Virus record (IMG/VR): IMGVR_UViG_3300031344_000002
Location: 1 to 64,000 of that record
DNA: 64,000 nt
Strand: one strand, 5' to 3'
Position numbers and translations under genes: made by a program
Shown: positions 1 through 64,000 of the stretch, piece after piece
Layout of the letters: every line of letters starts with the position of its first letter
Numbering within the stretch: the first letter of the stretch is position 1
The notes under the pieces: model-generated
The model's input: the letters and a program-made list of their open reading frames with translations, nothing else
Database searches by the model: none
Told to the model about the DNA's origin: nothing

Positions 1-1
1 A

Positions 2-895
2 CAAACAAATTCAATTGATTCTTCACAATATAAATGGTTTGTTAATGTTTTAAATTTTATTAGTAGTAATAATAATGATATAAACCAAAAAGCAGAATTA
101 ATTAAATTTTTTCAAAATAATTTTTTAGGCTTGGATTATGGTGATTTTAATAGTAATGAAGAATTAATTAATTGGTGGCTTTCACCTGAACAACAAGAAT
201 TTATAAAAGGTGAATTAAATTCACAAGAAGGTCAAATAAATGAAATAAACATTATTAATCCTAAATATACACATTTTGCAGTAATGAAAGACAATAATGA
301 TATTGTAAATGGTTGGGATTATAGAGATATTGAACCAGTAGAACTTCGTAACTTTAAGAAAGATTATTTTTTTAATGATATTACTAATATGGGAATTGAC
401 CCACATTCAGTCAATATTGTTACTGCTAATTATTTAAAAAGTTCTGGGATTAATCCTTTTGATACTAATAATTGGAAACGAGATGCTAATGTAAATGAAA
501 ATATTAATGAAAATCAAGAAGGTTTTAAACGTTTGATTGTTTTTTCAATTTATGACAAGAATAATGATTATCTTGGTGATTTAGACCCGATGGATGAAGA
601 AAATAATTATCATATTCAAATGAAATCTGATGTAATGGCAACACCTGAATTTCAAAAATTTGCAAAAGAAAAAAATATTACACCAGAACAAATTGGTAAA
701 ATATCGAAAGATTATGAATATACAATGGATGGTAATCCTTTAAGTACTGAATATTATGCCCCTAGTGAATCAGAAGAATTATATGATGAAAAAACTAAAA
801 CATTTTATAATAATAGTGGTCAGCAAATGCGTGACTCATCAGAATACGACAGCAGTGGAGAAGGTTATACACCATTTGGTGATGAAGGTTATTAA
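2..895 (+). CDS. Acidic hypothetical protein, 5'-truncated by the window edge
   Basis: The reading frame of the 131..895 ORF stays open back to position 2 (CAA ACA AAT TCA...), so the TTG at 131 is probably not the true start. D/E/N-rich. Confidence 0.75.
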   Translation, partial: QTNSIDSSQYKWFVNVLNFISSNNNDINQKAELIKFFQNNFLGLDYGDFNSNEELINWWLSPEQQEFIKGELNSQEGQINEINIINPKYTHFAVMKDNNDIVNGWDYRDIEPVELRNFKKDYFFNDITNMGIDPHSVNIVTANYLKSSGINPFDTNNWKRDANVNENINENQEGFKRLIVFSIYDKNNDYLGDLDPMDEENNYHIQMKSDVMATPEFQKFAKEKNITPEQIGKISKDYEYTMDGNPLSTEYYAPSESEELYDEKTKTFYNNSGQQMRDSSEYDSSGEGYTPFGDEGY

Positions 896-927
896 TAAAT
901 AAGGGAGGTTAACCTCCCTTATTTATT
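894..927. terminator. Bidirectional intrinsic terminator (perfect 34-bp palindrome)
   Basis: AATAAATAAGGGAGGTT|AACCTCCCTTATTTATT between convergent genes, with A/T tracts on both sides. Confidence 0.85.
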
Positions 928-1163
928 TTTTTAAAGTGTTTATTTTTTATTTTTTCAAGTTCTTCACAAAGTTTTTTATGTTGTTCTTTTGATTGAATAC
1001 CTAAATCATCACCATATTCTGAAAATATTGAAAATGTGAATAATATATATTCTTTTTCTTTATCTGATAAATAAATTCCCTTTTTTGAAAATTGATATAA
1101 TGCCAAAGCAAGTAATAGAATTATTACTATTAAGAATCCTATTAATATGTATAATATTGTCAT
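909..1163 (-). CDS. Small membrane-anchored hypothetical protein
   Basis: N-terminal hydrophobic helix (ILYILIGFLIVIILLLALALY); last gene of the minus-strand operon. Confidence 0.7.
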   Translation of the reverse strand: MTILYILIGFLIVIILLLALALYQFSKKGIYLSDKEKEYILFTFSIFSEYGDDLGIQSKEQHKKLCEELEKIKNKHFKKINKGG

Positions 1164-1175
1164 TCAATATTCTTA

Positions 1176-2243
1176 TTATTTTTTTAATCCTGTAAATAAT
1201 TCTGCTTTAATTGTTGGATGACATTCATAATTAGTCAATTCAAAATCATCAATTGTTAAATTAAGAATATCATCAAGAGAATTTAATTCTTTCTTTATGT
1301 TCATTTGTGGTAAATCATATGGTTTTCTACTTAATTGTTCTTTAACCATTGGAATGTGATTCACATATATATGAGTATCACCACCAATCCAATTTGCAAT
1401 TCCGGGAATCATATTACATGCTTTAGCAAATATTATAAGTAATAATGACATAGAAGTAATGTTAAAAGGACAGCCAAGTGCTGTATCAACACTTCTTTGA
1501 TACATATTTAAATCGAGATAAAATTTAGGAATATTTGTATCGTTTAAATCCTGTAACCATTGTTCATCAGTGTCCCAATTCAATTTAAATTCGTCATAAG
1601 TCTGACCCTCATAATTTGCATAAATTTTAATTCTTTCTTTTAATGATAATGGTCTTACAATAAATTGATAAAGTAAATGACATGGTGCGAGAGCCATATC
1701 TTCAAAATCAGCAGCATTCCAAGCATTAATAATATGATAACGACTATATGGATTTGTTTTAAGACCATCTAATACATTTTTTACTTGGTCAACACCATTT
1801 TGATTACGCCATTGATAACCATAAACTTTACCTAAATCACCATAATTATAATCACCAATAACACAACCTTCTCCATTTTTTATTATTTCAATGAATTCTT
1901 CAATTGTTGGAATTATCGTCTCTTTTAATCCAAGAGGGGGATTATTTTTATTATATTCTTCAGCTTTCTTTAAATACCATCTATAAGCATCAGAATTCCA
2001 GATATTTACATTATTATCGACAAGATATTTTACGTTTGTATCTCCACGTAAAAACCATAAAAGTTCATGTACAATACCTTTCCAATACATTTTTTTTGTT
2101 GTAAGTAATGGAAATCCTTCTTGTAAATCCATTCTAATTACCGCATGAGATATACCAATTGTATTTGGCATATTTGCTCTACCACTTTCTTTCTCGACAC
2201 CATTAGCGAGAATATCTTCAAGTAAGTTTAAATATTCTTCCAT
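1176..2243 (-). CDS. thyA: Thymidylate synthase with two insertions
   Basis: FPLLTTKK, ELLWFLRG, LGKVYGYQWR, MALAPCH (catalytic Cys), YQRSVD..LG.PFN, GDTHIY motifs. Confidence 0.97.
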   Translation of the reverse strand: MEEYLNLLEDILANGVEKESGRANMPNTIGISHAVIRMDLQEGFPLLTTKKMYWKGIVHELLWFLRGDTNVKYLVDNNVNIWNSDAYRWYLKKAEEYNKNNPPLGLKETIIPTIEEFIEIIKNGEGCVIGDYNYGDLGKVYGYQWRNQNGVDQVKNVLDGLKTNPYSRYHIINAWNAADFEDMALAPCHLLYQFIVRPLSLKERIKIYANYEGQTYDEFKLNWDTDEQWLQDLNDTNIPKFYLDLNMYQRSVDTALGCPFNITSMSLLLIIFAKACNMIPGIANWIGGDTHIYVNHIPMVKEQLSRKPYDLPQMNIKKELNSLDDILNLTIDDFELTNYECHPTIKAELFTGLKK

Positions 2244-2254
2244 AATTAATTATT

Positions 2255-2527
2255 TTATAATAATTTACCAAATGCATCATCATTATTAATTTTCATTTTT
2301 CCTTCAGCAATTAATTGTTGTTTTGCTTTATCAAGAACCATACAACAAATATTTCCTTTATTTTCATTATGATATTTAATAAATTCCTTATGAATTTCAG
2401 TTGTAGTTAAAGCAATTATTTCTCTTGCTTCTTTACGATATTGTATAGCAATTTCATTATTAATTACTTTTCTACATTCTTTAATTAGTATTGTTTTTTC
2501 TAAATCCTTAATTAATTTTAGACTCAT
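2255..2527 (-). CDS. Hypothetical protein
   Basis: ORF in a tightly packed minus-strand operon with an A/T-rich start context. Confidence 0.65.
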   Translation of the reverse strand: MSLKLIKDLEKTILIKECRKVINNEIAIQYRKEAREIIALTTTEIHKEFIKYHNENKGNICCMVLDKAKQQLIAEGKMKINNDDAFGKLL

Positions 2528-2553
2528 AATTTTAAGTTTTTCTATATTAGTAA

Positions 2554-2868
2554 TTATGGATGTCCTTCATCTTTATATATTCCACAAACACAAGGCATAT
2601 CAAATTCAATTTCATTATTTTTCATAACAAAATTAATTGAACTTGTTTTATGATAAGGATTTTTAAGAACTTTTATGTTTTTGTATTTAAACATGACATC
2701 AGTTTCAAATTTAGGATTTTCTAACATTTTTAACCATTCAAATAATTCTGGTGAAGTTACAATTAATTTTAATTCATCTTTATTCTTTTCAAGAAATAAA
2801 TTTAATTTATCAACATTATTTTTATTTCTTTTATAAAATTTTAATTCGTGTATTTGATTATCATTCAT
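2554..2868 (-). CDS. Hypothetical protein
   Basis: ORF directly downstream of the repeat array in the same operon. Confidence 0.65.
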   Translation of the reverse strand: MNDNQIHELKFYKRNKNNVDKLNLFLEKNKDELKLIVTSPELFEWLKMLENPKFETDVMFKYKNIKVLKNPYHKTSSINFVMKNNEIEFDMPCVCGIYKDEGHP

Positions 2869-2901
2869 ATAATTGAATTGTTAATAATATTATTTCTTTT
2901 G

Positions 2902-3269
2902 GGTGTTAAACCCTTCCAATTTAGATTAGTTTCCACCCACCACTAGTTGATATTGTTACAAAACCTTGGTGTTAAACCCTTCCAATTTAGGTTGGTTTCC
3001 ACCCCATTTCAATTCCTGCCTCTACAATTGCACGGTGTTAAACCCTTCCAATTTAGATTAGTTTCCACCATCTTCAATGTTTCCTACCTCATGTTTATTG
3101 GGTGTTAAACCCTTCCAATTTAGATTAGTTTCCACCATAATCACCAATTTTTGAGCTATACAGATGCGGTGTTAAACCCTTCCAATTTAGATTAGTTTCC
3201 ACCCCTGAAGGAGAATATTTGAAGGGATTGGTTGGTGTTAAACCCTTCCAATTTAGATTAGTTTCCACC
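2902..3269 (-). CRISPR. Orphan CRISPR-like array: 6 x 36-bp repeats, 5 unique spacers (30,30,31,31,30 bp)
   Basis: Plus-strand repeat GGTGTTAAACCCTTCCAATTTAGATTAGTTTCCACC starts at 2902, 2968 (2 mismatches), 3034, 3101, 3168 and 3234. Spacers are unrelated to each other. Repeat ends are complementary (GGTG...CACC, AAAC/GTTT). Minus-strand form resembles type VI-B repeats. Confidence 0.85.
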
Positions 3270-3625
3270 CAATCTTGAATGAAATCCCTGATTTGCTCGT
3301 AGTTAAGACCAAATCTTACTTCAAAAATTTGCCAAATAAGTGAATATTTTACCCAAAGTCTGCCATTTTTCCAATCCTGCTGAAATAACCAACAATTATT
3401 ATTAGAATCTGGATGATATAAACCATCTAATTTATAATAAGTTATTTCTTTTTCACCAGTAATTTTAGCTACAGTGTTATTAAACATTTCAAATAAGAAA
3501 TCTGACATTGCTTTAGATTTATCATCCTTATTTACAATGGGTTTAAATTTGATTAATTCAAAAGTAGAATTATCTTTATCAATTTCAAACCCATCAGGTA
3601 CGTTAATCTTTATTTCTTTTTCCAT
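3125..3625 (-). CDS. Hypothetical protein whose C-terminus is encoded by the array repeats
   Basis: N-terminal MEKEIKINVPDGFEIDKDNSTFELIKFK motif, recalled from Bacteroidota phage proteins. VETNLNWKGLTP occurs twice (repeats at 3234 and 3168); stop falls inside the repeat at 3101. Confidence 0.8.
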   Translation of the reverse strand: MEKEIKINVPDGFEIDKDNSTFELIKFKPIVNKDDKSKAMSDFLFEMFNNTVAKITGEKEITYYKLDGLYHPDSNNNCWLFQQDWKNGRLWVKYSLIWQIFEVRFGLNYEQIRDFIQDWVETNLNWKGLTPTNPFKYSPSGVETNLNWKGLTPHLYSSKIGDYGGN

Positions 3626-3707
3626 ATTAATAATTTATTTAAAAGTTAATTTTATTTGTTTTTTATTTTATTATTTCAATTAAACTAAAATAATCGGTTT
3701 TCATAAT

Positions 3708-4085
3708 TTATCTATTATCTCCACTTCCATGTATTGTGCCTTGTTCATATCTTGATTTTAATTTTTCAATATTATATGCAGCAACATCTTCTAATTCAAT
3801 TCCCAGACTATCACACATTGAAGAGATATACCAAAGAACATCTGATAGCTCACTTTTTATTGCTTCTACATGTTCTTGAGTAATTATTCCACCATTATCT
3901 CTAATAATTTTCTTTATTTTACCTTGAACCTCACCTGCTTCACCTAATCCAAGACCATCATAAACAATAGATAATAATATTTTAACATCAATTGGTGTAT
4001 TGGGATGTTTTTCTAAAAATTTATCTAACGATATTTTAAAAAAATTTGCTTTTTTTTGATATTCTTTAAAAGTTGTTATTATCAT
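3708..4085 (-). CDS. mazG: MazG-like nucleotide pyrophosphohydrolase
   Basis: GEAGEVQGKIKKIIRD...ELSDVLWY...NIEKLKSRY...GSGDNR motifs. Confidence 0.9.
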   Translation of the reverse strand: MIITTFKEYQKKANFFKISLDKFLEKHPNTPIDVKILLSIVYDGLGLGEAGEVQGKIKKIIRDNGGIITQEHVEAIKSELSDVLWYISSMCDSLGIELEDVAAYNIEKLKSRYEQGTIHGSGDNR

Positions 4086-4380
4086 TACTCATTTTTTTAA
4101 GTATTCCTATTGTATTAATAATTTCTTGTTCCCCTTTATTTTGAACTGCTTCTATTTCGGCACTATAATCCTTTACTAATTTTTCATTAATTTCTCTAAT
4201 TTCTTTAATTTTATTTAATGCAAAACGTGCTTGAGAACCATATTCATCCAAATCAATGGATGAAATATTACCTCTTGATTCAGAATAATTTGTTTTGTCA
4301 TAGTTTTTTTTATTAGCATAAAATTCTAATGCTATTTTAAGCAATTCAATTAAATTTTCATAATCTTGAGTACTATTCAT
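4066..4380 (-). CDS. Hypothetical protein
   Basis: Overlapping, translationally coupled ORF in the operon. Confidence 0.7.
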   Translation of the reverse strand: MNSTQDYENLIELLKIALEFYANKKNYDKTNYSESRGNISSIDLDEYGSQARFALNKIKEIREINEKLVKDYSAEIEAVQNKGEQEIINTIGILKKMSNDNNNF

Positions 4381-4687
4381 TATCTTCTTCTAATTTATTG
4401 TTTTCAACAATTTGTTTCAAATCTTTAACTATCAATTGTTTTATTTTATTTATTATGTTTTGATTAATTGAATGATATCCAGTAATACAACTATCACCAA
4501 TTCTTATTTCTTTGCCAACACCATAATAATCTTCATAACTTTTATCTAAATATGGAATTCTAGTTCTAAAAACAATTTCAATTGAATTATTGGATAATAG
4601 TTTAATTAAATCATTAAAATCGTTAATATATTCATCTTTATCATAAAAGACATTATTATGAAATATATTATTCGTTATTTTTGTCAT
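4373..4687 (-). CDS. Hypothetical protein
   Basis: Overlapping ORF in the operon. Confidence 0.65.
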   Translation of the reverse strand: MTKITNNIFHNNVFYDKDEYINDFNDLIKLLSNNSIEIVFRTRIPYLDKSYEDYYGVGKEIRIGDSCITGYHSINQNIINKIKQLIVKDLKQIVENNKLEEDNE

Positions 4688-5018
4688 TTAATTGTGTATT
4701 TATTTTATCTTCAACAATTTGTTTCAAATCTTTAACTTCATTAGGATATAATGTAAATTCCTTACGAACTGAATGTGCTTTATTGTTATTTATTTTTTGA
4801 TGAAAATATTTGCCTTGAGATTCAGCTTTTTCGAATTCATCATATTTTTCAAAACTGATATTGCTATAAGAATATGTATGTCCTCTACTAAATGCAATAT
4901 AAAGTCTTTCATTTTTAGGAAAGTATGTGATTTTTAATATATTATCAGAATTAAAAACCGCTTCAATATAACCAATTGTATTATCTTTATCTTGAAATTC
5001 TTTTCGTTCTATAAGCAT
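4668..5018 (-). CDS. KTSC-domain protein
   Basis: S.NI...Y......LYIAF..G..YSY.NIS...Y..F..AESQGKYFH pattern. Confidence 0.8.
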   Translation of the reverse strand: MLIERKEFQDKDNTIGYIEAVFNSDNILKITYFPKNERLYIAFSRGHTYSYSNISFEKYDEFEKAESQGKYFHQKINNNKAHSVRKEFTLYPNEVKDLKQIVEDKINTQLNDKNNE

Positions 5019-5037
5019 TATTCATATTTTATGTATG

Positions 5038-5045
5038 CAAATGTA
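5038..5045 (-). promoter_or_regulatory. Bacteroidota sigma-A type -7 element (TACATTTG)
   Basis: Matches TAnnTTTG about 20 bp upstream of the KTSC start. Similar elements at 13701-13708(-), 17426-17433, 37119-37126, 53510-53517 and 58306-58313. Confidence 0.65.
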
Positions 5046-5073
5046 ATTAATTAAATATTAAAAAGCAAGAGTA

Positions 5074-5283
5074 TTATAATTTTTTAAAACCGACATCTAA
5101 ATCAAATTCTTTTATTTCTTGTTTAATTATATCTATCCCATCACAATCATTTACATATTTTGAATCTAAATTTTTTAGAATAATTTTACATGCGTCATCA
5201 ATATTTGATGCAACACAAATTTTATCATCATAAAATCCGATATGATACAAGCAAAATTCTCTAAAAACATATAATTTATTCAT
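5074..5283 (-). CDS. Hypothetical protein
   Basis: 69-aa ORF with a plausible start context. Confidence 0.55.
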   Translation of the reverse strand: MNKLYVFREFCLYHIGFYDDKICVASNIDDACKIILKNLDSKYVNDCDGIDIIKQEIKEFDLDVGFKKL

Positions 5284-5337
5284 AATTTTTTATTTTTCAT
5301 TAATCATATTTTAGAATCATCATTTATTTTAGAGTTA

Positions 5338-5487
5338 TCATTTATTTGTAAAATTTCTTTCATCATTTATATCTTTTTCAAGCAAAATTCTTATTCTTTT
5401 TGAAAGAGAATAACCATTTTTTTTACAATGTACTCTAAATTTTTCAATTAAAGAAATATCAATTCTAACATTTAACATTTTTTCCAT
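5338..5487 (-). CDS. Ribbon-helix-helix DNA-binding protein
   Basis: MEKMLNVRIDISLIEKFRVHCKKNGYSLSKRIRILLEKDI fits the RHH pattern; start moved to the Met at 5487. Confidence 0.7.
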   Translation of the reverse strand: MEKMLNVRIDISLIEKFRVHCKKNGYSLSKRIRILLEKDINDERNFTNK

Positions 5488-5549
5488 ATTGTATATTATT
5501 TGCTTTACGTAAATACTTACAAATGTATTAAAAGTATATATAAATTGCA

Positions 5550-5558
5550 AGTATTTAT
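5550..5558 (+). promoter_or_regulatory. Putative phage late promoter motif (A/G/T)GTATTTAT
   Basis: Same motif lies upstream of structural genes at 13899, 16841, 28188, 29707, 33548, 46978, 47649, 52021 and 61603, and on the minus strand at 8226-8234 and 11130-11138. Confidence 0.7.
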
Positions 5559-5570
5559 CTAAAAAAGATT

Positions 5571-6335
5571 ATGTCACTTCCAAAAAAAGCTAAATTAACT
5601 ATTGATACTAACCCACCAAAAATAGGTACTAACTATCTCGAATATGGTATGGATAGAATTGCTGATTTAATGAAAGCAACAAATACTGAAACTAAATATC
5701 TTCCAAGAACTATTTTACTTGAAAATTTAGACCAAGCACTTTTTGATTATGTTAATCAATATGGCATGAAAGCAGTTATCGATAATAAAGAAGTGCCAAC
5801 ATTTTATCTTGACAATGACCGTTGGGGTGAATTTAGTAAAACTTGGAGATTTATGGATGGAGACCACAATGTTCCAACTCCATATATTACTGTAAGACGT
5901 ATCGATAAACAAGCTGGTACAAGACTTGGAACGATGTATCGTATTCCACAGCCACGTAAATTCAGATATATGAATGTTCCTATATTAGATGAAGGTGCGG
6001 TAATTTATTTACAATTTAAAATGCCAGAACCAGTTAATGTTGATATGATTTATGAAGTGGCATTATTTACCAAATATCGTGTTGATGTTAATTTATATGA
6101 TGAACAAGTATTAAAAAACTTTGCTTCACGTCAAGAATATCTTACAATTAATGGAAATCCAATGCCATTATTATTTGAAGGATTTGCTGAATCAAATCCT
6201 ATTGAAAATATTGATGGTGATAGATTTTTTGTTAGTAAATATGCTTTAAAAATCTTAGGATTTATTCAAGACGAAAAAGAATTTCAAATTGTTAAAACTC
6301 TTAGAAAACCAGTTATTGGTTATTCTGCTGTGTAA
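5571..6335 (+). CDS. Putative tail completion/terminator protein (T4 gp15-like)
   Basis: Size, late motif upstream and a VP...RW...P.I.V.R...PVNVDMIYEV pattern reminiscent of gp15-like proteins. Confidence 0.5.
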   Translation: MSLPKKAKLTIDTNPPKIGTNYLEYGMDRIADLMKATNTETKYLPRTILLENLDQALFDYVNQYGMKAVIDNKEVPTFYLDNDRWGEFSKTWRFMDGDHNVPTPYITVRRIDKQAGTRLGTMYRIPQPRKFRYMNVPILDEGAVIYLQFKMPEPVNVDMIYEVALFTKYRVDVNLYDEQVLKNFASRQEYLTINGNPMPLLFEGFAESNPIENIDGDRFFVSKYALKILGFIQDEKEFQIVKTLRKPVIGYSAV

Positions 6336-7099
6336 GTACCATTAGTAGAATCGAATGCATTTCCTGTTGGATAATTTTGTTTCATATTATTAAAATCAGA
6401 TAATGCATTATTTATCTTACTTGCATATGAAGAACCATATAACTCAACTGCATTAATATTTGGTGGATATGCTAATGTTAAACTCCAAGTCATTGTAGTT
6501 AAATTTAATGCTGCTTTAAAATATAACTTTTCTGGTGTTTTAAGTGCTTGATTATCTAAATTATAAAATAATTGAATTACACCATATTTTGCATTAAAAA
6601 AACTAAATTTAACATATCCTGTAGTATGTAAATTAATATATGATTGCGGTATATACCAATAACTAAATTGATTTGAATGATTAGTAATATCGAGAACATA
6701 ATTTGCTGTATTACCATTTCCAAGAATTTTTGTTAAATAAGTGGTAAATATTTTAGTTTGAGTATTTGTATCATATGTATCATAAAAATCTAAAATAAAA
6801 AAACTATTGCGAATTGTATCTCGATTAAAATCTATTTCATCTTGTGTAAATCCTGCATTTCTAAATAAACTATTATTGGTATTATTTACTACAAAATAAA
6901 ATGATAAATTATTTTGAACCGAATTTTTAAATCTACGCACTTCGGTGTCATTTACAGGATTAATAAGTTCATCTTCAGTATCAATTGTTGAATTATCTAT
7001 TTCTTGCTGATATCCAGTTAAACCCACATTTGAACCCAAACTGAATTTTAAATTCAAATCAAGATTATTAAATTTTAATGTTTCTTTAATTACTGACAT
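6320..7099 (-). CDS. Putative virion structural protein
   Basis: N/T/S/aromatic-rich; co-transcribed with 7090..8220, which has a late motif. Confidence 0.6.
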   Translation of the reverse strand: MSVIKETLKFNNLDLNLKFSLGSNVGLTGYQQEIDNSTIDTEDELINPVNDTEVRRFKNSVQNNLSFYFVVNNTNNSLFRNAGFTQDEIDFNRDTIRNSFFILDFYDTYDTNTQTKIFTTYLTKILGNGNTANYVLDITNHSNQFSYWYIPQSYINLHTTGYVKFSFFNAKYGVIQLFYNLDNQALKTPEKLYFKAALNLTTMTWSLTLAYPPNINAVELYGSSYASKINNALSDFNNMKQNYPTGNAFDSTNGTYTAE

Positions 7100-8220
7100 G
7101 GTGCTCCTATATTACTTAAATTTGTCGTTGGTATTATATTCAAACTACTTGCATTTTGACTGAACCATATTTTATTAAATCTTGTTTTTGTGTTTAGTTC
7201 GGTCATATCAGGAACTATTGATAAAATAATTTTTGAAAATAAATACCTTCTTTCATTTACAAATGGATAATCAACACCAATTCCTGTTAATGGGTCTACA
7301 TATCCTTGTGGTAAAATATCACGCCAGACAAGATTACCATTATTATCAATTGGTGTAGCATAATCAGGTATTGTTGTTATAATATCATATGAAGTACTAC
7401 CAGTATTAGCACTATCAAGTTCATTAGAAAAATATCTTAAAGTAAATGGAATAAATGGATTATATTTCCAATGAAGTGTACCTGTCTCTAAACATGTTGT
7501 TGAAATATAATATGTTTGTCCCGATTCTTGTGTTTGAAGAAATTCAGTTTTATTATAATTTATTAAATCACCATATACTGTATCTCCAACAATTAATGGT
7601 GTTGTATTTAATAATGTTTGAACAGGTACTATACCAGTATCCCAATAAGTATATTTAAGAACTTCTGTTGAACTTGGAATATATTTAGCATATAGAAATA
7701 GTTCGGTTATTGGAAACTTAAATGCATCAAAATATGTTGAAACATTAAAATCTTTTTTAAAGTTAAATGCATAAGTTTGTTCACCATATATATTATTAGA
7801 AAAACCTGCTGAAAATAATTCAAAATCATCTGGAGTTGCAATTACATCAAAATATCTTGCAAAAATAGATGAAGAAAGTTGTGCATGTTTCATTGATGGT
7901 TTAACTAAATAAAATTCAAATGAATTTTTTATTGTTTTAGAATTACCGCTAAATATTGGGGTCATAAAATCTTTAAATTTGGAATAATTATTTATTAATC
8001 CATTTAATAATGACATATATTCAATTCTTCCATAAATTCTATATATTGTATTTTCTTCTCTTTCCAAATTAAAAACATCTGTTTCATTAACATCATCATT
8101 AACATCATATCCTGTAAGTTCTGATGTATGGTTAAACAATTCAATTTTATCATAAGTATCTACATTGACAGAATTAGTATTTTTCTGACTACCGAGCAAT
8201 ATTTGAATTTTTTTGTCCAT
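7090..8220 (-). CDS. Putative virion structural protein
   Basis: Late motif at 8226-8234; beta-rich composition. Confidence 0.6.
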   Translation of the reverse strand: MDKKIQILLGSQKNTNSVNVDTYDKIELFNHTSELTGYDVNDDVNETDVFNLEREENTIYRIYGRIEYMSLLNGLINNYSKFKDFMTPIFSGNSKTIKNSFEFYLVKPSMKHAQLSSSIFARYFDVIATPDDFELFSAGFSNNIYGEQTYAFNFKKDFNVSTYFDAFKFPITELFLYAKYIPSSTEVLKYTYWDTGIVPVQTLLNTTPLIVGDTVYGDLINYNKTEFLQTQESGQTYYISTTCLETGTLHWKYNPFIPFTLRYFSNELDSANTGSTSYDIITTIPDYATPIDNNGNLVWRDILPQGYVDPLTGIGVDYPFVNERRYLFSKIILSIVPDMTELNTKTRFNKIWFSQNASSLNIIPTTNLSNIGAPCQ

Positions 8221-8328
8221 TTATTATAAATACCTTAAAAATTTTTTCTTGTTTTTGTAACATTTTTAATGGTATTTCGTATATAATAGAAAAATGATTC
8301 AAATTGTTTAACTTAAAACTGAAAAAAG

Positions 8329-8733
8329 ATGAAAAACTTAATTTATTTTATTCTTGCAATAACCTTACTTAGTGTAAGTTGTAGTAAAAAAGACGATGGT
8401 AATGTTACTCCTCCAGTAACTAAGCTACATAGTCAATTATCTCCCGATTCCCTATATATAGGTTATTGGCATTGTGATTCAACATATAGAAATGGTATGT
8501 TGGATTTAATTGATGATGTAAATTCCAATTTTAATTTTAATGACACTACGTGTATTGAAACCGATGATAATAATATAGGTGTGAATAATGTTTATGATAA
8601 TTGGACAATATCTGGAACTACTTTGAAATTAGATGTAAATAATCCAACTATATTAACTATTGTGTCACCACCTGCTAATGGTAAAATGGTATTATGTGAT
8701 GGTTGGAATACCCATTATTTGACTAAACGATAA
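8329..8733 (+). CDS. Lipoprotein with a lipocalin-like domain
   Basis: Signal peptide MKNLIYFILAITLLSVS-C, then SKKDD; LYIGYWHCDS resembles the lipocalin G.W motif. Confidence 0.75.
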   Translation: MKNLIYFILAITLLSVSCSKKDDGNVTPPVTKLHSQLSPDSLYIGYWHCDSTYRNGMLDLIDDVNSNFNFNDTTCIETDDNNIGVNNVYDNWTISGTTLKLDVNNPTILTIVSPPANGKMVLCDGWNTHYLTKR

Positions 8734-8748
8734 AATATTATGACATCA

Positions 8749-8784
8749 AAAAACCCTCTTAGATTAAGTTTTAAGAGGGTTTTT
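8749..8784. terminator. Bidirectional intrinsic terminator
   Basis: AAAAACCCTCTTA-loop-TAAGAGGGTTTTT between convergent genes. Confidence 0.85.
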
Positions 8785-8785
8785 A

Positions 8786-11113
8786 TTATATAATATTAAA
8801 GTCAACCAATAATTGCACACAATCATTACCATATATACCTTTAAACAAATAAGCTGTTGGTAATTCATCTGCGAGAATATTAGAATATGGTGAATAATCA
8901 TCCCAACCATATAAATAATAATGTTGTGGTGGTGTAATATAACCGCTTGGTTTTAAATTTCGATATTGATAATATTTATTTGAAACAGATAATTTTGTTG
9001 GATGATTTTTATAATATTTATCATATGAATTATAATCATGGTCATAACTATTCCATTTTCTAATATTAATACCTTTTATTGGAATTTGGCTTAATAATGT
9101 TAATTCTCCTGCTGGAATATTAATAAATGTTGTTTGAAATGCATCTCCTCTTAATATATTGGAGCTATCAGTTATTCCTGCAAATAATTTTTGATTATTT
9201 GGTTGAATAAAAAAATCGTCACTAGTATTTGGAGGACAATGATAAACATCAGCAACAACTTGAGTTCTATCTGGTATAGTAGGACTAAATGCCCAACCAT
9301 AACAAGGAAAACATAAACAAAAGTTTAACCATTGTGCACCAAAATATTTATTACCTTTATTTTTTGCTAAACCAGAATTATCAAAATGAATAACATTAGG
9401 TGCAAAATCGTATGTAAATTGACGAAGATTAGGATTTGTAGAACCAGTTGTAGGAGTACAGCCAGTAATATAATTTTGTTGGTCTGTTAGTTCCTTTTGT
9501 GTTATATAATCAGTACCCGCAGTTTTAAACCAAGAACCTGCTACTGAACCATAAACACTATTATCTGTTGTAAATATATTTTCAGTATTAGGATTATAAG
9601 GTATTGCTATTGGAGCACCAATTGCATGTTTTGTTGGGTAAAATTGAGCTACGCTATATACGCCACCACCAGTAAATGTATAATATTCTTTTCTCCATAA
9701 ATCATTATCTGGTATTCCAGTTGGTGAGTTAGTCGGATTAATTGATTTATCTCCATTTATAAATGTTTCATCATAATGTAATGGAACTTTTTGTGGTATT
9801 TTAAACCAACCCCTTGCTTTATATTGTGGATGGTCTCCATTATAATGTGTTGACCAAGAAGAATTTTCAGGTAAATCAGTAAGGTCAGGATATTTAATTA
9901 ATATCATACCAAAAAACTTAGTAAAAACACCTGATGTTGAACTATCATCAACAACTGTTTTTTCACCAGTTGGACTTGTTATTACTTTTACTCTATTACA
10001 TGGAATGTTTAATAAAAAATCACCATTAGTATTATATTCAACATATTCTGTTTTATCTAATTCTCTAATTTGACTATTTGGGTCGGCATTTACCCAATCT
10101 ATATCAATATCTCCATTAATATTAACAACAATTGGTACGTCAGTGGTATATGTAAATACACTAATAATTGGATTAGCTGTTCTATATGTTCTAATATCCA
10201 TATTATTTTGAATATCATTATCAGAATCAGATAAACTATAAAATCCAGAATTTGTTGTACTTGCATTGGGGTTACCAAAAATATCATACAATCCCATTGT
10301 CATGGTTGTGCCAAATATAGTGAATGATGATGATAATATTGCTTTTATTCTAAAATTCAATTGAGTTATACCGATTTCAAAATTCGTAGTATCTCCCCAA
10401 AAAGGAATTATATTGGCAGTAATTTCTTGTGTTTCAATATTTGGTAAATCTGTTAAATCAATTGCTGGTTTTACTGCAGATGCATTTTTAGTAAAAAGAT
10501 TTGGCGAATATCCGGCATTTATCATACTTGCAGGTGACATACTATATTTACCAATATCTGTAATATCAACACTAAGATGAACTGTTTGTGTACCTATTGG
10601 TACACCAAAAATCATATAATCACCAGAATCATTTGTTAATGCGGTATATTTATAATATTTTTTATAAACATTTAAAAATGATTCATTTATAACTAATTCA
10701 GGTTTTATTGGAAATGAACCGAAAGGTTGTTTGGGTTTATATGTATGAGTTTCCTGATTGAGTTCCGAAACACGTGGTAGTAAATTATATCTTTTTCCTT
10801 CATTATTTTTATCTCTAGGTGTTTTATATGGATAGATACTATATATATTACTATCTTCTGCATCTGCATCGGTTAATGGAATAAAAATACTTATTTTGGC
10901 ATTAGGAACACCAACGCCATCATTTGCTGTTACTCTACCAACCAATACACCATAATCAGCATTAAAATTTTGATAAGCATCTTCAGTACCAAGATTTAAT
11001 GTCAGAAATTCAAGTGTTTCAACATCTTGTTCAAGTTTTACTCTTATATATTTATCTTGACCTTTAGTATTTGTATTGCCTGTGCCTAAAAAAATTCTTT
11101 GTGATTTATTCAT
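8786..11113 (-). CDS. Putative virion structural protein (N-terminal carboxypeptidase-regulatory-like beta domain)
   Basis: GVLVGRV...GVPNAKISIF...TNDSGDYMIFGVP.G.QTVH pattern; late motif at 11130-11138. Confidence 0.6.
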   Translation of the reverse strand: MNKSQRIFLGTGNTNTKGQDKYIRVKLEQDVETLEFLTLNLGTEDAYQNFNADYGVLVGRVTANDGVGVPNAKISIFIPLTDADAEDSNIYSIYPYKTPRDKNNEGKRYNLLPRVSELNQETHTYKPKQPFGSFPIKPELVINESFLNVYKKYYKYTALTNDSGDYMIFGVPIGTQTVHLSVDITDIGKYSMSPASMINAGYSPNLFTKNASAVKPAIDLTDLPNIETQEITANIIPFWGDTTNFEIGITQLNFRIKAILSSSFTIFGTTMTMGLYDIFGNPNASTTNSGFYSLSDSDNDIQNNMDIRTYRTANPIISVFTYTTDVPIVVNINGDIDIDWVNADPNSQIRELDKTEYVEYNTNGDFLLNIPCNRVKVITSPTGEKTVVDDSSTSGVFTKFFGMILIKYPDLTDLPENSSWSTHYNGDHPQYKARGWFKIPQKVPLHYDETFINGDKSINPTNSPTGIPDNDLWRKEYYTFTGGGVYSVAQFYPTKHAIGAPIAIPYNPNTENIFTTDNSVYGSVAGSWFKTAGTDYITQKELTDQQNYITGCTPTTGSTNPNLRQFTYDFAPNVIHFDNSGLAKNKGNKYFGAQWLNFCLCFPCYGWAFSPTIPDRTQVVADVYHCPPNTSDDFFIQPNNQKLFAGITDSSNILRGDAFQTTFINIPAGELTLLSQIPIKGINIRKWNSYDHDYNSYDKYYKNHPTKLSVSNKYYQYRNLKPSGYITPPQHYYLYGWDDYSPYSNILADELPTAYLFKGIYGNDCVQLLVDFNII

Positions 11114-11220
11114 TTATTTATAGTTTTTCATAAATACTATCATCAAGAAATCCTTACTAATGTAAATTATTTTTAAAAAAATCTATGAGAATTTGATGAA
11201 AAATAATAATTTAATAAATT

Positions 11221-11649
11221 TTAATTGAAAACTTTATAAGTATTTTTAGATTTACTTAATTCATCTGCAATACTATTTTCTTTTCTGGGTATCCATTGAA
11301 GTGTAATAATATTTTTCTTTCTTAATGCTCTGTACAATTCTATTGCTTGATGTGCATATGGAATATATAATCCTTTCTTTATTTTCCATAATTCCAATGT
11401 TTGCATAATAACTAGTTTACTATCACCGTAAATATTAATTCTCACACCTATTTTATTTTTCATTAATTTAAAAATCATTATTAGTGCAAGATATTCCGCA
11501 ATATTACAAGTATTACCAATTTTTGCTTTATAAAATCTAGATTTTTTAAATTCTTTATCTTTACTTGTAATATAAACACCCAAACCCATGTTTCCGTTGG
11601 GATTCTTGGGTTCACAACTACCATCAAAATAACAATTATAGATTTTCAT
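11221..11649 (-). CDS. rnhA: Ribonuclease HI-like protein
   Basis: YFDGSC...NIAEYLAL...GDSKLV...WIPRKENSIADELSK catalytic D-E-D-D pattern. Confidence 0.9.
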   Translation of the reverse strand: MKIYNCYFDGSCEPKNPNGNMGLGVYITSKDKEFKKSRFYKAKIGNTCNIAEYLALIMIFKLMKNKIGVRINIYGDSKLVIMQTLELWKIKKGLYIPYAHQAIELYRALRKKNIITLQWIPRKENSIADELSKSKNTYKVFN

Positions 11650-11671
11650 ATATACTTATAAAAATATTTGA

Positions 11672-13681
11672 TTAAATATTAATACCAAAAGTTTTTTCAA
11701 ATTTCATGTTACCACAATCATAAATTTTATATATTTTATTGTCTAAAATGTTTTCACAAATTGATTTATTTTTATCATAATTTTTTAATTTAATAATATT
11801 TCCTTTTCTAAAATTAAAACGATGCTGTCTTAATTTTTCATTTATATTAAAATATGTATATGTTGGTTCATTAACACTAATCAATTGAAATCCTAATTGT
11901 TTATATAAATTACCTTGACTATATCTTCTATCAGCAAAAGATATTATATTTTCGGGTTGATATGTATTTATAAAATATTTTAATAATTTACTTGCACCAC
12001 CAGTTATTTTAGTGTTTAGTTTATTACAAAATCTATTTAAATTATAATAATTTTTATTATTTTCGTGATTACCTAATCCAATTCTCATTTTTTCAAAAGT
12101 CATAATCGACACCAATTCATTATTATAAAATAATCCAATTTTAATATTACTACCAACAAAACCTTGTAAATGATTGTTATTTAAAAAACTATGAATTAAT
12201 TCATTATCATTAATTTCTTTAATTTGACATTTACGAGCAAAGATTTTATTCTCAATAATACCTAATTTAGATTTTATAATACTTTTAATAATTTCTTTTT
12301 TATGTATCCATTCATCTTCAAAAATGTGAAGTAATTGAATTCCTTGTTTTTCACATTCAACTGTTTTATTTAGATGATAATTTTTATCCTTAAATAATTC
12401 TGAATGCCAATATAATCCATTAAATTCGATACCTAATTTATAATCAGGAAGATAAATATCAATTTCTTGTTTATTTTTTAATATTGGTATGTTTTTTATA
12501 ATTGTTTTAATATTTAATTTATTATTAATAAAATCACGAATTTCATTTTCTAATATCGATGCATTTTCAGAAATGGGATTACATTTTGTACAAATATTTT
12601 CATGTTTATTGAAAATAAGTCTTGAATATAATAATGATTTAGAAATTTCAAAATAATTATGAATTTTACAATAATTTTTAATTATAACAAAATGATTATT
12701 AATTTTTATATCGTTTGAATTAATATTAAGTAAATTTGAATATTTTTCTTTAAAATTATCATTGATTACGTTGTGTATTTTATTAATTACATCTATGGAT
12801 TTAGATGGATTATCTACACCATATTTTAGTATGGAAGTTATTTTACTTTTATCTCTATTATTATAATTTTCATCACCATATCTTATTTTTTTTGTATTTT
12901 TTACATCATCTTTATATTCTTGAGTACTACTATATGACGTATGATTATATTTTTTTAAATTTGTTTGTTTTATTTTTTCTTTAACTTTTTCATTTTGAAT
13001 TGAATATTCAACGCCATATTTTTTTAAGTTAGTTTGTTTTGTTTGTTCTTTAATTGTTTCGTTTTGAATTGGATGTTCAACACCATATTTTTTTAAATTA
13101 GTTTGTTTTGCTTTATTATTAATTATTTTATTCTGCATTGGATTTTCAACATTATATCTTTTTAAATTAGTTTGTTTAACTTTTTCTTGTTGAGATTTTA
13201 ATTTAAGATGATGTTCAACACCATATCGTTCTAAATTAGTTTGTTTACTTTTTTCTTTAATACTATCTAATTGTTGTGGATGTTCAACACCATATTTTTT
13301 TAAATTAGTTTGTTTTATTTGTTCTCTTTTTTCTTTAGAAAGTAATGTATATTTAAATCCAAAATTTTTCATTGATGTTTTTTCTCTTTTGATTTTAATA
13401 TTATTGTCTTTTCCAATACATTGCATTGAACAATATTTTGAAAATCCTTCACTAATTTTTTTAAATTTAACTGGTTTACCACATATTACACAAATAGGCG
13501 GTTTGGATAAATCATTTAATATTAAATAAAGCATTGCACCAAATGAAATATTATAGTTTTTAAATTTGTTATAAATTAAAACATATAAATTATAATAATT
13601 TTTTTTAAAAAACGATTCTGTTAATCTTCTTTTAATAATAATATTATCATTTTTTACGATTTCAAGTATTTTTTCCTTCAT
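11672..13681 (-). CDS. Free-standing putative homing endonuclease with KxTNLKKYGV repeats
   Basis: CxxC motifs, about 9 repeats of 23 aa, EIDIYLPDYKLGIEFNGLYWHS nuclease-like core, C-terminal IYDCGNMKF. Confidence 0.75.
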   Translation of the reverse strand: MKEKILEIVKNDNIIIKRRLTESFFKKNYYNLYVLIYNKFKNYNISFGAMLYLILNDLSKPPICVICGKPVKFKKISEGFSKYCSMQCIGKDNNIKIKREKTSMKNFGFKYTLLSKEKREQIKQTNLKKYGVEHPQQLDSIKEKSKQTNLERYGVEHHLKLKSQQEKVKQTNLKRYNVENPMQNKIINNKAKQTNLKKYGVEHPIQNETIKEQTKQTNLKKYGVEYSIQNEKVKEKIKQTNLKKYNHTSYSSTQEYKDDVKNTKKIRYGDENYNNRDKSKITSILKYGVDNPSKSIDVINKIHNVINDNFKEKYSNLLNINSNDIKINNHFVIIKNYCKIHNYFEISKSLLYSRLIFNKHENICTKCNPISENASILENEIRDFINNKLNIKTIIKNIPILKNKQEIDIYLPDYKLGIEFNGLYWHSELFKDKNYHLNKTVECEKQGIQLLHIFEDEWIHKKEIIKSIIKSKLGIIENKIFARKCQIKEINDNELIHSFLNNNHLQGFVGSNIKIGLFYNNELVSIMTFEKMRIGLGNHENNKNYYNLNRFCNKLNTKITGGASKLLKYFINTYQPENIISFADRRYSQGNLYKQLGFQLISVNEPTYTYFNINEKLRQHRFNFRKGNIIKLKNYDKNKSICENILDNKIYKIYDCGNMKFEKTFGINI
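12790..13385 (-). repeat. Coding tandem repeat (about 69-bp unit, K-Q-T-N-L-K-K-Y-G-V)
   Basis: Degenerate in-frame repeats inside 11672..13681; boundaries approximate. Confidence 0.85.
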
Positions 13682-13973
13682 AATTATAATTAATTTATCA
13701 CAAATATAAATACTTTATCTTTAAAAACAAAATTATTTTATTTTTTATTTAAAAAAAATTTTAAAGAATTTAATATAAAAATTTTAAAAAAAATGGAAAT
13801 TTAATTGAAAAAATATATAATTTGATAAAATCTGGATTTATAGACAAGAATGGTAAGGTGATAATAATTATAGTAAACCACCTTTTCAATTATTTTTTAG
13901 TATTTATTTGAAAAACAATAAAGCATTGTATATAAAATAATAATAATAATGAAAAATAAAATAATTAAATAAC

Positions 13974-16739
13974 ATGGCAGATTTTGTATTCACCTCTCCG
14001 GGTGTAAAATTTAAAGAACGTGACCTCACATTTGTTACTAGAAATGTAGGTATCACGACGTTAGGTCTTGTAGGTGAGACACTTAAAGGACCAGCATTTG
14101 AACCTATATATATTCAGGATTCAACTCAATTTTCAAATACTTTTGGTGGGCAAAGCACACAGAAACTTTCAAATGGAAATTTTCAATATTTATTACCATA
14201 TTATGCTAATTCATATCTTGGTGAAACTAATCAACTTTGGGTAACCAGAGTATTAGGACTAAGTGGATATGATGCAGGTAATGCATGGGCAATAACATTG
14301 AGTGCAGGTGTTGACCCGACAACTGTTGTATCTGGTGGAACTCCTGTAATTTCAACTCATACATTTACAAATAATCAATATTTGGGTGTTTCGTTGATAT
14401 ATCAAGGACAAACTGGTACATATTCTTCAGGATTTACTAAAGGTATTAATAATACATTTACTGAATATGTTCATACGTTTACTGCAACCACATTAAATAA
14501 TGTTGGAAGTGGTACGACAAAAGATAAAGTAACATTATTTACTGGTGCTTCATATAGTCAATATGAAAATATGGTATTAGCTGTAATTAGAAGTAGAGGT
14601 GTTTCAACAATTCAACCACATGGTGTCCAACATACAACATTTGATACAACAAATCTTACTATAAGTGGTAATACCACAAATATTGGTTCAGGTGATTTAT
14701 TTAGTCAATTTACATTAAGGGCATATAGCACTGGAAGTACACAATATTATACAGTATCATTAAATCCAAATTCAACTAGTTTTTTACCAAATGTAATTGG
14801 TTTAGAACCAAAAGATAAAAAAACAAAAATTTGGGTTCAAGCAGTATATCCAGACTTAATCGAAAAATTAGATGCAGAAGGTATTGGTTATGGTATTAAC
14901 ACAACATTAATTACAGCCACTTCAAATAATTTCACAAATTATAAAATTGGATTTCAAACACCTGAAACTCCTTGGGTGGTATCTCAATTAATGGGTAATC
15001 ATGTTAATAGATTATTAAAATTTATTAGTATTGCAGATGGTGATGCTGCAAATCAAGAAATTAAAATTAGTTTTGCTAATATTAATCCAGATACTTATGA
15101 ATTTGATGTAGTCGTTCGTGATTTTAATGATACTGATGCAAATCCAGTTGTATTTGAAACATATACAAAATGTACAATGATTCAAGGACTCAATAGTTTT
15201 ATTGGACAAGTAATTGGTACTTCTGATGGTCAATATACTTTAAGAAGCAATTATATTATGGTTGAACTTGCAGATGATATTCCAAATGATGTATTTCCTG
15301 CTGGTTTTGAAGGTTATGAGTTTAATGACTATGCGATGTCAGCAACAAGTGACCCAACAACTAATGGTATTGCTCCTAAAATTTTCTATAAAACAGAATA
15401 TAGTGAAACAGATAAAGTAAGTAAGGTATATTTAGGTATTTCTGAACATGGCTATGATAGTACTAATTCAACTGGTAGTGGTATTAATCAAAACTTTTTT
15501 AACTATGATGGTCAAGGTGGTTTTGCTAAATCTAAAGGTTTCCATATGGATTCTGGTGCAACCGGAATTTATGTACATGGTACTGAAATTATTGGACAGT
15601 TTGAGGTTGGTGCAGGACAAATACAAACATACGTTGATACTGACGATTCAAATAACCCATATTATGATATTAAAACAAGGAAATTTACTTTAGTTCCTGC
15701 TCGTGGTTTTGATGGATGGGATGTTAATAGAGGTATAAGTGGTGAAGACCGTTCAAATGGTGATGGTTATCAACAAGGTGGTATGTATAGTGGTTATCCC
15801 GGTCATCCTGAAACAATACCAGCAAATGACTTTCAAGCATGGCAAACTGCAATTAATACTTTTTCAAATCCTGAACAAGTTACAATTAATCTTTTTGCAA
15901 CTCCGGGTATTGATTGGAATAATAATAGCATTTTAGTCCAAGATACAATAGATATGATTGAACAACAAAGAACCGATTCATTATATGTAATTGATTCTCC
16001 AGATTCTGATATACCTGTTACTAATAATGGTAATGGTGGTGTTCCTAATGATGTTCAGGCAGCAAGTGAAATTATAGGTCTACTTAATGATATAGATATT
16101 GACACTAGTTATTCATGTACATATTTTCCCTATATTCAAATGAGAGATAGTCAAAATAATATTAATGTTTATATTCCTGCAACTGGTGAAGTTGTAAGAG
16201 CAATGGCATTTACTGATAATGTAAAATTTCCTTGGTTTGCACCTGCTGGTTTAAATCGTGGTGTAACTAATGCAATTAAATCAAAATATAAACTATCTCA
16301 AACTGCTCGTGATATTTTATATGCAGGTAGAATTAACCCAATGGCTGATTTTGCAGATTCAGGTACTGCAATCTTTGGACAAAAGACTTTACAAGTTAAA
16401 GATAGCGCACTTAATAGAATTAATGTTCGTAGATTAATACTTCAACTTAAAGTTCTTATTTCAAATATTGCAATTAGACTTGTATTCGAACAAAATGACC
16501 AAACAACTATCGACCAATTCTTAGCAAAAGTAAATCCAATTCTTGATAGTATTAAGAGAGAAAGAGGTTTGAATGACTTTAGAGTTAAAATGGATAGCAC
16601 AAATAATACTCCTGAAACAATGGATAGAAATGAATTATATGGGGAAATCTATTTAAAACCGACAAGAAGTTTAGAATTTGTTGGAATTACATTTATAGTT
16701 ACCCCTTCAGGTGCATCTTTTGCTGATGTCGGAGCATAA
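13974..16739 (+). CDS. Tail sheath protein
   Basis: N-terminal SPGV...ERD..GLVGETLKGPAFEP; C-terminal WFAPAGLNRG, RINP, GQKTLQ, LNRINVRRL, IYLKPTRSLEF. Confidence 0.95.
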   Translation: MADFVFTSPGVKFKERDLTFVTRNVGITTLGLVGETLKGPAFEPIYIQDSTQFSNTFGGQSTQKLSNGNFQYLLPYYANSYLGETNQLWVTRVLGLSGYDAGNAWAITLSAGVDPTTVVSGGTPVISTHTFTNNQYLGVSLIYQGQTGTYSSGFTKGINNTFTEYVHTFTATTLNNVGSGTTKDKVTLFTGASYSQYENMVLAVIRSRGVSTIQPHGVQHTTFDTTNLTISGNTTNIGSGDLFSQFTLRAYSTGSTQYYTVSLNPNSTSFLPNVIGLEPKDKKTKIWVQAVYPDLIEKLDAEGIGYGINTTLITATSNNFTNYKIGFQTPETPWVVSQLMGNHVNRLLKFISIADGDAANQEIKISFANINPDTYEFDVVVRDFNDTDANPVVFETYTKCTMIQGLNSFIGQVIGTSDGQYTLRSNYIMVELADDIPNDVFPAGFEGYEFNDYAMSATSDPTTNGIAPKIFYKTEYSETDKVSKVYLGISEHGYDSTNSTGSGINQNFFNYDGQGGFAKSKGFHMDSGATGIYVHGTEIIGQFEVGAGQIQTYVDTDDSNNPYYDIKTRKFTLVPARGFDGWDVNRGISGEDRSNGDGYQQGGMYSGYPGHPETIPANDFQAWQTAINTFSNPEQVTINLFATPGIDWNNNSILVQDTIDMIEQQRTDSLYVIDSPDSDIPVTNNGNGGVPNDVQAASEIIGLLNDIDIDTSYSCTYFPYIQMRDSQNNINVYIPATGEVVRAMAFTDNVKFPWFAPAGLNRGVTNAIKSKYKLSQTARDILYAGRINPMADFADSGTAIFGQKTLQVKDSALNRINVRRLILQLKVLISNIAIRLVFEQNDQTTIDQFLAKVNPILDSIKRERGLNDFRVKMDSTNNTPETMDRNELYGEIYLKPTRSLEFVGITFIVTPSGASFADVGA

Positions 16740-16753
16740 TTTATGATTTATAA

Positions 16754-16794
16754 AATTAAAAAGACTCACTTATTTATAGTGGGTCTTTTTAATT
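16754..16794 (+). terminator. Intrinsic terminator after the sheath gene
   Basis: AATTAAAAAGACTCACT-TATTTAT-AGTGGGTCTTTTTAATT. Confidence 0.8.
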
Positions 16795-16894
16795 AAAAAA
16801 TAGAACATCAATTCTATTCTAAATTGTTTTCAAATATGTAAGTATTTATTAGAAAACATAAAAATAAACAGAAATTAATTAATAATTAAATATT

Positions 16895-17386
16895 ATGGCA
16901 GGAGAAATGATAAGAACAATTCCGTTCAAGTATGAGCCTAAGAGAGTTAATAGGTTCTTTGCGGAATTCTCAGATACAATCGGACTTGAAGTATGGCAAG
17001 TACAAAAGTTCAAAAGACCTTCATTAAAAATCAATAGTGTTCCAATTCAATATATGAACGAACAAAACTATGTAGCTGGTAGATATACGTGGGATACAAT
17101 GTCAATTACATTTATTGACCCAATCGGTCCCTCTACATCACAAATTCTTATGGAATGGGTTCGTTTACACGCTGAATCACTCACAGGTCGTATGGGTTAT
17201 GCTGCAGGTTATAAGAAGGATATTTATTTAAAAGCATTAGACCCAACTGGTGTTGAAGTTGAAAAATGGACACTTGAACAATGTATGATTACATCAATCG
17301 ATTTCATGGATAATGATTATAGTAGTGATGAATTAACAAACATAACGTTGGAGATACAACCGTGGCGTTGCATTTTAAACCTCTAA
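16895..17386 (+). CDS. Tail tube protein (T4 gp19-like)
   Basis: Follows the sheath gene; EPKR.NRF..., YVAGRYTW..., YKKDI.L..LDPTGV.VEKW.L pattern. Confidence 0.9.
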   Translation: MAGEMIRTIPFKYEPKRVNRFFAEFSDTIGLEVWQVQKFKRPSLKINSVPIQYMNEQNYVAGRYTWDTMSITFIDPIGPSTSQILMEWVRLHAESLTGRMGYAAGYKKDIYLKALDPTGVEVEKWTLEQCMITSIDFMDNDYSSDELTNITLEIQPWRCILNL

Positions 17387-17402
17387 GAGATTAATTAAAC
17401 TT

Positions 17403-17445
17403 ATAATAATGTCACAAATTTTTACTATATTTGTGACATTATTAT
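17403..17445. promoter_or_regulatory. 17-bp-arm hairpin overlapping a TATATTTG promoter element
   Basis: ATAATAATGTCACAAAT-9 nt-ATTTGTGACATTATTAT between the tube gene and the endonuclease. Confidence 0.65.
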
Positions 17446-17462
17446 TTATATTCGTTTAATTT

Positions 17463-19046
17463 ATGGAAAATATTAAAAATTTTTTTCTTACCAACAATAA
17501 ATCTGGGTATAAAACCAATGAAAAATGGTTAAATATTAATCATAATGATTTATATTTAAATATAATTCATTTTTCGACAAATAAAAACATTTTATTTGTC
17601 GAAAAAATTTATTTGTTTATTAATAATTTAACTGATGTTCCCAGATGCCCTATTTGCAACGAATATGTTAAATTTATTGGAACTTTAAAACGTGGATATA
17701 ATAAATACTGTTCAATAAAATGTTTAAATAAATCTGATGAGCATAAAAATAAAATAATTTCAACATTTCAAAATAAATATAATTGTAGAAGTCATAATCA
17801 GGTTGATGAAATTAAAAATAAAAAAAGAATAACATTAATTAATTCTTATGGCGTTGATAATCCAATGAAGAATAATAATATAAAAAAAAGACAAATTAAT
17901 TCTCTTATTAAAAATTATGGTGTTGATAATCCGATGAAAATTAAATCAGTTATTGAAAAAAGAAATAAAAATATTGAAATTGGTGAAGAATTAAATATTA
18001 AAAGAATGTTAAATAGAATTACTGATAATACTATTATATATATTGGGCATAATTTAGCTGAAAATAATAATGTTAATTTTCATTGTTTGAATTGCAAAAA
18101 TGATTTTAAAATAAATTCTAATTTATTAACATCACGAATTTCTAATAATACTACCATTTGTACTATTTGTAATAAAAATAAATCATTTTCTGAAATACAA
18201 AAATCGTTAGAAAATTTTATTACATCATTAAATATTAATTATGAATCAAAAAATAGGGATATTTTAAATGGATTAGAAATTGATATATATTTACCAGAAC
18301 ACAAATTAGGTATTGAAATTGATGGTTTATACTGGCATAGTAATAAATTTAAAGACAAAAATTATCACCTTAATAAAACTAATTTATGTGAACAACAAGG
18401 TATACAACTACTTCATATCTTTGAAGATGAGTGGGTTAATAAGAAAGATATTGTTAAATCTATAATTAAAAGTAAATTAAGTATTATTGAAAATAAAATA
18501 TTCGCAAGAAAATGTCATATAAAAGAAATCGATTCATTAATTTGTAATAACTTCTTAAATGACAATCACATACAAGGTAATATTAATTCTAAAGTTAAAA
18601 TTGGTTTGTTTTATAATAATGATTTGGTATCGGTTATGACTTTTGGTAAAAAGAGAGTTGCTATGGGTAATAAAACCAATATTGAGGGAGAGTATGAGAT
18701 GCATAGGTTTTGCAATAAACTTAATACTCAGGTTGTTGGTGGAGCAAGTAAGTTATTAAGTTATTTTATAAAAACCTATTTACCAAAATCAATTTTAACA
18801 TTTGCGGATAGAAGATATGGTCAAGGTAATTTATATAAACAATTAGGATTTAATTATATAAAAAATACCCCCCCCAATTATTGGTATATTTTACCGGGAG
18901 AATTGAAAAAATATTATAGATATTCATTCAGAAAAGATGTATTAGTTAAACAAGGATTTGATAAGACCAAAACAGAAAATGAAGTAATGATTGAAAGAGG
19001 ATATTTGAGAATATATGATTGTGGTAATATGAAATTCATATATTAA
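17463..19046 (+). CDS. Free-standing putative homing endonuclease (paralog of 11672..13681)
   Basis: Shared C-terminal half: EIDIYLPEHKLGIEIDGLYWHS, QGIQLLHIFEDEW, FADRRY, IYDCGNMKF; fewer YGVDNP repeats. Confidence 0.75.
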   Translation: MENIKNFFLTNNKSGYKTNEKWLNINHNDLYLNIIHFSTNKNILFVEKIYLFINNLTDVPRCPICNEYVKFIGTLKRGYNKYCSIKCLNKSDEHKNKIISTFQNKYNCRSHNQVDEIKNKKRITLINSYGVDNPMKNNNIKKRQINSLIKNYGVDNPMKIKSVIEKRNKNIEIGEELNIKRMLNRITDNTIIYIGHNLAENNNVNFHCLNCKNDFKINSNLLTSRISNNTTICTICNKNKSFSEIQKSLENFITSLNINYESKNRDILNGLEIDIYLPEHKLGIEIDGLYWHSNKFKDKNYHLNKTNLCEQQGIQLLHIFEDEWVNKKDIVKSIIKSKLSIIENKIFARKCHIKEIDSLICNNFLNDNHIQGNINSKVKIGLFYNNDLVSVMTFGKKRVAMGNKTNIEGEYEMHRFCNKLNTQVVGGASKLLSYFIKTYLPKSILTFADRRYGQGNLYKQLGFNYIKNTPPNYWYILPGELKKYYRYSFRKDVLVKQGFDKTKTENEVMIERGYLRIYDCGNMKFIY

Positions 19047-19054
19047 TAGTCCTT

Positions 19055-19840
19055 TTACACTGCTAATTCAGCAATTCTATTATCTATTAAATTTTTAACA
19101 TAATATGACCTATCTTTAGTTTCAATAATTTCATAGTTATCATTATTATGTGAAAACCAAACTATATATGATTTTCCAAGTTTAATGCCAGTAATTTTTT
19201 CAATAATATATTTATACATTCCTAATTGTAATGAATATGTTTCTAAATCACAATCTTCTAATACACAAAGTTTATCAAGTAAATGTTTACTTTTATTTTC
19301 TTTACTAAATTTCTTATTTGTTTTATAATCCCAAATTTGAAATTCTTTTATTTTGATATTATAAAATAAAATATCAAGCATTCCACCAATCAATGATTCT
19401 TTATCATATACAACCATTTCTGTACGAATTGGTATTAATTTATTATGCACATCATTATAAAATCTATCAACATGTTTTTTTGTTGTAAGATATTCATTTA
19501 GTACAGGGTCAAAACCAAATTCATTTAAAATTAATTGTTTTGGATATTCAAATATTTTATTTTGAAATAAATTTTCGGCATAATCATGAATTGCCGAACC
19601 TTTAATAGTGCCTTTTTTATTTATAAAATTCCATGCCCTTTTAATTATTCTAGGACTTATATTGAGTTCATTACTTTTATAATCAGACCAAAATTCTTCA
19701 TCAAAATCTTCTTGATATTTATGAATTAAAGTAGTTACAGATATTAACTCCTTATTATTAATATAATATTTATGTGGTTCGTCATAAAATGTAATATCAT
19801 TAAATGATGTAAATAATTTATTGGGTATTTGAATATTCAT
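19055..19840 (-). CDS. PD-(D/E)XK exonuclease
   Basis: SVTTLI, KGTIKGSAIHDYAE, E..V......GGMLD......IWDYKT, YSLQL..Y motifs. Confidence 0.85.
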   Translation of the reverse strand: MNIQIPNKLFTSFNDITFYDEPHKYYINNKELISVTTLIHKYQEDFDEEFWSDYKSNELNISPRIIKRAWNFINKKGTIKGSAIHDYAENLFQNKIFEYPKQLILNEFGFDPVLNEYLTTKKHVDRFYNDVHNKLIPIRTEMVVYDKESLIGGMLDILFYNIKIKEFQIWDYKTNKKFSKENKSKHLLDKLCVLEDCDLETYSLQLGMYKYIIEKITGIKLGKSYIVWFSHNNDNYEIIETKDRSYYVKNLIDNRIAELAV

Positions 19841-19862
19841 AGATTACAAAACTACAAATTAA

Positions 19863-20777
19863 TTAATTAATTACAATGTTTTTTTGTAAAATTTGGTCTA
19901 ATTGTAATTGTTCCAATTTATTAATGATTGCTGTTTTATCAGCAGGAAGTACTGAATATCCATGAATATGATTAATTATTGCATCTCTAAAAACATTTAA
20001 TGCTTCGACAATAATATCTCCTCTTCCAAGAGGATGTCCTTCATTAAATATTTTTGTTCTATCATCAGCAGTTAATCTTGCTGCTTTAAATTGTGGATTT
20101 CCTGTATGTGAAATTAGTGCAATTTTATCACTTGTTATTATTGTATTACTATAATAACAAGTTGACGTATTGTTTATAGTAGTTGTATTATTTTTTATTG
20201 GTTCAAATACCATACTAATTTCTGCAGGATTTTTGGTATTAAGTTTTAATATATTATCATTTTCATGTTTACCTGCTCTAATATGTACTTCATTTATCCT
20301 TAATATTACATCTGTATTAATTCTACCAATAATTGCAATATCTGTTTTTATTGGAAATACTCCATCTGCATCAGGATATGTTGATACTGCTTTTTCTGGA
20401 TTAACTAATGCATAATTTGTTGTAGATGTCGCAGTAAATTTTGAATCAAATCCTATTTTCTGTGATTGTGATATAACACTACCTGTCCAAAATCGACTCC
20501 TCATGGGTAATTTTATATCTTCGATAAGAACTCTAACCATTTCACCAACTTGAGGATATTGATAAATAAATCTCGGTATTAATGGATAACACCAAGGTAA
20601 ATCGTTAATATCTGATGTTCGATTATCTAAATCAGGTATTTTTACTTTAATTCTACCACCATCGGTATCATCATCAATACTCATAACCTCACCATAATAT
20701 ATAGTCCTTTGCAGAGTAATTGTGGCTGACTGTTGTTTGTTAGGATTACTTGTTTGTATGTAAGGTTTATCAAACAT
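19863..20777 (-). CDS. Baseplate hub/spike protein (gp5/VgrG OB-fold-like)
   Basis: GEV.SIDD....GRIKV.IPDLD...W..P......PQVGE.V.V pattern; C-terminal H.HG. Confidence 0.75.
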   Translation of the reverse strand: MFDKPYIQTSNPNKQQSATITLQRTIYYGEVMSIDDDTDGGRIKVKIPDLDNRTSDINDLPWCYPLIPRFIYQYPQVGEMVRVLIEDIKLPMRSRFWTGSVISQSQKIGFDSKFTATSTTNYALVNPEKAVSTYPDADGVFPIKTDIAIIGRINTDVILRINEVHIRAGKHENDNILKLNTKNPAEISMVFEPIKNNTTTINNTSTCYYSNTIITSDKIALISHTGNPQFKAARLTADDRTKIFNEGHPLGRGDIIVEALNVFRDAIINHIHGYSVLPADKTAIINKLEQLQLDQILQKNIVIN

Positions 20778-20781
20778 TCAT

Positions 20782-20985
20782 TTATATAGTTATTATTTCA
20801 ATAATTGCAACATAATTTTTTTCAAGTTCATCTAATAATACAAGTTTTTTATTGATTAATTTTTCAAGTTCGTCTGCTTGAAAACTATATTCAATAATTT
20901 CTTGCTTTAAAGCATCGTGTTTTGCTTTAATATCGTTACCCATTTTAAGCAATTCAATTGGTGTATATTTAGTATAATCTTCCAT
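20782..20985 (-). CDS. Hypothetical coiled-coil protein
   Basis: Tightly packed ORF in the operon. Confidence 0.65.
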   Translation of the reverse strand: MEDYTKYTPIELLKMGNDIKAKHDALKQEIIEYSFQADELEKLINKKLVLLDELEKNYVAIIEIITI

Positions 20986-20988
20986 AAT

Positions 20989-21396
20989 TTATTGTATTAC
21001 TCCAAATGCAGATGCTATAATTATTGTTGAACCGAATACTGAAACCGGTCCTGATGGTGAAACACCTGAACCAGTAATTGTTATTCCCGGTGGAATTGCC
21101 ACTGTAATAACTGCATCCTGTTGAAATGCTTTAATTATTTCTTCAATTCGAATCCTTTCCATAATTTCATCAGGATTAACTCCACCAGAAGGTAAAACAC
21201 CAACAGGTAATCCTGCTTCACTTTTTCTGGCAATAATACGTGATGCAATTTTAGTTGGAGATAAACCCGGACGTAATGGAACACCAATTAATATCATTGG
21301 TGTTGGAATTGATGGCGGTCCTCCAAGAGATGAAAGACTTAATACTTTATTAAATCCCCCAATAATAGAATCAATACTACTGTAATCAATTGCCAT
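20989..21396 (-). CDS. Putative virion (baseplate-associated) protein
   Basis: G/P/I/V-rich beta composition next to the gp5-like gene. Confidence 0.55.
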   Translation of the reverse strand: MAIDYSSIDSIIGGFNKVLSLSSLGGPPSIPTPMILIGVPLRPGLSPTKIASRIIARKSEAGLPVGVLPSGGVNPDEIMERIRIEEIIKAFQQDAVITVAIPPGITITGSGVSPSGPVSVFGSTIIIASAFGVIQ

Positions 21397-21414
21397 ATTA
21401 TTTATTTTTTATAT

Positions 21415-22740
21415 TTATCCTGTTAAACTTGATGCAATATTACTCGAACCAGTTAAACTTGAAATTATATCGATATATTGGTTTATTTTTTCCTTAACTA
21501 CTTTTTTTATTACAGGTGTTAATAATTTTATTAGATATAAAATTGCTAATGCAAAAATAAATTCTGCAACTATTTTCATTATTTGTGTTGCCATACATTT
21601 AATACATGTTTTAAATTTTTTCATATCCTCATTTGGATTAGTAATTAATACTGCCCCATTATTTTCAAAAGCACCCATTATTCCCAATAACACTCTAATT
21701 TGTGGTGCAGTGGTTACTGCTAACAACATTGCCATCGTAATTGCACCAATTATTTTTTGAAAAAATCCATCTTTAATTGTTTGTTTATTTTCTGCAGATG
21801 TTGCAGTATTATTACTTTGGTCGATTGTTGCTTCCACTGCGTTACCAACTGCAAATGGGTCTGTTGACCCTGATATTGATGAAACTAAATTTTTAAAATC
21901 GTTATATGATAATTGTGCTGGTATAACGCCACAACCCATATCATAATTAGTAACACCGTCAACCATTTCACGTGCTTTTTGAAGTAAATTAGCATAATCA
22001 CTTGGTGAAATTGTGAACGAATCATCATCATTTAATAATTGTTCCAACATTTTTTGAATTTGTAATTCATCATATGTTTGTTGTATTGTTTTATTTCGTT
22101 TATTTGTAAGCGTACCATAAATACTATCCATAGTATTGCTTACAATTTCTTTTTGGTCAAGTATTTGTGCATTATCAATATAATTACTAAAATAATCACC
22201 AATATTTGAACCATTACTATTATGTGGTTTAATATTAAAACTATCTGATGTAGAATTATAATTAATTATCATATTATTATATGGAGTATCTGTACCAGAA
22301 TTTAAAATAGCATCATGTGCAGAACTGTCAAAATTTGGTGTGGAAGTATTATATAATAAACTACCTTCACTTGAGCTTTTATCGACTTTATATTTACCAG
22401 TAGTATCAACATTTTTTACTGGCATTGTAATACCATTTGATGAATATGATGTAGGTAATGCTTCATTCGAATTTGAATGAATAAACTGTTTTTTTAATGA
22501 TGTTTTTAATGTTGGTTCGGAATTATTAACAACTTTTGTAAGCATTTGTCCCACAACTAATTTTAATGCTTCACTTCCAGCAACAGTTTTTAATACATCA
22601 AGTAAAAACGGAACGCTATCCTTTTTGTTATTAACAGAAGGATATGAATCAGTTGATTTTGGTGGGGTTTGTTGTTGATTTAACGAAGTATATGCACCAA
22701 TAGTAGTAAAAACACCTCTTTTATTGTCAGCTAAACTCAT
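21415..22740 (-). CDS. Putative virion structural protein
   Basis: 441-aa ORF in the structural operon, hydrophobic C-terminus. Confidence 0.6.
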   Translation of the reverse strand: MSLADNKRGVFTTIGAYTSLNQQQTPPKSTDSYPSVNNKKDSVPFLLDVLKTVAGSEALKLVVGQMLTKVVNNSEPTLKTSLKKQFIHSNSNEALPTSYSSNGITMPVKNVDTTGKYKVDKSSSEGSLLYNTSTPNFDSSAHDAILNSGTDTPYNNMIINYNSTSDSFNIKPHNSNGSNIGDYFSNYIDNAQILDQKEIVSNTMDSIYGTLTNKRNKTIQQTYDELQIQKMLEQLLNDDDSFTISPSDYANLLQKAREMVDGVTNYDMGCGVIPAQLSYNDFKNLVSSISGSTDPFAVGNAVEATIDQSNNTATSAENKQTIKDGFFQKIIGAITMAMLLAVTTAPQIRVLLGIMGAFENNGAVLITNPNEDMKKFKTCIKCMATQIMKIVAEFIFALAILYLIKLLTPVIKKVVKEKINQYIDIISSLTGSSNIASSLTG

Positions 22741-22746
22741 AATAAA

Positions 22747-23136
22747 TTATATATTGTTATTTTTTTCTTTTTTCTCAACTTCATCTGCAACGAATTTAAG
22801 TAATTCATTTCTTCTGTCAGTTGTTACTTCACCCTTTTCTTCTTCTCTACCACTTTTATTATTATTAAATTCACCAACCTTATTATCAAAAACAACTTCT
22901 TTTAGATAACGAAGTAGCATGATTTTTTGGTCTTGAATTTTTGATTCAGCTAAAATTAATTTTACAATTTGGTCACCAATTATTTGAATTTCACCGCTTT
23001 CTTTTACTTTAGTTTCCCATTTAGTAAAAAGTCTGGTGATTTTTGCCTTAGTGTTGTGGCTATCGTTGTAGCATTCTTGAAGTAGTTTATTTACACTTTC
23101 TTCATCAAATTTTAATTGTTTACGGGTTGGTCTCAT
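22747..23136 (-). CDS. Hypothetical protein
   Basis: First gene of the minus-strand operon; preceded by duplicated late-like motifs. Confidence 0.7.
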   Translation of the reverse strand: MRPTRKQLKFDEESVNKLLQECYNDSHNTKAKITRLFTKWETKVKESGEIQIIGDQIVKLILAESKIQDQKIMLLRYLKEVVFDNKVGEFNNNKSGREEEKGEVTTDRRNELLKFVADEVEKKEKNNNI

Positions 23137-23157
23137 ATGCTTTTATTGTTATTGTAC

Positions 23158-23195
23158 ATATAAATAGTTATTATTTATATAAATAGTTATTATTT
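23158..23195. repeat. Exact 19-bp tandem duplication
   Basis: ATATAAATAGTTATTATTT twice; each copy contains a minus-strand ACTATTTAT variant of the late motif. Confidence 0.85.
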
Positions 23196-23356
23196 ATAAA
23201 ATTGAACTATCATTTTTATAAAGAGTGCCGTAAAACCCATCGGTCTTTAGCCGATGGGATGTAAGGCACAAATTAGAATTATTTTTAAAAATATATTTCA
23301 TTATTATTTATATTAACTATTTTATTAAAATAAAATGAAAATAAATTTCAAAAAAC

Positions 23357-23387
23357 TTTGCGGATTGTAAAAATAAGTGTATCTTTA
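23357..23387 (+). promoter_or_regulatory. Bacteroidota-type promoter inside the element
   Basis: TTTG (23357-23360), 19 nt, then TATCTTTA (23380-23387): one mismatch to TAnnTTTG. Confidence 0.55.
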
Positions 23388-23393
23388 CAAAAT

Positions 23394-23537
23394 GATATGT
23401 TGTGTGTCAGGGACTGATTCGCAACTAAAACAAAAAACGGAGTAAGGCGTTACCATTAGGTGAGTCTATGACCTCCGAAGCCAATCCCATCGCCTTTGGC
23501 GTGGGTGGGTAGTTCACCTTTGTCGAAGTTCTTTGAA
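23394..23537 (+). ncRNA. Putative TnpB omegaRNA (reRNA)-like scaffold plus guide
   Basis: Translates, with one frameshift, to VSGTDSQLKQK/RSKALPLGESMTSEANPIAFGVGG*, a TnpB C-terminal tail pattern as recalled. Scaffold ends GGGTAGTTCAC at 23517; ends of the RNA are estimated. Confidence 0.6.
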
Positions 23538-23754
23538 GTATTGTTGGTTGGTGATTAATTGCTTTCACCATAAAACTTAAAGCAAAACGTAACACTGAAC
23601 AGTTACAAAGTAACTTTAAATAGTTACACAAATCAATTAATTTGATTTTAAAATTTAACATCGTTTGGGACAAACGATTACGGGCATCGAGCAAAAATAA
23701 GACTTCTAACTCCTTGGAGCAGTAAGCATAAGCGTTGAAATGTCTAAAATTCAT
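23425..23754 (-). CDS. Possible small cargo ORF reading into the internal right end
   Basis: AAATTATG start context like other genes here; last about 30 codons are the antisense of the IS end. Confidence 0.3.
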   Translation of the reverse strand: MNFRHFNAYAYCSKELEVLFLLDARNRLSQTMLNFKIKLIDLCNYLKLLCNCSVLRFALSFMVKAINHQPTILQRTSTKVNYPPTPKAMGLASEVIDSPNGNALLRFLF

Positions 23755-23816
23755 AATTTAATGTTTAAATTAAATGTTATTTTATGAAGCCCACAAGTCT
23801 TTAGCTTGTGGGTAGT

Positions 23817-24098
23817 TCACAACCATTCTATTTTATTGCTGGTTACAAAATAATGGGCATGATATGGTTTTTCTCCACTCCAATTACCAATTGAGGGTCT
23901 TAAAGTAATTTTATTATCATTTTTTGTTAATATCCATTCATTAATACCTAAAGGGGTGACCGATTTTTCACCACAACCACATGCGCATAAATGAATCGCA
24001 ATTTTAAATTTTTCAGAAATATAAATTATTCCATTTTTTAAATCTTCCGGAATTTCATCATAATATTCTGGTTTTATTTCAAATATTTTAATCATCAA
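23817..24098 (-). CDS. DUF6527-like Cys/His metal-binding protein
   Basis: G..YIS......AIHLCACGCG....TPL....W......TLRPSIGNW.....HAHYFV...IEW pattern; stop codon supplied by the IS right end. Confidence 0.75.
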   Translation of the reverse strand: MMIKIFEIKPEYYDEIPEDLKNGIIYISEKFKIAIHLCACGCGEKSVTPLGINEWILTKNDNKITLRPSIGNWSGEKPYHAHYFVTSNKIEWL

Positions 24099-24969
24099 AG
24101 AAATCAGTTTTTTCTAAAAAATATATTTCTTTAAATGGTTTAATACCAATTCTTATTTCTTTTGTAGATAATCCTGTTTGTTCTTTTAAATATAATAAAA
24201 TTTTATTTTTAGCAAATTTATTTGTGACTCTTTTATTATATTTTCCTTCTGGTGTATCTTCCATAAATAATACTTGCCAATTTTTTAATACATTAACTAT
24301 TGCATCGCCAACAATTTTTTCATTTTTTTTCATTATTGTATCATTATCAATTTTATCTTCAATTTTAAATATTACTGAATTTATTAATTTTTCAAGTTGA
24401 TGTTGGCTTTCTGTTTCAATTTCATAAATATATTCAGTATTTTGATTAATTTCATCAATATAATCATCAAAAGATAGATTAATTTTCTTTTCTGTATAAC
24501 TTTTTTTACCGTGGTCTTTATAATAGTTTCTAATTATTGTTTGGCAATAACTAAATGCTCTGGAATTAAATATTCTATAATTATGTTTATTATCTTCATC
24601 AATTAAAGATTTTAATTTTTCATTGGCATCTACAGCAAACCAAAACCTATAATTAACATCTAATTTAATCCATTTTTCAGAACCATTTTTATTACATTCA
24701 ATAATAAATGGTCTATATTTAATCATATGCTCAATTAAATGTGTAAGAGCATTCGATTCAACCTCCCTCATATCATAATTACCAATATGAATGGGATATC
24801 GCCTTAATATAGATTGTATCATTTTTTTAAAAGGTTCAATAAGAATTTCATTATAAATTTTATTTTTTTCTTCTAAAGAATTTGAATTTATATAATCTAT
24901 AACTGCTTGTTCTTCTCTTTCCGCAAAATACGGTACGCTAACTTCGAATTCGTTTTCATTTTCTTTCAT
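24088..24969 (-). CDS. Phage sigma factor (T4 gp55-like late sigma)
   Basis: YF..REEQAVIDY...IYNEIL..PF.KMI.SI.RRY...AFSYCQTIIRNYY region-2 pattern. Confidence 0.7.
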   Translation of the reverse strand: MKENENEFEVSVPYFAEREEQAVIDYINSNSLEEKNKIYNEILIEPFKKMIQSILRRYPIHIGNYDMREVESNALTHLIEHMIKYRPFIIECNKNGSEKWIKLDVNYRFWFAVDANEKLKSLIDEDNKHNYRIFNSRAFSYCQTIIRNYYKDHGKKSYTEKKINLSFDDYIDEINQNTEYIYEIETESQHQLEKLINSVIFKIEDKIDNDTIMKKNEKIVGDAIVNVLKNWQVLFMEDTPEGKYNKRVTNKFAKNKILLYLKEQTGLSTKEIRIGIKPFKEIYFLEKTDFFDD

Positions 24970-24998
24970 TTATCATAGAATCATAATAATCAAATTAT

Positions 24999-25823
24999 TT
25001 ACTCAACAATTAATTTTTGAAGTCTTGATATATCAATTGTTCTATCATTAGAAAAATTAGATTCTTTAGCTGCGGTCTCGAACCAAAATTTTCTTTCATC
25101 AATTGACATATTTTTTAAATAATTGTCGAACATACTACCTTCACGTGTTGCTAAATGTTTATAACCAATTTTTGGAATTGAGAATATTTTACTTGCATTA
25201 TTTAATGCCCTGAGTAAATATTCAAACATAAAAGCTAGTTTAATATTTGATTTATATTTACCAAGATTAACAAAATCAGATTTTTTAATTACTGCACCAC
25301 TTAATTTAAAATCGGAATATTGTTTTAATGAATTAGCATTTAAATAACCCATTTCACCATTTTCACCAACAAATTGTTGTGCCCAAACAGTTTCGTTTGT
25401 TAATTTAATACCTTCATTTTTTTCATTAACTTCAATCATCATAGTTAGAAATACATCAATTTCTGGATATGTTTGAATATATTTTTCTACATTTCTAAAA
25501 AAAGTTGTACCATATTCATCATCAAATTCAAGTACTGAAAAATAATCAGTAGTTACTGAATCAACAGCAAGATTAATTTGAGATTGATAATCGGTTTTTC
25601 CTTGATTTTGTATTAAATTAAATTTAACTTTATCTTGATATTTATGAAGCATAGAATCTTTAAATGAAATGATTTCATTATCAAGATTTGATGGATACAC
25701 TATAAGTACTTCAGGTAATTCAGTTATATTTTCCTGTTTATTAATAGATTCAATTGCTTTATCTAAAAGATTTGAAATCTGGTCGTTAAATTCATGTATT
25801 GGAATTATTATCGATATATTCAT
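24999..25823 (-). CDS. Glycosyltransferase family 2-like
   Basis: ISIIIPIH N-terminus; DYFSVLEFDDEY (DxD-like). Confidence 0.8.
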   Translation of the reverse strand: MNISIIIPIHEFNDQISNLLDKAIESINKQENITELPEVLIVYPSNLDNEIISFKDSMLHKYQDKVKFNLIQNQGKTDYQSQINLAVDSVTTDYFSVLEFDDEYGTTFFRNVEKYIQTYPEIDVFLTMMIEVNEKNEGIKLTNETVWAQQFVGENGEMGYLNANSLKQYSDFKLSGAVIKKSDFVNLGKYKSNIKLAFMFEYLLRALNNASKIFSIPKIGYKHLATREGSMFDNYLKNMSIDERKFWFETAAKESNFSNDRTIDISRLQKLIVE

Positions 25824-25855
25824 GTTTATTTTTTATTTAAATTTTATAATTATTT

Positions 25856-27022
25856 TTATAATACAGCAGGTGGTTCTATTGTATTAACCTCTTCTACTGG
25901 TTGTATTGCATTTTGAAATAAATTAATCCTTTGTGTTATATAATTAGAATAAATTTCAATTAATTGTTTTTCGCTATCATTTTGATTATATTTTGATGCA
26001 ATTTTTTCCATTATATCATATAATTCAGGACTAATATTATCATCTAAAAACTTAATTAATACATCACCAGCCAATACAGGAAGGTCATAATAGTTATCAG
26101 TCCATACACCAGCACCTTCAACTGCTATAATTGGTGTGCCTTTTTCGTCTCTTTCAATCATATATTCAGGCATAATATCTGGTTTTAAACAAATTGGAAT
26201 TGTACCAGATTTCATACATTCAAGAGGAAATGTACCAAAACTTGCAATTCTATCAATCCAAACCGCAGCAAAATTTCCTTGCAATCTTTTAGCAAAATCA
26301 ACCCTACGCATTGGTTGTGGGGGTTTACTTTTTGTAACCATTGGGTCAAAGGTCACCCAACTATATTGTGGATATTTACTAAAAAATAATTTTACGAATT
26401 TTGAAATTTCATTTGTATTTCTACCTATTACTGAAATTATTGGTTTTTGTGGAATACTTGACCTTTCAAAATATTCGGGAATTCCAATATTATAAGTTTT
26501 AATGTTAAATTTTTTACCATAAAATACATCAACCCATTCTTTAAGTGTTACTGAAGTGGTAATTATATCATTTATACCAAATGAAGACCAATCAGTACCC
26601 GGAATTAATGAATTAATCATATAATCAACCGATTGTAATAAACCTATTCTCACACAAGGTAGATTTTTAGTTTGTTCCATTACATTTGAAAACACTTCAG
26701 GAATTATCATAATATCTTCAGGACCTACTGTTAATTTAGGGTCTGACATTGGTATGTGTTTATGATTTGTAAGTTCTTTTTCAATCCAAACAGGAATAAC
26801 ATAGTCACCCTTTTCTACCATGATTATAACTTCATATCCCATATTTTTTACCACTGTGGCATGAAAATAAAGTTCATATACACTTGCAACAGGATTTATA
26901 GATTCTGGCATACAAAATAAAAATTTTGATTTTTTATTTACGATTCTATCTAACGATACTTTAATTTTTTCTATTTTTTCTAATTCAGCAACTTGTGCTG
27001 TATTTTTCAATTCTTCACCCAT
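25856..27022 (-). CDS. GT-B fold glycosyltransferase-like protein
   Basis: IIPEVF, C-terminal E.FGTFPLECMKSGTIPI-like motif typical of GT4-type enzymes. Confidence 0.65.
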   Translation of the reverse strand: MGEELKNTAQVAELEKIEKIKVSLDRIVNKKSKFLFCMPESINPVASVYELYFHATVVKNMGYEVIIMVEKGDYVIPVWIEKELTNHKHIPMSDPKLTVGPEDIMIIPEVFSNVMEQTKNLPCVRIGLLQSVDYMINSLIPGTDWSSFGINDIITTSVTLKEWVDVFYGKKFNIKTYNIGIPEYFERSSIPQKPIISVIGRNTNEISKFVKLFFSKYPQYSWVTFDPMVTKSKPPQPMRRVDFAKRLQGNFAAVWIDRIASFGTFPLECMKSGTIPICLKPDIMPEYMIERDEKGTPIIAVEGAGVWTDNYYDLPVLAGDVLIKFLDDNISPELYDIMEKIASKYNQNDSEKQLIEIYSNYITQRINLFQNAIQPVEEVNTIEPPAVL

Positions 27023-27023
27023 T

Positions 27024-27764
27024 TTATTTATTTTTATATTTTATTATTTTTTCGAAATATTTATTATCTATTAAATCTGCAATTTGTAATACTTCTAAAG
27101 AACCACCATAAATATTTTCATTATATGGTCTTTTTAATTTAATTATTTTTTTTCCCCAAGGTGAACCATTTTTTAAAATTTCAGGGTCTGTGGTGATTAG
27201 TACATCAATGTCTTTCCACATATCAATTGCTTTATCAACAAATTTATAATTTGTAAATCTGCATGATATTTTACTTAAGAAAAAAAGTGTTGGAGGGATA
27301 CTAAATCTGTTTTCAACATTCATTATAGTAAAGTTTGCCGAATCTGCATATTTTAATAAAAAATTATTAACATGTAAATCCATACCTTTATACATCATTG
27401 ATGCTGCACCATGTATTTCAAATAAATAATCTTCATACATAAAACGATTATATACTTCACGTGCAGTTTTTTTTATTTTTTCTTCTTTTTTAAATAATAA
27501 AAAATCTGCTGGTGCTTCACCTGTTTTTTCATCCACTTGATAATCAAGTGGATTAACGTTTTCTGGGGTTTCTTCTGGTTCACGCATTTCTTTAATTATC
27601 TCTTCAGTGTCTTTCCACGGATAATATTTAAAAAAATCATAAACATATGGTTGCTTTTCAGGAATTCCTTCTTCCCCAAATTCAGAAACAAAAAATCGGT
27701 CCATTTGAAGCCATTTCGCACGCAATATTTCATCTATAACTATACCTACTCTTACTTTACTCAT
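27024..27764 (-). CDS. HAD-like / 5'(3')-nucleotidase-like protein
   Basis: VGIVIDEILR N-terminal motif; DVLITTDP..L; KLKRPYN. Confidence 0.55.
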   Translation of the reverse strand: MSKVRVGIVIDEILRAKWLQMDRFFVSEFGEEGIPEKQPYVYDFFKYYPWKDTEEIIKEMREPEETPENVNPLDYQVDEKTGEAPADFLLFKKEEKIKKTAREVYNRFMYEDYLFEIHGAASMMYKGMDLHVNNFLLKYADSANFTIMNVENRFSIPPTLFFLSKISCRFTNYKFVDKAIDMWKDIDVLITTDPEILKNGSPWGKKIIKLKRPYNENIYGGSLEVLQIADLIDNKYFEKIIKYKNK

Positions 27765-28063
27765 AATTTTTTTCTTTTTTTATTATCTTTTAATATATTT
27801 AACTGATATTTAAGATGTTCATTTAATTCTTTTATTAATTCAGTATGTTTTTGGATTAATTGTGGCTGTACTATATATAAAGGATTAATACATTCAATTC
27901 TTGTATCTACTGATTGTGTTGGAATTATTATTATTTCTCCTTGAAATGTCACTGGTATAATTTTTTTTGTAACTTTTTGGGTAAAATTTTCAATATCCTC
28001 ACTACGAATACCTGCAATACCAATATAAATAACTAATATTTTATTTTCAATTCTTTTTTCCAT
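27761..28063 (-). CDS. Hypothetical protein
   Basis: First ORF of the minus-strand operon. Confidence 0.7.
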   Translation of the reverse strand: MEKRIENKILVIYIGIAGIRSEDIENFTQKVTKKIIPVTFQGEIIIIPTQSVDTRIECINPLYIVQPQLIQKHTELIKELNEHLKYQLNILKDNKKRKKL

Positions 28064-28236
28064 ATTTAATTCATTACTTTAAAATGTATTACTTCAATTA
28101 ATATTAATTATTTTAAATAATATCAATTATATATGATAATACGAGTTTTATTAAAAAATCTTGAATCGTGACGAAAATTTTTTTCATAGTATTTATTTAC
28201 TGAAAACAATAAATAAATATAAAAATTTATAAAATC

Positions 28237-29163
28237 ATGGGAAAAGAAGAAGAATTGCAACCAAAAGAAAGTATTGGAGAAGTACTAAAAAAATATAAAG
28301 AAAAACGTAGTGAAGGTATAATTCCAACACAACCAATTTCTAATACTAATGTTATTAGTGAAATACCGAAAGCATCTACATTTAATCCACAAGAATTTGA
28401 AAAAACCATGATGAAAGAAACTGACCCTGATTTAATGACTTCATATGAAATTGTTAAATTACCTTCAAAGGGTTTATTCTACACAAATCAAATTAATGAA
28501 GTTAATGTAGAATATATGACTTCAAAAGATGAAGATTTACTTACAACTCCTTCATTACTTGAAAGTGGTATGGTATTAGATATGTTATTAAAAAGAAAAA
28601 TTAAATCTGCTAATGTAAATCCGGAAGATTTATTACCGGGTGACCGTAATGCAATAATTTTATTTTTACGTAGTTCAAGTTATGGTAATGAATATACAGT
28701 ACAAGTAACTGACCCAAGAACTGGTGTTCCCTTTAAAGCAATTGTTGATTTACTTCAACTTAGATATAAGGAAATGAAAGAAATACCTGACCAATATGGT
28801 TATTTCACTGTTGAATTACCAATGCGTAAAAAAACTGTCACAATTAGATTACTTACTGCTGGTGAAGAAACAAAACTTTTTAAAAAATCGGAATCAATAA
28901 AAGAAGCATATAATGAAGAATATAGCCAATATAATACTTTAAAATTAAAAGCACATATTGTTGCAATTAATGAAAAATCAGATAGAGCATATATTGATAA
29001 ATTTGTTGATGCAATGCCAGCACTTGATGCATTTACTATTCGTAGGAAAATAATTGATATTAGTCCTGATGTTGATATGTCATATGAATTTAGTGCTAAA
29101 GATGGTTTTAAATTTACAGCAAATTTAACAGTGGGGATTGATTTTTTTTTCCCTCAGATTTAG
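28237..29163 (+). CDS. Tail assembly chaperone / baseplate hub assembly protein (T4 gp26-like)
   Basis: VKLPSKGLFY, MT.KDEDLL, LL.GDRNAI..FLR..SYG..Y, C-terminal DFFFP; upstream of the tape-measure gene. Confidence 0.75.
   Translation: MGKEEELQPKESIGEVLKKYKEKRSEGIIPTQPISNTNVISEIPKASTFNPQEFEKTMMKETDPDLMTSYEIVKLPSKGLFYTNQINEVNVEYMTSKDEDLLTTPSLLESGMVLDMLLKRKIKSANVNPEDLLPGDRNAIILFLRSSSYGNEYTVQVTDPRTGVPFKAIVDLLQLRYKEMKEIPDQYGYFTVELPMRKKTVTIRLLTAGEETKLFKKSESIKEAYNEEYSQYNTLKLKAHIVAINEKSDRAYIDKFVDAMPALDAFTIRRKIIDISPDVDMSYEFSAKDGFKFTANLTVGIDFFFPQI
29142..29151 (+). other. Putative programmed -1 ribosomal frameshift site (T9-C)
   Basis: GAT TTT TTT TTC in frame 0; the -1 frame opens directly after TGA at 29139-29141. 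Confidence 0.7.
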
Positions 29164-29360
29164 CGGGTGAATATAAAAAAATGGTTAATGAAGAGATATA
29201 TATTTTAACCAAACACGCTAAATTTCAAGCAGATTATATCGAGAATCTACCAATATATCGTAGGCGACATTTCTTATTTCTATTACAAAAAGAAAATGAA
29301 GAAATAGAAAGAATACAAGACCAAGCAAGAAATAAAAATAATTTTAGACCAAGAAAATAA
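29142..29360 (+). CDS. -1 frame extension of the tail chaperone (absent from the ORF track)
   Basis: FFFPSDLAGEYKKMVNEEIYILTKHAKFQADYIENLPIYRRRHFLFLLQKENEEIERIQDQARNKNNFRPRK*; an in-frame ATG is also present at 29181. Confidence 0.75.
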   Translation, partial: FFFPSDLAGEYKKMVNEEIYILTKHAKFQADYIENLPIYRRRHFLFLLQKENEEIERIQDQARNKNNFRPRK

Positions 29361-29362
29361 GT

Positions 29363-29635
29363 TTATTTTAAAAGTGGATGAATTTTGAAATATTCTTCAT
29401 TTATAAAAATATTCAATAAATTTTCCCTTGCAAATTTTTTAGAACCATTTTCAACATTTTCTAAAAATTCAACATAATATTTAGTAATGTGTTGAATTAT
29501 TTCATTACCAGAAAGTTCTTTATCTTTCAAAGTTATAATATTATTAATAATATTACTCATAAATTCACCCTTTTCATGGTTTTCTAAAATATTATGTTTA
29601 GCTAAATCTTCTATTTCTTTTTTCGTGTATTTCAT
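29363..29635 (-). CDS. Hypothetical protein inserted antisense between chaperone and tape-measure genes
   Basis: 90-aa ORF with an upstream TATATTAG promoter-like element. Confidence 0.55.
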   Translation of the reverse strand: MKYTKKEIEDLAKHNILENHEKGEFMSNIINNIITLKDKELSGNEIIQHITKYYVEFLENVENGSKKFARENLLNIFINEEYFKIHPLLK

Positions 29636-29738
29636 ATTATTTTTATTTTTTGCTAATATATTAATTATTTTTTAATTAAACAAGTATTATATATTTTATA
29701 TCTTTTTGTATTTATAATATATAATATAAATTATTATT

Positions 29739-32267
29739 ATGGCTGATGATGGTAGAACAAAAGCAATGAAAGAACTTCTTGGATTAACTAAGGAGTTACA
29801 AACCACATATAAGAAGAATTTAGATATTGAAAAACAAGTAGCTGATTTACAAGAAAGAAGAAGTGAAAGACAATCACTTATTAATCAATTACAATTAAAT
29901 TTTAATGATTTAAATGATAAACAAAAAGAAGTTTTAGATAAGTTAATTAAATTACAAATTACTGAATATAATAGTTTAAAAGATTTATCAAAACAGCAAC
30001 AATTAATTAATGAACAACTTCAAAAAGAAATAAAAACCAGAGAAAAGATTGTTGACTTAGCAAATGGGTTAGCTTCTGCTTTAAAACAAACTTGGACTTT
30101 TTTACAATCACAAGATAAAATTATTAAAAGTACTATTCTTAATCTCGGAATGTCAGGTGCTAAAGCAGATATGATGAGAAATTCATTTGAACAATCTGCT
30201 GGTTTTGTAGCAAGATTAGGTGGAAGTCTTGATGATGTTCAAGGAATAATGGAAGGATTTGCAGATGAAACAGGTAGAGCACGTGTTTTATCTTCAGATA
30301 TGGTAAAAGATATTGAAATGATTGGTAAAGGTACTGGTCTTGGAATTGAAGGAGCTACAAAACTTGGTGCTCAATTTGAATTAATGGGTATTGATGCTAA
30401 ATCGGCAAAGGATTATGTTCAAGGTGTTGTTGATACTTCAGAAAGAATGGGTGTTAATACAACTAAAGTACTTAAAAATATAAGTGATAATTTTAAAAGA
30501 TTACAAGGATATACTTTTCAGCAAGGTGTTAAAGGTTTTGCTCAAATGGCAGAATATGCTGAAAAATTTAAAATTAGTATTGATGCTGCATTAAATGCTG
30601 CGGACATTGGAAGAACACTTGAAGGTGCAATTAATATGGGAGCACAATTACAAGTTATGGGTGGAAATTTTGCAAAAATGAATCCATTTGATATTCTTTA
30701 TAATTCACGTAATAATCCAGAACAATTTCAAAAAGATATTGCTTCAATGACTAAAGGTATTGCAACTTTAAGAAAAAATACTGATGGTACATTTCAAAAA
30801 TTTATTAGTCCTGCTGATATGGATAGACTTACTCAAGTTGGTAAAGCATTAGGTATTAGTGCTGATGAAATGAAAGCAATGGCTTTAAGACAACTTGATA
30901 TAACCACAATGGCTGATAAATTACAAGGCATGGGTTTAACTGCCCGTGAAAAAGAACTTATTCAAGGTGCTGCATTTTTTGATACAAAATCTGGTAAATA
31001 TCAAGTTATGCTTGCTGGTGAAATGCGAGATATTAATACTTTAACTAGAGGTCAAGCAGAAAGTTTTGTTAAACAAACAGTTAGTTTAGAAGAACGTGCA
31101 AAACAAGCACAAACATTTGATGAAGTATTAAAAATAACAATTAATGAATTAAAAGCTGCTTTATTACCAATATTAAAAGGTGTTAATAAAGTTCTTGAAT
31201 TTGTAAGACCAGTAGTAGATGGATTAAGTAAACTTGCTGGAAGTGGTTGGGGTGGAGTTGTAGCTGCAGCAAGTATATTATTAAGTGCTGGTCTACTTTG
31301 GAAAGTTGTTTCAAGTAGTTTATCAAAAGCATTAACAAATTGGGGAGAAAAATTAGGAGAAAAAGGTATTGGTGGAGCTATTGGTGGTGCATTAAAAGGA
31401 AAAGGTGGCGCAAGTGGTGGACTTACTGATGTAGTCGGTGGTGGTACTAAAAAAGGTATTAGTGGTGGAGCAGCATTTGGAATAGGTGCTGGTATTGGTG
31501 CTGCTGCATTAGGTGTTGGTGCTGGTATTGGTGTTGCTGCTGTCGGTATTAGTAAACTTGCAGATTCTATGAGTAAATTAACACCAGAAAAAGCAAAAAT
31601 ATTAAAAGATATTGTTAAATCATTGAGCTGGGTTGTAGGTATTAGTGCTGCACTTGCTGGTGGTATAATTGCTATTGGTATGGCATCTACATCAGTAGCT
31701 CCGGGATTAGATATGTTAGCACTTGCAGCATTAGGTATAGGTGCTGGTATTGGAATTGCTGCTGCTGGTATTGGATTTATGGCAATGGGGTTAGCTAAAT
31801 TAGTTGAATCAGCAAAAGGAGCGGGACCAGCTATGTTAGAAGTTGGGGCAGGTATTGCTGCAATATCATTAGCAATGATGGGATTTACTTTAGGTGCATT
31901 AGGATTTTTAACATTCGCAGCAACAATGCATACAATAGCAAAAAATGCTGATGCTATGTCTAAAGTAGGTGATGCATTTAAACAAATTAGTACAGTAATG
32001 CATGGTAATAAAGATGATTTTATTGCAGTTCAAAATGCGGTTGAAAGTATATCGAAAATGAATACTAAGGGTGGTGGTATGTTAGCTGATTTAGCTACAC
32101 TTTTAAAATCTCCATTAAAAGTAGAATTTGCTAATGGTGGTCAAGTTACATTAAAAAATGATGTAACATTAGATATTGATGGTAATAAATTTATGCATAA
32201 AGTTTATAATACTGTAGTAGCTATTGAAAAACAACAAGCATTAAAACAAGGTAAAGCAGGTAAATAA
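29739..32267 (+). CDS. Tape measure protein
   Basis: Coiled-coil N-terminus, long helical A/G-rich body, hydrophobic Gly/Ala-rich C-terminal segments; follows the frameshifted chaperone. Confidence 0.85.
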   Translation: MADDGRTKAMKELLGLTKELQTTYKKNLDIEKQVADLQERRSERQSLINQLQLNFNDLNDKQKEVLDKLIKLQITEYNSLKDLSKQQQLINEQLQKEIKTREKIVDLANGLASALKQTWTFLQSQDKIIKSTILNLGMSGAKADMMRNSFEQSAGFVARLGGSLDDVQGIMEGFADETGRARVLSSDMVKDIEMIGKGTGLGIEGATKLGAQFELMGIDAKSAKDYVQGVVDTSERMGVNTTKVLKNISDNFKRLQGYTFQQGVKGFAQMAEYAEKFKISIDAALNAADIGRTLEGAINMGAQLQVMGGNFAKMNPFDILYNSRNNPEQFQKDIASMTKGIATLRKNTDGTFQKFISPADMDRLTQVGKALGISADEMKAMALRQLDITTMADKLQGMGLTAREKELIQGAAFFDTKSGKYQVMLAGEMRDINTLTRGQAESFVKQTVSLEERAKQAQTFDEVLKITINELKAALLPILKGVNKVLEFVRPVVDGLSKLAGSGWGGVVAAASILLSAGLLWKVVSSSLSKALTNWGEKLGEKGIGGAIGGALKGKGGASGGLTDVVGGGTKKGISGGAAFGIGAGIGAAALGVGAGIGVAAVGISKLADSMSKLTPEKAKILKDIVKSLSWVVGISAALAGGIIAIGMASTSVAPGLDMLALAALGIGAGIGIAAAGIGFMAMGLAKLVESAKGAGPAMLEVGAGIAAISLAMMGFTLGALGFLTFAATMHTIAKNADAMSKVGDAFKQISTVMHGNKDDFIAVQNAVESISKMNTKGGGMLADLATLLKSPLKVEFANGGQVTLKNDVTLDIDGNKFMHKVYNTVVAIEKQQALKQGKAGK

Positions 32268-32269
32268 TA

Positions 32270-33052
32270 TTAAAATTTATTTCCTTTACTTAAATTTTCA
32301 TGCTTCCAAATTGGCTGTAAATTACATAACATATTAATAATTCTTGGGCTTGTTCCTTCTTTAAAAGCAGAAATAGGTTTTTTATGGTCAATATGCCATT
32401 CATTTCTATTATTCCATGACATACCCACTTTAAATTGACATTCAATTCTTTGAATTAATTGTTTAGGTGTATAACCAAATTCTGTTATAGTATTTATTGA
32501 ATTTTTCTTAAATCCTAATTTTTCGGTTCTATATAAAAAATTTCTCATCCATTTAATTGTAGATAATTCGAGACTTTTCTTATATCGATTTCTAGCATAT
32601 TTTCTAAACTTTTCTTTATTTTTTTTAAAATAATTATGACCATATTCATTTAATTTATTAAAATATTTAGAATAATAGTTTTTAGTATATTTATTAAGTT
32701 TATCTTTATTATTCTTATAATAATTACGACCATATTCTAAACACCTTTCCTTATTTTTATTATAATAAATTTTAGAACGTTTTCTAATTTTATTTTTATT
32801 AATTATATTATAATTTATATTATATTCTTTTATTTTTTCTTTATTTTTATTATAAAAATCTTTAAGTTTAATATAAGAACATTTTTTACAATCTGCTCTT
32901 AATCCATAAGAACCAAGTTTAGATTTATAAAATTCTGAAATATTTTTAATTTCACCACATTTACTACATTTCTTTTCTGTAATATCATTAATATCCTTTT
33001 TTATTTTAATTTTTTTTATATATTTACTAGATTTAAGTTTTCTTTTTTTCAT
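32270..33052 (-). CDS. HNH endonuclease with an N-terminal zinc finger
   Basis: KKCSKCGEIK...DCKKC; MSW.N..EWHIDHKKPIS...NLQPIW..ENLSKGNK. Confidence 0.85.
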   Translation of the reverse strand: MKKRKLKSSKYIKKIKIKKDINDITEKKCSKCGEIKNISEFYKSKLGSYGLRADCKKCSYIKLKDFYNKNKEKIKEYNINYNIINKNKIRKRSKIYYNKNKERCLEYGRNYYKNNKDKLNKYTKNYYSKYFNKLNEYGHNYFKKNKEKFRKYARNRYKKSLELSTIKWMRNFLYRTEKLGFKKNSINTITEFGYTPKQLIQRIECQFKVGMSWNNRNEWHIDHKKPISAFKEGTSPRIINMLCNLQPIWKHENLSKGNKF

Positions 33053-33571
33053 TAATCTTTATTGGTTTAATAATTCTATTAACTCTATAATATTATTACA
33101 TATTATAAAATAATATTTATAATAAATAGTAATTTCTATAAATATTATTTTTAGTTAACTAATTTTAACATTATTTAACTAAAATATTTTAATAAGGTCT
33201 TTTTTTATTGGAAAATAATTTATAACTTTGACAAGTTTTTTCATTAAACTTCTACGAAACTATTTTAGTTAATCTAATTAATCATTCAAAAACTCTTTCT
33301 TTTAAATAAAAGAACAAATTTATAATATTTATTACTAACTTCTTCGAATTTAATAAAAATTTAACAACACGGGATAGCTATGTTCAATTATTTTCATAAT
33401 TGAAATTAGTTTCATAATCATTAATTTCATTTATAAATAAAAAATATTCCACACTCAATTTTATTTTAAAAAAATATATAATTAATCTTTTATAGATTGG
33501 GATAGTTTTCACCAATGTAAAAATAGATATTATAAATTTATTCTGCAAGTATTTATTTAAAAATAATATTA

Positions 33572-36500
33572 ATGGCTGATATTAATGGAAATTCAAGATT
33601 ATTTTTAAGTGGGGAACAATTTAGAAATCAATTAATACCACGTAATTTATATAATCTTGATAATGAATATGAATCAACTGATGAACTTTCTCTTAGAAAT
33701 AAAAGTAAAGTTGCAGATTCTATTGCCAGTATTTTAGCAGTAATTCCACAATATCAACATATAAATCCAGATAATAGTTTACTTTCAAGAATAGATGGTA
33801 ATACACCATTAACTGAAATTGGTACAAGAATGTTAGGGCAACAAATGTTTTATAATTCAGTGTCACATATTGCTCAACAAAATTTACCTTCAATTGATTT
33901 TTCTAATATACTTAAAGGTAAAAGTCCTTTTATAAAAAATGTTGATTTGACAATTACAGTAAAAGACCAAGATAGTAGTTCTTTATTAGATAAAGTTGGC
34001 GGATTTATAGGTAAAACATTTTTTAATACAAATGCAATTGGTACTCCAGACCCATTTAATCCAAGTTCAATTAATACTGATTATATAAAAAATAGTGGTA
34101 AGGGTCAATTAGCATATTTTTATGATTCAATAAATTTGAATGTATATAAACAAATTGGACCTGATGATAGTAGTGATACCATTATTAAGTATGCACCAAA
34201 AGGACATGAAATTCAACAACGTGTTAATATTACTAGTAATTGGAAATATTTTAATTTTACTGAAAAAAATGCATATCCTTATTTATATAAACCAAGTGGC
34301 ACATTTACTCCAAGTTCTGAAAATTATGCAAATACTGATGAAAGAATTTCATATTCAGATTTAACAAAATCCAATACCATTCAAGAATATGCACCAAATC
34401 AACAATTTATAGAAGATAATTTTGGTGTTATAAATAAATCTCCAATTAAAATAAATATAGAAAATTTTGTTGATGATAAATCAGATATAACAACAGATGA
34501 TATTCAACATAAATTAGTTTGGGGTAGAGATGGTATTAGTAGTGATTCTAAAGGTTATTTATCATCACTTCATGGTGACACTAATGATGAAATAAATGGT
34601 TTAAATTCAAACGATTCAGGAGATATTACTAAATTTAAAATAAATGGTGGATTATTAGAATATACAAAAAATTTATTAAATGCAAGTTCTGGATATTTAG
34701 TTGATATTACAAGAAAAGTATTTACAGAAGGTAATAAAATAATTGGATTTAATGGTTCACCATTATGGCAAGCACCGAATGAATTAAATGCATATGTTGT
34801 TGCAAATGATATAGTTAATAAAACAGGTGTACGCCAACATACTATGGTAGACCAATATGATAGATTTGCAAAAGCAATAAGGTATATGGGAAATGTGGTA
34901 TATGGTGGTAATCCAAATTCTGTTATTTATAAATCAGTAATTCCAAAAATTCATCCAGAATGGGATAAAAGCAATACAGATTTAAATTATAAAAACATGA
35001 TGTTTAGTATTGAAAATCTTGCAATTGTTGCAATTAAAAAGGATGATAGTTATGGCACTATTGATGATGAATGGAATACACCAATACCATTAAGTGAAGT
35101 TGGACCATTTAGTGGACGTATTATGTGGTTTCCACCATATGATATACAACTTAATGAAACAGCAAATGCTAAATATGAATCCACAGTAATGGTTGGTAGA
35201 AATGAACCAATGTATAATTATATGAATTCAGAAAGAACAACAACACTTAGTTTTACATTACTTATAGATTATCCAGAACAATTAAGAAATTATATTGGCG
35301 AAAATCAAAATAAAAATATTGCAGATTTTTTCGCATTTGGTGGTAATAGTATACCTGAAAAGAAAATTGAAGATTTAAAATTACATTTAAAACAACTTCA
35401 AGATAAAATTTCTCAAATAACTGGTCCAACAAAACAAGCCGATGTTGCACCAATAAATGTACCAGAAATAAAAATATATTTCCCTAATGATATGCCAACA
35501 GATAGTCAAATTAATACAATTATTGAAGATATGTATAATAATCCACTTCATTATGAAATTAGAGATGGCTGTATTTCGGAAAATGATGGTAATGGTTTTG
35601 GATTAAATGATAGTAAAAAACATGGTGTTTATGACGTTGTTGGTCTTAGTGCAAATTCAACAAATAATATATTTGTTCTTACTGGTACTTCAATATATTC
35701 TCAATATAATGTGTCTAATTTAAATAATGATTTAAATAAAGCATTATCGGATGTATATAGTAATCCTGATAATAGAAAATATTATGATATTACAATTGAT
35801 GGTGGTTCATCAAAACTATATAAAGGTAAAGATGAAACTGCATATAATATTGCACTTGGTAATAGAAGAATAGCTGCAGTAAAACATTTAGTTGAAGAAC
35901 GTTTAAAAGCAATTTTTAAAGTAAATAATGTTCAAACTGAATTAGGAATTAATATTATATCAAATCTTAGTACTGGTAGTGCTGGTAGTAGTGTGGAAGG
36001 TGCTGAAGCAAAAAATATGTCTTTAAAACCAATTAAAGAAGAAAGACGTGCATCAATTAATATTAAAAAAAATAATAAAAGTGTTGACCCAAAACAACAA
36101 ACAGTAAATATAAATCAACAACAAAATATTAAAAAAATACAAGATGATATTACTGCAACAGAACTTTTACTTAAACAATATTCAAATCCTACTTTTAATA
36201 CAAGAGAGGATGCAATATTAAATGGATTTGAATCAATAAGTAAAAATAATTATTATCCTGCATTTCATACACAAACACCAGAGGATTTTCATAGACGTTT
36301 AACTTTTTTACAACAATGTACAAGACAAGGTTCTGCAAAACATTTTAATTCTGAAGTTGATGCAGCAGGTACATTAAGAGCTAGAAATTCAGTATTTGGT
36401 AGACAACCAATTTGTATAATGAGAGTAGGTGATTTTATGTATACAAAAGTTATTATTGAAAATGTTACAGTAGATTATAATGAAACTACGTGGGATATGA

Positions 36501-36778
36501 ATCCAGAAGGATTTGGTATGCAACCGATGTTAGCTAAAATTACATTACAAATGAAGATAATTGGTGGTCAATCATTAGAAGGACCTATCGATGCATTACA
36601 AAATGCGGTATCATTTAATTACTATGCAAATTCAACATTTAGTAAAAATGGTATGTATGCTCGTCCTTCAAAAGTTTCATCGGCACAAACAAGTTATAAG
36701 GGTGGAGTATCAACCAATACTTCAACAACAAGTTCAAATACAGTAAATAATACATTACAAACACAAAATACAAAATAA
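33572..36778 (+). CDS. Large baseplate/tail protein containing an OmpA-like domain
   Basis: Late motif upstream; IYFPND...ITIDGGSS...YNIALGNRRIAAVKHLV...RRASI pattern; C-terminal RVGDF..TKVII..V.VDY...WD.NPEG. Confidence 0.65.
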   Translation: MADINGNSRLFLSGEQFRNQLIPRNLYNLDNEYESTDELSLRNKSKVADSIASILAVIPQYQHINPDNSLLSRIDGNTPLTEIGTRMLGQQMFYNSVSHIAQQNLPSIDFSNILKGKSPFIKNVDLTITVKDQDSSSLLDKVGGFIGKTFFNTNAIGTPDPFNPSSINTDYIKNSGKGQLAYFYDSINLNVYKQIGPDDSSDTIIKYAPKGHEIQQRVNITSNWKYFNFTEKNAYPYLYKPSGTFTPSSENYANTDERISYSDLTKSNTIQEYAPNQQFIEDNFGVINKSPIKINIENFVDDKSDITTDDIQHKLVWGRDGISSDSKGYLSSLHGDTNDEINGLNSNDSGDITKFKINGGLLEYTKNLLNASSGYLVDITRKVFTEGNKIIGFNGSPLWQAPNELNAYVVANDIVNKTGVRQHTMVDQYDRFAKAIRYMGNVVYGGNPNSVIYKSVIPKIHPEWDKSNTDLNYKNMMFSIENLAIVAIKKDDSYGTIDDEWNTPIPLSEVGPFSGRIMWFPPYDIQLNETANAKYESTVMVGRNEPMYNYMNSERTTTLSFTLLIDYPEQLRNYIGENQNKNIADFFAFGGNSIPEKKIEDLKLHLKQLQDKISQITGPTKQADVAPINVPEIKIYFPNDMPTDSQINTIIEDMYNNPLHYEIRDGCISENDGNGFGLNDSKKHGVYDVVGLSANSTNNIFVLTGTSIYSQYNVSNLNNDLNKALSDVYSNPDNRKYYDITIDGGSSKLYKGKDETAYNIALGNRRIAAVKHLVEERLKAIFKVNNVQTELGINIISNLSTGSAGSSVEGAEAKNMSLKPIKEERRASINIKKNNKSVDPKQQTVNINQQQNIKKIQDDITATELLLKQYSNPTFNTREDAILNGFESISKNNYYPAFHTQTPEDFHRRLTFLQQCTRQGSAKHFNSEVDAAGTLRARNSVFGRQPICIMRVGDFMYTKVIIENVTVDYNETTWDMNPEGFGMQPMLAKITLQMKIIGGQSLEGPIDALQNAVSFNYYANSTFSKNGMYARPSKVSSAQTSYKGGVSTNTSTTSSNTVNNTLQTQNTK

Positions 36779-37089
36779 TGCCGTACAAAGATTATGATAG
36801 ATATTCAATATTAAAAAATTCTGATGGTACAATAGACCAAATGCCATTTGTGAATTTACCTATTAATCCAAGTGATAAATATGAATATTGGAATAGTGCA
36901 TATAGTAGATTAGATAAATTATCACAAAAATATTATGGAAATCCCTTCTATGATTTTATAATACTTTATGGAAATTATATGTATACAAGTGAGTTTGATA
37001 TTCCTGATGAAACTTTAATTCGTATACCATTTCCACTTAATAAAGCAATTGCTGATTATGAGGCAATATTAACAGCATATAAAACATAA
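36778..37089 (+). CDS. Baseplate wedge/LysM-like small protein (gp53-like)
   Basis: RLDKLSQKYYGNPFY..II..N......FDIPD..LIRIP pattern. Confidence 0.7.
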   Translation: MPYKDYDRYSILKNSDGTIDQMPFVNLPINPSDKYEYWNSAYSRLDKLSQKYYGNPFYDFIILYGNYMYTSEFDIPDETLIRIPFPLNKAIADYEAILTAYKT

Positions 37090-37146
37090 AAACACTTGTC
37101 ATTCTAATTTAAATTCATTATGTTTGCAGTTATTAAAACTGTAATT

Positions 37147-37419
37147 ATGAAAACAAGTATAATAAATTATCGCCAAGTAAGTGAATCTTATTTCATAACA
37201 AAACCATTAAAATTAGGTGAATTTATAGATATTTTAAAAAATTTACCTAATGATTATACTGCTGTTGCAGTAGAAGAAATATTACAATTTAATGGATTTA
37301 ATAATACACCTTATAGCACACATTATCCAATCATTGAAATTGAAGTTAATAATGATAATAAAGAAATTAAATTTTTTACTAAAAGAGCTAAACTTACCTT
37401 AATTAATGATGAAAAATAA
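37147..37419 (+). CDS. Hypothetical protein
   Basis: Start moved to 37147 because 37119-37126 (TATGTTTG) looks like a promoter. Confidence 0.6.
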   Translation: MKTSIINYRQVSESYFITKPLKLGEFIDILKNLPNDYTAVAVEEILQFNGFNNTPYSTHYPIIEIEVNNDNKEIKFFTKRAKLTLINDEK

Positions 37420-38914
37420 AATAATAGTAGTATTTTCATCACATTTGGGAGATGAAAAAAATAATGAATTTATAAATCATATTCATAATACTATTGGTGT
37501 TAATCATGATATATTATGTTACACTAATTATAATCAATATTCTCTTACTGAAGTGTATAATAAAGCAATTGTCGATTATAATAAAGATAATGTAATTATG
37601 GTATTCTGCCATCCAGATATTATAATAAAAACAAAAAATTGGGGTAAAATATTATTAAATAAATTCAATAACACTAATTTTGATATTATTGGAGTGGCTG
37701 GTACAACTTTTCTTAATGAAAATGGCTGTTGGTGGACCGATAAAAGTAAAATGTTTGGAATAGTAGAACATACGAATGGTATTAGTACGTGGGTTAGTGA
37801 ATATTCTAAAGAAATACCCAATGTAAAAGAAGTTGTAGTTATTGATGGTGTATTTATGGCTATTGATTGTAATAATATTATACATAAATTTGATGAAGAA
37901 TTTAAAGGATTTCATTTTTATGAAATTCCAATGATTACTTCCAACTACCTCGATGGTTGTAATATAGGAGTAACTACTTCAATTAGAATTTTACATAAAT
38001 CTATAGGTATGACCAATCAAGAATGGGAAAATAATAGAATTCAATTTGCTCAAAAATATAAAGATGAATTACCATTATCATTACCACCGCAATATAAAGA
38101 TATTATTTCTAAATTAACGGTAGAGCCAAAAGTTAGTGTAATTATACCAACAAAAAATAATTTTAATTTAATTAAAAATAATATTAATTCATGGAATGAA
38201 TGTGTTAATTATGAGAATTATGAAATACTTATTGCTGATACTGGTAGTAGTCCTGATATTATTAATAGATATTCGGAGATATTAAGTAATAAAGTTAAAT
38301 TAATTCGATATGATTACTATAATTTTGGTAAAATAAATAATGATATGGTGAGAAATCATGTATCTGAAGATACTGAATTAATTTTATTTTGTAATGATGA
38401 TGTTAAATTATTAAATGATGTATTAAGTAGATGTGTCGAAATTTATAATGCAAATAAAGAAAATGTTGGTACAATTGGAATTAGATTGCATTTTGCAAAT
38501 GCTGATGTACAACATTGTGGAATTACAATTGTTAGAGATACAACCGATAATATACATTTAACGCATACTGACCTTAGAAAAGCAGATAATTATTTTACTG
38601 GTGTAAATTATAATTCATTAGGAAATACAGGAGCATTTCTATTAATTAATAAACAACTATTTATTGATATTGGATATTTTAATGAATCATATATTGAATG
38701 TTTTGAAGATGTTGAATTGAATTTGAATTGTCTCATTAAAGGTAAAAAAAATATCACAGTTTGTGATGCAGTAGCATATCATTATGAATCAATATCAAGA
38801 GATAGAAGTAATGATAAATTAGAAAAGTTAAATAGGGATTATTTTGAAAGATTACATTTATTTTATCTAAAAAATAAAGAAGTATTAAATAAAATTATTA
38901 GATTGGTTAAATAA
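37406..38914 (+). CDS. Two-domain glycosyltransferase (GT2-like)
   Basis: N-terminal VFCHPD...IDGVFM..FHFY domain; C-terminal VSVIIPTKN, LFCNDD, FEDVELNL..HYESISR. Confidence 0.85.
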   Translation: MMKNKIIVVFSSHLGDEKNNEFINHIHNTIGVNHDILCYTNYNQYSLTEVYNKAIVDYNKDNVIMVFCHPDIIIKTKNWGKILLNKFNNTNFDIIGVAGTTFLNENGCWWTDKSKMFGIVEHTNGISTWVSEYSKEIPNVKEVVVIDGVFMAIDCNNIIHKFDEEFKGFHFYEIPMITSNYLDGCNIGVTTSIRILHKSIGMTNQEWENNRIQFAQKYKDELPLSLPPQYKDIISKLTVEPKVSVIIPTKNNFNLIKNNINSWNECVNYENYEILIADTGSSPDIINRYSEILSNKVKLIRYDYYNFGKINNDMVRNHVSEDTELILFCNDDVKLLNDVLSRCVEIYNANKENVGTIGIRLHFANADVQHCGITIVRDTTDNIHLTHTDLRKADNYFTGVNYNSLGNTGAFLLINKQLFIDIGYFNESYIECFEDVELNLNCLIKGKKNITVCDAVAYHYESISRDRSNDKLEKLNRDYFERLHLFYLKNKEVLNKIIRLVK

Positions 38915-38915
38915 T

Positions 38916-39731
38916 ATGGGATTTACAAAATACGGTATATGTTATAATGTTTTTGATGGTCAAGAATTACTTGAAGATTCAATACTTCAAATAAGAGATT
39001 TAGTTGATTATATTTCTGTAGTATATCAAACAGAATCATATTGGGGAAATAAGTGTTCGGAAAATTTATTAGAAATATTAAATAGATTAAAAAATGAAGG
39101 GTTAATTGATGAATTGGTTTTTTATGAGAATCAACAAACGCTTTCACCGCATTCAAATCAAATAATTAAAAGAAATTTAGGTATTAATTTATCAAGAAAA
39201 AAATATTGTACCCATCATATGTCAATGGATTGTGATGAATTTTATGTTGAAGAACAATTCGCTAAATTATTGGCATGGTATGACGAAAATCCAAATTTTG
39301 TTGGTTTTTCAGATTACAATGATTATTATAAATCTCCTTCGTATTTAATTGATAAACAACATGATACTATGGTTAGTTTATTTTTTCCAATAAAAGGAAA
39401 TAATGTTTCATTTATACAAGACTATCCTTCACCAGTGCTTGTTGACCCAACAAGAAGACCTAATTATGATAGGTATGTTATATTTCAACCAGATATTATA
39501 CAAATGCATCATATGACATTGGTTAGAAAGAACATTGACAGTAAGATAAGAAATGCAGCAAAAAGACTTAATTATAATAATGATGCTGCAATTCAAAAAC
39601 AAATTGATTTTTATAATAATTGGAATGAAGATAATTTAGTTGGTTTAAATGAATGGGGTGATTTAAAATTAAAAAAAATCGAGCCAATAATAATACTAAA
39701 TAATTTTAATAAAAATAATATAAAATTATGA
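38916..39731 (+). CDS. Glycosyltransferase-like protein (GT-A)
   Basis: MSMDCDEFY DxD motif; paralogous to the C-terminal half of 43002..44753. Confidence 0.65.
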   Translation: MGFTKYGICYNVFDGQELLEDSILQIRDLVDYISVVYQTESYWGNKCSENLLEILNRLKNEGLIDELVFYENQQTLSPHSNQIIKRNLGINLSRKKYCTHHMSMDCDEFYVEEQFAKLLAWYDENPNFVGFSDYNDYYKSPSYLIDKQHDTMVSLFFPIKGNNVSFIQDYPSPVLVDPTRRPNYDRYVIFQPDIIQMHHMTLVRKNIDSKIRNAAKRLNYNNDAAIQKQIDFYNNWNEDNLVGLNEWGDLKLKKIEPIIILNNFNKNNIKL

Positions 39732-40363
39732 ATCCGAATGAATTAGATATACTTGCATTAAAATATGGAACAGATAAGTCATCTGAGCATCATGATTATA
39801 CTAAATTTTATAATCAATTTTTTTATTCAAATAAAAATGAAGTAAAAAATGTTTTAGAAATTGGGGTTTTTCGTGGTAATTCATTGAGAATGTGGAGAGA
39901 TTATTTTATCAATGCTATGATTTATGGCATTGATATTGATATAAATTGTAAGTTTGAGGAAGAAAGAATTAAAGTATTGATTAATGACCAAATTAATACT
40001 AATATAATCAACTTATTACCAAATAATTTTGATGTTATTATTGATGATGGCGGACATCAATCAACACAACAAATTAAATCATTTGAAATATTATTTCCAA
40101 GTGTAAAATCTGGTGGCGTATATATTGTTGAAGATGCGTGTTGTTTATATTGGTCAGAATATAATATAGGTTCAAATCAAACAGCAATAGAATATTTTAA
40201 AACATTAGTTGACCACGTAAATTTTTTTGGTAGTGTAACAAATGGTTTATATCAAAGAAATCGAGAAATTATATTGAAAAATAAAGAAAATGTAAGTTTT
40301 TTTGAAAAAAATATTGATTATATTTTATTCACAAATAGTATAATTCTCATTAAGAAAATATAA
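39728..40363 (+). CDS. SAM-dependent methyltransferase (MycE/TylE-like sugar O-methyltransferase)
   Basis: KYGTDK...H.Y...Y, VLEIGV..G.SLRMW, GIDID, DVIIDDGGH, GGVYIVED. Confidence 0.8.
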   Translation: MNPNELDILALKYGTDKSSEHHDYTKFYNQFFYSNKNEVKNVLEIGVFRGNSLRMWRDYFINAMIYGIDIDINCKFEEERIKVLINDQINTNIINLLPNNFDVIIDDGGHQSTQQIKSFEILFPSVKSGGVYIVEDACCLYWSEYNIGSNQTAIEYFKTLVDHVNFFGSVTNGLYQRNREIILKNKENVSFFEKNIDYILFTNSIILIKKI

Positions 40364-40409
40364 ATTAATTAAACGAAAAAATAAGAAATAAACTAAAAAT
40401 TAATAAAAT

Positions 40410-41117
40410 ATGATAAATAGAGAAGATGTTCAAACATTTATATTCGTGCATGACCAAAACATTATTTTATCTTATGAAGAAGAAAAAATATTTAAGAACA
40501 TTGAATATACCTATGTGTTTTTAGGTACAGGTAAAACAGACATGTTATTTAATATTAAAAATATAATCTATGCCAAGGATTTACCATATAATTTAGAAAA
40601 TTATCCAAAAATGTGTTCATATTCTGGTTGGTATGTGTTATTTAAAAATAATTTAATTACCGCCAAATATGTTAATTTATTTGAATATGATATTATATTA
40701 TCTAATGATTTTATGGATAAATTAGTATTAAATATAGATGATAAAACAGATTATTATGGTTATATACAAATAGGACTTAATAGTTGTTTTTTATATAATG
40801 AAATCCAATTTGGAGAATTAAGTAAATATTATCCTAATCTTCAACTTAATATTATAAATAAAAGTAAAGAAAAAAATATTGATGTGTGGTGTGTAACAAG
40901 TAATGTTACAATGAAAAGGGAGTTTTTTTATAAATATATGTCAGATTCAGAAGATTTTTTTTATTGGGTTAAAGCAGCACCACGTGCTGGGCATGAATTA
41001 GAAAGATGTTTATCTGTATATCACATATTAAATAATGATATAATAAATGTCAAATATTTAGATAAGGAAAACGCATTAAAACATTATTATAAGAATTCAC
41101 ATAATATTAAATATTAA
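40410..41117 (+). CDS. Putative glycosyltransferase-like protein
   Basis: LFEYDII motif, GHELER; within the glycan cluster. Confidence 0.5.
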   Translation: MINREDVQTFIFVHDQNIILSYEEEKIFKNIEYTYVFLGTGKTDMLFNIKNIIYAKDLPYNLENYPKMCSYSGWYVLFKNNLITAKYVNLFEYDIILSNDFMDKLVLNIDDKTDYYGYIQIGLNSCFLYNEIQFGELSKYYPNLQLNIINKSKEKNIDVWCVTSNVTMKREFFYKYMSDSEDFFYWVKAAPRAGHELERCLSVYHILNNDIINVKYLDKENALKHYYKNSHNIKY

Positions 41118-41118
41118 A

Positions 41119-41655
41119 ATGAAATACATAAAAAATAGAAATGAAATGCTTGCACTACTTCCGAAAAAAATAGTGATTGCAGAATTAGGTGTTTTTAGAG
41201 GGGATTATAGTCAAATAATAATAGATATTATTCAGCCAAGTCATATTTATTTGGTGGATATTTTTAATGAAGGACCATCCTTTTCGGGAGATAAAGATGG
41301 TGAAAATGCAATTACGATACCAAATTTATTTGTTGAATATGAAAATTTAATAAAAAAATATAAAAAACAAAATAATGTGAGTATTATTAGAAATACTACA
41401 ACAGATTTTTTAACGAATATTAGTTCAGATATACTTCAAGCAGTTTATATAGATGCTGACCATACTTATAATGCAGTATATAATGATTTAATTAATAGTT
41501 ATAATAAAATAAAACAATATGGTTGGATAATGGGGCATGATTTTAACGGTATGGAAGTTCAACATGCTGTTAATAGATTTTGTGCTGAAAGAAATTTAGA
41601 AATTGAGTATCTTACTCAAGATAAATGTCCGAGTTATATGATAATAAAAAAATGA
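41119..41655 (+). CDS. SAM-dependent methyltransferase (Methyltransf_24-like)
   Basis: AELGVFRGD, YLVD, VYIDADHTY..V..D, G.IMGHDF. Confidence 0.85.
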   Translation: MKYIKNRNEMLALLPKKIVIAELGVFRGDYSQIIIDIIQPSHIYLVDIFNEGPSFSGDKDGENAITIPNLFVEYENLIKKYKKQNNVSIIRNTTTDFLTNISSDILQAVYIDADHTYNAVYNDLINSYNKIKQYGWIMGHDFNGMEVQHAVNRFCAERNLEIEYLTQDKCPSYMIIKK

Positions 41656-42287
41656 ATAAAAATATTTTTATAGAAATTGTTAGACCATATACAATGACAA
41701 GTGTCGAAAGAATTATTGCATTATTTGATTCTTTAGAATATATTAGAAAAAATAAAATTTCTGGTGATATTGTAGAATGCGGTGTATGGAAGGGAGGAAA
41801 TATTCTTGGAATAATAGAGTATTTAAATTATTATGAAATTTATGATAAAAATGTGTGGTTATATGACACATTTAATGGAATGACACAACCCGAAGAAATA
41901 GATATGGATTACTTCAATAGAAAGGCTATTGATATATTTCAATCAATACTATGTGTTTCATTAATTGATGAAGTTAAAAAGAATTTATCTATTTCGAAAT
42001 ATCCCAACGAAAAAATAAAATATATTATCGGGGATGTTGAAAAAACGTTAAATAATGAAATAAATTTACCAAATCAAATATCATTATTGAGATTAGATAC
42101 TGATTTTTATAAATCAACAAAAAAAGAATTAAATGTATTATTCCCAATATTATCCAAAAATGGTGTTTTAATTGTTGATGATTATGGTTATTGGCAAGGT
42201 TCTAAAAAAGCGGTTGATGAATACTTTAATGAATTTACATTAATTGAGCATATTGATGATACTGGAATAAAAATAATTAAAGAATGA
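41625..42287 (+). CDS. TylF/MycF-family sugar O-methyltransferase
   Basis: TMTS.ER, GDIVECGVWKGG, YDTFNGM, LLRLDTDFYKST, DDYGYWQG.KKAVDEY. True start is probably the internal MNKN. Confidence 0.9.
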   Translation: MSELYDNKKMNKNIFIEIVRPYTMTSVERIIALFDSLEYIRKNKISGDIVECGVWKGGNILGIIEYLNYYEIYDKNVWLYDTFNGMTQPEEIDMDYFNRKAIDIFQSILCVSLIDEVKKNLSISKYPNEKIKYIIGDVEKTLNNEINLPNQISLLRLDTDFYKSTKKELNVLFPILSKNGVLIVDDYGYWQGSKKAVDEYFNEFTLIEHIDDTGIKIIKE

Positions 42288-42955
42288 AAACATATTTAAT
42301 ATTTTTTTGCGATAAAAAATATGAAAAGAGAGAATCATATTTTTTAGTTGAATTAAAAAATATTGGTTTTGATAATATATTTTGTTATAGAAAAGAATGG
42401 TTATTAACTACTAATTTTTATGTAGAAAATAAAGAAATATTAGATATGCCAAGGGGGGCAGGATATTGGTTATGGAAACCATACATTATTATTGAAATGT
42501 TAAAGAAGATTGAAGAAGGTGATATTGTTTTTTATATGGATGCTGGTGATAGTATAAATAATTATAATATTATAAATATAATAAAAAACCATATGGTTGA
42601 TAATGATTATATGATTGCTGGTACATCTAAATGGGGATTGAATAAATATTGGACAAAAAAAGATTGTTTTGTTTTAATGGAATGTGATAATGAAATATAT
42701 CATAATGTTCCTCAAATTGAGGCAGGTACATTAGTTTTTAAAAAAACAAAAAAAAATGAAGATTTTTTAAATGAATGGTTATATTATTGTAAAAACAAAA
42801 GTATTTTAACTGATGTTTCAAATACTTTGGGTAATAATTATGATGGATTTAATGACCATAGGCATGACCAAAGTATTTTAACTAATTTAATAATAAAATA
42901 TAATATGAAACATAGTGATATATTATATTCATATATAAATTATAATAGTTATTAA
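42284..42955 (+). CDS. Putative glycosyltransferase (GT-A)
   Basis: GAGYWLWKPYII, FYMDAG, HRHDQSILT motifs. Confidence 0.7.
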   Translation: MKTYLIFFCDKKYEKRESYFLVELKNIGFDNIFCYRKEWLLTTNFYVENKEILDMPRGAGYWLWKPYIIIEMLKKIEEGDIVFYMDAGDSINNYNIINIIKNHMVDNDYMIAGTSKWGLNKYWTKKDCFVLMECDNEIYHNVPQIEAGTLVFKKTKKNEDFLNEWLYYCKNKSILTDVSNTLGNNYDGFNDHRHDQSILTNLIIKYNMKHSDILYSYINYNSY

Positions 42956-43001
42956 CTATAGAATTATAATAAGCATTATATTAAGGTAAAAAAAATTAGA
43001 A

Positions 43002-44753
43002 ATGAATAATGATATTACAAGACCCGATATTAGATTATCTAATGATGAACGTACTAAATTAAGGGGTGGTAATTCTCATAATATCCAAGATTCGAAAAAA
43101 ACATTAAAACCATTTATCCAATTACCTAATTGTCCATTGGAGTGTATTATCACACGACAAATTAAAGATAATCCTTTTGAAGCAGTAAGAACAATGATAT
43201 TATCTAAATATCAAAATCAATTTAAATATAATAACACATTAGTTATTTTAGGTTATAATATAGATTTTAATATTTTAGAATATCGAGAAAAATATCCAAA
43301 TTATAAAATCGTTATATATCAATTAGAACAACTTTATGATAATAAAAGTCAATGGTATGATATAAATAATAAAAATGGAGCAGTTGTTAATAGAACAAAA
43401 CACATACAAAAATCATTAAGCGAATGTGATGAAATTTGGGATTATGATTTAGATAATATTAATTTTTTAAAAGCAGAGGGATTTAATAATATAATACACG
43501 TTCCTTTGGAATATACAGAGGATTTAATTAAAATAAATAATATTATAAATCCAAAATATGAATTATTATTTTTAGGTTCTGTTAACGATAAGAGAGCAAA
43601 AATATTATCATTATTATGTGATAAATATAATATTTGTATACTTGCTCCAGAAGTTGATTGTAGTAAATATAAAAATTATAATTTTGGAAAATGTATGAAT
43701 CCTTCAGCATTTGGCGATGATTTATATGAATATGTTTTTAATTCAAAAATTATTATTAATTTACATTATTATGAATCTTGTTTACAAGAACAAGTTAGAC
43801 TTTTTGAATTATTAATAAATGGAAGAGTAATTGTATCAGAAAAATCTATAAGAAATTATTTTGGTAATTTAATATATGAATTTGATGATGAAAAAGATAT
43901 GTTTAAAAAAATTTATTTTTTATTGAAAAATAATATATGGAAAAATAATAGTATATCGAAAAAATTTAAAAATAAGGAATATAAAAGATTTAGAGTCGGT
44001 ATTGCGTATAATACCTTTTATGGTTTAGAATTGATTGAAAAATCAATAAAATCTATAAAAAACTATGCTGATTATATCATTATAGTTCACCAAAAAATTG
44101 GATTTAATGGAAGTCCTGAACCAGAAGAAAATAAACAAATTTTAAAGCATTTAATAGATAATAAATTGGTTGATGATGTTGTTTATTATGATAATAATGA
44201 TAATGATATAGAACGTGGGGTTTTAAATAAAAGGAATATTGGTTTAGATTATTGTAAAAAAAATGGTTGCACATTTATAATGCCAATGGATTCAGATGAG
44301 CGATATAATGTGAACGAATTAATTACTGAAATTAATTTCATGTACGATAATAATATAGATACATTATATTCTCCAATTTATTCGTATTATTATGATGAAA
44401 ATTATTATTTTAAAGATACATATTTTGTTGCGAGTGTATTTAAAATTGATAATAGAAGATTTGAAGTTATTAAATCTTCTGTATTAGTAGACCATGTTAG
44501 AAAAATGAATGAAGGTACATATAAAATATCTGAAATGTATATGCATCATTATACATATTTAAAAAATTCTTTTTCGATTAAAATAAATAATAGTGTAGCA
44601 TCAACAACAGATGATTCATATATAACTATTGGTATGAAAAAAATACGTGATTATTTAATGTCATGGTCAGAAGGTGATGAAGCACTTGTATTTATAAACG
44701 ATATAATAAATAATGGAATAATACTTACAAAAGTAAATTTATTAAAAAAATAA
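43002..44753 (+). CDS. Two-domain glycosyltransferase-like fusion
   Basis: N-terminal GT-B-like part (LLFLGSVN.KR, KIIINLH..E.VRLF.LL..G..IVSE); C-terminal MPMDSDERY domain. Confidence 0.7.
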   Translation: MNNDITRPDIRLSNDERTKLRGGNSHNIQDSKKTLKPFIQLPNCPLECIITRQIKDNPFEAVRTMILSKYQNQFKYNNTLVILGYNIDFNILEYREKYPNYKIVIYQLEQLYDNKSQWYDINNKNGAVVNRTKHIQKSLSECDEIWDYDLDNINFLKAEGFNNIIHVPLEYTEDLIKINNIINPKYELLFLGSVNDKRAKILSLLCDKYNICILAPEVDCSKYKNYNFGKCMNPSAFGDDLYEYVFNSKIIINLHYYESCLQEQVRLFELLINGRVIVSEKSIRNYFGNLIYEFDDEKDMFKKIYFLLKNNIWKNNSISKKFKNKEYKRFRVGIAYNTFYGLELIEKSIKSIKNYADYIIIVHQKIGFNGSPEPEENKQILKHLIDNKLVDDVVYYDNNDNDIERGVLNKRNIGLDYCKKNGCTFIMPMDSDERYNVNELITEINFMYDNNIDTLYSPIYSYYYDENYYFKDTYFVASVFKIDNRRFEVIKSSVLVDHVRKMNEGTYKISEMYMHHYTYLKNSFSIKINNSVASTTDDSYITIGMKKIRDYLMSWSEGDEALVFINDIINNGIILTKVNLLKK

Positions 44754-44815
44754 TGTAATTATTTTGATATTTATGAAAGAAATTAACTTTAAATTATAAT
44801 AAAATTTTAATTAAT

Positions 44816-46231
44816 ATGGTGGGTATATTAATAGTTAATTTAAATAATCTTGAATTAACAAAAAATTGTATTGATTCTTTAAAAAAACAAATAAATCAAG
44901 AATTTAGAATATATTTATTTGACCAAAATTCTAATGAACAAGGTACTTTTGAATATTTAAATGAATGTGAAAACAATAATATGTTTGTTTATAGAAATTC
45001 AGAAAATGTTCCACTTAATTATATTTGGAATAATTTTAAATATATTTGTGGTTATGAATATTTATGCTTTTTAAATAATGATATTGTGGTATCAAATACA
45101 TTTGTTGATGATATTATTAAAATATTTATTAACGAACCAACAGTTGGTGTAGTAATTCATGTAACAAATAATAATGATTATATAAAATCAAAAAATAATC
45201 TTGAATATGCAATATTTAATAATAATAATAATGTATTATATCAAGGATGGGATTTTGCGATTAGAAATAGTATAATTCCTGATATTCCAAAACAGTTAAC
45301 AATTTTTGGTGGGGATGATTATATTTTTGCTAAAATAAGTTCGCAGGGTTATAAAGTTGCGATGGCATTTAGTTCACCAATTATTCATTTTAAAGCAAAA
45401 ACTAGAGTAAAAATAATTAATATTGGTGAAATTCAAAGAAATGATGGAATTGCTTATGCAGAATTATTTAGAACTGAAAATCTTACATCACTATGTGCAA
45501 CCATTCATAATGGTATTTGCAGTGCAACACCAGAACCAAATATGAAATTAATACAAAATAAAAATTGTGTTTTTACTGCATTTATAGGGGATTATGATTT
45601 GCCATTATCAACCACGCATACAAAACTTCCTGATTGGGATTATATTTGTTTTACTGATAATAAAGAAATTAAATCAGATTTTTGGAGAGTAATATATATC
45701 GAAAATAATCATAATAATTTCCTTTATAATATTAAATTAGGGAAATATTTTAAAACAAATTTTTATAAATATTTATTGAGTTATGAAAATTTATTATGGT
45801 TGGATGAAAGAATTACTATTACCAATAATATAAATAATTATCTTAATTATCTTAATTATAAAGATATTGTTTTTTTAAAACATCCAGACACATTAAATAT
45901 TTTAGAGGAATTTGAGAGAGTTATTAACAGTAAGAGAGAATCTACCAAAATGGTTGATATTATTCGAAATCGTTATGCGGAATTAGGATATGATTATAGT
46001 AATGGTTTGATTTCATCTGGAGTTATTTTATTTAAAAATAATGAAAAAACAATAAAATTTTTTAAGGAATGGTGGAATGAAATCGAACATTACTCAAGTA
46101 GTGACCAATTATCTGCAAATTTTGTATTGTGGAAAAATCCTGAATTAAATTATGTTATGTTAAGTGGAATTTTAAATAATCAAGATTTTATGCGACAGCC
46201 AAGAACTACACAAGTATTTAAACATGAGTGA
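44816..46231 (+). CDS. GT2 plus DUF616-like glycosyltransferase fusion
   Basis: CFLNNDIVV, FGGDDY; second domain CVFTAFIGDYD, WDYICFTD, KHP, SSDQLS.NFVLW. Confidence 0.8.
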   Translation: MVGILIVNLNNLELTKNCIDSLKKQINQEFRIYLFDQNSNEQGTFEYLNECENNNMFVYRNSENVPLNYIWNNFKYICGYEYLCFLNNDIVVSNTFVDDIIKIFINEPTVGVVIHVTNNNDYIKSKNNLEYAIFNNNNNVLYQGWDFAIRNSIIPDIPKQLTIFGGDDYIFAKISSQGYKVAMAFSSPIIHFKAKTRVKIINIGEIQRNDGIAYAELFRTENLTSLCATIHNGICSATPEPNMKLIQNKNCVFTAFIGDYDLPLSTTHTKLPDWDYICFTDNKEIKSDFWRVIYIENNHNNFLYNIKLGKYFKTNFYKYLLSYENLLWLDERITITNNINNYLNYLNYKDIVFLKHPDTLNILEEFERVINSKRESTKMVDIIRNRYAELGYDYSNGLISSGVILFKNNEKTIKFFKEWWNEIEHYSSSDQLSANFVLWKNPELNYVMLSGILNNQDFMRQPRTTQVFKHE

Positions 46232-46958
46232 ATTATTTTATAAAAAGGAATTTGATTATTTTTTAAATAAAATAAAACTTAATCAACATTTTAAATATTC
46301 AAGATATAATGATGGTGAATTAATCGCAATAATTGGAAATTCTCCAAATTCTACCAATTGTGATGGTCATCAATATTTTCCTAAAATGTCTATTGAGTTA
46401 AGACAGACATTGCTGAGTTATAAATATAATGAAGATTATGTTTTAGAATCTTTTGATTATTGGTATAATTTATTACCACATGTCAAAAATATACTTAATG
46501 AATTAAAGCTAATAAATTCTGAACTTACCTTTTTACATACAGATTTTATTAGAATTGCTCATGAACAGAATCCTGAACAATTTATACAATTATTAGAAAC
46601 ATTAAAAACAAAAAAACTTATAATTGTCGGTCCTTTTTATCTTAAGGAATTATGTAGATTTTTTAATTTTACGTATGTTGAAGTATTATTAAAAAATTGT
46701 TATTTGGATAAGGATAATATTATTAAAGAAATTATAAAAATTAATAACTTATCCAATGATAATTATTATTTGTTTAGCGCAAGTATGCCAACAAAAGTTA
46801 TTATTGATGTATTTAAAGAAGATAATAAGAATACATATTTAGATTGGGGAAGTGTTTGGGACACATTTTTTATATCACCACAATATAGTTTTATTAGAAA
46901 ACGCTCAACATCAAACCATAATAAATATTTGGAAATATATAAAGATTATTTAATATAA
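46224..46958 (+). CDS. GT-D-fold-like protein
   Basis: YSRYNDGEL..I, IIVGP, LFSASMPTKV, YLDWGS..D pattern. Confidence 0.55.
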   Translation: MSELFYKKEFDYFLNKIKLNQHFKYSRYNDGELIAIIGNSPNSTNCDGHQYFPKMSIELRQTLLSYKYNEDYVLESFDYWYNLLPHVKNILNELKLINSELTFLHTDFIRIAHEQNPEQFIQLLETLKTKKLIIVGPFYLKELCRFFNFTYVEVLLKNCYLDKDNIIKEIIKINNLSNDNYYLFSASMPTKVIIDVFKEDNKNTYLDWGSVWDTFFISPQYSFIRKRSTSNHNKYLEIYKDYLI

Positions 46959-47003
46959 AAGACAATTATTTTACTAAAGTATTTATTATTAAAAAATTAG
47001 AAT

Positions 47004-47639
47004 ATGAAAATCGCTAATGTTATTTTTGAAAAAGAATTAGTAAATCATACAAAGGTTGATTATATAAATTATTATAATGAACCTATTATATATGATACAT
47101 TAGACAAAACTATACCAACATTATATGTGGGTTGGTCATTTATGAAAGCAAGCAATCCCGATAATCTTATAATTCAAAATGCGGATATTCTTAAAAAGAG
47201 AATTATAAGTAATGAACTATATTGGGAATGTAATTTTGAAGAAGGTAAGGCATCCCATGTTAAAGGAGTGGATTCTTTTGTAAATTTTGCTCCACAATTG
47301 TATTTTACACCAAAATATTCTTATGTTAACTTAGACCCAATTTTTTTCCAATTAAAAGATGTTCAAGACATCATGGATGTTCTTCCTAAAAACATTAAAG
47401 CAAGTTATAATTTCAGAAACGAAATGATATATTTATTATGTGATAATAATATATATGGTATAAATTTAAACATGTTTCAGTTTTTCCTATTTAATATAGA
47501 AGCGATTAAAAATAGTTTGTCATTAAGAACAATAACAACATATGATGATATTGATGGTAGCATATATCAATCATATTATAAATTATTTCCAAATTTTACT
47601 TTTCTTAAAAGATATCTTGTTGTGATATTGTCAAAATAG
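47004..47639 (+). CDS. Hypothetical protein
   Basis: Late motif at 46978. Confidence 0.75.
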   Translation: MKIANVIFEKELVNHTKVDYINYYNEPIIYDTLDKTIPTLYVGWSFMKASNPDNLIIQNADILKKRIISNELYWECNFEEGKASHVKGVDSFVNFAPQLYFTPKYSYVNLDPIFFQLKDVQDIMDVLPKNIKASYNFRNEMIYLLCDNNIYGINLNMFQFFLFNIEAIKNSLSLRTITTYDDIDGSIYQSYYKLFPNFTFLKRYLVVILSK

Positions 47640-47675
47640 ATATAACATAGTATTTATTATTAAAAAATAAATATT

Positions 47676-47861
47676 ATGGAAAATAAAATAGAAAAAGCAC
47701 TTGAAGATTTTGTTGAAACCCCTATAACTAATGAAGAATTAGAAAAGAAAGTAAAAAAAGATAAAGAAAAAATAATAAAATCTGATTTTACTATCATAGA
47801 ACGTGTTGATAAAATAATTATTGCTGAAAATGGAAAGCAACTTCTTCGTGAAGTATATTAA
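47676..47861 (+). CDS. Small hypothetical protein
   Basis: Late motif at 47649. Confidence 0.7.
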   Translation: MENKIEKALEDFVETPITNEELEKKVKKDKEKIIKSDFTIIERVDKIIIAENGKQLLREVY

Positions 47862-47876
47862 TAACATTCATATATT

Positions 47877-48629
47877 ATGAAGAAAATAGAAGAAAAAAAT
47901 CTTTCAGAAGAAATTCGAAAGATTAAATATCGTGTAGATTATAAAATCAACGAATCCCCTAAATATCATTCTTTAATTAGTAGTAATGAGGAATTTGATA
48001 CTGTCCCTGTATTAACTAATGAAGCTGGTGATGAAGAAAATGCAGAAAAACCGGGTGGCGGGGAACAACCTCCAGCACCCTCAAATGATAAACCTATTGG
48101 TGTAGATGCGCCAGTACCCGCTTTTGATAAAACTGGCGGTGATAGTGGTGAAATTCCTGCTGAACCTATGACTGGTGGTGAAACACCGGAAGAACCTATG
48201 ACGGGTGAAACTCCAGATACTATGGTGAATCCAATGGGTGCTCCTGAACCAGATAATCAAGTTAATGATGTTCAAAACGAAATTATAAAACATAATATTG
48301 AAGCCATGAAAAGTATTCATGACCAATTAGAAGGTTTGAATAATATTGTTCAAGGTTTAAATAGTAAATTAGAAACGCTTAATACTGATGTTGAGGAAGT
48401 TCGTGAACCTACGAATACTGAAAAACTTATGAGCAAAACTAATGTAAGTTATCCTTATTATTTTAATTTAAATGATTTTTGGTCGGGAAATTGGTTCAAT
48501 GAAAAACGTAATCAGGAAATGGAAAAAGGAATAAAAGAATTGCCTGATGGTACTTTTGTTGCAGATTTTGATGATTTACCACAAAAGTCTAAGACTGATG
48601 TGCAAGATAGTTTTAATAGTTTGATTTAA
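47877..48629 (+). CDS. Acidic Pro/Gly-rich coiled-coil protein (possible scaffold/internal head protein)
   Basis: EPMTGGETPEEPMTGETP low-complexity linker plus a heptad segment. Confidence 0.6.
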   Translation: MKKIEEKNLSEEIRKIKYRVDYKINESPKYHSLISSNEEFDTVPVLTNEAGDEENAEKPGGGEQPPAPSNDKPIGVDAPVPAFDKTGGDSGEIPAEPMTGGETPEEPMTGETPDTMVNPMGAPEPDNQVNDVQNEIIKHNIEAMKSIHDQLEGLNNIVQGLNSKLETLNTDVEEVREPTNTEKLMSKTNVSYPYYFNLNDFWSGNWFNEKRNQEMEKGIKELPDGTFVADFDDLPQKSKTDVQDSFNSLI

Positions 48630-48638
48630 TATAATATA

Positions 48639-49091
48639 ATGAGAGTTTTTCACCAATATGGCTCAAAGGATAGACTTTTTGAAATGATGCAGAAAGTTGG
48701 TCAAATGGGATTAAATGAAGCATTACTTCCTAAAGAAAAAAAAATAGAAGTAATTAATGACTTTGTAAAATTTGTTGGTAAAAAATTAAAATTTAGTAAA
48801 GAATTACCTGAAATTATATTATCAGATGATGAAAAAGAGGCGCAGACAATGCATTCTTTTGGAAAATTTACACCAGAGAAAAAAGAAATTAGAGTTGTTA
48901 TAGCTAATAGAAATTTAGCTGATATTTTGAGAACATTGGCACATGAATTAGTACATTATTGGCAATATTTAAAGGGAGAATTAAAAACAGATTCTAATAA
49001 TACTGGTAGTAAACATGAAAATGAAGCAAATGCACTTGCAGGTGCATTAATGAGAGAATTCGGTAAAATGAATTCAATAATTTTTGAGTGA
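48639..49091 (+). CDS. Zinc metallopeptidase-like protein (HExxH)
   Basis: LRTLAHELVHYWQ...ENEANALAG. Confidence 0.8.
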   Translation: MRVFHQYGSKDRLFEMMQKVGQMGLNEALLPKEKKIEVINDFVKFVGKKLKFSKELPEIILSDDEKEAQTMHSFGKFTPEKKEIRVVIANRNLADILRTLAHELVHYWQYLKGELKTDSNNTGSKHENEANALAGALMREFGKMNSIIFE

Positions 49092-49103
49092 AATATATAA
49101 AAT

Positions 49104-51806
49104 ATGAAAATAATTACACAAATTGGCAGCAAAGACAGATTCATCGAAATGTTCGAAAGAGTCAATAAAATACAATTGAATGAAGAAATTGTACAAAATA
49201 ATAATTCAAATTCTGTTCTTGAAAATACTTTTCAAGAATTAAAAAATAATCAATTGAATATTCAACATGTCAATAATCAAGCTAATGGCGATGAAAGTTT
49301 TGTTGAAATAATTGGTATTGATAAGGGTGGTAATTATGTTAATTTAAAATTCAAAGTTACTTCAAGTCAAAGTGAACAAGATGGTGTATTTAATGTTGAT
49401 TCAGTACAATTAGATAGTTTTACATTTAATACAAAAAATGGTGGTCAAACTATTGAAATGGATGTAAATGCATTAAAACAATTCAATGCTCAACATAGTC
49501 AAGAATTGGTTGATATTGTTAGTGAATATGTTGATGTTGAATCTGAACAACCAGAAGTTGATGAACTATATGAAGAAGCTATCAAGAAAATTGATTCATA
49601 TAATATAAAAGAAATGTCAACATTTAGAAATATAAATAATATTAATCCAGAAATTCAAAAAATAGTTGCAGTACATTTGTGGGATGGAGGTACGGGAACT
49701 AAAGTAGCTGTTTTTCTTAGAGGGACAAAAAAAGATACTGGTGAAGAAGCATGGAGGTTATATCCAAAAAAACCAACTATTTTTGTAAAAGATGATTTTT
49801 TGCAAAGACCTGATGTTGCTTATTTACAAGGAAAAGCAGCAGATGAATTTTTGAGAAGTAATGGTTATAAAGTAAAACAAGATAATAAAACTCTTACAAA
49901 ACTTGAAGAAATGGATATAAATCCCACTATTGGAATGCAAACACTTAGTGCATATGCTGATGAAAAACCAACAAATCCTGAAGTAAGAGTTAATTCACCT
50001 GAATTAGAAAAATATGTAAGTGAAATACAAGAATATAATCCAGAAGAAGAACAACCTGAAGGTGATGTTTTGGATTTACCACCAGATTATAGTAATACTG
50101 ATATTTCTACTGATGATGAACCAGAAATCGTTAATCCAGATAATATTAAACCATCAGAACCTGAAGAACCGATTTCTCCAGAAAAGGAAAAAATAATTAT
50201 GCAAGCATATGATAATTTGATTGCAAGAGGTATTTCAGCACCAACAGTAAATCAAATATTGGCAGAAATTGATAAAATAAATCCTTCTGCTTCAGAGAAA
50301 CCAGACCCTGAAAGTCATATGGCTGTTGGAAAAAAAAGAGTATACCCAAGTATGGCAGAACCATTTTTAGAAAATTTAGATGCAACAGATATACTTTCAA
50401 GAACTTATGAGAAACAATTAAGCCCAGAAAAGAAAGAAGAATTTATTAATTTTGTTAAAAAATATGTTGATATGAAATTAGGTGCTAAAAAAAATCAAAT
50501 ATCAAAAGAAGATTATATAAAAATAGTTAAAGCTGTGTCATTGGAAATATATAATAGAGGTTTAGCAGAATTAAATGAAACAGATTATCCTGAAGAAATG
50601 GGTATTCCAAGAGAAATTAAAACAACAACAAATTATCCAAAACCCAAAAAAAAACATAAAACAAAAAAATTAAAAATCAAAACAGGGGTTAGTGAAAGTA
50701 TTGACCAAGATAAATATGAAGAAGTTGTATTTTTACAAGGTGATGAAGCATATCAACCTTTGGAAATACTTAATACAAAGGGTAAAGATGCAGCATTGGA
50801 ATATCTCAAACAATGGCATTATCCGGGTGAACATCAAGGTAGTCAAGAATTGGGACATGGTACTGAAGACCAAACTTATGAAAAAGATGGTTATATAATG
50901 TCATGGAATTCAGGAATTGGTTATATTGGTTTACAATATGATTTATCAAAAATGAATGAAGATGACGAACAAATGTCACATCAACCATTTGATAATGAAA
51001 AAGAAAATCCTGAAGAAACACCAGAATTAAATGCAAACGGTAATGAGGAAATCGAAAAATTAGCAAAGGATAAAGAAGAACAAGGTGAAGTACTTATTGG
51101 TGGTAAAGGTGATGGTAAATCACCACTTGAATTTGATGCAGACCAAGTAATAAAGGGTCTTGAGGTCGAAAAAGAACATACTGATGACCCATTAGTAGCT
51201 ATTGAGGTGGTTTTAGACCATTTATCAGAAACGCCTGATTATTATACGGTTAAAGATACACCACAAGATTCAGCACAAGCAGAAGCAGCAAAAGATGCTG
51301 AAGGTGAGAATATTCCTGAAGAAAATAACGATGATGAAGAAATGACAGATATATTACTTGGTTATGAACCAAAGAATGTTGGGGATGATACAGAAGATAA
51401 TAAAGAAATTCCTGCAATTAAAGAAGATATTGAAAGTGATTTAAAACAAAAAGACCCGGCAACATGGCATCAAATTCAAATTGCAAAGAAGACAATAAAA
51501 ATGCCGGGAGCAATGGCAGATATTATGGGAGGTATGACAAAAGAAGAAGCAAGAGAAATTCTAACTAAACGTGGTATTAAAGTTGAAGAAAATATTGTTG
51601 GCGCAAGTGGTGTACAATCAGTAGTTGGTTCAAATAATAATACAAATGGTGCACAATCAACAATTGGTTCAAATTCTAATGTTAATACAAAAGATAATGA
51701 TAGTTTAAAGAAATATCAAGAATATGAAAAAGAAGATATTAATTCATTAAATGATGGCGAAAAAAAGGAATATTTTGAACTTTGGACTAAATTTAAAAAT
51801 AGTTAA
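49104..51806 (+). CDS. Large acidic modular protein with a DUF5661-like domain (possible internal head protein)
   Basis: KGLEVEKEHTDD...E.VLDHLSE.PDYY motif; many (L/I/V)-x-E boundaries. Confidence 0.6.
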   Translation: MKIITQIGSKDRFIEMFERVNKIQLNEEIVQNNNSNSVLENTFQELKNNQLNIQHVNNQANGDESFVEIIGIDKGGNYVNLKFKVTSSQSEQDGVFNVDSVQLDSFTFNTKNGGQTIEMDVNALKQFNAQHSQELVDIVSEYVDVESEQPEVDELYEEAIKKIDSYNIKEMSTFRNINNINPEIQKIVAVHLWDGGTGTKVAVFLRGTKKDTGEEAWRLYPKKPTIFVKDDFLQRPDVAYLQGKAADEFLRSNGYKVKQDNKTLTKLEEMDINPTIGMQTLSAYADEKPTNPEVRVNSPELEKYVSEIQEYNPEEEQPEGDVLDLPPDYSNTDISTDDEPEIVNPDNIKPSEPEEPISPEKEKIIMQAYDNLIARGISAPTVNQILAEIDKINPSASEKPDPESHMAVGKKRVYPSMAEPFLENLDATDILSRTYEKQLSPEKKEEFINFVKKYVDMKLGAKKNQISKEDYIKIVKAVSLEIYNRGLAELNETDYPEEMGIPREIKTTTNYPKPKKKHKTKKLKIKTGVSESIDQDKYEEVVFLQGDEAYQPLEILNTKGKDAALEYLKQWHYPGEHQGSQELGHGTEDQTYEKDGYIMSWNSGIGYIGLQYDLSKMNEDDEQMSHQPFDNEKENPEETPELNANGNEEIEKLAKDKEEQGEVLIGGKGDGKSPLEFDADQVIKGLEVEKEHTDDPLVAIEVVLDHLSETPDYYTVKDTPQDSAQAEAAKDAEGENIPEENNDDEEMTDILLGYEPKNVGDDTEDNKEIPAIKEDIESDLKQKDPATWHQIQIAKKTIKMPGAMADIMGGMTKEEAREILTKRGIKVEENIVGASGVQSVVGSNNNTNGAQSTIGSNSNVNTKDNDSLKKYQEYEKEDINSLNDGEKKEYFELWTKFKNS

Positions 51807-51975
51807 TTTTATATTTGTAATATTATTTATATTTTTATTAATTGGATGTTATTCAAAAAATAGATTACAACATACTGCACATAAAAATTATAATAAAACA
51901 ATTAATAAAATTCACCATGATGTTTCAAAGCATGAAAAACAACGAAGGAAACAAGAAATATTTGTTTTTAAATAA
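51751..51975 (+). CDS. Possible small lipoprotein
   Basis: Hydrophobic stretch ending LLIG-C; overlaps the upstream gene by 56 nt. Confidence 0.35.
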   Translation: MMAKKRNILNFGLNLKIVNFIFVILFIFLLIGCYSKNRLQHTAHKNYNKTINKIHHDVSKHEKQRRKQEIFVFK

Positions 51976-51983
51976 GAAAAAAT

Positions 51984-52012
51984 AAAGACTACAATAATAA
52001 GTAGTCTTTTTT
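51984..52012 (+). terminator. Intrinsic terminator
   Basis: AAAGACTAC-loop-GTAGTCTTTTTT. Confidence 0.75.
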
Positions 52013-52041
52013 ATTTCTTAGGTATTTATAAGAAAAGAAAA

Positions 52042-53457
52042 ATGGGATTCTTTAGGTCATATTTTAATAAAAACAATACCTTAATTTCTGGTAATCAAAC
52101 AAATAATAGTCAAAATCCAGTTACTGAAGTATCATATGGTACACCAGATAAACAGGTTAGTCGATTTATATTTGATATTGACTTAACTGAATTGCGTAAT
52201 AGAATTATAGATGGTTATATTAATCCAAATAGAATTGTAAAACATATATTACATATGACCAATACAATTAGTTATGCCCCGCAATATCTTGGACAAAAAT
52301 CATATACGCAGGTAATTAATAGAGCAACAAGTTTTGATTTAGATTTATTTAATATTAATCAAGATTGGGATGAAGGTAGTGGTTATGATTTTATATATAA
52401 TGATACAATAATAGCAAATTCAATTATTGAAGCATCTAATTGGTATTCTGCAAAAACAAATACATTATGGATAAATTCTGGTGCATATATTAGTGGTGTA
52501 ACACAAATAATTGCTACAGAAAGATTTGAAAAGGGAAATGAAAGTCTTGATATTGATATTACCGATTATATAAATCAAAGATTATTTGGTACTGGCTATA
52601 CTGGAACATCAGCATTTACAGGTTCTTCATATGGTCTTGGTCTTAAATTTCCGGATAATCTTGAAATACAAGAAACAACATATAGAGAAGCAGTTGCTTT
52701 TCATGCAAAGAATACTAATACATGGTATGAACCATATATTGAAACAATTATTGATGATACAATAATTGATGATAGGAATTATTTTTATTTAGATAAAAGT
52801 AATGATTTATATTTATATGTAAATATTGGTGCTTTTTCTCAGGATATTATAATAAATAAGGTTGATATCTATGATTATGAAGATAACTTGGTTGATACAT
52901 TAAGCGGAACATCAATTGTTAATGTAAGTAAAGGAATTTATAAAATAAATTATTTTGTTGATTCTGATACATATCCAGATGCAGTATTATTTAAAGATGT
53001 TTGGACTGTTACAATAAATGGTAGACAAAGTGAACATACTGGAGAATTTTATTTAATATCACCAGATAAATATTATACTTTTGACCAATCGAATCAAATT
53101 CAATTTGATAATTATTTCTTTTATTTTTGGGGAATCGGTGAAAGAGAAAACATTACTTCAGGTGTGGTTAAAAAAATAAAATTAACAATAAAAGAATTAT
53201 ATGCCAATCAAAATAATTTCTTACCTTTGGATATTGAATATAGATTATTTACAACTGTTGGTAGTAAATATGAAATCGATGTAATTCCATTTACATCTGT
53301 TAATAGAACAAATACTGGTTATGAATTTAATCTCGATACATCATGGTTAATTCCTCAAGATTATCATTTACAAATAAGATTAAAAAATGGTAATTATTAT
53401 GAAAATAAACAAACACTTTCTTTTACAATAGTTTCAGATAATTTAGTTAATGTATAA
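52042..53457 (+). CDS. Putative virion structural protein
   Basis: Late motif at 52021; beta-rich composition. Confidence 0.6.
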   Translation: MGFFRSYFNKNNTLISGNQTNNSQNPVTEVSYGTPDKQVSRFIFDIDLTELRNRIIDGYINPNRIVKHILHMTNTISYAPQYLGQKSYTQVINRATSFDLDLFNINQDWDEGSGYDFIYNDTIIANSIIEASNWYSAKTNTLWINSGAYISGVTQIIATERFEKGNESLDIDITDYINQRLFGTGYTGTSAFTGSSYGLGLKFPDNLEIQETTYREAVAFHAKNTNTWYEPYIETIIDDTIIDDRNYFYLDKSNDLYLYVNIGAFSQDIIINKVDIYDYEDNLVDTLSGTSIVNVSKGIYKINYFVDSDTYPDAVLFKDVWTVTINGRQSEHTGEFYLISPDKYYTFDQSNQIQFDNYFFYFWGIGERENITSGVVKKIKLTIKELYANQNNFLPLDIEYRLFTTVGSKYEIDVIPFTSVNRTNTGYEFNLDTSWLIPQDYHLQIRLKNGNYYENKQTLSFTIVSDNLVNV

Positions 53458-53571
53458 AACATAAAAAAGTTTATTTTTAAAATCTCTTGTATTTATCTAA
53501 AATGTGAAATATATTTGTATTGCAATTTTTATAATTGAAAAAATAACTTTACTGTAATTTAAATTTAAAAA

Positions 53572-54795
53572 ATGGAAAAACAAAATTCAACGACAAACAC
53601 CCAAGGTGGTGATTTGTCAGATTTAAAAAAAATGTTTACTTCTTATCAGAAAAAACAATCTCAAACAAACAAAAGAAAATCACGTGAAGACCTTTTAGCA
53701 AAGTACTTTGTACCACGTAAAGCTAAAGAAATCTTCAGAATTCTCCCACCTAAATCCGGTAAAAAACATATTGAAGAAGCATTTTTTCATGTGGTTACTA
53801 CCAATGCAACTGGTGGAAAAAAGAAACACGGTACAGTAATTTACTGTCCTGCTCACAATGACCCTAAAGTTCCTAAATTGGGAGCAGATAATAAGCCATT
53901 GATAGACCAAGCAACTAGTAGTCCTATTCTTGTACCTGCACCATGTCCTCTTTGTGCAAGGAATAAAAAATGGCTTACGAAACAAGACCAATCCTTAAAA
54001 GGAATTAAAAAGGAAAATATGAATGATGCACAGTTAGCAATTAAAGCTAAGAATGATGAAATTTATAGGGAAGCCATTAAATGGGAAGCCAAGAAATTTT
54101 ATATTGTTCGTGGTATTGATAAGGGTGTAGAAAAAGATGGTGTTAAGTTTTGGAGATTTAAACATAATTATAAAAATCAAGGAACTCTTGATAAATTACT
54201 TCCAATTTTGGAAGATTATATGTCAAATCATCAAGCAGATTTTTCTGACCCAAATAATGGTACTGATTTAAGTCTTACTATGACAGATAGTGAATTTAAT
54301 GGTTATGTTTATAAAGCAATTTCTGCAATCACAGCAAAAGGTAAGTCATTATTAAGTAATGATTCATTAGTTTCAAGAGCATGGCTTGAAGATGATATTA
54401 CATGGAGAGATGTATTTAAACCAAAACAAGCACCGGGAATGCCACCATTTGAATTTCTTGAAGCTGTGGCTAATGGTACAAATCCTTATTGGGATGATAC
54501 TGACGCAAATAATAAACATTGGGTATTTCCGGGTCGTCCTGACTTGGAAGCAGCAGCCAATACTCGTACTCGTAATCTTGATGCAACTGAAGAAAATTTT
54601 GAATATGCTTCAGATTTGGATGATGAATATCCAAGAGTTACTATAAGTAATATTACTGAATCAAAAGTTGGCAAATATGAAGATGATGCAACTGATTTAG
54701 GAAAAGAAACACTTGCAGAAACAGCAAAAGATGTTATTACTGAAGATGAAAATCAATCGGGTGATAATTCAGATTATGAGGACCTTCCTTTTTAA
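53572..54795 (+). CDS. Single-stranded DNA-binding protein (T4 gp32-like)
   Basis: FRILPP, H.....C..H...CPLC zinc ligands, acidic tail ending EDLPF. Confidence 0.8.
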   Translation: MEKQNSTTNTQGGDLSDLKKMFTSYQKKQSQTNKRKSREDLLAKYFVPRKAKEIFRILPPKSGKKHIEEAFFHVVTTNATGGKKKHGTVIYCPAHNDPKVPKLGADNKPLIDQATSSPILVPAPCPLCARNKKWLTKQDQSLKGIKKENMNDAQLAIKAKNDEIYREAIKWEAKKFYIVRGIDKGVEKDGVKFWRFKHNYKNQGTLDKLLPILEDYMSNHQADFSDPNNGTDLSLTMTDSEFNGYVYKAISAITAKGKSLLSNDSLVSRAWLEDDITWRDVFKPKQAPGMPPFEFLEAVANGTNPYWDDTDANNKHWVFPGRPDLEAAANTRTRNLDATEENFEYASDLDDEYPRVTISNITESKVGKYEDDATDLGKETLAETAKDVITEDENQSGDNSDYEDLPF

Positions 54796-54817
54796 AAAAT
54801 AAAATTAATTAATTTAT

Positions 54818-54847
54818 ATATAAGGAGAATATAAGTTCTCCTTATAT
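54818..54847 (+). terminator. Hairpin/terminator between ssb and recA
   Basis: ATATAAGGAGAA-TATAAG-TTCTCCTTATAT. Confidence 0.6.
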
Positions 54848-54870
54848 TCTTTAATATAAATAAAAAATAT

Positions 54871-55980
54871 ATGGCAAAAAAAATAGAAAATGAAGTACCT
54901 TCAAATGAATTGGTGAGAAAACCAACAGCAAAAAAAACATTTAGTCTTGAAAATTTTAAAAAGAAGGTAGGAGTTGAAGATATTCCAGATAAACCACTAC
55001 AATGGATAAAAATTGATGATGCTATGGAGGAGGTAACTGGAATTCCGGGCTTCCCAAAGGGCTACGTATCAGCATGTTGCGGATTTTCTAATAGCGGAAA
55101 ATCCACTGCAGTAGCGTTAGGTATTGTTAATGCACAAAAAATGGGATTGCTTCCAATAATAATTGATTTAGAAAATAACTTAAGTAAATATCGATTAACT
55201 ACAATGGGTTTTGATTGGGATAAAGAACATATTTTTATTGATAATGAATATCTGTTAGAACATTTTGGAAGAGTTTTAGATAAAAATAGAAATTATGCTT
55301 CAATTGAAGATTTAGCGAATTGTGTTCGTTTCTTATTACGTGAACAAAGCGATGGTAATTTACCATTTGATTTAGCATTTGCAATTGACTCAATTGGTAC
55401 GTTGAATTGCAATAAAACAATTAATGCTGCAGAAAAAAATGAAACAGACTCCAATTTTTGGAATGCAGGTGCGTATGAAAAAGAATTTATGTATTTATTT
55501 AATGATGTTATTCCAAATAGTAGGAAAGCAACAAAACAATATACAAATACAGTATTTGTTGTTCAGAAAATTGGTCGTGATGCAATGAATAATTCAATTA
55601 CTATGAAAGGTGGACGTACATGGGAATACACGCCTCGATTGCAGTATTATTTTGGTGGTATTGTGTCAAAAGGTGTTAAGAAAATTACAGCTATTTCAAA
55701 AAAACGTGAAATATCATATGGTGTGTCAGTAAAAGTTAATGTATTAAAAAATCAAATAGATGGACCGCTTGGTGGTATTTCGATGGAAGGGTCAATAATT
55801 TCAGTACCACAAGGATTTATAACTCCTGAAGGTGTTGAAGAATATAAAAAGAAAAATATATTATATTTTCGTAATTTATTTGGTAATGATGATTTAAATG
55901 TTGATGATATTGGCACAGGTGAACGTATTGAAAATACTGATGGAAAAGTAGTATTTGATATTATAGAAAAAGCTGAATAA
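54871..55980 (+). CDS. recA: RecA/UvsX-like recombinase
   Basis: Walker A GFSNSGKST, IIIDLEN, Walker B AIDSIG, KVNVLKNQI. Confidence 0.85.
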   Translation: MAKKIENEVPSNELVRKPTAKKTFSLENFKKKVGVEDIPDKPLQWIKIDDAMEEVTGIPGFPKGYVSACCGFSNSGKSTAVALGIVNAQKMGLLPIIIDLENNLSKYRLTTMGFDWDKEHIFIDNEYLLEHFGRVLDKNRNYASIEDLANCVRFLLREQSDGNLPFDLAFAIDSIGTLNCNKTINAAEKNETDSNFWNAGAYEKEFMYLFNDVIPNSRKATKQYTNTVFVVQKIGRDAMNNSITMKGGRTWEYTPRLQYYFGGIVSKGVKKITAISKKREISYGVSVKVNVLKNQIDGPLGGISMEGSIISVPQGFITPEGVEEYKKKNILYFRNLFGNDDLNVDDIGTGERIENTDGKVVFDIIEKAE

Positions 55981-56006
55981 TATTTAAAATTTTTATTATT
56001 ATTATT

Positions 56007-57221
56007 ATGAAAAAACCTAGAGGATATTGGACATATGATGTTTGTAAAAAAGAAGCATTAAAATTTACAAATAGACATCAAATGGGATTAGAATCTCCAA
56101 ATATCTATAATAAGATTTTACGAAAAAAATGGTTTAGTGAATTATGTTCGCATTTTTTATTAGATAATAGAAAACCTAATGGATATTGGATATATAAAAA
56201 ATGTAAAGAAGAAGCATTAAAATATATTAGAATTGTTGATTTTAAAAAGGGGTCGGGTGGTGCATACATTTCTTCAAGACATAATGGGTGGTTAAAAGAT
56301 GTGACAAAACACATGATAAAAATTAAGCCTGTTGGATTTTGGTCAAAAGAAAACTGTAGAATTGAAGCACTTAAATATAATACGAAAATAGAATTTAAAA
56401 ACAAATCTGGTAGTGCATATAATGCATCCATAAAAAATAAATGGATAAATGATGTTTCTTCACATATGGTGAAAATAGGTAATAGGTATCACAAATGTGT
56501 ATATGCATATGAATTTTCAGATAATCATGTTTATGTGGGTATTACGTATAATATAGAAAAAAGAATTCATGATAGAAAAAAATGTAAAACGGATTCAGTA
56601 ACAAAATATATTAATAAATCAGGATTAATTCCGGAATTTAAACAATTAACAGATTTTATTGATGTTGATATTGCAATTATGTTAGAAGAAAAATACGTTA
56701 ATGATTATAGAAATAATAATTGGATTATATTAAATCAAGTAAAAACTGGTAGTGTTGGTAGTGTTAGAAAATGGAGTAAAGAAATGTGTATTAATGAAGC
56801 AAAAAAATATGAAAATCGTAGTGATTTTTCACATTTTAGTGGGGGTGCATATGATGCTTCAAGAAGATATGGATGGATTGATGAAATATTATCAACCATC
56901 CCGTTGAAAATTAAACCTCGTAGATATTGGACAAAAGAAATGTGTGAGACAGAGTTTAAAAAATATTCATCAAAAAAAGAAGTAAAACGGTATGCTGTTA
57001 CCGCATATTGTGTTGCATGTAAAAATAATTGGTTAAAAGATTTTGAAAAATATATGACTAATGGTCGTAAAATTAATGGGTATTGGACTAAAGATATGTG
57101 TATTTCTCATGCGAAAATGTGTAAAAATTGGAACGAATTTAAAAAAAATTATAAAACAGCATATGTAATCGCAAGTAGAAATAATTGGTTGGAAGATATT
57201 AGCATAAGCACTAATTTATGA
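56007..57221 (+). CDS. GIY-YIG endonuclease with six W-T-K-E-x-C repeats
   Basis: CVYAYEF...VYVGITYN..R...E...Y.....LN core flanked by three repeats on each side. Confidence 0.8.
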   Translation: MKKPRGYWTYDVCKKEALKFTNRHQMGLESPNIYNKILRKKWFSELCSHFLLDNRKPNGYWIYKKCKEEALKYIRIVDFKKGSGGAYISSRHNGWLKDVTKHMIKIKPVGFWSKENCRIEALKYNTKIEFKNKSGSAYNASIKNKWINDVSSHMVKIGNRYHKCVYAYEFSDNHVYVGITYNIEKRIHDRKKCKTDSVTKYINKSGLIPEFKQLTDFIDVDIAIMLEEKYVNDYRNNNWIILNQVKTGSVGSVRKWSKEMCINEAKKYENRSDFSHFSGGAYDASRRYGWIDEILSTIPLKIKPRRYWTKEMCETEFKKYSSKKEVKRYAVTAYCVACKNNWLKDFEKYMTNGRKINGYWTKDMCISHAKMCKNWNEFKKNYKTAYVIASRNNWLEDISISTNL

Positions 57222-58276
57222 AAATCCGTACATTATTAATTGATGGTTCTTATCTGTTGAAACGTTCATTTCATGGTGCAAAAGATATATATAATAGTAA
57301 GGGCATCCATCTCGGCGGGCTATATCAATTTTTAACGACACTAAGAAAGCAGATTAAAGAACATATGATAAATAAGACTGTCGTGGTCTGGGACTCTTCT
57401 AATTCTGGTATTATGCGCCACCAAATAGACCCTAGCTATAAATCTAACAGAAAATCAAAACAATGGTATGAAAAAATTGAAATGAGTGATGCTGAAATTC
57501 GTAGAGAAAAAGAGAAAGAAGAATCAATATTATATCAACGAATTAAAATTAAAAATTATCTTGAAAATTTATTTATTAGACAAATTGAAGTAGATGATAT
57601 AGAAGCAGATGATTTGATTGCTGCATATTGTCTTCAATATAATAATAAAGAAGAAATATTTTTATATTCAAATGACAGAGATTTTGCACAATTATTGGAT
57701 TTAAATATTACAATAATATTTCCAAACATTGACCAACCAGTAACTCGTTCTAATTATTTAATGCATTTTAATCATCATTATTCGAATGCACTTGTATTAA
57801 AAATAATATGTGGTGATGATGCCGATAATATTAAAGGTATTGAAGGTATTGGTGAAAAAACATTATTAGAACATTTTCCTGAATTGAAATTCAAACATAT
57901 TAGTGTTAGGGAAATTTGTAGAAGAGCAGATGAAATAAATAAAGAACGAATTGCCAATAAAAAGAAACCATTAAAAGCATTAGAAAAATTAATAAGTCCA
58001 GAAGGTGTTGAAAGATTAAAAACAAATTTTCAACTAGTTAATTTGAGAGAACCAATGCTTAATGAACAAGCGATTGAAGAACTTAAACAATTAGAAATAC
58101 CATTATCTCCAGAAGGTCGAGGAAGCACAAATTTACTTAAAATGATGAATGAAGACCAGTTCTTATCAGTGTATGGTAGTACATTTGTTCAATATGTTGA
58201 ACCATTTTATACAGTTATTATGAATGAAAAACAATTACTTACAGAGTATATAAAAAATAATAAAGGTAATTTATAA
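57218..58276 (+). CDS. 5'-3' exonuclease / flap endonuclease (Pol I N-terminal, T4 RNase H-like)
   Basis: LLIDGS, VVWD, YKSNR, EADDLIA, SNDRDF.QL, GDDADNIKGIEGIGEKT. Confidence 0.92.
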   Translation: MKIRTLLIDGSYLLKRSFHGAKDIYNSKGIHLGGLYQFLTTLRKQIKEHMINKTVVVWDSSNSGIMRHQIDPSYKSNRKSKQWYEKIEMSDAEIRREKEKEESILYQRIKIKNYLENLFIRQIEVDDIEADDLIAAYCLQYNNKEEIFLYSNDRDFAQLLDLNITIIFPNIDQPVTRSNYLMHFNHHYSNALVLKIICGDDADNIKGIEGIGEKTLLEHFPELKFKHISVREICRRADEINKERIANKKKPLKALEKLISPEGVERLKTNFQLVNLREPMLNEQAIEELKQLEIPLSPEGRGSTNLLKMMNEDQFLSVYGSTFVQYVEPFYTVIMNEKQLLTEYIKNNKGNL

Positions 58277-58345
58277 AAAGTCTTTTACTTTTAGTAGATT
58301 CATATTATATTTGTCATAGTTATTAACAATTTAAAAATAATCAAA

Positions 58346-58969
58346 ATGAGCGAAAAAGAAAACAATAACGAATTTAGATTTTCACTATACCAAGAAAACA
58401 TTTTGTTATGTGAAAAAGTATTTAATGCAGATAAATTTAATCCGTTTACGAGGTATTCAATAGATATTAGAGATATACTTCCACGTGCAATAACAAAATT
58501 GCAAAAAACTTTATCAAAACGAAATTATGATGTTCTTGCTGAAGTAGGTAGAATCGATACAAGTATTCCAGATTCTGAAAATTATGAATATGATTTATAT
58601 GCATATCATCAAAAAACTTTGGTTGAATATAAAAATGAAATGCGTTATAATCCAATGCCTATTATACAAAAAATAGAAGAAAAAACAATTAAAGGTGTTG
58701 AATGTAAAATTGGTTTTTACATTAATAATAACCCAATAGTTGAACGAACGTTTTATGTTGATGGTTTTAATCCTGTTGCAAGATGGTCAGTTGATTTAAC
58801 TAATGCTGTTGTTGATATTGCTGATGATATTTTCAATAAAATAAAAAAGAGTGATATTAAAAATATGTGGGATGATTATGACTTGATTAATTTCAGGGGT
58901 TTATCAATAAATCAAATCAGAGAACTCTCTACTTCTAAAAGAGAAGAATTGTTGAGAAAATTTAGGTAA
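58346..58969 (+). CDS. Hypothetical protein
   Basis: Host-type promoter at 58306-58313. Confidence 0.75.
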   Translation: MSEKENNNEFRFSLYQENILLCEKVFNADKFNPFTRYSIDIRDILPRAITKLQKTLSKRNYDVLAEVGRIDTSIPDSENYEYDLYAYHQKTLVEYKNEMRYNPMPIIQKIEEKTIKGVECKIGFYINNNPIVERTFYVDGFNPVARWSVDLTNAVVDIADDIFNKIKKSDIKNMWDDYDLINFRGLSINQIRELSTSKREELLRKFR

Positions 58970-58990
58970 AAGTAAGTAGAGAAAAATAAT

Positions 58991-59028
58991 AAAATCATTA
59001 TTGTTTTAATTAAAACAATAATGATTTT
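58991..59028. repeat. Perfect 38-bp palindrome upstream of the helicase
   Basis: AAAATCATTATTGTTTTAA|TTAAAACAATAATGATTTT. Confidence 0.85.
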
Positions 59029-59046
59029 TCATACACATATTTTAAA

Positions 59047-61320
59047 ATGGCAGATATAACAGAAAATACACTATCATCATATTTAGGTCCTGAATTTCAA
59101 CAACATCTTATGTGGCAATTGTTGGTTGAACCTGAATTTGCAGAAAAAATATTACCTGATTTAGCAATTGAATATTTTGATGACCCTAATCTTAGAAAAT
59201 TATTAATTATTATTTTAGAGTATCTTAAAGAATTTGAAAAAGTTCCAAACCTTCAGAATCAAAGTATTCATCAAGCAATTAATAAATATAAAACGCCAAA
59301 TAATATAATTGAAGAAGAATCATTATTTGCGATAATTAAACGTATTGAACTTTGGAATGAAAGAATTATCAATAAACAAATGCTTTATGATGGTGATGTT
59401 ATACAAAAATCCACAAATTCATTTATTAAACAACAAGAATATCGTAAATTAGCTGAAGGTATTATTGATAAAGTAAAAAATGGCGAAATTAAAAGTAAAT
59501 ATGTAATTGCAGCAATTGAAGAGAAATTTCAAAAAATTACACATATTGGTGAAGATGAAGATGATTGTGAAGAAGTAACTGAAGGTATTGAAAAAGCAAT
59601 GAGAAAAGAATTTAGACAACCAATACCAACAGGAATTGGTGTAATAGATTCATTAACTGGTGGGGGTTTAGGTAAGGGTGAAATTGGTTTAATATTAAGT
59701 CCGAGTGGTACTGGTAAAAGTACCGCTCTTACAGTTATTGCCAATACTGCTTATGAACAAGAAAAAAATGTTGCACAAATAATTTTTGAAGACACAAAAG
59801 ACCAAATTAAACGTAAACATTATACTATTTGGGCAAAATCTGCATTAAGTAAACTTGATGATAAAGAAGAAAATGTAAGAGTTATTAAAATAGCAAATGA
59901 AAAGGCAAAATCATTAGTAGGTAAGGGTAGATTGGTTATTAAAAAATTCAGTCAGGAAAATACCACTATGATAGACATTAAAAATTGGATGATTGGTTTT
60001 CAGAAAAAATATGGTTTTAAATTTGATATACTCGTACTTGATTATCTTGATTGCTTAGAATCACACAAGAAATCACCAGACAGAACTGAAGCTGAATTAC
60101 AAATAGTAAAAGCATTTGAAGCACTTGCAAGTGATTTTGATATACCTGCATGGTCAGCGTTACAAACTGGACGTGGAGGATTTGGTGCTGAATATGTTGA
60201 AGCACAGCAAACTGGTGGTAGTATTAAAAGAGTTCAAAAAGCACATTTTTTTATGAGTATTGCTAAAACTAAAGAACAACAAGAAGCAAACTTTGCTAAT
60301 ATTAGAATTATTAAAGCAAGATTTTGTAAAGACGGACAAACATTTGAAGATTGTATTTTTAATAATGATACAATGCAAATTATTATAACTGACCCAAAAT
60401 ATCCAGTAAAGAATAAATTGAAACATTATGATGAAAATGATGTAAATAATGTTGAAAATACTGCAAATAAAATGCATGCTGTTATTAGTCAACTTGCTGA
60501 AGATTCTAAAAATGTGGCTGATTTAGTTTATGATGCTGTGCCTAATACAGTAAATGATGTTGTAAATTTATCTCCTGCTGAAATTAATGGATTATTGCAA
60601 AACAATTCTGAATTCGAAACTGAACAAAATACTGTAAAAGAAATTGTAATAAAAACTGATATCGATGAACCCATTGTAAAAAAAGAAGAAATTGTTGTCA
60701 AAATTGAACCAATTAAAACTGAAAGTAGTGATTTTATTGAACAAATGAGAAGAGAAATTGAAGGTGAGATACATGGTGTTCCTGTTAAACAAATAGAAAA
60801 TATTCATATTAGTACAACAAGAACTGATTTAAAATATAATGAAATTAAACAAATAATTGACATTGCCAATGAAGCAATACTGGAAATTAATGGTGTAGTT
60901 GAAGTATCAGATGAAGAAATAATTCATCCTGAAGCAATATTTCATGAAGAACAAATAAAAAAGGATGAAGAAAAAGAACCATTTGAATGGAATGGCGAAT
61001 CTGGTAAAACAACAATTAATGTGATTAATCAACCAGAAGTGAAATTAGAAGATATAAAAAAGCCATTAGAGTTAATCAAAATTACTCCACCGGGAATTTT
61101 GATTAAAGAAAATAATATTGTTGTTGAAAAAAATACTGAAATTAAGGAAGAAAAATTATCATTAAAACCATTAATTGAAAGAACAAATAAAAATATTAAT
61201 ATAAAAGAATTGGAAACTAAATTATTAATTGATATTGATGAACCACAAGAAAATGAAAAAAGCATATTTAATATTTTGAATAAAGCACGTCAAAATCAGA
61301 GAGTTATAAAGGATGATTAA
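59047..61320 (+). CDS. dnaB: Replicative DnaB-like helicase with a long acidic C-terminal extension
   Basis: IPTGI..ID.LTGGGL, SPSGTGKST, LVLDYLD, WSALQTGR, IIKARF. Confidence 0.9.
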   Translation: MADITENTLSSYLGPEFQQHLMWQLLVEPEFAEKILPDLAIEYFDDPNLRKLLIIILEYLKEFEKVPNLQNQSIHQAINKYKTPNNIIEEESLFAIIKRIELWNERIINKQMLYDGDVIQKSTNSFIKQQEYRKLAEGIIDKVKNGEIKSKYVIAAIEEKFQKITHIGEDEDDCEEVTEGIEKAMRKEFRQPIPTGIGVIDSLTGGGLGKGEIGLILSPSGTGKSTALTVIANTAYEQEKNVAQIIFEDTKDQIKRKHYTIWAKSALSKLDDKEENVRVIKIANEKAKSLVGKGRLVIKKFSQENTTMIDIKNWMIGFQKKYGFKFDILVLDYLDCLESHKKSPDRTEAELQIVKAFEALASDFDIPAWSALQTGRGGFGAEYVEAQQTGGSIKRVQKAHFFMSIAKTKEQQEANFANIRIIKARFCKDGQTFEDCIFNNDTMQIIITDPKYPVKNKLKHYDENDVNNVENTANKMHAVISQLAEDSKNVADLVYDAVPNTVNDVVNLSPAEINGLLQNNSEFETEQNTVKEIVIKTDIDEPIVKKEEIVVKIEPIKTESSDFIEQMRREIEGEIHGVPVKQIENIHISTTRTDLKYNEIKQIIDIANEAILEINGVVEVSDEEIIHPEAIFHEEQIKKDEEKEPFEWNGESGKTTINVINQPEVKLEDIKKPLELIKITPPGILIKENNIVVEKNTEIKEEKLSLKPLIERTNKNINIKELETKLLIDIDEPQENEKSIFNILNKARQNQRVIKDD

Positions 61321-61391
61321 AATATTTTAATTTTTTAAATTTTTATGTATTTATTTTAAAAAATTAATTAATTTTGCATCATTAAAAATAT

Positions 61392-61479
61392 TGCGGTGTT
61401 GAGAAGTTGGTCATCTCGCCTGTTTCATAAGCAGGAGTCCCCAATAAGGTTTACGGTAGTTCGAATCTATCCACCGCTA
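61392..61479 (+). tRNA. tRNA-Met(CAT), initiator-like, with a long variable region
   Basis: Acceptor GCGGTG/CACCGC with a U1:U72 mismatch; D arm GAGA/TCTC; anticodon stem CCTGT/GCAGG with loop TTCATAA; T arm GGTAG-TTCGAAT-CTATC; no encoded CCA; TAATTTTG promoter upstream. Confidence 0.85.
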
Positions 61480-61537
61480 CTAATGAAAAATCTATAATTT
61501 TAAAAGATTTATTTTATAAAATTAAATTTGGTATATC

Positions 61538-61571
61538 AAATCCCCATAAGAAATATTTCTTATGGGGATTT
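61538..61571. terminator. Terminator (perfect 34-bp palindrome) after the tRNA
   Basis: AAATCCCCATAAGAAAT|ATTTCTTATGGGGATTT followed by a T tract. Confidence 0.85.
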
Positions 61572-61720
61572 TTATTTTATATTGTTTTTAATCCATTTCA
61601 TTTGTATTTATTATAAATAAAACCAAACAAAAAAGTTTGGATTGCTAATTAGGGGTACGGTCATTAAGATAGCTCCTTTTTGAAAATAAAATTATATAAT
61701 AAATGTAAATAATTAAATAT

Positions 61721-62830
61721 ATGCCGTTCTTCAGTCGTCCAAATTTGGAAAATGAACAATTTAAACAATTGAGTGGCAGCACTTTAACTTTAAATGGTCA
61801 AACACAAATAGCAACCACATCTGGTTTAACACTTACTGATGGTGCAGGAACTAACGTATTAATTACTGCAAGTGGTGCATCATCATCAACAAATGGATAT
61901 GTTTTAACATATTGTGATACTACAAAAGTAATATCATTAGCACAATCATCTGCAAGTGGTGGTTCAACAATATATAATGGTGCATCACCTACAACATGTA
62001 GTGTTGGTGGATTGAATTCAAGTACAGCAATTGCTGGTTGTCAATTATCTTGTATTATTCAAATGATAGTTGCACCAGTAATTAGTCCTTCTTTAATACC
62101 ACCAAGTAGTTCACTATCTCTATCACCAGCAACAACAACTTTTGAAATAGGTTGTAATATTGCATTTATTGGTATAATAAATTTTAATAGTGGTGTTGTA
62201 TCTCCAGTATATTGTGGAGGTCCTTCAGTAAGAACTGGTGCAGCAACTGGTTATACTTTTACGAATATTGGTGGTAACCAATATTCTGGTATAAATAATA
62301 CATGTATAATGCCAAGTATATCAATAACATCGGGTAATAATACTGCATCTGGTGTTGCTACATATGCTTCAGGTCAAACTCCTATAAATAGTGATGGTAG
62401 TTTATTAATAGGTTGTACATGTCCTGCTGGAAGTATATCATCTAGTGTGGTGGTTTGTGGTATTTATCCATATTTTTATGGAAATAGTGTAAGTGCTCCT
62501 ACTGCTGGTTCGGCATTACTTACAACAGGAAATAAATGTGTAACTGATAGTAGTAATAACGTTATTGTAAATTATAATGTTACAAGTAAATATATTTGGC
62601 TTGCAGTTCCTACAATATCAACAATAAAGACCAAATGGGAAGGTTCAAATGCTCCAACAACAAATACAGAATCAATACCCGGTGGATTATTTAATGTACC
62701 AACATCAGTATTAGTAAATTCTCCAAGTTCTTGTTGGACAGGAGTAAATTATAATTTTTACATTAGTAATTATCCTACAAGTACAATAGCTGGTATTACT
62801 CCTTATAATATAACATTTAAAAATAGTTAA
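61721..62830 (+). CDS. S/T/G/C-rich virion protein (tail fibre/collar-like)
   Basis: Low-complexity beta-rich sequence with many Cys; late motif at 61603. Confidence 0.65.
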   Translation: MPFFSRPNLENEQFKQLSGSTLTLNGQTQIATTSGLTLTDGAGTNVLITASGASSSTNGYVLTYCDTTKVISLAQSSASGGSTIYNGASPTTCSVGGLNSSTAIAGCQLSCIIQMIVAPVISPSLIPPSSSLSLSPATTTFEIGCNIAFIGIINFNSGVVSPVYCGGPSVRTGAATGYTFTNIGGNQYSGINNTCIMPSISITSGNNTASGVATYASGQTPINSDGSLLIGCTCPAGSISSSVVVCGIYPYFYGNSVSAPTAGSALLTTGNKCVTDSSNNVIVNYNVTSKYIWLAVPTISTIKTKWEGSNAPTTNTESIPGGLFNVPTSVLVNSPSSCWTGVNYNFYISNYPTSTIAGITPYNITFKNS

Positions 62831-62833
62831 AAA

Positions 62834-64000
62834 ATGGCAACACAATTAAATACAAATATAAAAGTTTCTGCACCATTACCAATTGATAAACGATATTTAA
62901 GCGAAAGAACTATTGGTGGTAGTCCATTACCATATTCAGCAACAACTGAAGTATTTTCAATAATTCCTTCAAGTGAAAGATATATTGGGTTAACTGTTAA
63001 TATTAATAATGTTGATTATTGGTTTAAAAATAATACAACGAATTTAATATTAAAAACGATTACTGGTTCAACATCAAATATTAATAATGTTACTGGCGGA
63101 ACAAATATTGGATATTTTAGTGGAAAAACTGGTATACAAATGCTTAATTTAAGTGGTGCTGGTTTTGGTATATATGAGGGTGATTATTATTCAGAATATA
63201 ATAATTATTATCGAGATAGTTCAGGATTTGTAAGACTTGGTACACCAACATATCATGGAGCACTTAGACGTGCATATATAAATTCTACAAGAACAGTTTC
63301 TTGGTTATTTGACCAAGGTTTAAATGCATGGCAATTAAGTAATTTTGATATTACTTTATATATTGGAAGTTATGTTCCCATTATTGGATATACAGGTAGT
63401 GGATATACAAATACTACATGGAATGGAAGTAATTATAATGGTTCTGTTTTAGTTACTGCGTATGGTAGTTTAAATACTGGTAATACAATTACAATAGGAA
63501 GTCCAGTTTTTTCAGATAAACAATTTAGTGAACTTAGATTTAAAACATTAAAATCGAAGACACCGAATTTCGTTAATATAAGTAATGATGATAGTTTTAT
63601 ATATTTTTCTGGTTCATCATCATTAATAAAAGGTAAAAATGTTGGTACTGGTATTGGTGTTTATTCTGGTGTAACTGGAAATACTTTACAATTTAAAAGT
63701 ATTCTTGGAACAGGTAGTACTACAGTAATAAATAATGGTGGTACTATTCTCATATCTTCAAGTAATGCAATAACTGGTGCAACCAATGGTTTAACAAAAG
63801 ATAATCTAAATATTAAATTAGGTGGAACATTAACTGGTAATACAGTAATAACTGATAATCGTGTAACGCCTGTTGGTATTCAATATGGCGGAAATTATGC
63901 GCCATATTTTACTTCTCGTTCACTTGTTGATAGGGGTTATGTTGAATCGGTTGCAACTGGACTTATTCCTAAATTAGCAGTAAAAGTTGCAACAATTTCG
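62834..64000 (+). CDS. Putative tail fibre-like protein, 3'-truncated (absent from the ORF track)
   Basis: MATQLNTNIKVSAPLPIDKRY... start; T/G/N-rich codon pattern continues to the window end. The first about 80 codons were read explicitly; the rest was only scanned. Confidence 0.7.
   Translation, partial: MATQLNTNIKVSAPLPIDKRYLSERTIGGSPLPYSATTEVFSIIPSSERYIGLTVNINNVDYWFKNNTTNLILKTITGSTSNINNVTGGTNIGYFSGKTGIQMLNLSGAGFGIYEGDYYSEYNNYYRDSSGFVRLGTPTYHGALRRAYINSTRTVSWLFDQGLNAWQLSNFDITLYIGSYVPIIGYTGSGYTNTTWNGSNYNGSVLVTAYGSLNTGNTITIGSPVFSDKQFSELRFKTLKSKTPNFVNISNDDSFIYFSGSSSLIKGKNVGTGIGVYSGVTGNTLQFKSILGTGSTTVINNGGTILISSSNAITGATNGLTKDNLNIKLGGTLTGNTVITDNRVTPVGIQYGGNYAPYFTSRSLVDRGYVESVATGLIPKLAVKVATIS

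Follow-up and report, generated by a model that had tools for sequence, protein, structure and literature searches.

A cas-less repeat–spacer array anchored to the coding end of a conserved small gene in a jumbo phage

The window, a stretch of 64,000 nucleotides, opens a jumbo phage contig of 218,381 bp and carries a short cas-less array whose repeat is at the same time the coding end of a small phage gene. In the explanation that we favour, with a probability of roughly 40%, this is a CRISPR-type mini-array that acquires spacers beside a conserved small phage gene, with an integrase and an RNA partner that would both act in trans. The repeat is dual-coded, the arrangement is conserved throughout a protein family, some spacers of relatives are 30-nt fragments captured with precise boundaries, and the array has turned over between strains; the agents behind spacer integration and RNA use, and the role of the small protein, are inferred.

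The array at 2902–3269 consists of six 36-bp repeats separated by five unrelated spacers of 30, 30, 31, 31 and 30 bp. An earlier note on this DNA had described six repeats with spacers of these lengths, and all its coordinates were reproduced; its reading of the repeat on the minus strand was also right, including the complementary ends (GGTG/CACC, AAAC/GTTT), for which a hairpin of −8.3 kcal/mol is predicted. A search for the repeat across the 64 kb, with up to 3 mismatches allowed, returns exactly 6 copies, against 0 in 100 dinucleotide shuffles. Near-identical direct repeats of 23–50 bp and unique spacers of similar length, by which a CRISPR array is generically defined, are thus both present. 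Repeat 5 (2968–3003) has two differences from the other copies in the window; its sequence is exactly the one that the phage uses in its other two arrays, beyond the window. Read from the gene towards the distal end, the parts are as follows.

3125..3625, minus strand: leader gene ORF, 166 aa; the conserved protein is residues 1–131 (3625–3233)
3270..3350, minus strand: putative array leader, the 3' part of the gene just upstream of repeat 1, marked by codon fixation
3234..3269, minus strand: repeat 1, gene-proximal, codons 120–131 (VETNLNWKGLTP) of the leader gene
3204..3233, minus strand: gene-proximal spacer, presumed newest, 30 nt; without an exact IMG/VR match outside the array
3168..3203, minus strand: repeat 2
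3137..3167, minus strand: spacer, 31 nt
3101..3136, minus strand: repeat 3
3070..3100, minus strand: spacer, 31 nt
3034..3069, minus strand: repeat 4
3004..3033, minus strand: spacer, 30 nt
2968..3003, minus strand: repeat 5, variant, with ACC AAC in place of ACT AAT
2938..2967, minus strand: distal spacer, presumed oldest, 30 nt
2902..2937, minus strand: repeat 6, distal end of the array
2869..2901, minus strand: trailer, from the last repeat to the ATG of the next operon gene, 33 nt

Repeat 1, read on the minus strand from 3269 to 3234, encodes the terminal 12 residues of the small gene at 3625–3233, and since the minus-strand ORF continues from 3625 to 3125, into the array, it is translated. 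The final 35 residues of this ORF are read-through of a spacer, repeat 2 and the following spacer, and it stops in repeat 3 after a 31-nt spacer has shifted the frame. The leader gene is under purifying selection, with dN/dS of 0.20–0.23 among three paralogues of the focal phage. Variation within the repeat is confined to third-codon positions or conservative changes, and the repeat evolves like coding sequence. The choice of codons nonetheless departs from that elsewhere: for the Lys codon of the repeat, AAG is used in 20/23 cases, compared with 75/463 elsewhere (p=1e-12), and the last Thr codon is ACA in 29/32, compared with 46/167 elsewhere (p=2e-11), which points to a constraint on peptide and nucleotide sequence jointly. 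Codons are also unusually fixed across the family in the 3' part of the gene, where Leu is CTT in 25/27, Ile is ATC in 22/27 and Val is GTT in 22/22. T-P, which corresponds to ACACC, is more strongly conserved than any other position in the superfamily.

The gene and its array form one widespread module of a large, undescribed family. The focal phage has three paralogues of the gene (84–85% amino acid identity), each with its own array; two lie outside the window, and about 20 kb of phage DNA around their arrays was covered in addition to the 64 kb. At every relative or distant homologue examined (∼30 distinct loci) the repeat is the gene's own last 36 nt, and at most of these loci further copies follow after spacers of about 30 nt. 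Across the fetched loci, spacers are 30 nt (41), 29 nt (5) or 31 nt (5) long. The same terminal motif occurs in 46 close homologues and in 858 clusters at 50% identity, and in four very distant members the gene's own last 36 nt are likewise repeated. Some relatives have the gene with the single gene-end repeat only. The module is often present more than once per genome, three times in the focal phage and up to five times in tandem at locus L051.

An AF2 model of the leader protein reaches a pLDDT of 92.3. Sequence searches of Pfam, PHROGs, NCBIfam, PADLOC and PDB gave no match, and Foldseek gave none at E ≤ 0.001, for a pLDDT-68 model against PDB and BFVD or for the pLDDT-92 model against PDB; the best PDB structure match of the latter has E=0.21. 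The modelling suggests a confident, previously unseen fold. A catalytic motif is not recognisable in the 96–135-aa core.

Even at positions free to vary, the repeats of one array are the same, while those of different arrays are not. Distal repeats are degenerate at several loci (L003, L016, L021, L027, L041, L053, L054), and the last repeat is followed by a short Lys-rich tail and a stop codon, with a median of 5 codons against 10 after the first repeat. Polar growth from the leader together with a degenerate distal repeat, a generic mark of CRISPR arrays, is thus found. Spacer content, whose identity in all related phages the earlier note had listed among the signs of a non-CRISPR repeat, differs between them: a strain at 99.4–99.7% identity is without exactly the two gene-proximal units of one array, and in a syntenic 223-kb relative the spacers are wholly different.

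Three spacers in relatives are 30/30 copies of sequence from their own phage, located 1.1–2.9 kb downstream, and the boundaries are exact. All three of these protospacers are antisense to a co-directional ORF (n=3; chance 1/8), and nothing consistent is shared at the position of a PAM in this small sample (n=3). Matches to the own phage were found for 3/51 distinct spacers, within the available DNA, and a comparison of the 51 spacers with all fetched loci gave self-matches only and no cross-phage match. The protospacer search that the earlier note had proposed has a divided outcome, with exact protospacers for spacers of relatives, in their own phage, and none for the five spacers of the window. 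For the latter, an exact scan of IMG/VR (2.9 million viral contigs) returns the array itself only, and there is no match in the phage's own 218-kb genome outside the array or in GenBank phages. GC content is 35.5% in the focal phage's 13 spacers, against 26.1% for the phage (P=0.0004), and on this account these spacers look foreign. Identical repeats, degenerate ends, the absence of units from the strain and self-matching spacers together point to CRISPR-type integration.

The module sits in an operon whose genes all run in the same direction.

1176..5018, minus strand: co-directional operon holding the module
5018–4668, minus strand: KTSC-domain gene, followed by two 104-aa ORFs
4085–3708, minus strand: MazG, preceding the leader gene and array
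between the array and thymidylate synthase, minus strand: 104-aa and 90-aa ORFs
2243–1176, minus strand: thymidylate synthase

The array lies on the strand of the KTSC–MazG–thyA genes, as the earlier note had it, and the region 2200–5400 contains no terminator-like site; a scan for sigma-70 promoters stayed at chance level. The array is probably co-transcribed with this operon. The claim that the window has no cas gene holds at the Pfam level for the 40 of 44 window ORFs of at least 150 aa that were covered, none of which has a Cas domain. Neither cas13b nor csx27/28 was seen in the window or next to the module in relatives, and among ∼26 loci with flanking DNA there is no gene family that accompanies the module. 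A tracrRNA-like anti-repeat, the mark of a type II array, was sought in the 64-kb window and in about 10 kb on each side in seven relatives, and no complementary stretch exceeds 13 nt. The 1068-aa ORF at 33572–36778 was considered as a hidden Cas13-like effector and rejected: it is without a HEPN-like layout and sits in the tail/baseplate block.

The array had been described in the earlier note as type VI-B-like. What stands of this is a real cas-less repeat–spacer array with 36/30 geometry, while the VI-B label is not established. Type VI-B arrays have 36-nt repeats and 30-nt spacers and are transcribed from the leader (PMC8092290, PMC13187072), so the geometry does match. The hairpin formed by the whole repeat is what Cas13b recognises (PMC13187072), and the paired repeat ends had been taken as a VI-B trait; they turn out to be specific to the clade of the focal phage, in which the repeat folds end to end at −8.3 to −10.9 kcal/mol. 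Sets of 18–25 variants show neither a consensus structure nor covariation, with 65.2% of cells paired against 66.2% in shuffles. Nor does a hairpin at the leader and first repeat, as in Cas13 systems, stand out (z-scores −0.1 to −1.65). The repeat may resemble the Bergeyella Cas13b repeat (GGAA..., ...TTGGA.GGGT...ACA.C). Comparison with known CRISPR repeats, suggested along with a search of candidate hosts, matched no Rfam CRISPR repeat family at the gathering threshold or at E up to 10. Among 185,579 species genomes no host CRISPR locus has two copies of the conserved 3' half of the repeat, and the sole match of that scan is a phage-type gene and array at the end of a Melioribacteraceae MAG contig.

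The last 36 nt of the gene (12 codons, with an invariant terminal ACACC) are the array's first repeat; under the favoured explanation, the 3' stretch of coding sequence before them would serve as the leader. An integrase with a 36-bp ruler would insert fragments of ∼30 bp and add units beside the gene, each insertion duplicating the gene end and shifting the gene's native stop codon to the array's distal end. This integrase would most likely be host Cas1–Cas2 acting in trans, by analogy with Flavobacterium, where the cas1-less VI-B arrays of F. columnare are filled in trans by II-C Cas1–Cas2 (PMC8092290); how cas1-less VI-B arrays get filled is open for most species (PMC8092290). Transcription with the early nucleotide-metabolism operon would yield spacer+repeat RNAs, most probably directed against other genetic elements as guides or antisense RNAs, and these would be read by a trans-acting partner for which a Cas13b-like host effector is the leading candidate. 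Several observations count against this explanation. Cas genes were not found in the window and co-occurring gene families were not found in the ∼26 loci, a host repeat is missing from the genomes scanned, the hairpin is not conserved, and the searches above gave no anti-repeat and no exact targets of the window spacers. The exact self-matches of the relatives would be self-destructive if a collateral RNase or a DNA nuclease were the effector, and a uniform 36/30 geometry in very diverse phages would be unlike the output of varied host integrases.

The CRISPR mini-arrays of viruses, described by Faure et al. (2019) and Medvedeva et al. (2019) and reviewed in PMC11656645, are likewise short, cas-less and virus-borne, with a spacer content that varies between related viruses, as it does here for arrays of 1–6 repeats; in huge phages, arrays without cas genes have a median of six repeats (PMC7162821). 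The known mini-arrays have host-identical repeats and spacers that mostly target related viruses (PMC11656645), whereas here no host locus was found in 185,579 genomes and the exact matches are to the own genome. Cas-less arrays of phages are normally understood as pieces of host CRISPR systems; here, unlike in known mini-arrays, the repeat is not borrowed: a dedicated phage gene supplies it as its translated end, which is conserved in both peptide and nucleotide sequence, and gene end and repeat go together in every homologue whose DNA was examined.

With the VI-B arrays of Bacteroidota the module shares the 36/30 geometry, leader-to-array transcription and the lack of adjoining cas1/cas2 (PMC8092290, PMC13187072). 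The conserved leader-distal repeat end is ACACC here, which resembles the ACAAC of the VI-B and II-C repeats of Bacteroidota; in F. columnare it is GTTGT, which reads ACAAC on the transcript (PMC8092290). The module differs from VI-B in that neither window nor flanks showed cas13b or csx27/28, its whole-repeat hairpin is not conserved in the family, its first repeat is translated, its leader is protein-coding and no leader–repeat hairpin stands out. Racrs and extraneous crRNAs (PMC10651486, PMC13187072) are virus-borne or leader-derived repeat RNAs without a useful guide, and the gene end with the first repeat is laid out like an extraneous crRNA (PMC13187072). Racrs are solitary and mimic host repeats (PMC10651486, PMC11656645), whereas most loci here have real spacers that turn over. 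Racr, or a solitary repeat unit, was rejected as the class of the window array, which has 5 spacers and for which a mimicked host repeat was not found in the 185,579 genomes. Nivala et al. 2018 reportedly observed that 'neo-CRISPR' arrays arise spontaneously from off-target Cas1–Cas2 integration. The likeness is that non-CRISPR sequence is duplicated at repeat length with each spacer insertion, seeding an array in ordinary DNA; neo-CRISPR events are sporadic, whereas here a single gene end recurs throughout a superfamily of 858 clusters. The recurrence of this gene end, with conservation of the junction at the nucleotide level, suggests selection and not accident.

Four other explanations have been weighed. 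It is unlikely that the array is a bona fide VI-B array, whose repeat host Cas13b would bind and process and which would reprogram that effector against competitors or host RNAs. The putative likeness to the Bergeyella repeat, the ACACC end, the end-to-end folding in the focal clade and the antisense orientation of all three exact protospacers of relatives agree with this, as do the geometry and the leader-to-array transcription (PMC13187072, PMC8092290), but the hairpin neither is conserved nor covaries across 25 variants, the repeat evolves as coding sequence, and Rfam, the 185,579 genomes and the searches for cas13b in window and flanks gave nothing of the kind; self-matching spacers would moreover set a collateral RNase on the phage's own infection. 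We also doubt that the array is a decoy, in which the 3' end of the gene would mimic a leader–repeat junction, a crRNA handle or both, serving as a sink for spacers or a source of guide-less RNAs that soak up an effector, with the spacers as by-products. Such a decoy could divert host spacer integration into many phage genome copies, or it could occupy the effector in the manner of a Racr or extraneous crRNA. The module would be expressed early, has no cas gene and often occurs more than once in a genome, part of the spacers are phage-derived and single-repeat genes exist, all of which would suit a decoy. Over-expression of an RNA of leader and first repeat lowers Cas13b defence about 1000-fold (PMC13187072), and Racrs are solitary viral repeats (PMC10651486, PMC11656645). 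On the other side, the own phage is matched by just 3/51 distinct spacers in the available DNA, the focal phage's spacers are compositionally foreign with no match for the window's five in its own 218-kb genome, the hairpin is not conserved, and the genomes scanned hold no host repeat to mimic.

An autonomous phage system, in which the small protein would recognise its own gene end as DNA or RNA and build, process or use the array without Cas, for example for antisense regulators of phage, host or rival transcripts, is likewise improbable. In its favour, gene and array stand together in every homologue examined at the DNA level, within a family of 858 clusters, and the ∼26 loci with flanks show no further gene that accompanies them; phages that differ greatly, also in environment, keep to the 36/30 geometry; the leader protein has a confident unseen fold in its model (pLDDT 92); and spacers of relatives lie antisense to genes near them in the operon. 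Against it stand the core without a recognisable catalytic motif and a repeat that offers no RNA structure for a protein to hold; we also know of no precedent for precise spacer insertion without Cas1. Similarly unlikely is a Cas-independent system in which a protein of predicted new fold would capture 30-nt fragments beside the gene whose end it recognises and the spacer+repeat RNAs would be programmable antisense regulators, or, as a variant, a module from which the 36/30 repeat class of Bacteroidota VI-B loci would have evolved. Far less probable still is that nothing here is CRISPR-like and that the repeats are regularly phased sites, iteron- or centromere-like, bound by the protein encoded upstream, or else form a coding tandem repeat. 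A gene with direct repeats at a fixed 66-bp period does resemble the layout of a rep or par gene plus iterons, and one frame stays open through the repeat. The exact 30/30 captured fragments, whose boundaries are those of the spacers, nevertheless largely refute this, and repeats are identical within arrays at positions that are free between arrays. The coding repeat, which the earlier note had named as the alternative, fails because no more than one frame is open through the repeat, 31-nt spacers disrupt that frame and in-frame stops occur in 20/51 spacers, the same frequency as in other frames and thus the background rate.

The module offers a natural case of a dual-coded CRISPR repeat and putative leader, and would give a defined, testable integration site at which spacer acquisition in trans can be studied. 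The family is large and uncharacterised, with a new fold confidently predicted from the model and an obvious nucleic-acid partner. Phages here carry exact copies, in antisense, of genes near the array in their own genome, which points to regulation or conflict involving guide-like RNAs; should the module prove autonomous, it would count as a programmable system of a new kind. Megablast with 9 kb of sequence and blastn with the three arrays found no relatives among GenBank phages and no spacer matches, and the only match is a ∼100-nt stretch between the N-terminal part of the gene and the crAss-like phage cr116_1.

The array reported in the earlier note is real: six 36-bp repeats lie on the minus strand, separated by five mutually unrelated spacers of 30, 30, 31, 31 and 30 bp, and copies with up to three mismatches number six in the 64 kb against none in 100 dinucleotide shuffles. 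The minus-strand repeat sequence and the complementary repeat ends given there are also right, and this repeat variant folds end to end (-8.3 kcal/mol). Five of the six copies are identical, and the remaining one, repeat 5 (2968-3003), differing at two positions, is the variant found in the other arrays of the focal phage. At L016, a fetched locus of the same gene family, the array at 10975-11240 mixes three repeat variants, one of them a single base from the window repeat. Such lone 'foreign' repeats suggest exchange of units between arrays or between co-infecting phages.

Repeats of the array in the window
2902-2937, minus strand, 36-bp repeat
2968-3003, minus strand, 36-bp repeat
3034-3069, minus strand, 36-bp repeat
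3101-3136, minus strand, 36-bp repeat
3168-3203, minus strand, 36-bp repeat
3234-3269, minus strand, 36-bp repeat, gene-proximal (repeat 1)

The minus-strand ORF running from 3625 to 3125 enters the array without a stop. Repeat 1 (3269-3234) encodes residues 120-131 (VETNLNWKGLTP) of a small gene, here called the leader gene; the ORF then continues across a spacer of 30 nt and repeat 2, and ends within the third repeat once a 31-nt spacer has shifted the frame. A single frame is open through the repeat. An IMG/VR scan with the 3' half of the repeat located two more arrays at ~153 kb on the focal contig, each preceded by a leader-gene paralogue (84-85% amino acid identity) that ends in the first repeat. 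These paralogues are under purifying selection (dN/dS 0.20-0.23), so the leader gene truly codes for protein.

Further gene and array modules of the focal phage (L003, another stretch of its contig; together 8 more unique spacers)
L003 8085-8452, 6 repeats, the distal one degenerate (…AACATA)
L003 9502-9737, 4 repeats

The leader protein has 46 close homologues (45-100% identity), all on metagenomic phage-like contigs and all with the C-terminal motif W[VI]ETN..WKGLTP and a variable tail behind it. A search of 1.84 billion representative proteins matched its profile to 858 clusters (E <= 1e-3), nearly all of 100-150 aa and ending where the profile ends. The T-P pair is the most conserved position (101/111 and 95/111), and in 14 of 111 proteins the reading frame goes on past the C-terminal motif and repeats that motif exactly 10 residues later. 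DNA was fetched for ~30 distinct loci, and without exception the final 36 nt of the gene itself are the repeat. Most loci have 2-6 copies, and the spacers, all different in sequence, measure 30 nt (41), 29 nt (5) or 31 nt (5). The rule extends to the very distant members L051, L052, L053 and L054, despite their quite different repeat sequence. Modules occur in jumbo phages and in smaller ones that carry genes for RusA, Sak, ANT and terminase; no gene family was found to co-occur with them. L051, on a 148-kb contig, has five tandem short genes (10001-12283; ~96 codons, 1-3 repeats each) fused as one 760-aa ORF, with an IS605-type TnpB (Cas12f1-like_TNB) gene 9 kb upstream.

The AlphaFold model built on a 111-sequence alignment is confident (pLDDT 92.3, pTM 0.71): behind an N-terminal hairpin that varies come a helix, a sheet of four strands and then two helices, and the last strand is made by the C-terminal TP together with the first residues of the tail. 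Foldseek gave no significant PDB match (best E=0.21, TM <= 0.26), an earlier, weaker model had no match in BFVD, and no conserved catalytic-looking residues are evident. The protein could bind the leader or repeat, handle RNA, act against defences or be unrelated to the array. The family has at least three N-termini that can replace one another, among them the 'KINVPDGFEIDKDNSTFELIKFKP' module of this protein; the corresponding DNA (3453-3565) is 73-76% identical over ~100 nt to an unannotated stretch (MT774389.1 9303-9417) of the crAss-like phage cr116_1 from human faeces.

Across 32 distinct genes, variation in the repeat is synonymous (positions 4, 10, 13 and 28; Leu TTA/CTA/CTT), conservative (V/I, K/R/N) or located in a variable dipeptide, the mark of a translated sequence. 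AAG accounts for 20/23 of the Lys codons in the repeat but 75/463 of those in the rest of the gene (p=1e-12), and ACA for 29/32 of its final Thr codons against 46/167 (p=2e-11); codons 20-45 positions upstream are oddly fixed too (CTT 25/27, ATC 22/27, GTT 22/22). The 3' end of the leader gene is thus dual-coded, for a peptide and under a nucleotide constraint. G26, G27, T30, A32, C33, C35 and C36 are invariant across 25 repeat variants. Secondary structure of the repeat RNA is not conserved in the family: RNAalifold returns no consensus on either strand, covariation does not support the window hairpin (65.2% of cells paired versus 66.2% in shuffles, one compensatory pair), and leader plus first repeat fold no better than shuffles.

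Repeats are identical within an array even at positions that vary freely between arrays, which indicates recent copying. Distal repeats are often degenerate, and the last is usually followed by a short Lys-rich tail and stop (PDK*, PDKK*, PGKK*), at a median of 5 codons versus 10 after the first repeat; this tail looks like the gene's original end, displaced by insertions. In one array, precisely the two units next to the gene are missing from a strain that shares 99.4-99.7% identity with the focal phage, and a 223-kb relative with conserved synteny carries three spacers, all different. At L009, L011 and L021, also family loci, one spacer each is a 30/30 copy of the phage's own sequence 1.1-2.9 kb downstream, the identity stopping exactly at the spacer boundaries. 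In-frame stops occur in 20/51 spacers, as commonly as in other frames. Taken together, the identical repeats, degenerate ends, units missing between strains, exact captures and stops in spacers leave a ruler-type integrase (36-bp duplication, ~30-bp insert) as the simplest generator of these arrays.

The viral databases yielded no source for the five window spacers, with neither an exact match in IMG/VR (the 218-kb contig itself included) nor a match among GenBank phages. None of the 13 focal-phage spacers has a match in the ~84 kb of their own genome read. Their GC content is far above that of the phage (35.5% versus 26.1%, P=0.0004), so they look foreign, from the host or other elements. For all three self-matches, the array strand is complementary to the coding strand of a co-directional ORF, so the array transcript would be antisense to the mRNA; this is suggestive only, at three of three (chance 1/8) in metagenomic consensus assemblies that may mix strains. 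Of the genes hit, one encodes a protein resembling GIY-YIG homing endonucleases, and the products of the other two fall in no family; the L009 protospacer covers the stretch from 10 to 39 nt before the start codon of the gene that follows. The apparent self-matches could be sibling-strain-directed spacers seen through mixed-strain assembly.

Genes hit by self-matching spacers
L011 11287-12087
L009 2610-3053
L021 12805-13314

On the minus strand, the array belongs to a compact run of genes that all point the same way: KTSC, two small ORFs, MazG, leader gene with array, two small ORFs and ThyA. Co-transcription with this block, as the earlier note proposed, is plausible since the genes share a strand and no terminator-like site falls within 2200-5400; the shared transcript itself we infer from this layout. 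The lack of cas genes described there holds at the level of Pfam, which detects no Cas domain in 40 of the 44 ORFs of at least 150 aa; no cas13b was seen.

The proposed type VI-B identity is not established. Type VI-B arrays have the 36/30 geometry (PMC13187072, PMC8092290), and the phage arrays share with them this geometry, a predicted transcription from leader to array, no cas1/cas2 nearby and a conserved leader-distal repeat end, ACACC against the ACAAC of F. columnare, where GTTGT on the opposite strand is common to VI-B and II-C repeats (PMC8092290). That species also sets a precedent for arrays that lack an integrase of their own: II-C Cas1-Cas2 fills its VI-B array in trans (PMC8092290). 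In contrast, the whole-repeat hairpin that Cas13b binds (PMC13187072) is not conserved in the phage family. Rfam has no match for the repeat, and neither the window nor the ~10 kb on either side in seven relatives contains a type II anti-repeat. No host locus carries the repeat in 185,579 species genomes scanned for two spaced copies of its 3' half, a scan blind to canonical VI-B repeats that excludes host-identical repeats, not a related host repeat; the sole match is a phage-type gene and array on a Melioribacteraceae MAG contig end. Genome and metagenome scans alike were single-shot and pattern-bound. The array is therefore not assigned to VI-B; it works like the 36/30 class of systems and may be serviced by them.

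The reading preferred here, at a probability of roughly 0.4 for the whole chain, is that the leader gene anchors a CRISPR-type mini-array into which a 36/30 integrase acting in trans would insert the spacers; its transcript, made along with the early operon, would give spacer+repeat RNAs that serve as guides or antisense RNAs, most likely for a host RNA-guided effector. The gene-anchored CRISPR-type array, taken alone, is very probable. The window repeat may resemble that of Bergeyella Cas13b; even so, reprogramming of Cas13b by the array is unlikely, with the hairpin not conserved and neither cas13b nor a repeat-bearing host locus seen. A decoy for adaptation or for an effector is doubtful, and an autonomous system of protein plus array is improbable as well. 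Iteron-like binding sites or a non-CRISPR coding repeat are very unlikely, given the captured 30/30 fragments, the within-array identity and the background stop rate. Cas-less phage arrays and mini-arrays are already known (PMC7162821, PMC11656645). As far as literature searches and our knowledge reach, three features are undescribed: a leader and first repeat formed by the translated end of a dedicated phage gene that is found across a superfamily, the lack of any host counterpart of the repeat, and antisense copies that exactly match neighbouring genes in the phage itself. The module may even be categorically new, with a small but real probability.

The window (GC ~26%) covers positions 1 to 64,000 of a viral contig of 218,381 bp (IMGVR_UViG_3300031344_000002 = Ga0265316_10000013), a T4-like myovirus by its Pfam matches: tail sheath, gp19-like tube, baseplate protein and RecA/UvsX-like protein, besides a DnaB-like helicase, a 5'-3' exonuclease and many glycosyl- and methyltransferases. 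DUF7487 proteins flank the sheath and tube genes, at 11672-13681 (-) and 17463-19046 (+). In the latter, a REase_MTES_1575/Vsr-like endonuclease domain and a Mom-like domain are present as well and suggest a function in DNA modification or as a nuclease; the former (ORF 13681 to 11672, 669 aa) contains a second tandem repeat (12944-13325; period 69 nt = 23 codons, 5.5 copies, 77% matches), probably a coding repeat unrelated to the array. A dense block of glycosyltransferase and TylF/methyltransferase genes (37406-46231) could be a surface-sugar or DNA/protein modification cluster. The tRNA-Met (CAT) gene called at 61392-61480 is long for its kind at 89 nt, possibly through an insertion or a long arm. 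A 1068-aa ORF (33572-36778), considered as an effector, was rejected: it has no HEPN-like layout and follows the tape-measure-like protein. That protein (29739-32267, 842 aa) has a Gly/Ala-rich tandem repeat region (31473-31542), with local GC up to 34%.

What the first reader, a model, noticed from the sequence alone, without database searches (positions are those of the whole stretch)
3204..3233. Gene-proximal spacer looks like a piece of a host rRNA methyltransferase gene
Seen: the spacer CCTGAAGGAGAATATTTGAAGGGATTGGTT reads PEGEYLKGLV on the plus strand. From memory, this matches the conserved C-terminal motif (HP..IYHPEGEYLKGLVL) of Bacteroidota RlmI-type class I SAM rRNA methyltransferases; this was not verified by search. 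A minus-strand crRNA would be antisense to that mRNA, which is the polarity needed for RNA targeting. Inference: a phage-borne, host-targeting guide, and evidence that the spacers are acquired foreign sequence.
Basis: inference. Interest (0 to 1): 0.7.

Follow-up and report, generated by a model that had tools for sequence, protein, structure and literature searches.

The report
Phage CRISPR spacer copied from host gene
A giant phage from wetland rhizosphere carries CRISPR arrays without cas genes, and the newest spacer of one array is an exact copy of the end of a ribosomal-RNA methyltransferase gene of a bacterium living in the same samples. The phage therefore makes a guide RNA against a gene of its presumed host.

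Summary
Confirmed. Window 3204-3233 is the gene-proximal spacer of a real CRISPR array (2902-3269; six 36-nt repeats, five 30-31-nt spacers) on an incompletely assembled jumbo phage (218 kb held, about 66% complete). It encodes PEGEYLKGLV. That peptide sits 14 codons before the stop of RlmI-like (PUA + SAM methyltransferase) genes in at least 120 genomes, mostly Bacteroidota. Best reference matches are 29/30 and 28/30. In three rhizosphere metagenomes that hold the phage, a non-phage contig matches all 30 bases and continues as ...PPDHPVSMYHPEGEYLKGLVLYVE-stop. No phage in IMG/VR carries the motif.

The array has no neighbouring cas gene. It is one of three live modules plus one decayed one. 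In each, the first repeat is fused in frame to the 3' end of a small conserved phage gene, a layout shared by 46 homologues on other phage contigs. Distal repeats decay, and a strain variant lacks the two gene-proximal units of a sister array, so this spacer is probably the newest. Transcription with the gene makes the guide antisense to the rlmI-like mRNA.

The effector is unresolved: host Cas13b-like (favoured), a phage Cas12f/TnpB-like nuclease, or something involving the small protein.

The parts
3204..3233 (-). Spacer 5, the finding. It is the gene-proximal, probably newest, spacer. The + strand is the sense strand of an RlmI-like gene (PEGEYLKGLV). The minus-strand transcript is antisense to it.
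2902..3269 (-). CRISPR array A: six 36-nt repeats (3234-3269, 3168-3203, 3101-3136, 3034-3069, 2968-3003, 2902-2937) and five spacers. The repeat at 2968-3003 is the two-base variant used by the phage's other two arrays.
3137..3167 (-). Spacer 4 (31 nt), target unknown.
3070..3100 (-). Spacer 3 (31 nt), target unknown.
3004..3033 (-). Spacer 2 (30 nt), target unknown.
2938..2967 (-). Spacer 1 (30 nt), the distal and oldest spacer, target unknown.
3234..3269 (-). First repeat. It is read in frame as the last conserved residues (VETNLNWKGLTP) of the upstream small protein.
3270..3625 (-). Small conserved phage gene (118-aa core). The ORF runs on through repeat, spacer 5 and the next repeat to a stop at 3125. 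It has three paralogues in this genome, each followed by an array, and 46 homologues elsewhere. The fold has no known relative.
2554..2868 (-). Next gene downstream of the array on the same strand. The array lies inside a minus-strand transcription unit.

Best explanation
The 30-mer is a genuine CRISPR spacer. It sits at the leader end of a cas-less array carried by a jumbo phage, so it is most likely the most recent acquisition. It was copied from codons -14 to -5 of an RlmI-like 23S rRNA methyltransferase gene of a bacterium, most likely Bacteroidota and presumably the host, that lives in the same rhizosphere samples. These points are shown or nearly shown.

The array is transcribed from the minus strand together with the small gene whose last codons are the first repeat. 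The guide is therefore complementary to the mRNA (inferred from anatomy).

The phage sequence in hand encodes no effector next to any array. As with other viral mini-arrays, I propose that the guides are loaded into an effector supplied in trans. My first choice is a host Cas13b-type RNA-guided RNase, and this step is inference. Such an effector processes 36-nt-repeat, 30-nt-spacer arrays without a tracrRNA into spacer-then-repeat crRNAs. Pairing with the rlmI-like transcript would cut it and could trigger collateral RNase activity.

The transcript is probably scarce, so the self-directed guide may simply be tolerated. In that case it is a by-product of spacer uptake inside the host rather than a weapon.

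The confidence given is for the whole chain including the Cas13b step. The identity and origin of the spacer alone I hold at about 0.9.
For: Array anatomy. Protospacer: 30/30 in co-occurring non-phage contigs of three runs, continuing as an RlmI-like C-terminus plus stop. Motif in at least 120 genomes at the same gene position. No phage source.

Polarity and turnover: degenerate repeats lie at the far end in four sister or related arrays. A strain variant is identical in its flanks but lacks exactly the two gene-proximal units of array C. Spacer GC is foreign to the phage.

Orientation: co-directional genes and the in-frame fusion. The repeat folds at -8.3 kcal/mol on the minus strand against -3.9 on the plus strand.

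No cas gene: no Cas13b hit (NF038190) in the 218 kb or in 13 kb upstream, no paired RxxxxH ORF, and no PADLOC hit among the large unknown ORFs. No tracr-like anti-repeat anywhere in the 218 kb.

VI-B likeness: 36-nt repeat, 30-nt spacers, complementary four-base ends and a GAAGGGT box, as in arrays beside a verified Cas13b. A T9SS sorting-domain gene points to a Bacteroidota host. A Cas13 target-expression threshold is published (abstract listed, 10.1101/2021.11.23.469693).
Against: No Cas13b was found in the best-matching genomes G001 and G002 or in two Paludibacter-like genomes.

The repeat was not found in 401 Bacteroidaceae genomes (up to 3 mismatches), in a 401-genome Bacteroidota sample, or in JGI metagenome contigs other than phage contigs. 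Viral mini-arrays normally share their repeat with the host.

The repeat ends are GGUG/CACC, not GUUG/CAAC, and the loop is not poly-U. Ungapped identity to verified or putative Cas13b repeats is only 15-19/36.

A complete relative (G871, 364.7 kb) has the same modules and no Cas13b. It does have a Cas12f-like gene whose own array repeat is 24-25/36 identical to that genome's module repeats (23/36 to this window's repeat).

Only one spacer has a known target, so the antisense polarity is a single 50:50 observation. About a third of this phage genome is unseen.
Confidence: 0.4

Rival explanations
1. The arrays serve a phage-encoded miniature type V nuclease (Cas12f/TnpB-like). The guide then directs DNA cleavage of the bacterial chromosome at the rlmI-like gene, for example as part of host takeover. 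Strand polarity would be irrelevant.
For: The complete relative G871 carries the same small-gene modules and no Cas13b. It has a 482-aa protein that matches the Cas12u3/Cas12f models over their full length (E 3e-82). That gene has a six-repeat 36/30 array 223 nt downstream, and the array's repeat is 24-25/36 identical, ungapped and in the same orientation, to G871's own module repeats and 23/36 to this window's repeat (p < 2e-4 against shuffles). Homologues at 61-64% identity on other phage-like contigs also have 36-nt-repeat mini-arrays about 230 nt downstream. This phage has a 412-aa TnpB/Cas12u4-like gene at genome 214,945-216,183. In a Bacteroidaceae sample, both real arrays with GGTG...CACC repeats sit beside TNB-domain proteins.
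Against: No such effector lies beside any module array in six loci examined over +-10 kb. This phage's TnpB-like gene has no array beside it and is only 26% identical to G871's. No homologue of the G871 protein exists in the 218 kb. 64-69% repeat identity (23-25 of 36) is low for one shared effector. No anti-repeat or tracr-like partner was found. The G871 repeat is itself 22-24/36 identical to Cas13b-type repeats, so repeat likeness does not separate the types. TnpB elements may simply insert near repeats.
Confidence: 0.25
2. The modules are anti-defence devices. The small protein is an anti-CRISPR-like factor, and the array makes crRNA-like RNAs that occupy or reprogram the host effector, as in Racr and viral crlRNA arrays. 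The rlmI-derived spacer is an accidental, functionless pick-up.
For: Phages are known to carry cas-less repeat units and array-like crlRNA units, often beside anti-CRISPR genes (PMC10651486, 10.1101/2024.10.29.618823, PMC11656645). A solitary degenerate repeat fused to a decayed copy of the small gene lies at genome 207,259-207,294. The small protein is phage-restricted and has no known fold. RlmI is not an obvious target for a phage.
Against: Decoys do not need full-length, turning-over spacers. These arrays show polarised unit differences and 13 unique spacers of foreign composition. Known crlRNAs match cas promoters or toxin genes only partially. Here the match is 30/30 to a housekeeping gene. 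No host effector with this repeat is known.
Confidence: 0.15
3. The small protein and the array form a self-contained phage system. The protein's conserved C-terminus is encoded by the first repeat. It binds or processes the repeat hairpins, and the spacers act as antisense guides that silence host transcripts without any Cas nuclease.
For: The gene-to-array link is fixed. All 46 homologues end in the repeat-encoded motif at the same in-frame junction, on phages from about 50 kb to 365 kb, with no cas gene nearby. Outside the two loop codons, all four variable repeat positions are third codon positions and all five changes are synonymous. Two of them break predicted RNA pairs, which suggests selection on the peptide. 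The repeat was found only on phage contigs. The one identified target is antisense-compatible.
Against: 118 aa is very small. No RNA-binding or nuclease fold was recognised (model pLDDT 75.7; best PDB Z 4.8). The 36/30 geometry, the decaying distal repeats and the polarised unit differences are the signature of Cas1-Cas2 integration, which the phage lacks. The codon-position signal rests on eight repeat variants (p about 0.01). Spacers often carry in-frame stops, so only the first repeat is reliably translated.
Confidence: 0.12
4. The resemblance to rlmI is coincidental, or the spacer came from a mobile element or another phage that carries an rlmI-like fragment rather than from the host chromosome.
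For: Only 30 bases are involved. The contig that bears the protospacer was seen only as 30-letter consensus flanks (loose ends of median 205-255 letters). The best reference genomes lack the repeat, Cas13b and any other spacer match.
Against: A 10-residue exact match to an invariant motif occurs at the same gene position in at least 120 genomes. All 30 bases match, and the flanks continue the same reading frame for ten more codons upstream and four codons plus a stop downstream. No viral contig in IMG/VR or INPHARED carries it.
Confidence: 0.03

Closest known systems
Cas-less compact CRISPR arrays of huge phages, some with spacers against host genes (Al-Shayeb et al. 2020, PMC7162821)
   Same: A jumbo phage with short arrays (the median reported there is six repeats). 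No adaptation or interference genes lie beside them. A spacer matches a bacterium from the same samples, and the targeted gene belongs to the translation apparatus.
   Different: There, phage repeats resemble host repeats. Here the repeat was found only on phages. Each array here is fused in frame to a conserved small gene and duplicated as a module. The effector type is unknown.
Viral CRISPR mini-arrays that use the host's Cas proteins against related viruses (reviewed in PMC11656645)
   Same: Arrays without cas genes on viruses, with 1-5 spacers. Relatives of this phage carry one- or two-spacer versions.
   Different: Defining features were not met. Repeats identical to a host array were not found, and no spacer matches a related virus. 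The only identified target is a chromosomal housekeeping gene.
Type VI-B (Cas13b) CRISPR arrays (Smargon et al., 10.1101/092577; verified example in Porphyromonas)
   Same: A 36-nt repeat, 30-nt spacers, four complementary bases at the repeat ends and a GAAGGGT box near the 3' end. No adaptation genes and no tracrRNA are needed. The phylum is Bacteroidota.
   Different: The ends are GGUG/CACC instead of GUUG/CAAC. The loop is not poly-U. There is no cas13b in the phage, in a complete relative or in the candidate genomes.
Phage Cas12f/TnpB-like (V-U3-like) loci with 36-nt-repeat arrays, seen here in G871 and its homologues
   Same: The same repeat length and spacer length. The repeat is 23-25/36 identical in the same orientation. 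These loci lie on phages, and one lies in the same genome as two small-gene modules.
   Different: Those arrays start about 230 nt after the effector gene. The arrays studied here start inside a 118-aa gene of unrelated sequence and have no effector nearby.
RNA anti-CRISPRs (Racr) and viral crRNA-like regulatory RNA arrays (PMC10651486; 10.1101/2024.10.29.618823)
   Same: Phage-borne repeat units or array-like units without cas genes, often next to a small anti-defence protein gene. They act through a hijacked host effector and can be aimed at host genes.
   Different: Those RNAs carry no spacer, or short and partly matching ones aimed at cas or toxin promoters. Here the spacers are full length, differ between strains, and one matches a housekeeping gene perfectly.

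Membership tests
CRISPR array (generic) | Three or more near-identical direct repeats of 23-55 nt, regularly spaced by unique spacers of similar length | tested here: met
   Six 36-nt repeats (five identical, one with two changes). The spacers are 30, 30, 31, 31 and 30 nt and all unique.
CRISPR array (generic) | Polarity: a degenerate repeat at the leader-distal end, and unit gain or loss at the leader end | tested here: met
   The distal repeats of array B and of the arrays in L132, L167 and L169 are degenerate. An ENA strain variant lacks exactly the two gene-proximal units of array C. This was not observed for array A itself (one search shows no joints).
CRISPR array (generic) | Spacers derived from foreign nucleic acid | tested here: met
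   Spacer 5 matches 30/30 a non-phage contig from the same samples. The mean GC of the 13 spacers is 35.5%, against 26.3% for the genome (p = 3e-4).
CRISPR-Cas locus | cas genes adjacent to the array | tested here: not met
   The neighbours are small phage genes, including MazG. There is no Cas13b, no paired HEPN ORF and no PADLOC hit among the large unknown ORFs. About a third of the genome is unseen.
Type VI-B (Cas13b) array | 36-nt repeat and 30-nt spacers | tested here: met
   compared.
Type VI-B (Cas13b) array | [quoted passage not shown] | tested here: not met
   The ends pair but are GGUG/CACC. The loop reads CUAAAUU. A two-sided change (U-A to G-C at positions 2 and 35) keeps the terminal pair relative to GUUG-type repeats.
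Type VI-B (Cas13b) array | A Cas13b effector in the same genome, or in the host with the same repeat | tested here: not met
   NF038190 finds nothing in G000, G405, the complete relative G871, or G001, G002, G409 and G410. The repeat is absent from about 800 Bacteroidota genomes searched. The true host is not in hand.
Type V-F / V-U (Cas12f, TnpB-like) array | A RuvC/TNB effector next to the array | tested here: not met
   None lies within 10 kb of any module array. A TnpB-like gene lies 60 kb or more away in this genome.
Type V-F / V-U (Cas12f, TnpB-like) array | A tracrRNA or scaffold with an anti-repeat | tested here: not met
   RNAduplex scans of the whole 218 kb and of the G871 intergenic region give nothing above shuffled controls, apart from the arrays' own opposite strand.
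Viral mini-array that exploits host Cas | A repeat identical or near-identical to an array of the host | tested here: inconclusive
   It was not found in the collections searched. The host genome itself is not available.
Viral mini-array that exploits host Cas | Spacers that target related viruses | tested here: not met
   No protospacer was found in INPHARED or IMG/VR for the spacers tried. All five spacers of array A were tested against INPHARED; S1-S4 and two relatives' spacers were tested against IMG/VR as exact 26-mers.
RlmI family (the targeted gene) | An N-terminal PUA-like domain plus a class I SAM methyltransferase domain (PF10672) | tested here: met
   L030 protein: PUA_3 E 3e-18 and Methyltrans_SAM E 3e-25.
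RlmI family (the targeted gene) | A score above the NCBIfam equivalog cut-off for RlmI (m5C1962) | tested here: not met
   NF011707 scores 293 bits against a cut-off of 712, and a C2499 methyltransferase model scores almost as well. The gene is therefore 'RlmI-like', and its substrate position is unknown.

The most novel reading that the evidence does not exclude
The 118-aa protein is a new CRISPR-associated protein of phages whose conserved C-terminus is literally encoded by the first repeat. Together with its array it forms a portable module, found on phages from 50 kb to 365 kb, that turns captured host sequence into antisense guides. The module would work either on its own or as an adaptor that feeds phage guides into an effector. 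That would be a phage-owned, programmable way of silencing host genes.
Probability: 0.15. Interest if true: 0.85.

Novelty: new variant of a known kind. Interest (0 to 1): 0.62.

Why it matters
Phage-borne arrays aimed at host genes have been proposed from metagenomes, but cases with an exact protospacer in a co-occurring bacterium are few. This is such a case. The target is an rRNA-modification gene, and the spacer sits at the newest position of the array.

The anatomy around it is potentially more important. A family of phage modules has a CRISPR array that begins inside the last codons of a small conserved gene, carries no cas gene, and uses a repeat seen so far only on phages. If the arrays use a host Cas13b, this would extend viral mini-arrays to RNA-targeting systems. 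It would also raise the question of how a phage survives a self-activating collateral RNase. If they use a phage Cas12f/TnpB-like nuclease or the small protein, the module is a new compact guide-RNA system.

Either way the module is directly testable. There is a defined guide, a defined 30-nt target, and a short list of candidate effectors.

Tried and rejected
- Rfam on the array region: only sub-threshold noise (CRISPR-DR18, E 7.9).
- INPHARED BLAST of the whole array: chance-level hits only.
- IMG/VR exact scans: the repeat core finds only this phage. 26-mer cores of spacers 1-4 find only the array itself. Two spacers of related phages give nothing or self.
- JGI metagenome scan with a 20-mer of the repeat: only this phage and one relative.
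- Repeat searches in 401 Bacteroidaceae and 401 Bacteroidota genomes: none. The four single one-mismatch hits compare with eight for the reversed control.
- Other spacers against the best-matching genomes: nothing significant. The 29/30 Prevotella match therefore does not identify the host.
- Cas13b (NF038190) in the phage, the upstream 13 kb, a complete relative and seven candidate genomes: none.
- HEPN motif scan and Pfam, PHROG and PADLOC scans of all ORFs of 600 aa or more: ordinary phage proteins or unknowns, no Cas.
- Walking into the unseen part of the genome by protein look-ups gave only about 21 kb. About 100 kb remains unseen.
- Metatranscriptome contigs: only relatives at 85-95% identity. 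One 346-nt contig covers a relative of the small gene and stops 16 nt into the first repeat. Contigs carry no strand information.
- Small protein: no Pfam, PHROG or PADLOC family. The AF2 model (pLDDT 75.7) has no PDB relative (Foldseek E > 0.5; VIA Z <= 4.8) and matches only uncharacterised phage proteins in BFVD and the ESM Atlas.
- Typing the repeat by likeness failed. Cas13b-type, Cas12f-like-associated and module repeats all resemble one another.
- Search for a tracr-like anti-repeat: none.
- PFS/PAM reading from a single protospacer (5' ...TATCAT, 3' TTGTAT...): uninformative.
- Translation of the array as a repeat protein was rejected. Spacers carry in-frame stops, and the 31-nt spacers shift the frame.
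Full report
**What is at the coordinates.**
Window 2902-3269 holds six copies of a 36-nt repeat (GGTGTTAAACCCTTCCAATTTAGATTAGTTTCCACC on the + strand; the copy at 2968-3003 differs at two bases). The repeats are separated by five unique spacers of 30, 30, 31, 31 and 30 nt. None of the five spacers has a second copy in the 218-kb genome, even allowing seven mismatches.

**The carrier is a phage.**
The tools class the record as a virus. It is JGI contig Ga0265316_10000013: 218,381 bp, 26% GC, CheckV completeness 66%. It encodes a tail sheath, a baseplate wedge, a DnaB-like helicase, a family B DNA polymerase and similar proteins. ENA assemblies of the same phage give contigs of 276.5 and 70.3 kb that abut. 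The true genome is therefore about 330-350 kb, and roughly 100 kb was not available to me. The phage occurs in six rhizosphere metagenomes, and relatives occur in peat and permafrost runs. A gene with a type IX secretion sorting domain points to a Bacteroidota host.

**The rlmI claim.**
Almost all hits are Bacteroidota, and a minority are Comamonadaceae and others.
- In nearly every case the motif lies 14 codons before the stop of a ~400-aa protein ending ...DHP.N.YHPEGEYLKGLVLYVE.
- One such protein has PUA_3 and Methyltrans_SAM domains. Its best NCBIfam model is RlmI, below the equivalog cut-off, so I call the family RlmI-like.
- Nucleotide identity to the spacer ranges from 20 to 29 of 30. 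The best are Prevotella sp. UBA11202 (29/30) and a roe-deer rumen Bacteroidaceae MAG (28/30).
- From the position-wise frequencies, I estimate the chance of 29/30 or better, given the peptide, at 2.5e-4 to 1e-3 per genome. These matches are therefore suggestive but cannot name the host.
- Those genomes contain neither the repeat, nor Cas13b, nor a match to any other spacer.

**The decisive result.**
I laid the contigs of four rhizosphere DNA runs that hold the phage on window 2600-3800. In three of them (X1, X2, X5) a contig lies on exactly 3204-3233 with no differing letter listed. It continues on both sides with sequence unlike the phage. Joined, the 90 bases read PPDHPVSMYHPEGEYLKGLVLYVE followed by a stop, which is an RlmI-like C-terminus. 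The protospacer therefore exists, base for base, in a bacterium that shares the samples with the phage. None of the 120 reference loci is closer than 62/75 to that sequence, so the species is not in hand. No comparable loose-ended contig was seen for spacers 1-4. The degenerate pattern finds no viral contig other than this phage's own array, and the INPHARED search of the whole array returned no match to this spacer, so the 'better match to a phage' refutation fails.

**Surroundings: the modules.**
- The genome has two more arrays with the two-base repeat variant, at 153,690-154,055 (six repeats) and 155,107-155,340 (four repeats). A solitary degenerate repeat lies at 207,259-207,294.
- Each array begins immediately after the codons ...IQDW of a paralogous small gene. 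In the window this gene is 3625->3270 on the minus strand.
- The reading frame continues through the first repeat as VETNLNWKGLTP, then into the first spacer until a stop.
- The solitary repeat follows a remnant of the same gene.
- A protein search found 46 homologues of 121-167 aa, on contigs from under 1 kb to 365 kb. All end in the repeat-encoded motif at the same junction, and many run on through a 10-codon spacer into a second copy of the motif.
- DNA of six such loci confirmed arrays of 2-8 repeats with 30-nt spacers and related repeats. No cas-like gene lies within 10 kb.

**Repeat evolution and the small protein.**
Across eight repeat variants, the four variable positions outside the two loop codons are all third codon positions, and all five changes are synonymous. 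Two of these changes break predicted RNA pairs. This hints that the peptide, and not only the RNA, is under selection. The sample is small (p about 0.01). The protein has no family in Pfam, PHROGs or PADLOC. Its AF2 model (pLDDT 75.7) resembles only uncharacterised phage proteins.

**Polarity and turnover.**
The last repeat, on the side away from the small gene, is degenerate in array B and in the arrays of L132, L167 and L169. An ENA contig from another sample is identical to the genome on both flanks of array C but lacks exactly 132 nt, the two gene-proximal repeat-spacer units. The repeat is far shorter than the assembler's k of 141, so this is not repeat collapse. The gene side therefore behaves as the leader end, and spacer 3204-3233 sits at the newest position of array A. 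The 13 spacers average 35.5% GC against 26.3% for the genome (p = 3e-4), so they are compositionally foreign.

All neighbouring genes, the in-frame fusion and the better fold of the repeat on that strand (-8.3 against -3.9 kcal/mol) indicate transcription from the minus strand. Only one spacer has an identified target. Because the host genome is absent from the references, only a spacer from a very conserved segment could have been recognised. The other spacers may or may not be host-derived.

**Which effector? Evidence bearing on Cas13b.**
No Cas13b (NF038190) match exists in the 218 kb or in the IMG/VR record G405, which holds the 13 kb upstream of the window; the further ~8 kb beyond the contig's far end was seen only as a gene list with Pfam families, none Cas-like. 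No ORF of 300 aa or more has an R[NHQ]xxxH HEPN motif, and none of the ten large ORFs re-checked with the looser RxxxxH pattern has a pair. To have a verified comparison, I located 36/30 arrays in Porphyromonas genomes. One lies beside a protein that matches the Cas13b equivalog model at E 3e-226. Those repeats share several features with ours:
- the 36-nt length;
- four-base complementary ends;
- a GAAGGGT box near the 3' end.

Gapped identity is 25/36, about 2.4 SD above core-shuffled controls. The published VI-B features are met for lengths but not literally for the GUUG/CAAC ends or the poly-U loop.

**Evidence bearing on a type V effector.**
- The related megaphage G871 (364,702 bp, terminal repeats, 100% complete) carries two small-gene modules and has no Cas13b.
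- G871 does encode a 482-aa protein that matches the Cas12u3/Cas12f models over their full length. A six-repeat 36/30 array lies 223 nt downstream of it.
- That array's repeat is 24-25/36 identical, ungapped and in the same orientation, to G871's own module repeats and 21-24/36 to those of the other phages (23/36 to this window's). It is also 22-24/36 identical to the Cas13b-type repeats.
- Its homologues at 61-64% identity on other phage-like contigs have similar mini-arrays about 230 nt downstream.
- Both real GGTG...CACC arrays found in a Bacteroidaceae sample sit beside TNB-domain proteins.
- This phage has a 412-aa TnpB/Cas12u4-like gene. It has no array beside it and is only 26% identical to G871's.
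- No tracr-like anti-repeat exists in the 218 kb.

Repeat likeness therefore cannot separate type VI-B from these small type V systems. They may look alike because all depend on the same kind of 36/30 integrase. Trans-acquisition by VI-B arrays is reported in the literature (cited).

**Verdict on mechanism.**
Shown:
- a real, dynamic, phage-borne CRISPR array;
- its leader-proximal spacer copied from an RlmI-like gene of a co-occurring bacterium.

Inferred: minus-strand guides antisense to the mRNA.

Open: the effector. My ranking is as follows.
1. A host Cas13b-type enzyme acting in trans (about 0.4).
2. A phage Cas12f/TnpB-like nuclease cutting host DNA (0.25).
3. An anti-defence decoy or reprogramming module with the small protein as partner (0.15).
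4. A self-contained small-protein system (0.12).

If Cas13b is the user, a guide against a host transcript should trigger collateral RNase activity. A published expression threshold for Cas13 self-targeting (abstract) offers a way for a guide against a scarce transcript to be tolerated. In that case the spacer may be a by-product of uptake in the host rather than a weapon.

**Comparison with what is known.**
Huge phages with compact cas-less arrays and host-directed spacers have been described. So have viral mini-arrays, RNA anti-CRISPRs and viral crRNA-like arrays paired with anti-CRISPR proteins. The spacer finding is a clean new member of that kind. I did not find the fixed in-frame fusion of the first repeat to a conserved small gene described in the papers I read. 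The same holds for its spread as a module over many phages and for a repeat family seen only on phages. I rate the whole as a new variant of a known kind.

Noticed in passing
Genome (outside the window) G000 153,690-154,055 and 155,107-155,340; L001 3338-5345: Two further arrays (six and four repeats, eight spacers) lie 1 kb apart on the other strand. Each is fused to its own paralogue of the small gene. Their repeat is the two-base variant that also appears once inside the window's array (2968-3003), which suggests exchange between arrays.
   Followed up: yes
G000 207,200-207,340 (L002 3200-3341): A decayed module. The first ~14 codons of the small gene (MENETKTNIPDGFE...) are joined directly to a solitary degenerate repeat. 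It looks like the 'single repeat unit' of RNA anti-CRISPRs.
   Followed up: partly
G000 214,945-216,183 (L143 14945-16183): A 412-aa TnpB-like protein (HTH_OrfB_IS605, OrfB_IS605, Cas12f1-like TNB; PADLOC Cas12u4 E 2e-69) with no array or obvious guide region beside it. It is 38% identical to a truncated homologue that sits next to a GGTG...CACC array in a Bacteroidaceae genome (L180).
   Followed up: partly
G871 (IMGVR_UViG_3300044712_001937) 217,417-219,452; L185 5418-7452: A complete 364.7-kb phage carries a Cas12f/Cas12u3-like gene with a six-repeat 36/30 array 223 nt downstream. The array's repeat (GTTGTAAACAACCACAAATTGAAAGGTACTTACAAC) is as similar to Cas13b-type repeats (22-24/36) as to the module repeats. 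A degenerate repeat tail (TTTACAAC) lies just upstream of the first repeat.
   Followed up: partly
L179 (G150:C42 34,890-37,546) and L180 (G054:C103 6,494-7,899): Bacteroidaceae chromosomal arrays with 36-nt GGTG...CACC repeats lie directly beside TNB-domain proteins (671 aa and a V-U4-like protein). These may be uncharacterised small type V systems. The L179 repeat has an 11-bp perfect terminal stem.
   Followed up: partly
L187 versus L188 and L189 (contigs carrying P0054): The same Cas12f-like gene with identical upstream genes occurs with and without its downstream one-spacer mini-array in different samples.
   Followed up: no
L030 2578-2612 against window 3199-3232: In the 28/30 reference genome the five bases before the protospacer (CCACC) equal the end of the repeat, so BLAST extends the match to 33/34. 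In the true protospacer contig the flank is ATCAT, so this is probably coincidence.
   Followed up: partly
L155 4612-7182 (13 kb upstream of the window start, same phage): A UvrD-like helicase gene is interrupted by an intein with a LAGLIDADG homing endonuclease. Nearby are DUF7487 paralogues, one of which is also in the window at 11672-13681.
   Followed up: no
G000 81,657-88,610: A 2,317-aa ORF contains a poly(A) polymerase / CCA-adding enzyme head domain and an RNA-binding domain in its C-terminal third. The rest has no known domain.
   Followed up: no
G000 217,700-218,381 (contig end): About 55 tandem copies of a 12-nt unit run to the end of the record, inside a gene that continues in the ENA contig. 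This explains why the assembly breaks there.
   Followed up: no
window 3254-3595: A peat metatranscriptome (run X22) holds a 346-nt contig about 87% identical to the small gene that ends 16 nt into the first repeat. This suggests that relatives of the module are present in RNA libraries. DNA carry-over cannot be excluded.
   Followed up: partly
window 3708-4085; L157 7078-7764: A MazG-like pyrophosphohydrolase lies just upstream of the module. Tad4-family and T4 Y16D-like genes lie near the TnpB-like gene. In the related phage L169 the same Tad4 / Y16D neighbourhood leads into an eight-repeat module instead.
   Followed up: no

What the first reader, a model, noticed from the sequence alone, without database searches (positions are those of the whole stretch)
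3101..3330. The array repeat is also the C-terminal coding sequence of the upstream gene: a cassette of alternative protein tails?
Seen: the 166-aa ORF runs seamlessly from a helix (YEQIRDFIQDW) into repeat-encoded VETNLNWKGLTP. It reads through a 30-nt spacer in frame (66 nt = 22 codons), repeats the motif and stops only after a 31-nt spacer shifts the frame. Each spacer, placed after the first repeat, gives a different short tail: TNPFKYSPSG.., HLYSSKIGDYGGN*, NKHEVGNIEDGGN*, CNCRGRN*, RFCNNIN*, and KRNNIINNSII* after the last repeat. There is no leader between gene and array. Inference: either the repeat arose from the gene's own 3' end and recombination or spacer gain swaps C-terminal tails, or the protein is functionally coupled to the array (for example by binding the repeat hairpin or acting in its expansion). 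I know no named system with this gene-fused array layout.
Basis: partly seen in the sequence, partly recalled or inferred. Interest (0 to 1): 0.85.

Follow-up and report, generated by a model that had tools for sequence, protein, structure and literature searches.

The report
Phage gene ending in CRISPR-like array
A small phage gene of unknown function uses its own last 36 bases as the first repeat of a short CRISPR-style repeat-spacer array, and this fusion is kept across a large, undescribed family of phage genes with no CRISPR-associated genes nearby, so it looks like a new way for viruses to carry such arrays.

Summary
On the minus strand, ORF 3625..3125 runs in frame into the first of six 36-nt repeats (2902-3269), separated by unique spacers of 30, 31, 31, 30 and 30 nt.

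This is not an accident of this genome. All 48 close homologues end in the repeat-encoded peptide. A profile search finds 789 clusters, whose sampled members keep a related C-terminal motif. More than 30 loci carry the same fused 36+30 array.

- **Unit:** the duplicated unit is exactly the last 36 nt of the coding sequence.
- **Turnover:** near-identical phages differ by whole units next to the gene, and gene-distal repeats are often decayed.
- **Constraint:** the repeat evolves as coding sequence, but two blocks (TGGAAGGG, TAACACC) are also fixed at synonymous sites.
- **Resemblance:** those blocks are shared with Flavobacterium 36-nt/30-nt arrays, which I read as type VI-B.

No cas gene, host array, spacer target, protein family or fold match was found.

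Best reading (about 0.45): a cas-less, CRISPR-type mini-array seeded by a dual-coding gene end, expanded by a host integrase and used against host CRISPR immunity or rival phages. The variable protein tails are a by-product. An autonomous protein-array system is not excluded.

The parts
3233..3625 (-). Conserved part of the gene (131 aa, Met to the terminal Thr-Pro). The family is uncharacterised: a beta-sheet plus three helices.
   Evidence: ORF list and translation. 48 homologues with E <= 1.6e-15. 789 clusters found by profile search. AlphaFold model with pLDDT 80.6. No Pfam, NCBIfam or PHROG family and no PDB or BFVD fold match.
3125..3232 (-). Read-through part of the ORF: the rest of spacer 1, repeat 2 and spacer 2, ending at the stop codon read inside repeat 3. 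It encodes the accidental tail TNPFKYSPSG-VETNLNWKGLTP-HLYSSKIGDYGGN.
   Evidence: Translation. Tails differ in every homologue.
3234..3269 (-). Repeat 1, which is also the last 36 nt of the coding sequence (from the G of the Trp119 codon to the CC of the Pro131 codon). It is dual-coding.
   Evidence: same unit boundaries in 23 lineages. (coding-type variation plus nucleotide-fixed blocks).
3204..3233 (-). Spacer 1 (30 nt)
   Evidence: No match outside its own phage in viral contigs.
3168..3203 (-). Repeat 2
3137..3167 (-). Spacer 2 (31 nt). It shifts the frame.
3101..3136 (-). Repeat 3
3070..3100 (-). Spacer 3 (31 nt)
3034..3069 (-). Repeat 4
3004..3033 (-). Spacer 4 (30 nt)
   Evidence: No match outside its own phage.
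2968..3003 (-). Repeat 5. Its variant (ACC AAC instead of ACT AAT) is identical to the repeat of this phage's two other arrays near 153 kb of the contig.
2938..2967 (-). Spacer 5 (30 nt)
2902..2937 (-). Repeat 6 (gene-distal end of the array)

Best explanation
This is a cas-less, CRISPR-type mini-array whose leader and first repeat lie inside a conserved phage gene. The last 36 nt of the gene both encode the protein's C-terminal 12 residues and serve as the founding repeat.

New units (a 30-nt piece of foreign DNA plus a copy of the 36-nt unit) are added next to the gene. That reaction has the product geometry of Cas1-Cas2 spacer integration. I infer that a host integrase of the Bacteroidota II-C/VI-B kind does it in trans.

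The array is transcribed as the 3' extension of the gene's mRNA. I infer that the resulting guide-repeat RNAs engage a host CRISPR effector, either as decoys that displace host guides or as guides against competing phages. The co-expressed protein would be a partner in this counter-defence.

The variable protein tails are a side effect.

Shown: the anatomy, family-wide conservation, unit-precise turnover, dual constraint and absence of local cas genes. Inferred: the integrase, the effector and the benefit.
For: **Anatomy:** six 36-nt repeats and spacers of 30-31 nt, with 0 copies expected by chance.

**Conservation of the fusion:**
- All 48 homologues end in the repeat-encoded motif. Those that read through show a second copy that co-varies with the first.
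- More than 30 distinct loci from viral, metagenome and genome collections have arrays of 1-6 repeats with a period of 65-67 nt. The arrays are always fused in frame to the gene on the same strand.
- The profile search gives 789 clusters. Sampled distant members keep the motif and the +22-residue second copy.

**Integrase-type signature:**
- The duplicated unit has the same exact boundaries in 23 lineages.
- Spacer lengths are 30 nt (39 spacers), 29 nt (5) and 31 nt (5).
- Spacers are depleted in stop triplets on both strands, as real genomic DNA is, and show no strand bias.
- Spacers are richer in GC than their carrier phage: 0.346 versus 0.311, P 0.03.

**Polarity and turnover:**
- Gene-distal repeats are degenerate in several loci.
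- L045/L005 carry three spacers where L048 carries only the distal one. The flanks are 1017/1019 and 152/152 identical.

**Dual constraint:**
- Third codon positions hold 51% of the column entropy (P 0.024). pN/pS is 0.37 in the ORF frame against 0.71-0.77 in the other frames.
- Thr130 is ACA in 23 of 23 sequences, against 23% ACA at other Thr codons. Lys127 is AAG in 16 of 16, against 14% elsewhere.
- Three of five array-less lineages have lost these nucleotide blocks.

**Link to known arrays:**
- The fixed blocks are the ones shared with the 36-nt/30-nt Flavobacterium repeats of PMC5395568 Table 4. The similarity has z 4.5-5.4 with 0 of 500 shuffles as good, in the orientation of the gene. 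There is no similarity to the F. columnare II-C repeat.
- The 36-nt repeat with 30-nt spacer, transcription from the leader and the guide-repeat order are type VI-B traits (PMC13187072; PMC8092290).
- VI-B arrays are filled in trans by II-C Cas1-Cas2.

**Plausibility of the benefit:**
- An RNA made from the leader plus the first repeat can deplete real guides and weaken Cas13b defence.
- Phage repeat mimics sit in operons with anti-CRISPR genes.
- In a 223-kb relative the unit lies among Tad4 and ART-type accessory genes.
Against: - No cas gene lies in the 61 window ORFs or in the roughly 20-kb flanks of eight other loci.
- The large unassigned ORFs have no HEPN motif.
- No free-standing array with this repeat was found in viral contigs. 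None was found in one genome per 185,579 species with my degenerate pattern, nor among called ORFs. Known viral mini-arrays have host-identical repeats.
- None of the spacers searched matched anything: five window spacers against cultured phages, four against IMG/VR, and all 45 then known against the loci then held.
- The whole-repeat hairpin that Cas13b recognises is not conserved. No consensus structure was found, and only 8 of 26 variants close their ends.
- Identity to true VI-B-type repeats is only about 55-60%.
- Repeats diverge widely across the superfamily together with the protein. That fits a private partner better than mimicry of one host system.
- In L059 all 8 spacers are open and in frame, which hints at selection on translation.
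Confidence: 0.45

Rival explanations
1. This is an autonomous, previously unknown phage system. The small protein itself is the specific partner of its own array. It would bind the repeat as RNA or DNA and use the spacers as guides, or it would direct unit insertion, with no Cas protein involved.
For: - The repeat family occurs only at the 3' end of this gene family in every collection searched.
- Repeats and protein co-diverge across 789 clusters while the 36+30 geometry stays fixed.
- No cas genes lie near any locus.
- The protein belongs to no known family or fold.
- Its last helix is partly encoded by the repeat.
Against: - A core of about 95 residues is small for an integrase or an effector.
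- No catalytic motif was recognised.
- The precise 36-nt duplication with a 30 +/-1 nt insert is known only from Cas1-Cas2.
- The similarity of the nucleotide-fixed blocks to VI-B-type repeats points to existing CRISPR machinery.
Confidence: 0.2
2. The arrays are scars without function. The gene's 3' end happens to resemble a leader-repeat junction, and a host Cas1-Cas2 occasionally integrates spacers there. This would be ectopic, 'neo-CRISPR' integration, which I cite from my own knowledge of work on E. coli Cas1-Cas2.
For: - The arrays are short (at most 6 repeats).
- No targets were found.
- Identical arrays occur in several samples.
- 7 of about 32 units have no array.
Against: - The fusion persists across a whole superfamily, with several arrays per genome.
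- A rare codon (AAG) and ACA are fixed at synonymous sites only in this segment, and they decay in array-less lineages. That indicates selection for the nucleotide signal.
- Untranslated repeats stay identical.
Confidence: 0.15
3. The function is at the peptide level. The conserved 12-residue motif flanks hypervariable 10-residue peptides, as in multi-core peptide precursors or polyproteins, or the array is a cassette store for alternative C-terminal tails.
For: - The motif is under protein-level constraint.
- The period of 66 nt equals 22 codons.
- In L059, five units and 8 of 8 spacers form one 760-aa ORF. This frame has 1 stop, against 34 and 55 in the other two frames.
- Several other distant members are multi-unit ORFs.
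- Near-identical phages carry different tails.
Against: - 10 of 49 spacers are 29 or 31 nt.
- In the window, translation ends after repeat 2. In L005 it ends six codons into spacer 1, yet the downstream repeats are identical or nearly so.
- Stops are not specifically avoided in the ORF frame (33, 31 and 22 of 49 spacers open in the three frames).
- Tail lengths are scattered.
- No modifying enzymes lie nearby.
Confidence: 0.1
4. The repeats are protein-binding sites, as in iterons of a replication origin or partition site that lie in or next to the gene of their binding protein.
For: - The repeats are regularly spaced and lie in or next to a gene.
- In temperate-like relatives the unit sits in early, replication and recombination regions.
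Against: - Spacers between identical repeats are wholly unrelated, and units move as modules between arrays. Iteron spacers diverge by mutation.
- The period of 66 nt and repeat of 36 nt are far from usual iterons.
- There are three units per genome.
Confidence: 0.03

Closest known systems
Virus-borne CRISPR mini-arrays and solitary repeat units (RNA anti-CRISPRs, Racr)
   Same: Short arrays or single repeats in phage genomes without cas genes. They often lie beside or in an operon with anti-defence genes, and they are thought to use or block the host's Cas proteins (PMC11656645, PMC10651486).
   Different: - Known cases are intergenic, have repeats identical or at least 90% identical to a host array, and have spacers that hit related viruses.
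- Here the first repeat is coding sequence of a conserved protein, no host counterpart was found and no spacer target was found.
- The published survey masked ORFs before searching and found no type VI case.
Type VI-B (Cas13b) CRISPR arrays of Bacteroidota, filled in trans by II-C Cas1-Cas2
   Same: - 36-nt repeat, 30-nt spacers and transcription from the leader side.
- The guide-repeat order makes the first repeat productive.
- Shared sequence blocks (G.TGGAA, TTGGAAGGG, ACA.C) with z about 5 against two Flavobacterium repeats.
- A leader-distal motif (ACACC here, ACAAC there) that is fixed at the nucleotide level.
   Different: - No Cas13b was found.
- Identity is about 55-60%.
- The inner CCCUU:AAGGG stem and the whole-repeat hairpin are not kept.
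- The leader is a protein-coding gene.
Ectopic ('neo-CRISPR') spacer integration at repeat-like genomic sites (own knowledge, not retrieved here)
   Same: An ordinary sequence next to a leader-like context becomes a repeat by duplication when a spacer is integrated.
   Different: Here the site is conserved and reused across hundreds of gene lineages, and it carries nucleotide-level selection.
Hypervariable peptide cassettes flanked by conserved recognition sequences (cyanobactin-type precursors; own knowledge)
   Same: Conserved flanks identical at the DNA level alternate with unrelated short inserts inside an ORF.
   Different: The frame is broken and stops are frequent here. Repeats persist beyond the ORF. 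No maturation enzymes are present.
TIGR and VIPR guide arrays
   Same: Non-CRISPR tandem arrays of fixed and variable segments that guide a neighbouring protein (bioRxiv 10.64898/2026.10.21.760802).
   Different: Their periods are 18 nt and 5 nt, and their partner proteins have different folds. The period of 66 nt here falls in the CRISPR band.

Membership tests
CRISPR array (generic) | Identical direct repeats of 23-50 nt separated by unique spacers of similar, near-constant length | tested here: met
   Six 36-nt repeats with spacers of 30-31 nt. 49 unique spacers of 29-31 nt across related loci.
CRISPR array (generic) | Growth by unit-precise duplication of the repeat at one (leader) end, with decay of the far repeat | tested here: met
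   Same 36-nt boundaries in 23 lineages. Degenerate gene-distal repeats. L045 versus L048 differ by two gene-proximal units within identical flanks. Loss instead of gain cannot be excluded.
CRISPR array (generic) | Spacers derived from foreign genetic elements (protospacer matches) | tested here: inconclusive
   No match in cultured phages, in IMG/VR (four spacers tried) or in the held loci. The spacers do look like natural DNA: stop triplets are depleted on both strands and GC is above that of the carrier.
CRISPR-Cas locus | Adjacent cas genes (cas1, cas2, effector) | tested here: not met
   PADLOC and Pfam scans of 61 window ORFs. Precomputed Pfam annotation of the flanks in L044, L045, L059, L060, L062, L063 and L064 shows no cas adaptation or effector module; the only related entry is an IS605-type TnpB about 9 kb upstream in L059, which I take as an insertion element. 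No R....H motif in the large unassigned ORFs. The other 154 kb of the phage contig was not readable, apart from about 14 kb around the other arrays.
Viral mini-array | Repeat identical to that of a CRISPR array of the host | tested here: not met
   The genome scan found only another gene-fused copy plus three chance hits. No Rfam CRISPR-DR hit. The limit is one degenerate pattern and one genome per species, and the host is unknown.
Viral mini-array | Spacers target related viruses | tested here: not met
   The 45 spacers then known were compared with the loci then held and the window. No match longer than 18 nt was found.
Type VI-B array | 36-nt repeat, 30-nt spacers, transcription from the leader into the array | tested here: met
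   Geometry. The array always lies downstream of the gene on the same strand. No terminator is predicted between them. Reference values come from PMC13187072.
Type VI-B array | Repeat folds as one hairpin over its whole length, which Cas13b recognises | tested here: not met
   The window repeat can fold this way (-8.3 kcal/mol, z -2.25). The family has no consensus structure. Only 8 of 26 variants close their ends, whereas the two Flavobacterium repeats fold at -10.9 and -12.2 kcal/mol.
Type VI-B array | Sequence relatedness to bona fide VI-B repeats | tested here: inconclusive
   z 4.5 and 5.4 against shuffles for two Flavobacterium repeats. There are only two related comparators, identity is about 55-60%, and their assignment to the VI-B locus rests on PMC8092290 plus my own knowledge.
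Type VI-B array | A Cas13b in the phage or its host | not testable with these tools
RNA anti-CRISPR (solitary repeat unit) | Repeat mimic with at least 90% identity to a typed CRISPR repeat, outside ORFs | tested here: not met
   No such repeat was found, and the element lies inside an ORF. Single-repeat forms of the gene do exist.
Multi-core peptide precursor or tail cassette | All units in frame and open, with maturation enzymes nearby | tested here: not met
   31-nt spacers and stops in the window. 10 of 49 spacers are not multiples of 3. The feature is met only in L059.

The most novel reading that the evidence does not exclude
A widespread, self-contained phage module in which a small protein and a CRISPR-like guide array are one genetic unit. 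The protein's last 12 codons are the array's founding repeat, and the protein (not a Cas protein) is the array's specific partner. This would be a new class of array-encoded guide system, or a living example of how CRISPR-type repeats can be born from coding sequence.
Probability: 0.2. Interest if true: 0.95.

Novelty: new variant of a known kind. Interest (0 to 1): 0.8.

Why it matters
If the best reading holds, this would be:
- the first viral mini-array or repeat mimic related to RNA-targeting type VI systems;
- the first case where a CRISPR repeat is at the same time conserved protein-coding sequence;
- a case that published surveys would tend to miss, because they mask ORFs or analyse only intergenic sequence before looking for repeats.

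It gives a concrete, testable case of how an array can arise and persist without its own leader or cas genes. It also shows how adaptation machinery might be drawn to foreign DNA.

It flags an abundant uncharacterised phage protein family (789 clusters at 50% identity) as a candidate partner of CRISPR components.

If the protein turns out to be the array's own partner, it would be a new kind of guide system.

Tried and rejected
- **Chance or a lost stop codon:** rejected by family-wide conservation.
- **Known RNA family:** no Rfam match for the repeat.
- **tracrRNA-like anti-repeat:** no complement longer than 13 nt in the window.
- **Cas13 or other cas genes:**
  - none by PADLOC or Pfam;
  - NCBIfam gave nothing for the four large ORFs scanned;
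  - no HEPN motif in the 775, 842, 900 and 1068-aa ORFs;
  - the 775-aa ORF has no relative in the PDB.
- **Protein identity:**
  - no significant Pfam, NCBIfam or PHROG hit for the window protein (Ntox23 at E 0.018 is below threshold), and none by PADLOC for any window ORF;
  - no shared Pfam or PHROG family among 55 relatives;
  - no PDB sequence match and no PDB or BFVD fold match;
  - absent from 50,697 cultured phage records.
- **Spacer targets:**
  - the window itself, with up to 7 mismatches;
  - all held loci;
  - cultured phages;
  - IMG/VR with four spacer cores.
  All were negative.
- **Host arrays:** genome scan, a looser scan of viral contigs, and protein searches with the array translated on both strands. 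Only gene-fused copies were found.
- **Conserved partner gene:** the neighbours differ between loci.
- **Selection for open spacers:** no effect specific to the ORF frame.
- **Literature:** seven full-text searches found no description of a gene-fused array.

Full report
**1. The observation**

The window is the first 64 kb of a 218-kb uncultured phage contig. It has about 26% GC and encodes a T4-like sheath and baseplate, thymidylate synthase and a DnaB-type helicase.

On the minus strand a 36-nt repeat occurs six times between 3269 and 2902, with 0 copies expected by chance. Unique spacers of 30, 31, 31, 30 and 30 nt separate the copies.

ORF 3625..3125 has no stop before the array. It reads ...YEQIRDFIQDW-VETNLNWKGLTP (repeat 1), then spacer 1, then the same 12 residues (repeat 2). 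It stops after the 31-nt spacer 2 shifts the frame.

**2. The fusion is a family trait, not an accident**

A word-based search found 48 true homologues of 98-167 aa. Seventeen further hits share only the N-terminal 30 residues.

In the alignment every homologue ends in the repeat-encoded motif. Twelve read through into a second copy, and that copy changes together with the first: for example VEANLGWKSLTP twice, and VEKNTKWSGITP twice.

I fetched the DNA of 8 viral, 29 metagenomic and several further loci.
- Arrays have 1-6 repeats and a period of 65-67 nt.
- They are always fused in frame to the 3' end of the gene on the same strand.
- This phage has two more units in tandem near 153 kb of its contig.
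- Seven of about 32 units have the motif but no second repeat.

A profile search of 1.84 billion representatives gives 789 clusters with E <= 1e-3.
- Distant members (about 25-40% identity) keep a C-terminal [VLM]E..[LF]..KG[LFV]TP motif followed by a short arbitrary tail.
- 26 of 131 show a second copy exactly 22 residues later.
- In a 148-kb phage with 42% GC, five units lie head to tail, again with 36-nt repeats and 30-nt spacers.

**3. How the array behaves**

- **Precise unit.** The duplicated unit has the same boundaries in 23 lineages, from the G of the Trp codon to the CC of the Pro codon.
- **Spacer lengths.** They are 30 nt (39 spacers), 29 nt (5) and 31 nt (5).
- **Spacer origin.** Spacers are mutually unrelated, somewhat richer in GC than their phage, and depleted in stop triplets on both strands as natural DNA is.
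- **Decay.** Gene-distal repeats are often degenerate.
- **Turnover.** Two assemblies with 1017/1019 and 152/152 identical flanks differ by two whole units at the gene-proximal end: sp10, sp11, sp12 against sp12 alone.
- **Exchange.** Repeat 5 of the window array carries the variant of the phage's other arrays, so units move between arrays.

These are the hallmarks of CRISPR arrays and of ruler-type spacer integration. The gene takes the place of the leader.

**4. What constrains the repeat**

Across 35 repeat variants the variable columns follow codon phase.
- Third positions hold 51% of the entropy in first repeats (permutation P 0.024).
- pN/pS is 0.37 in the ORF frame against 0.71 and 0.77 in the other frames.
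- The four-fold site of Thr122 uses all four bases.

So the 12 residues are selected as protein. The AlphaFold model (pLDDT 80.6) has its last helix running into them.

On top of this, two blocks are fixed as nucleotides.
- Lys127 is AAG in 16 of 16 sequences, although AAG is 14% of the other Lys codons.
- Thr130 is ACA in 23 of 23, against 23% elsewhere.
- The third base of Leu129 never varies.
- Three of five array-less lineages have lost these blocks.

There is no conserved RNA hairpin.

**5. Relation to known systems**

Nothing was found in the window or in the flanks of eight related loci:
- no cas adaptation or effector module; the only related entry is an IS605-type TnpB about 9 kb upstream in L059, which I take as an insertion element;
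- no anti-repeat in the window;
- no HEPN motif in the window's large unassigned ORFs.

The repeat matches no Rfam family. In three collections it occurs only at the end of this gene.

Published viral mini-arrays have host-identical repeats and spacers against related viruses (PMC11656645). Neither feature could be shown here.

The geometry and the two nucleotide-fixed blocks match the 36-nt/30-nt arrays of Flavobacterium (PMC5395568 Table 4). The similarity has z 4.5-5.4 in the gene's orientation, and there is no similarity to the II-C repeat of F. columnare.

In Bacteroidota such VI-B arrays lack cas1 and cas2 and are filled in trans by the II-C module. Recognition is thought to involve a leader-distal GTTGT motif (PMC8092290). 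The corresponding end here reads GGTGT and is the invariant ACACC.

In type VI-B the guide precedes the repeat, so the leader plus the first repeat can yield an extraneous guide RNA. When this RNA is produced it depletes real guides and weakens defence (PMC13187072).

Phage repeat mimics are known to lie in operons with anti-CRISPR genes. The survey that found them masked ORFs and saw no type VI case (PMC10651486).

**6. Interpretation**

The most economical account is a cas-less CRISPR-type mini-array seeded by a dual-coding gene end. A host integrase expands it, and the array is transcribed with the gene. It would act on a host CRISPR effector as a decoy or as a source of guides, and the protein would be a co-expressed partner. 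I put this at 0.45.

The enzyme, the effector and the benefit are all inferred.

The missing hairpin, the missing host array and the wide co-divergence of protein and repeat keep an autonomous protein-array system alive (0.2).

A scar of ectopic integration (0.15) is hard to square with the synonymous-site fixation.

A peptide-level role (0.1) is contradicted in the window by frame shifts, stops and intact untranslated repeats. However, the 760-aa five-unit ORF with 8 of 8 open spacers shows that translation through arrays may matter in some lineages.

Iterons (0.03) do not fit the modular, unrelated spacers.

**7. Novelty**

The protein family has no Pfam, NCBIfam or PHROG model and no structural relative. 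It is absent from cultured phages.

Seven full-text searches found no description of an array fused to a coding sequence. The paper library is incomplete, so prior description cannot be excluded.

I file it as a new variant of a known kind (viral mini-CRISPR arrays). There is a real chance that it is something further removed.

Noticed in passing
window 12947-13325 (inside ORF 11672..13681, minus strand): A 69-nt tandem repeat of 5.5 copies lies inside a 669-aa DUF7487 protein, so it is a 23-residue protein repeat. A second DUF7487 protein (17463-19046) also carries Mom-like and restriction-endonuclease-like domains.
   Followed up: no
window 3536-3625 (N-terminal 30 codons of the gene); proteins P0049-P0065: The N-terminal module MEKEIKINVPDGFEIDK...FKP recurs at 76-90% identity on otherwise unrelated proteins of 129-168 aa. 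A DNA-level match also occurs in a crAss-like phage from human faeces. It looks like a shuffled N-terminal module, perhaps a targeting or packaging signal. Other members of the array-fused family have different N-termini.
   Followed up: partly
L005 4354-4727 and 5771-6012 (same phage contig, about 153 kb): The phage carries two further gene-array units in tandem, with 6 and 4 repeats. Their repeat variant also appears as repeat 5 of the window array (2968-3003), which implies exchange of units between arrays.
   Followed up: yes
L059 10001-12283: Five family units with their arrays are fused into a single 760-aa ORF in a 148-kb phage. All 8 spacers are open and in frame, and units 2-5 have no start codon of their own. 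An IS605-type TnpB gene lies 9 kb upstream.
   Followed up: partly
L064 1572-9015 (223-kb relative): The unit lies in an island of small accessory genes that includes Tad4, an ART-PolyVal ADP-ribosyltransferase, a nucleoside deoxyribosyltransferase-like gene and a tyrosine integrase. This suggests an anti-defence neighbourhood.
   Followed up: no
window 37406-48629: A cluster of glycosyltransferases, a TylF-type O-methyltransferase and other methyltransferases lies in a phage genome. It could serve DNA or surface-sugar modification.
   Followed up: no
L049-L053 3357-3590: In one lineage the in-gene repeat has mutated (Val-Glu to Gly-Lys) while the downstream repeats keep the older sequence. 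The same four-repeat array is found unchanged in the five samples whose DNA could be read. Arrays can therefore be static, and the gene copy can drift away from them.
   Followed up: partly
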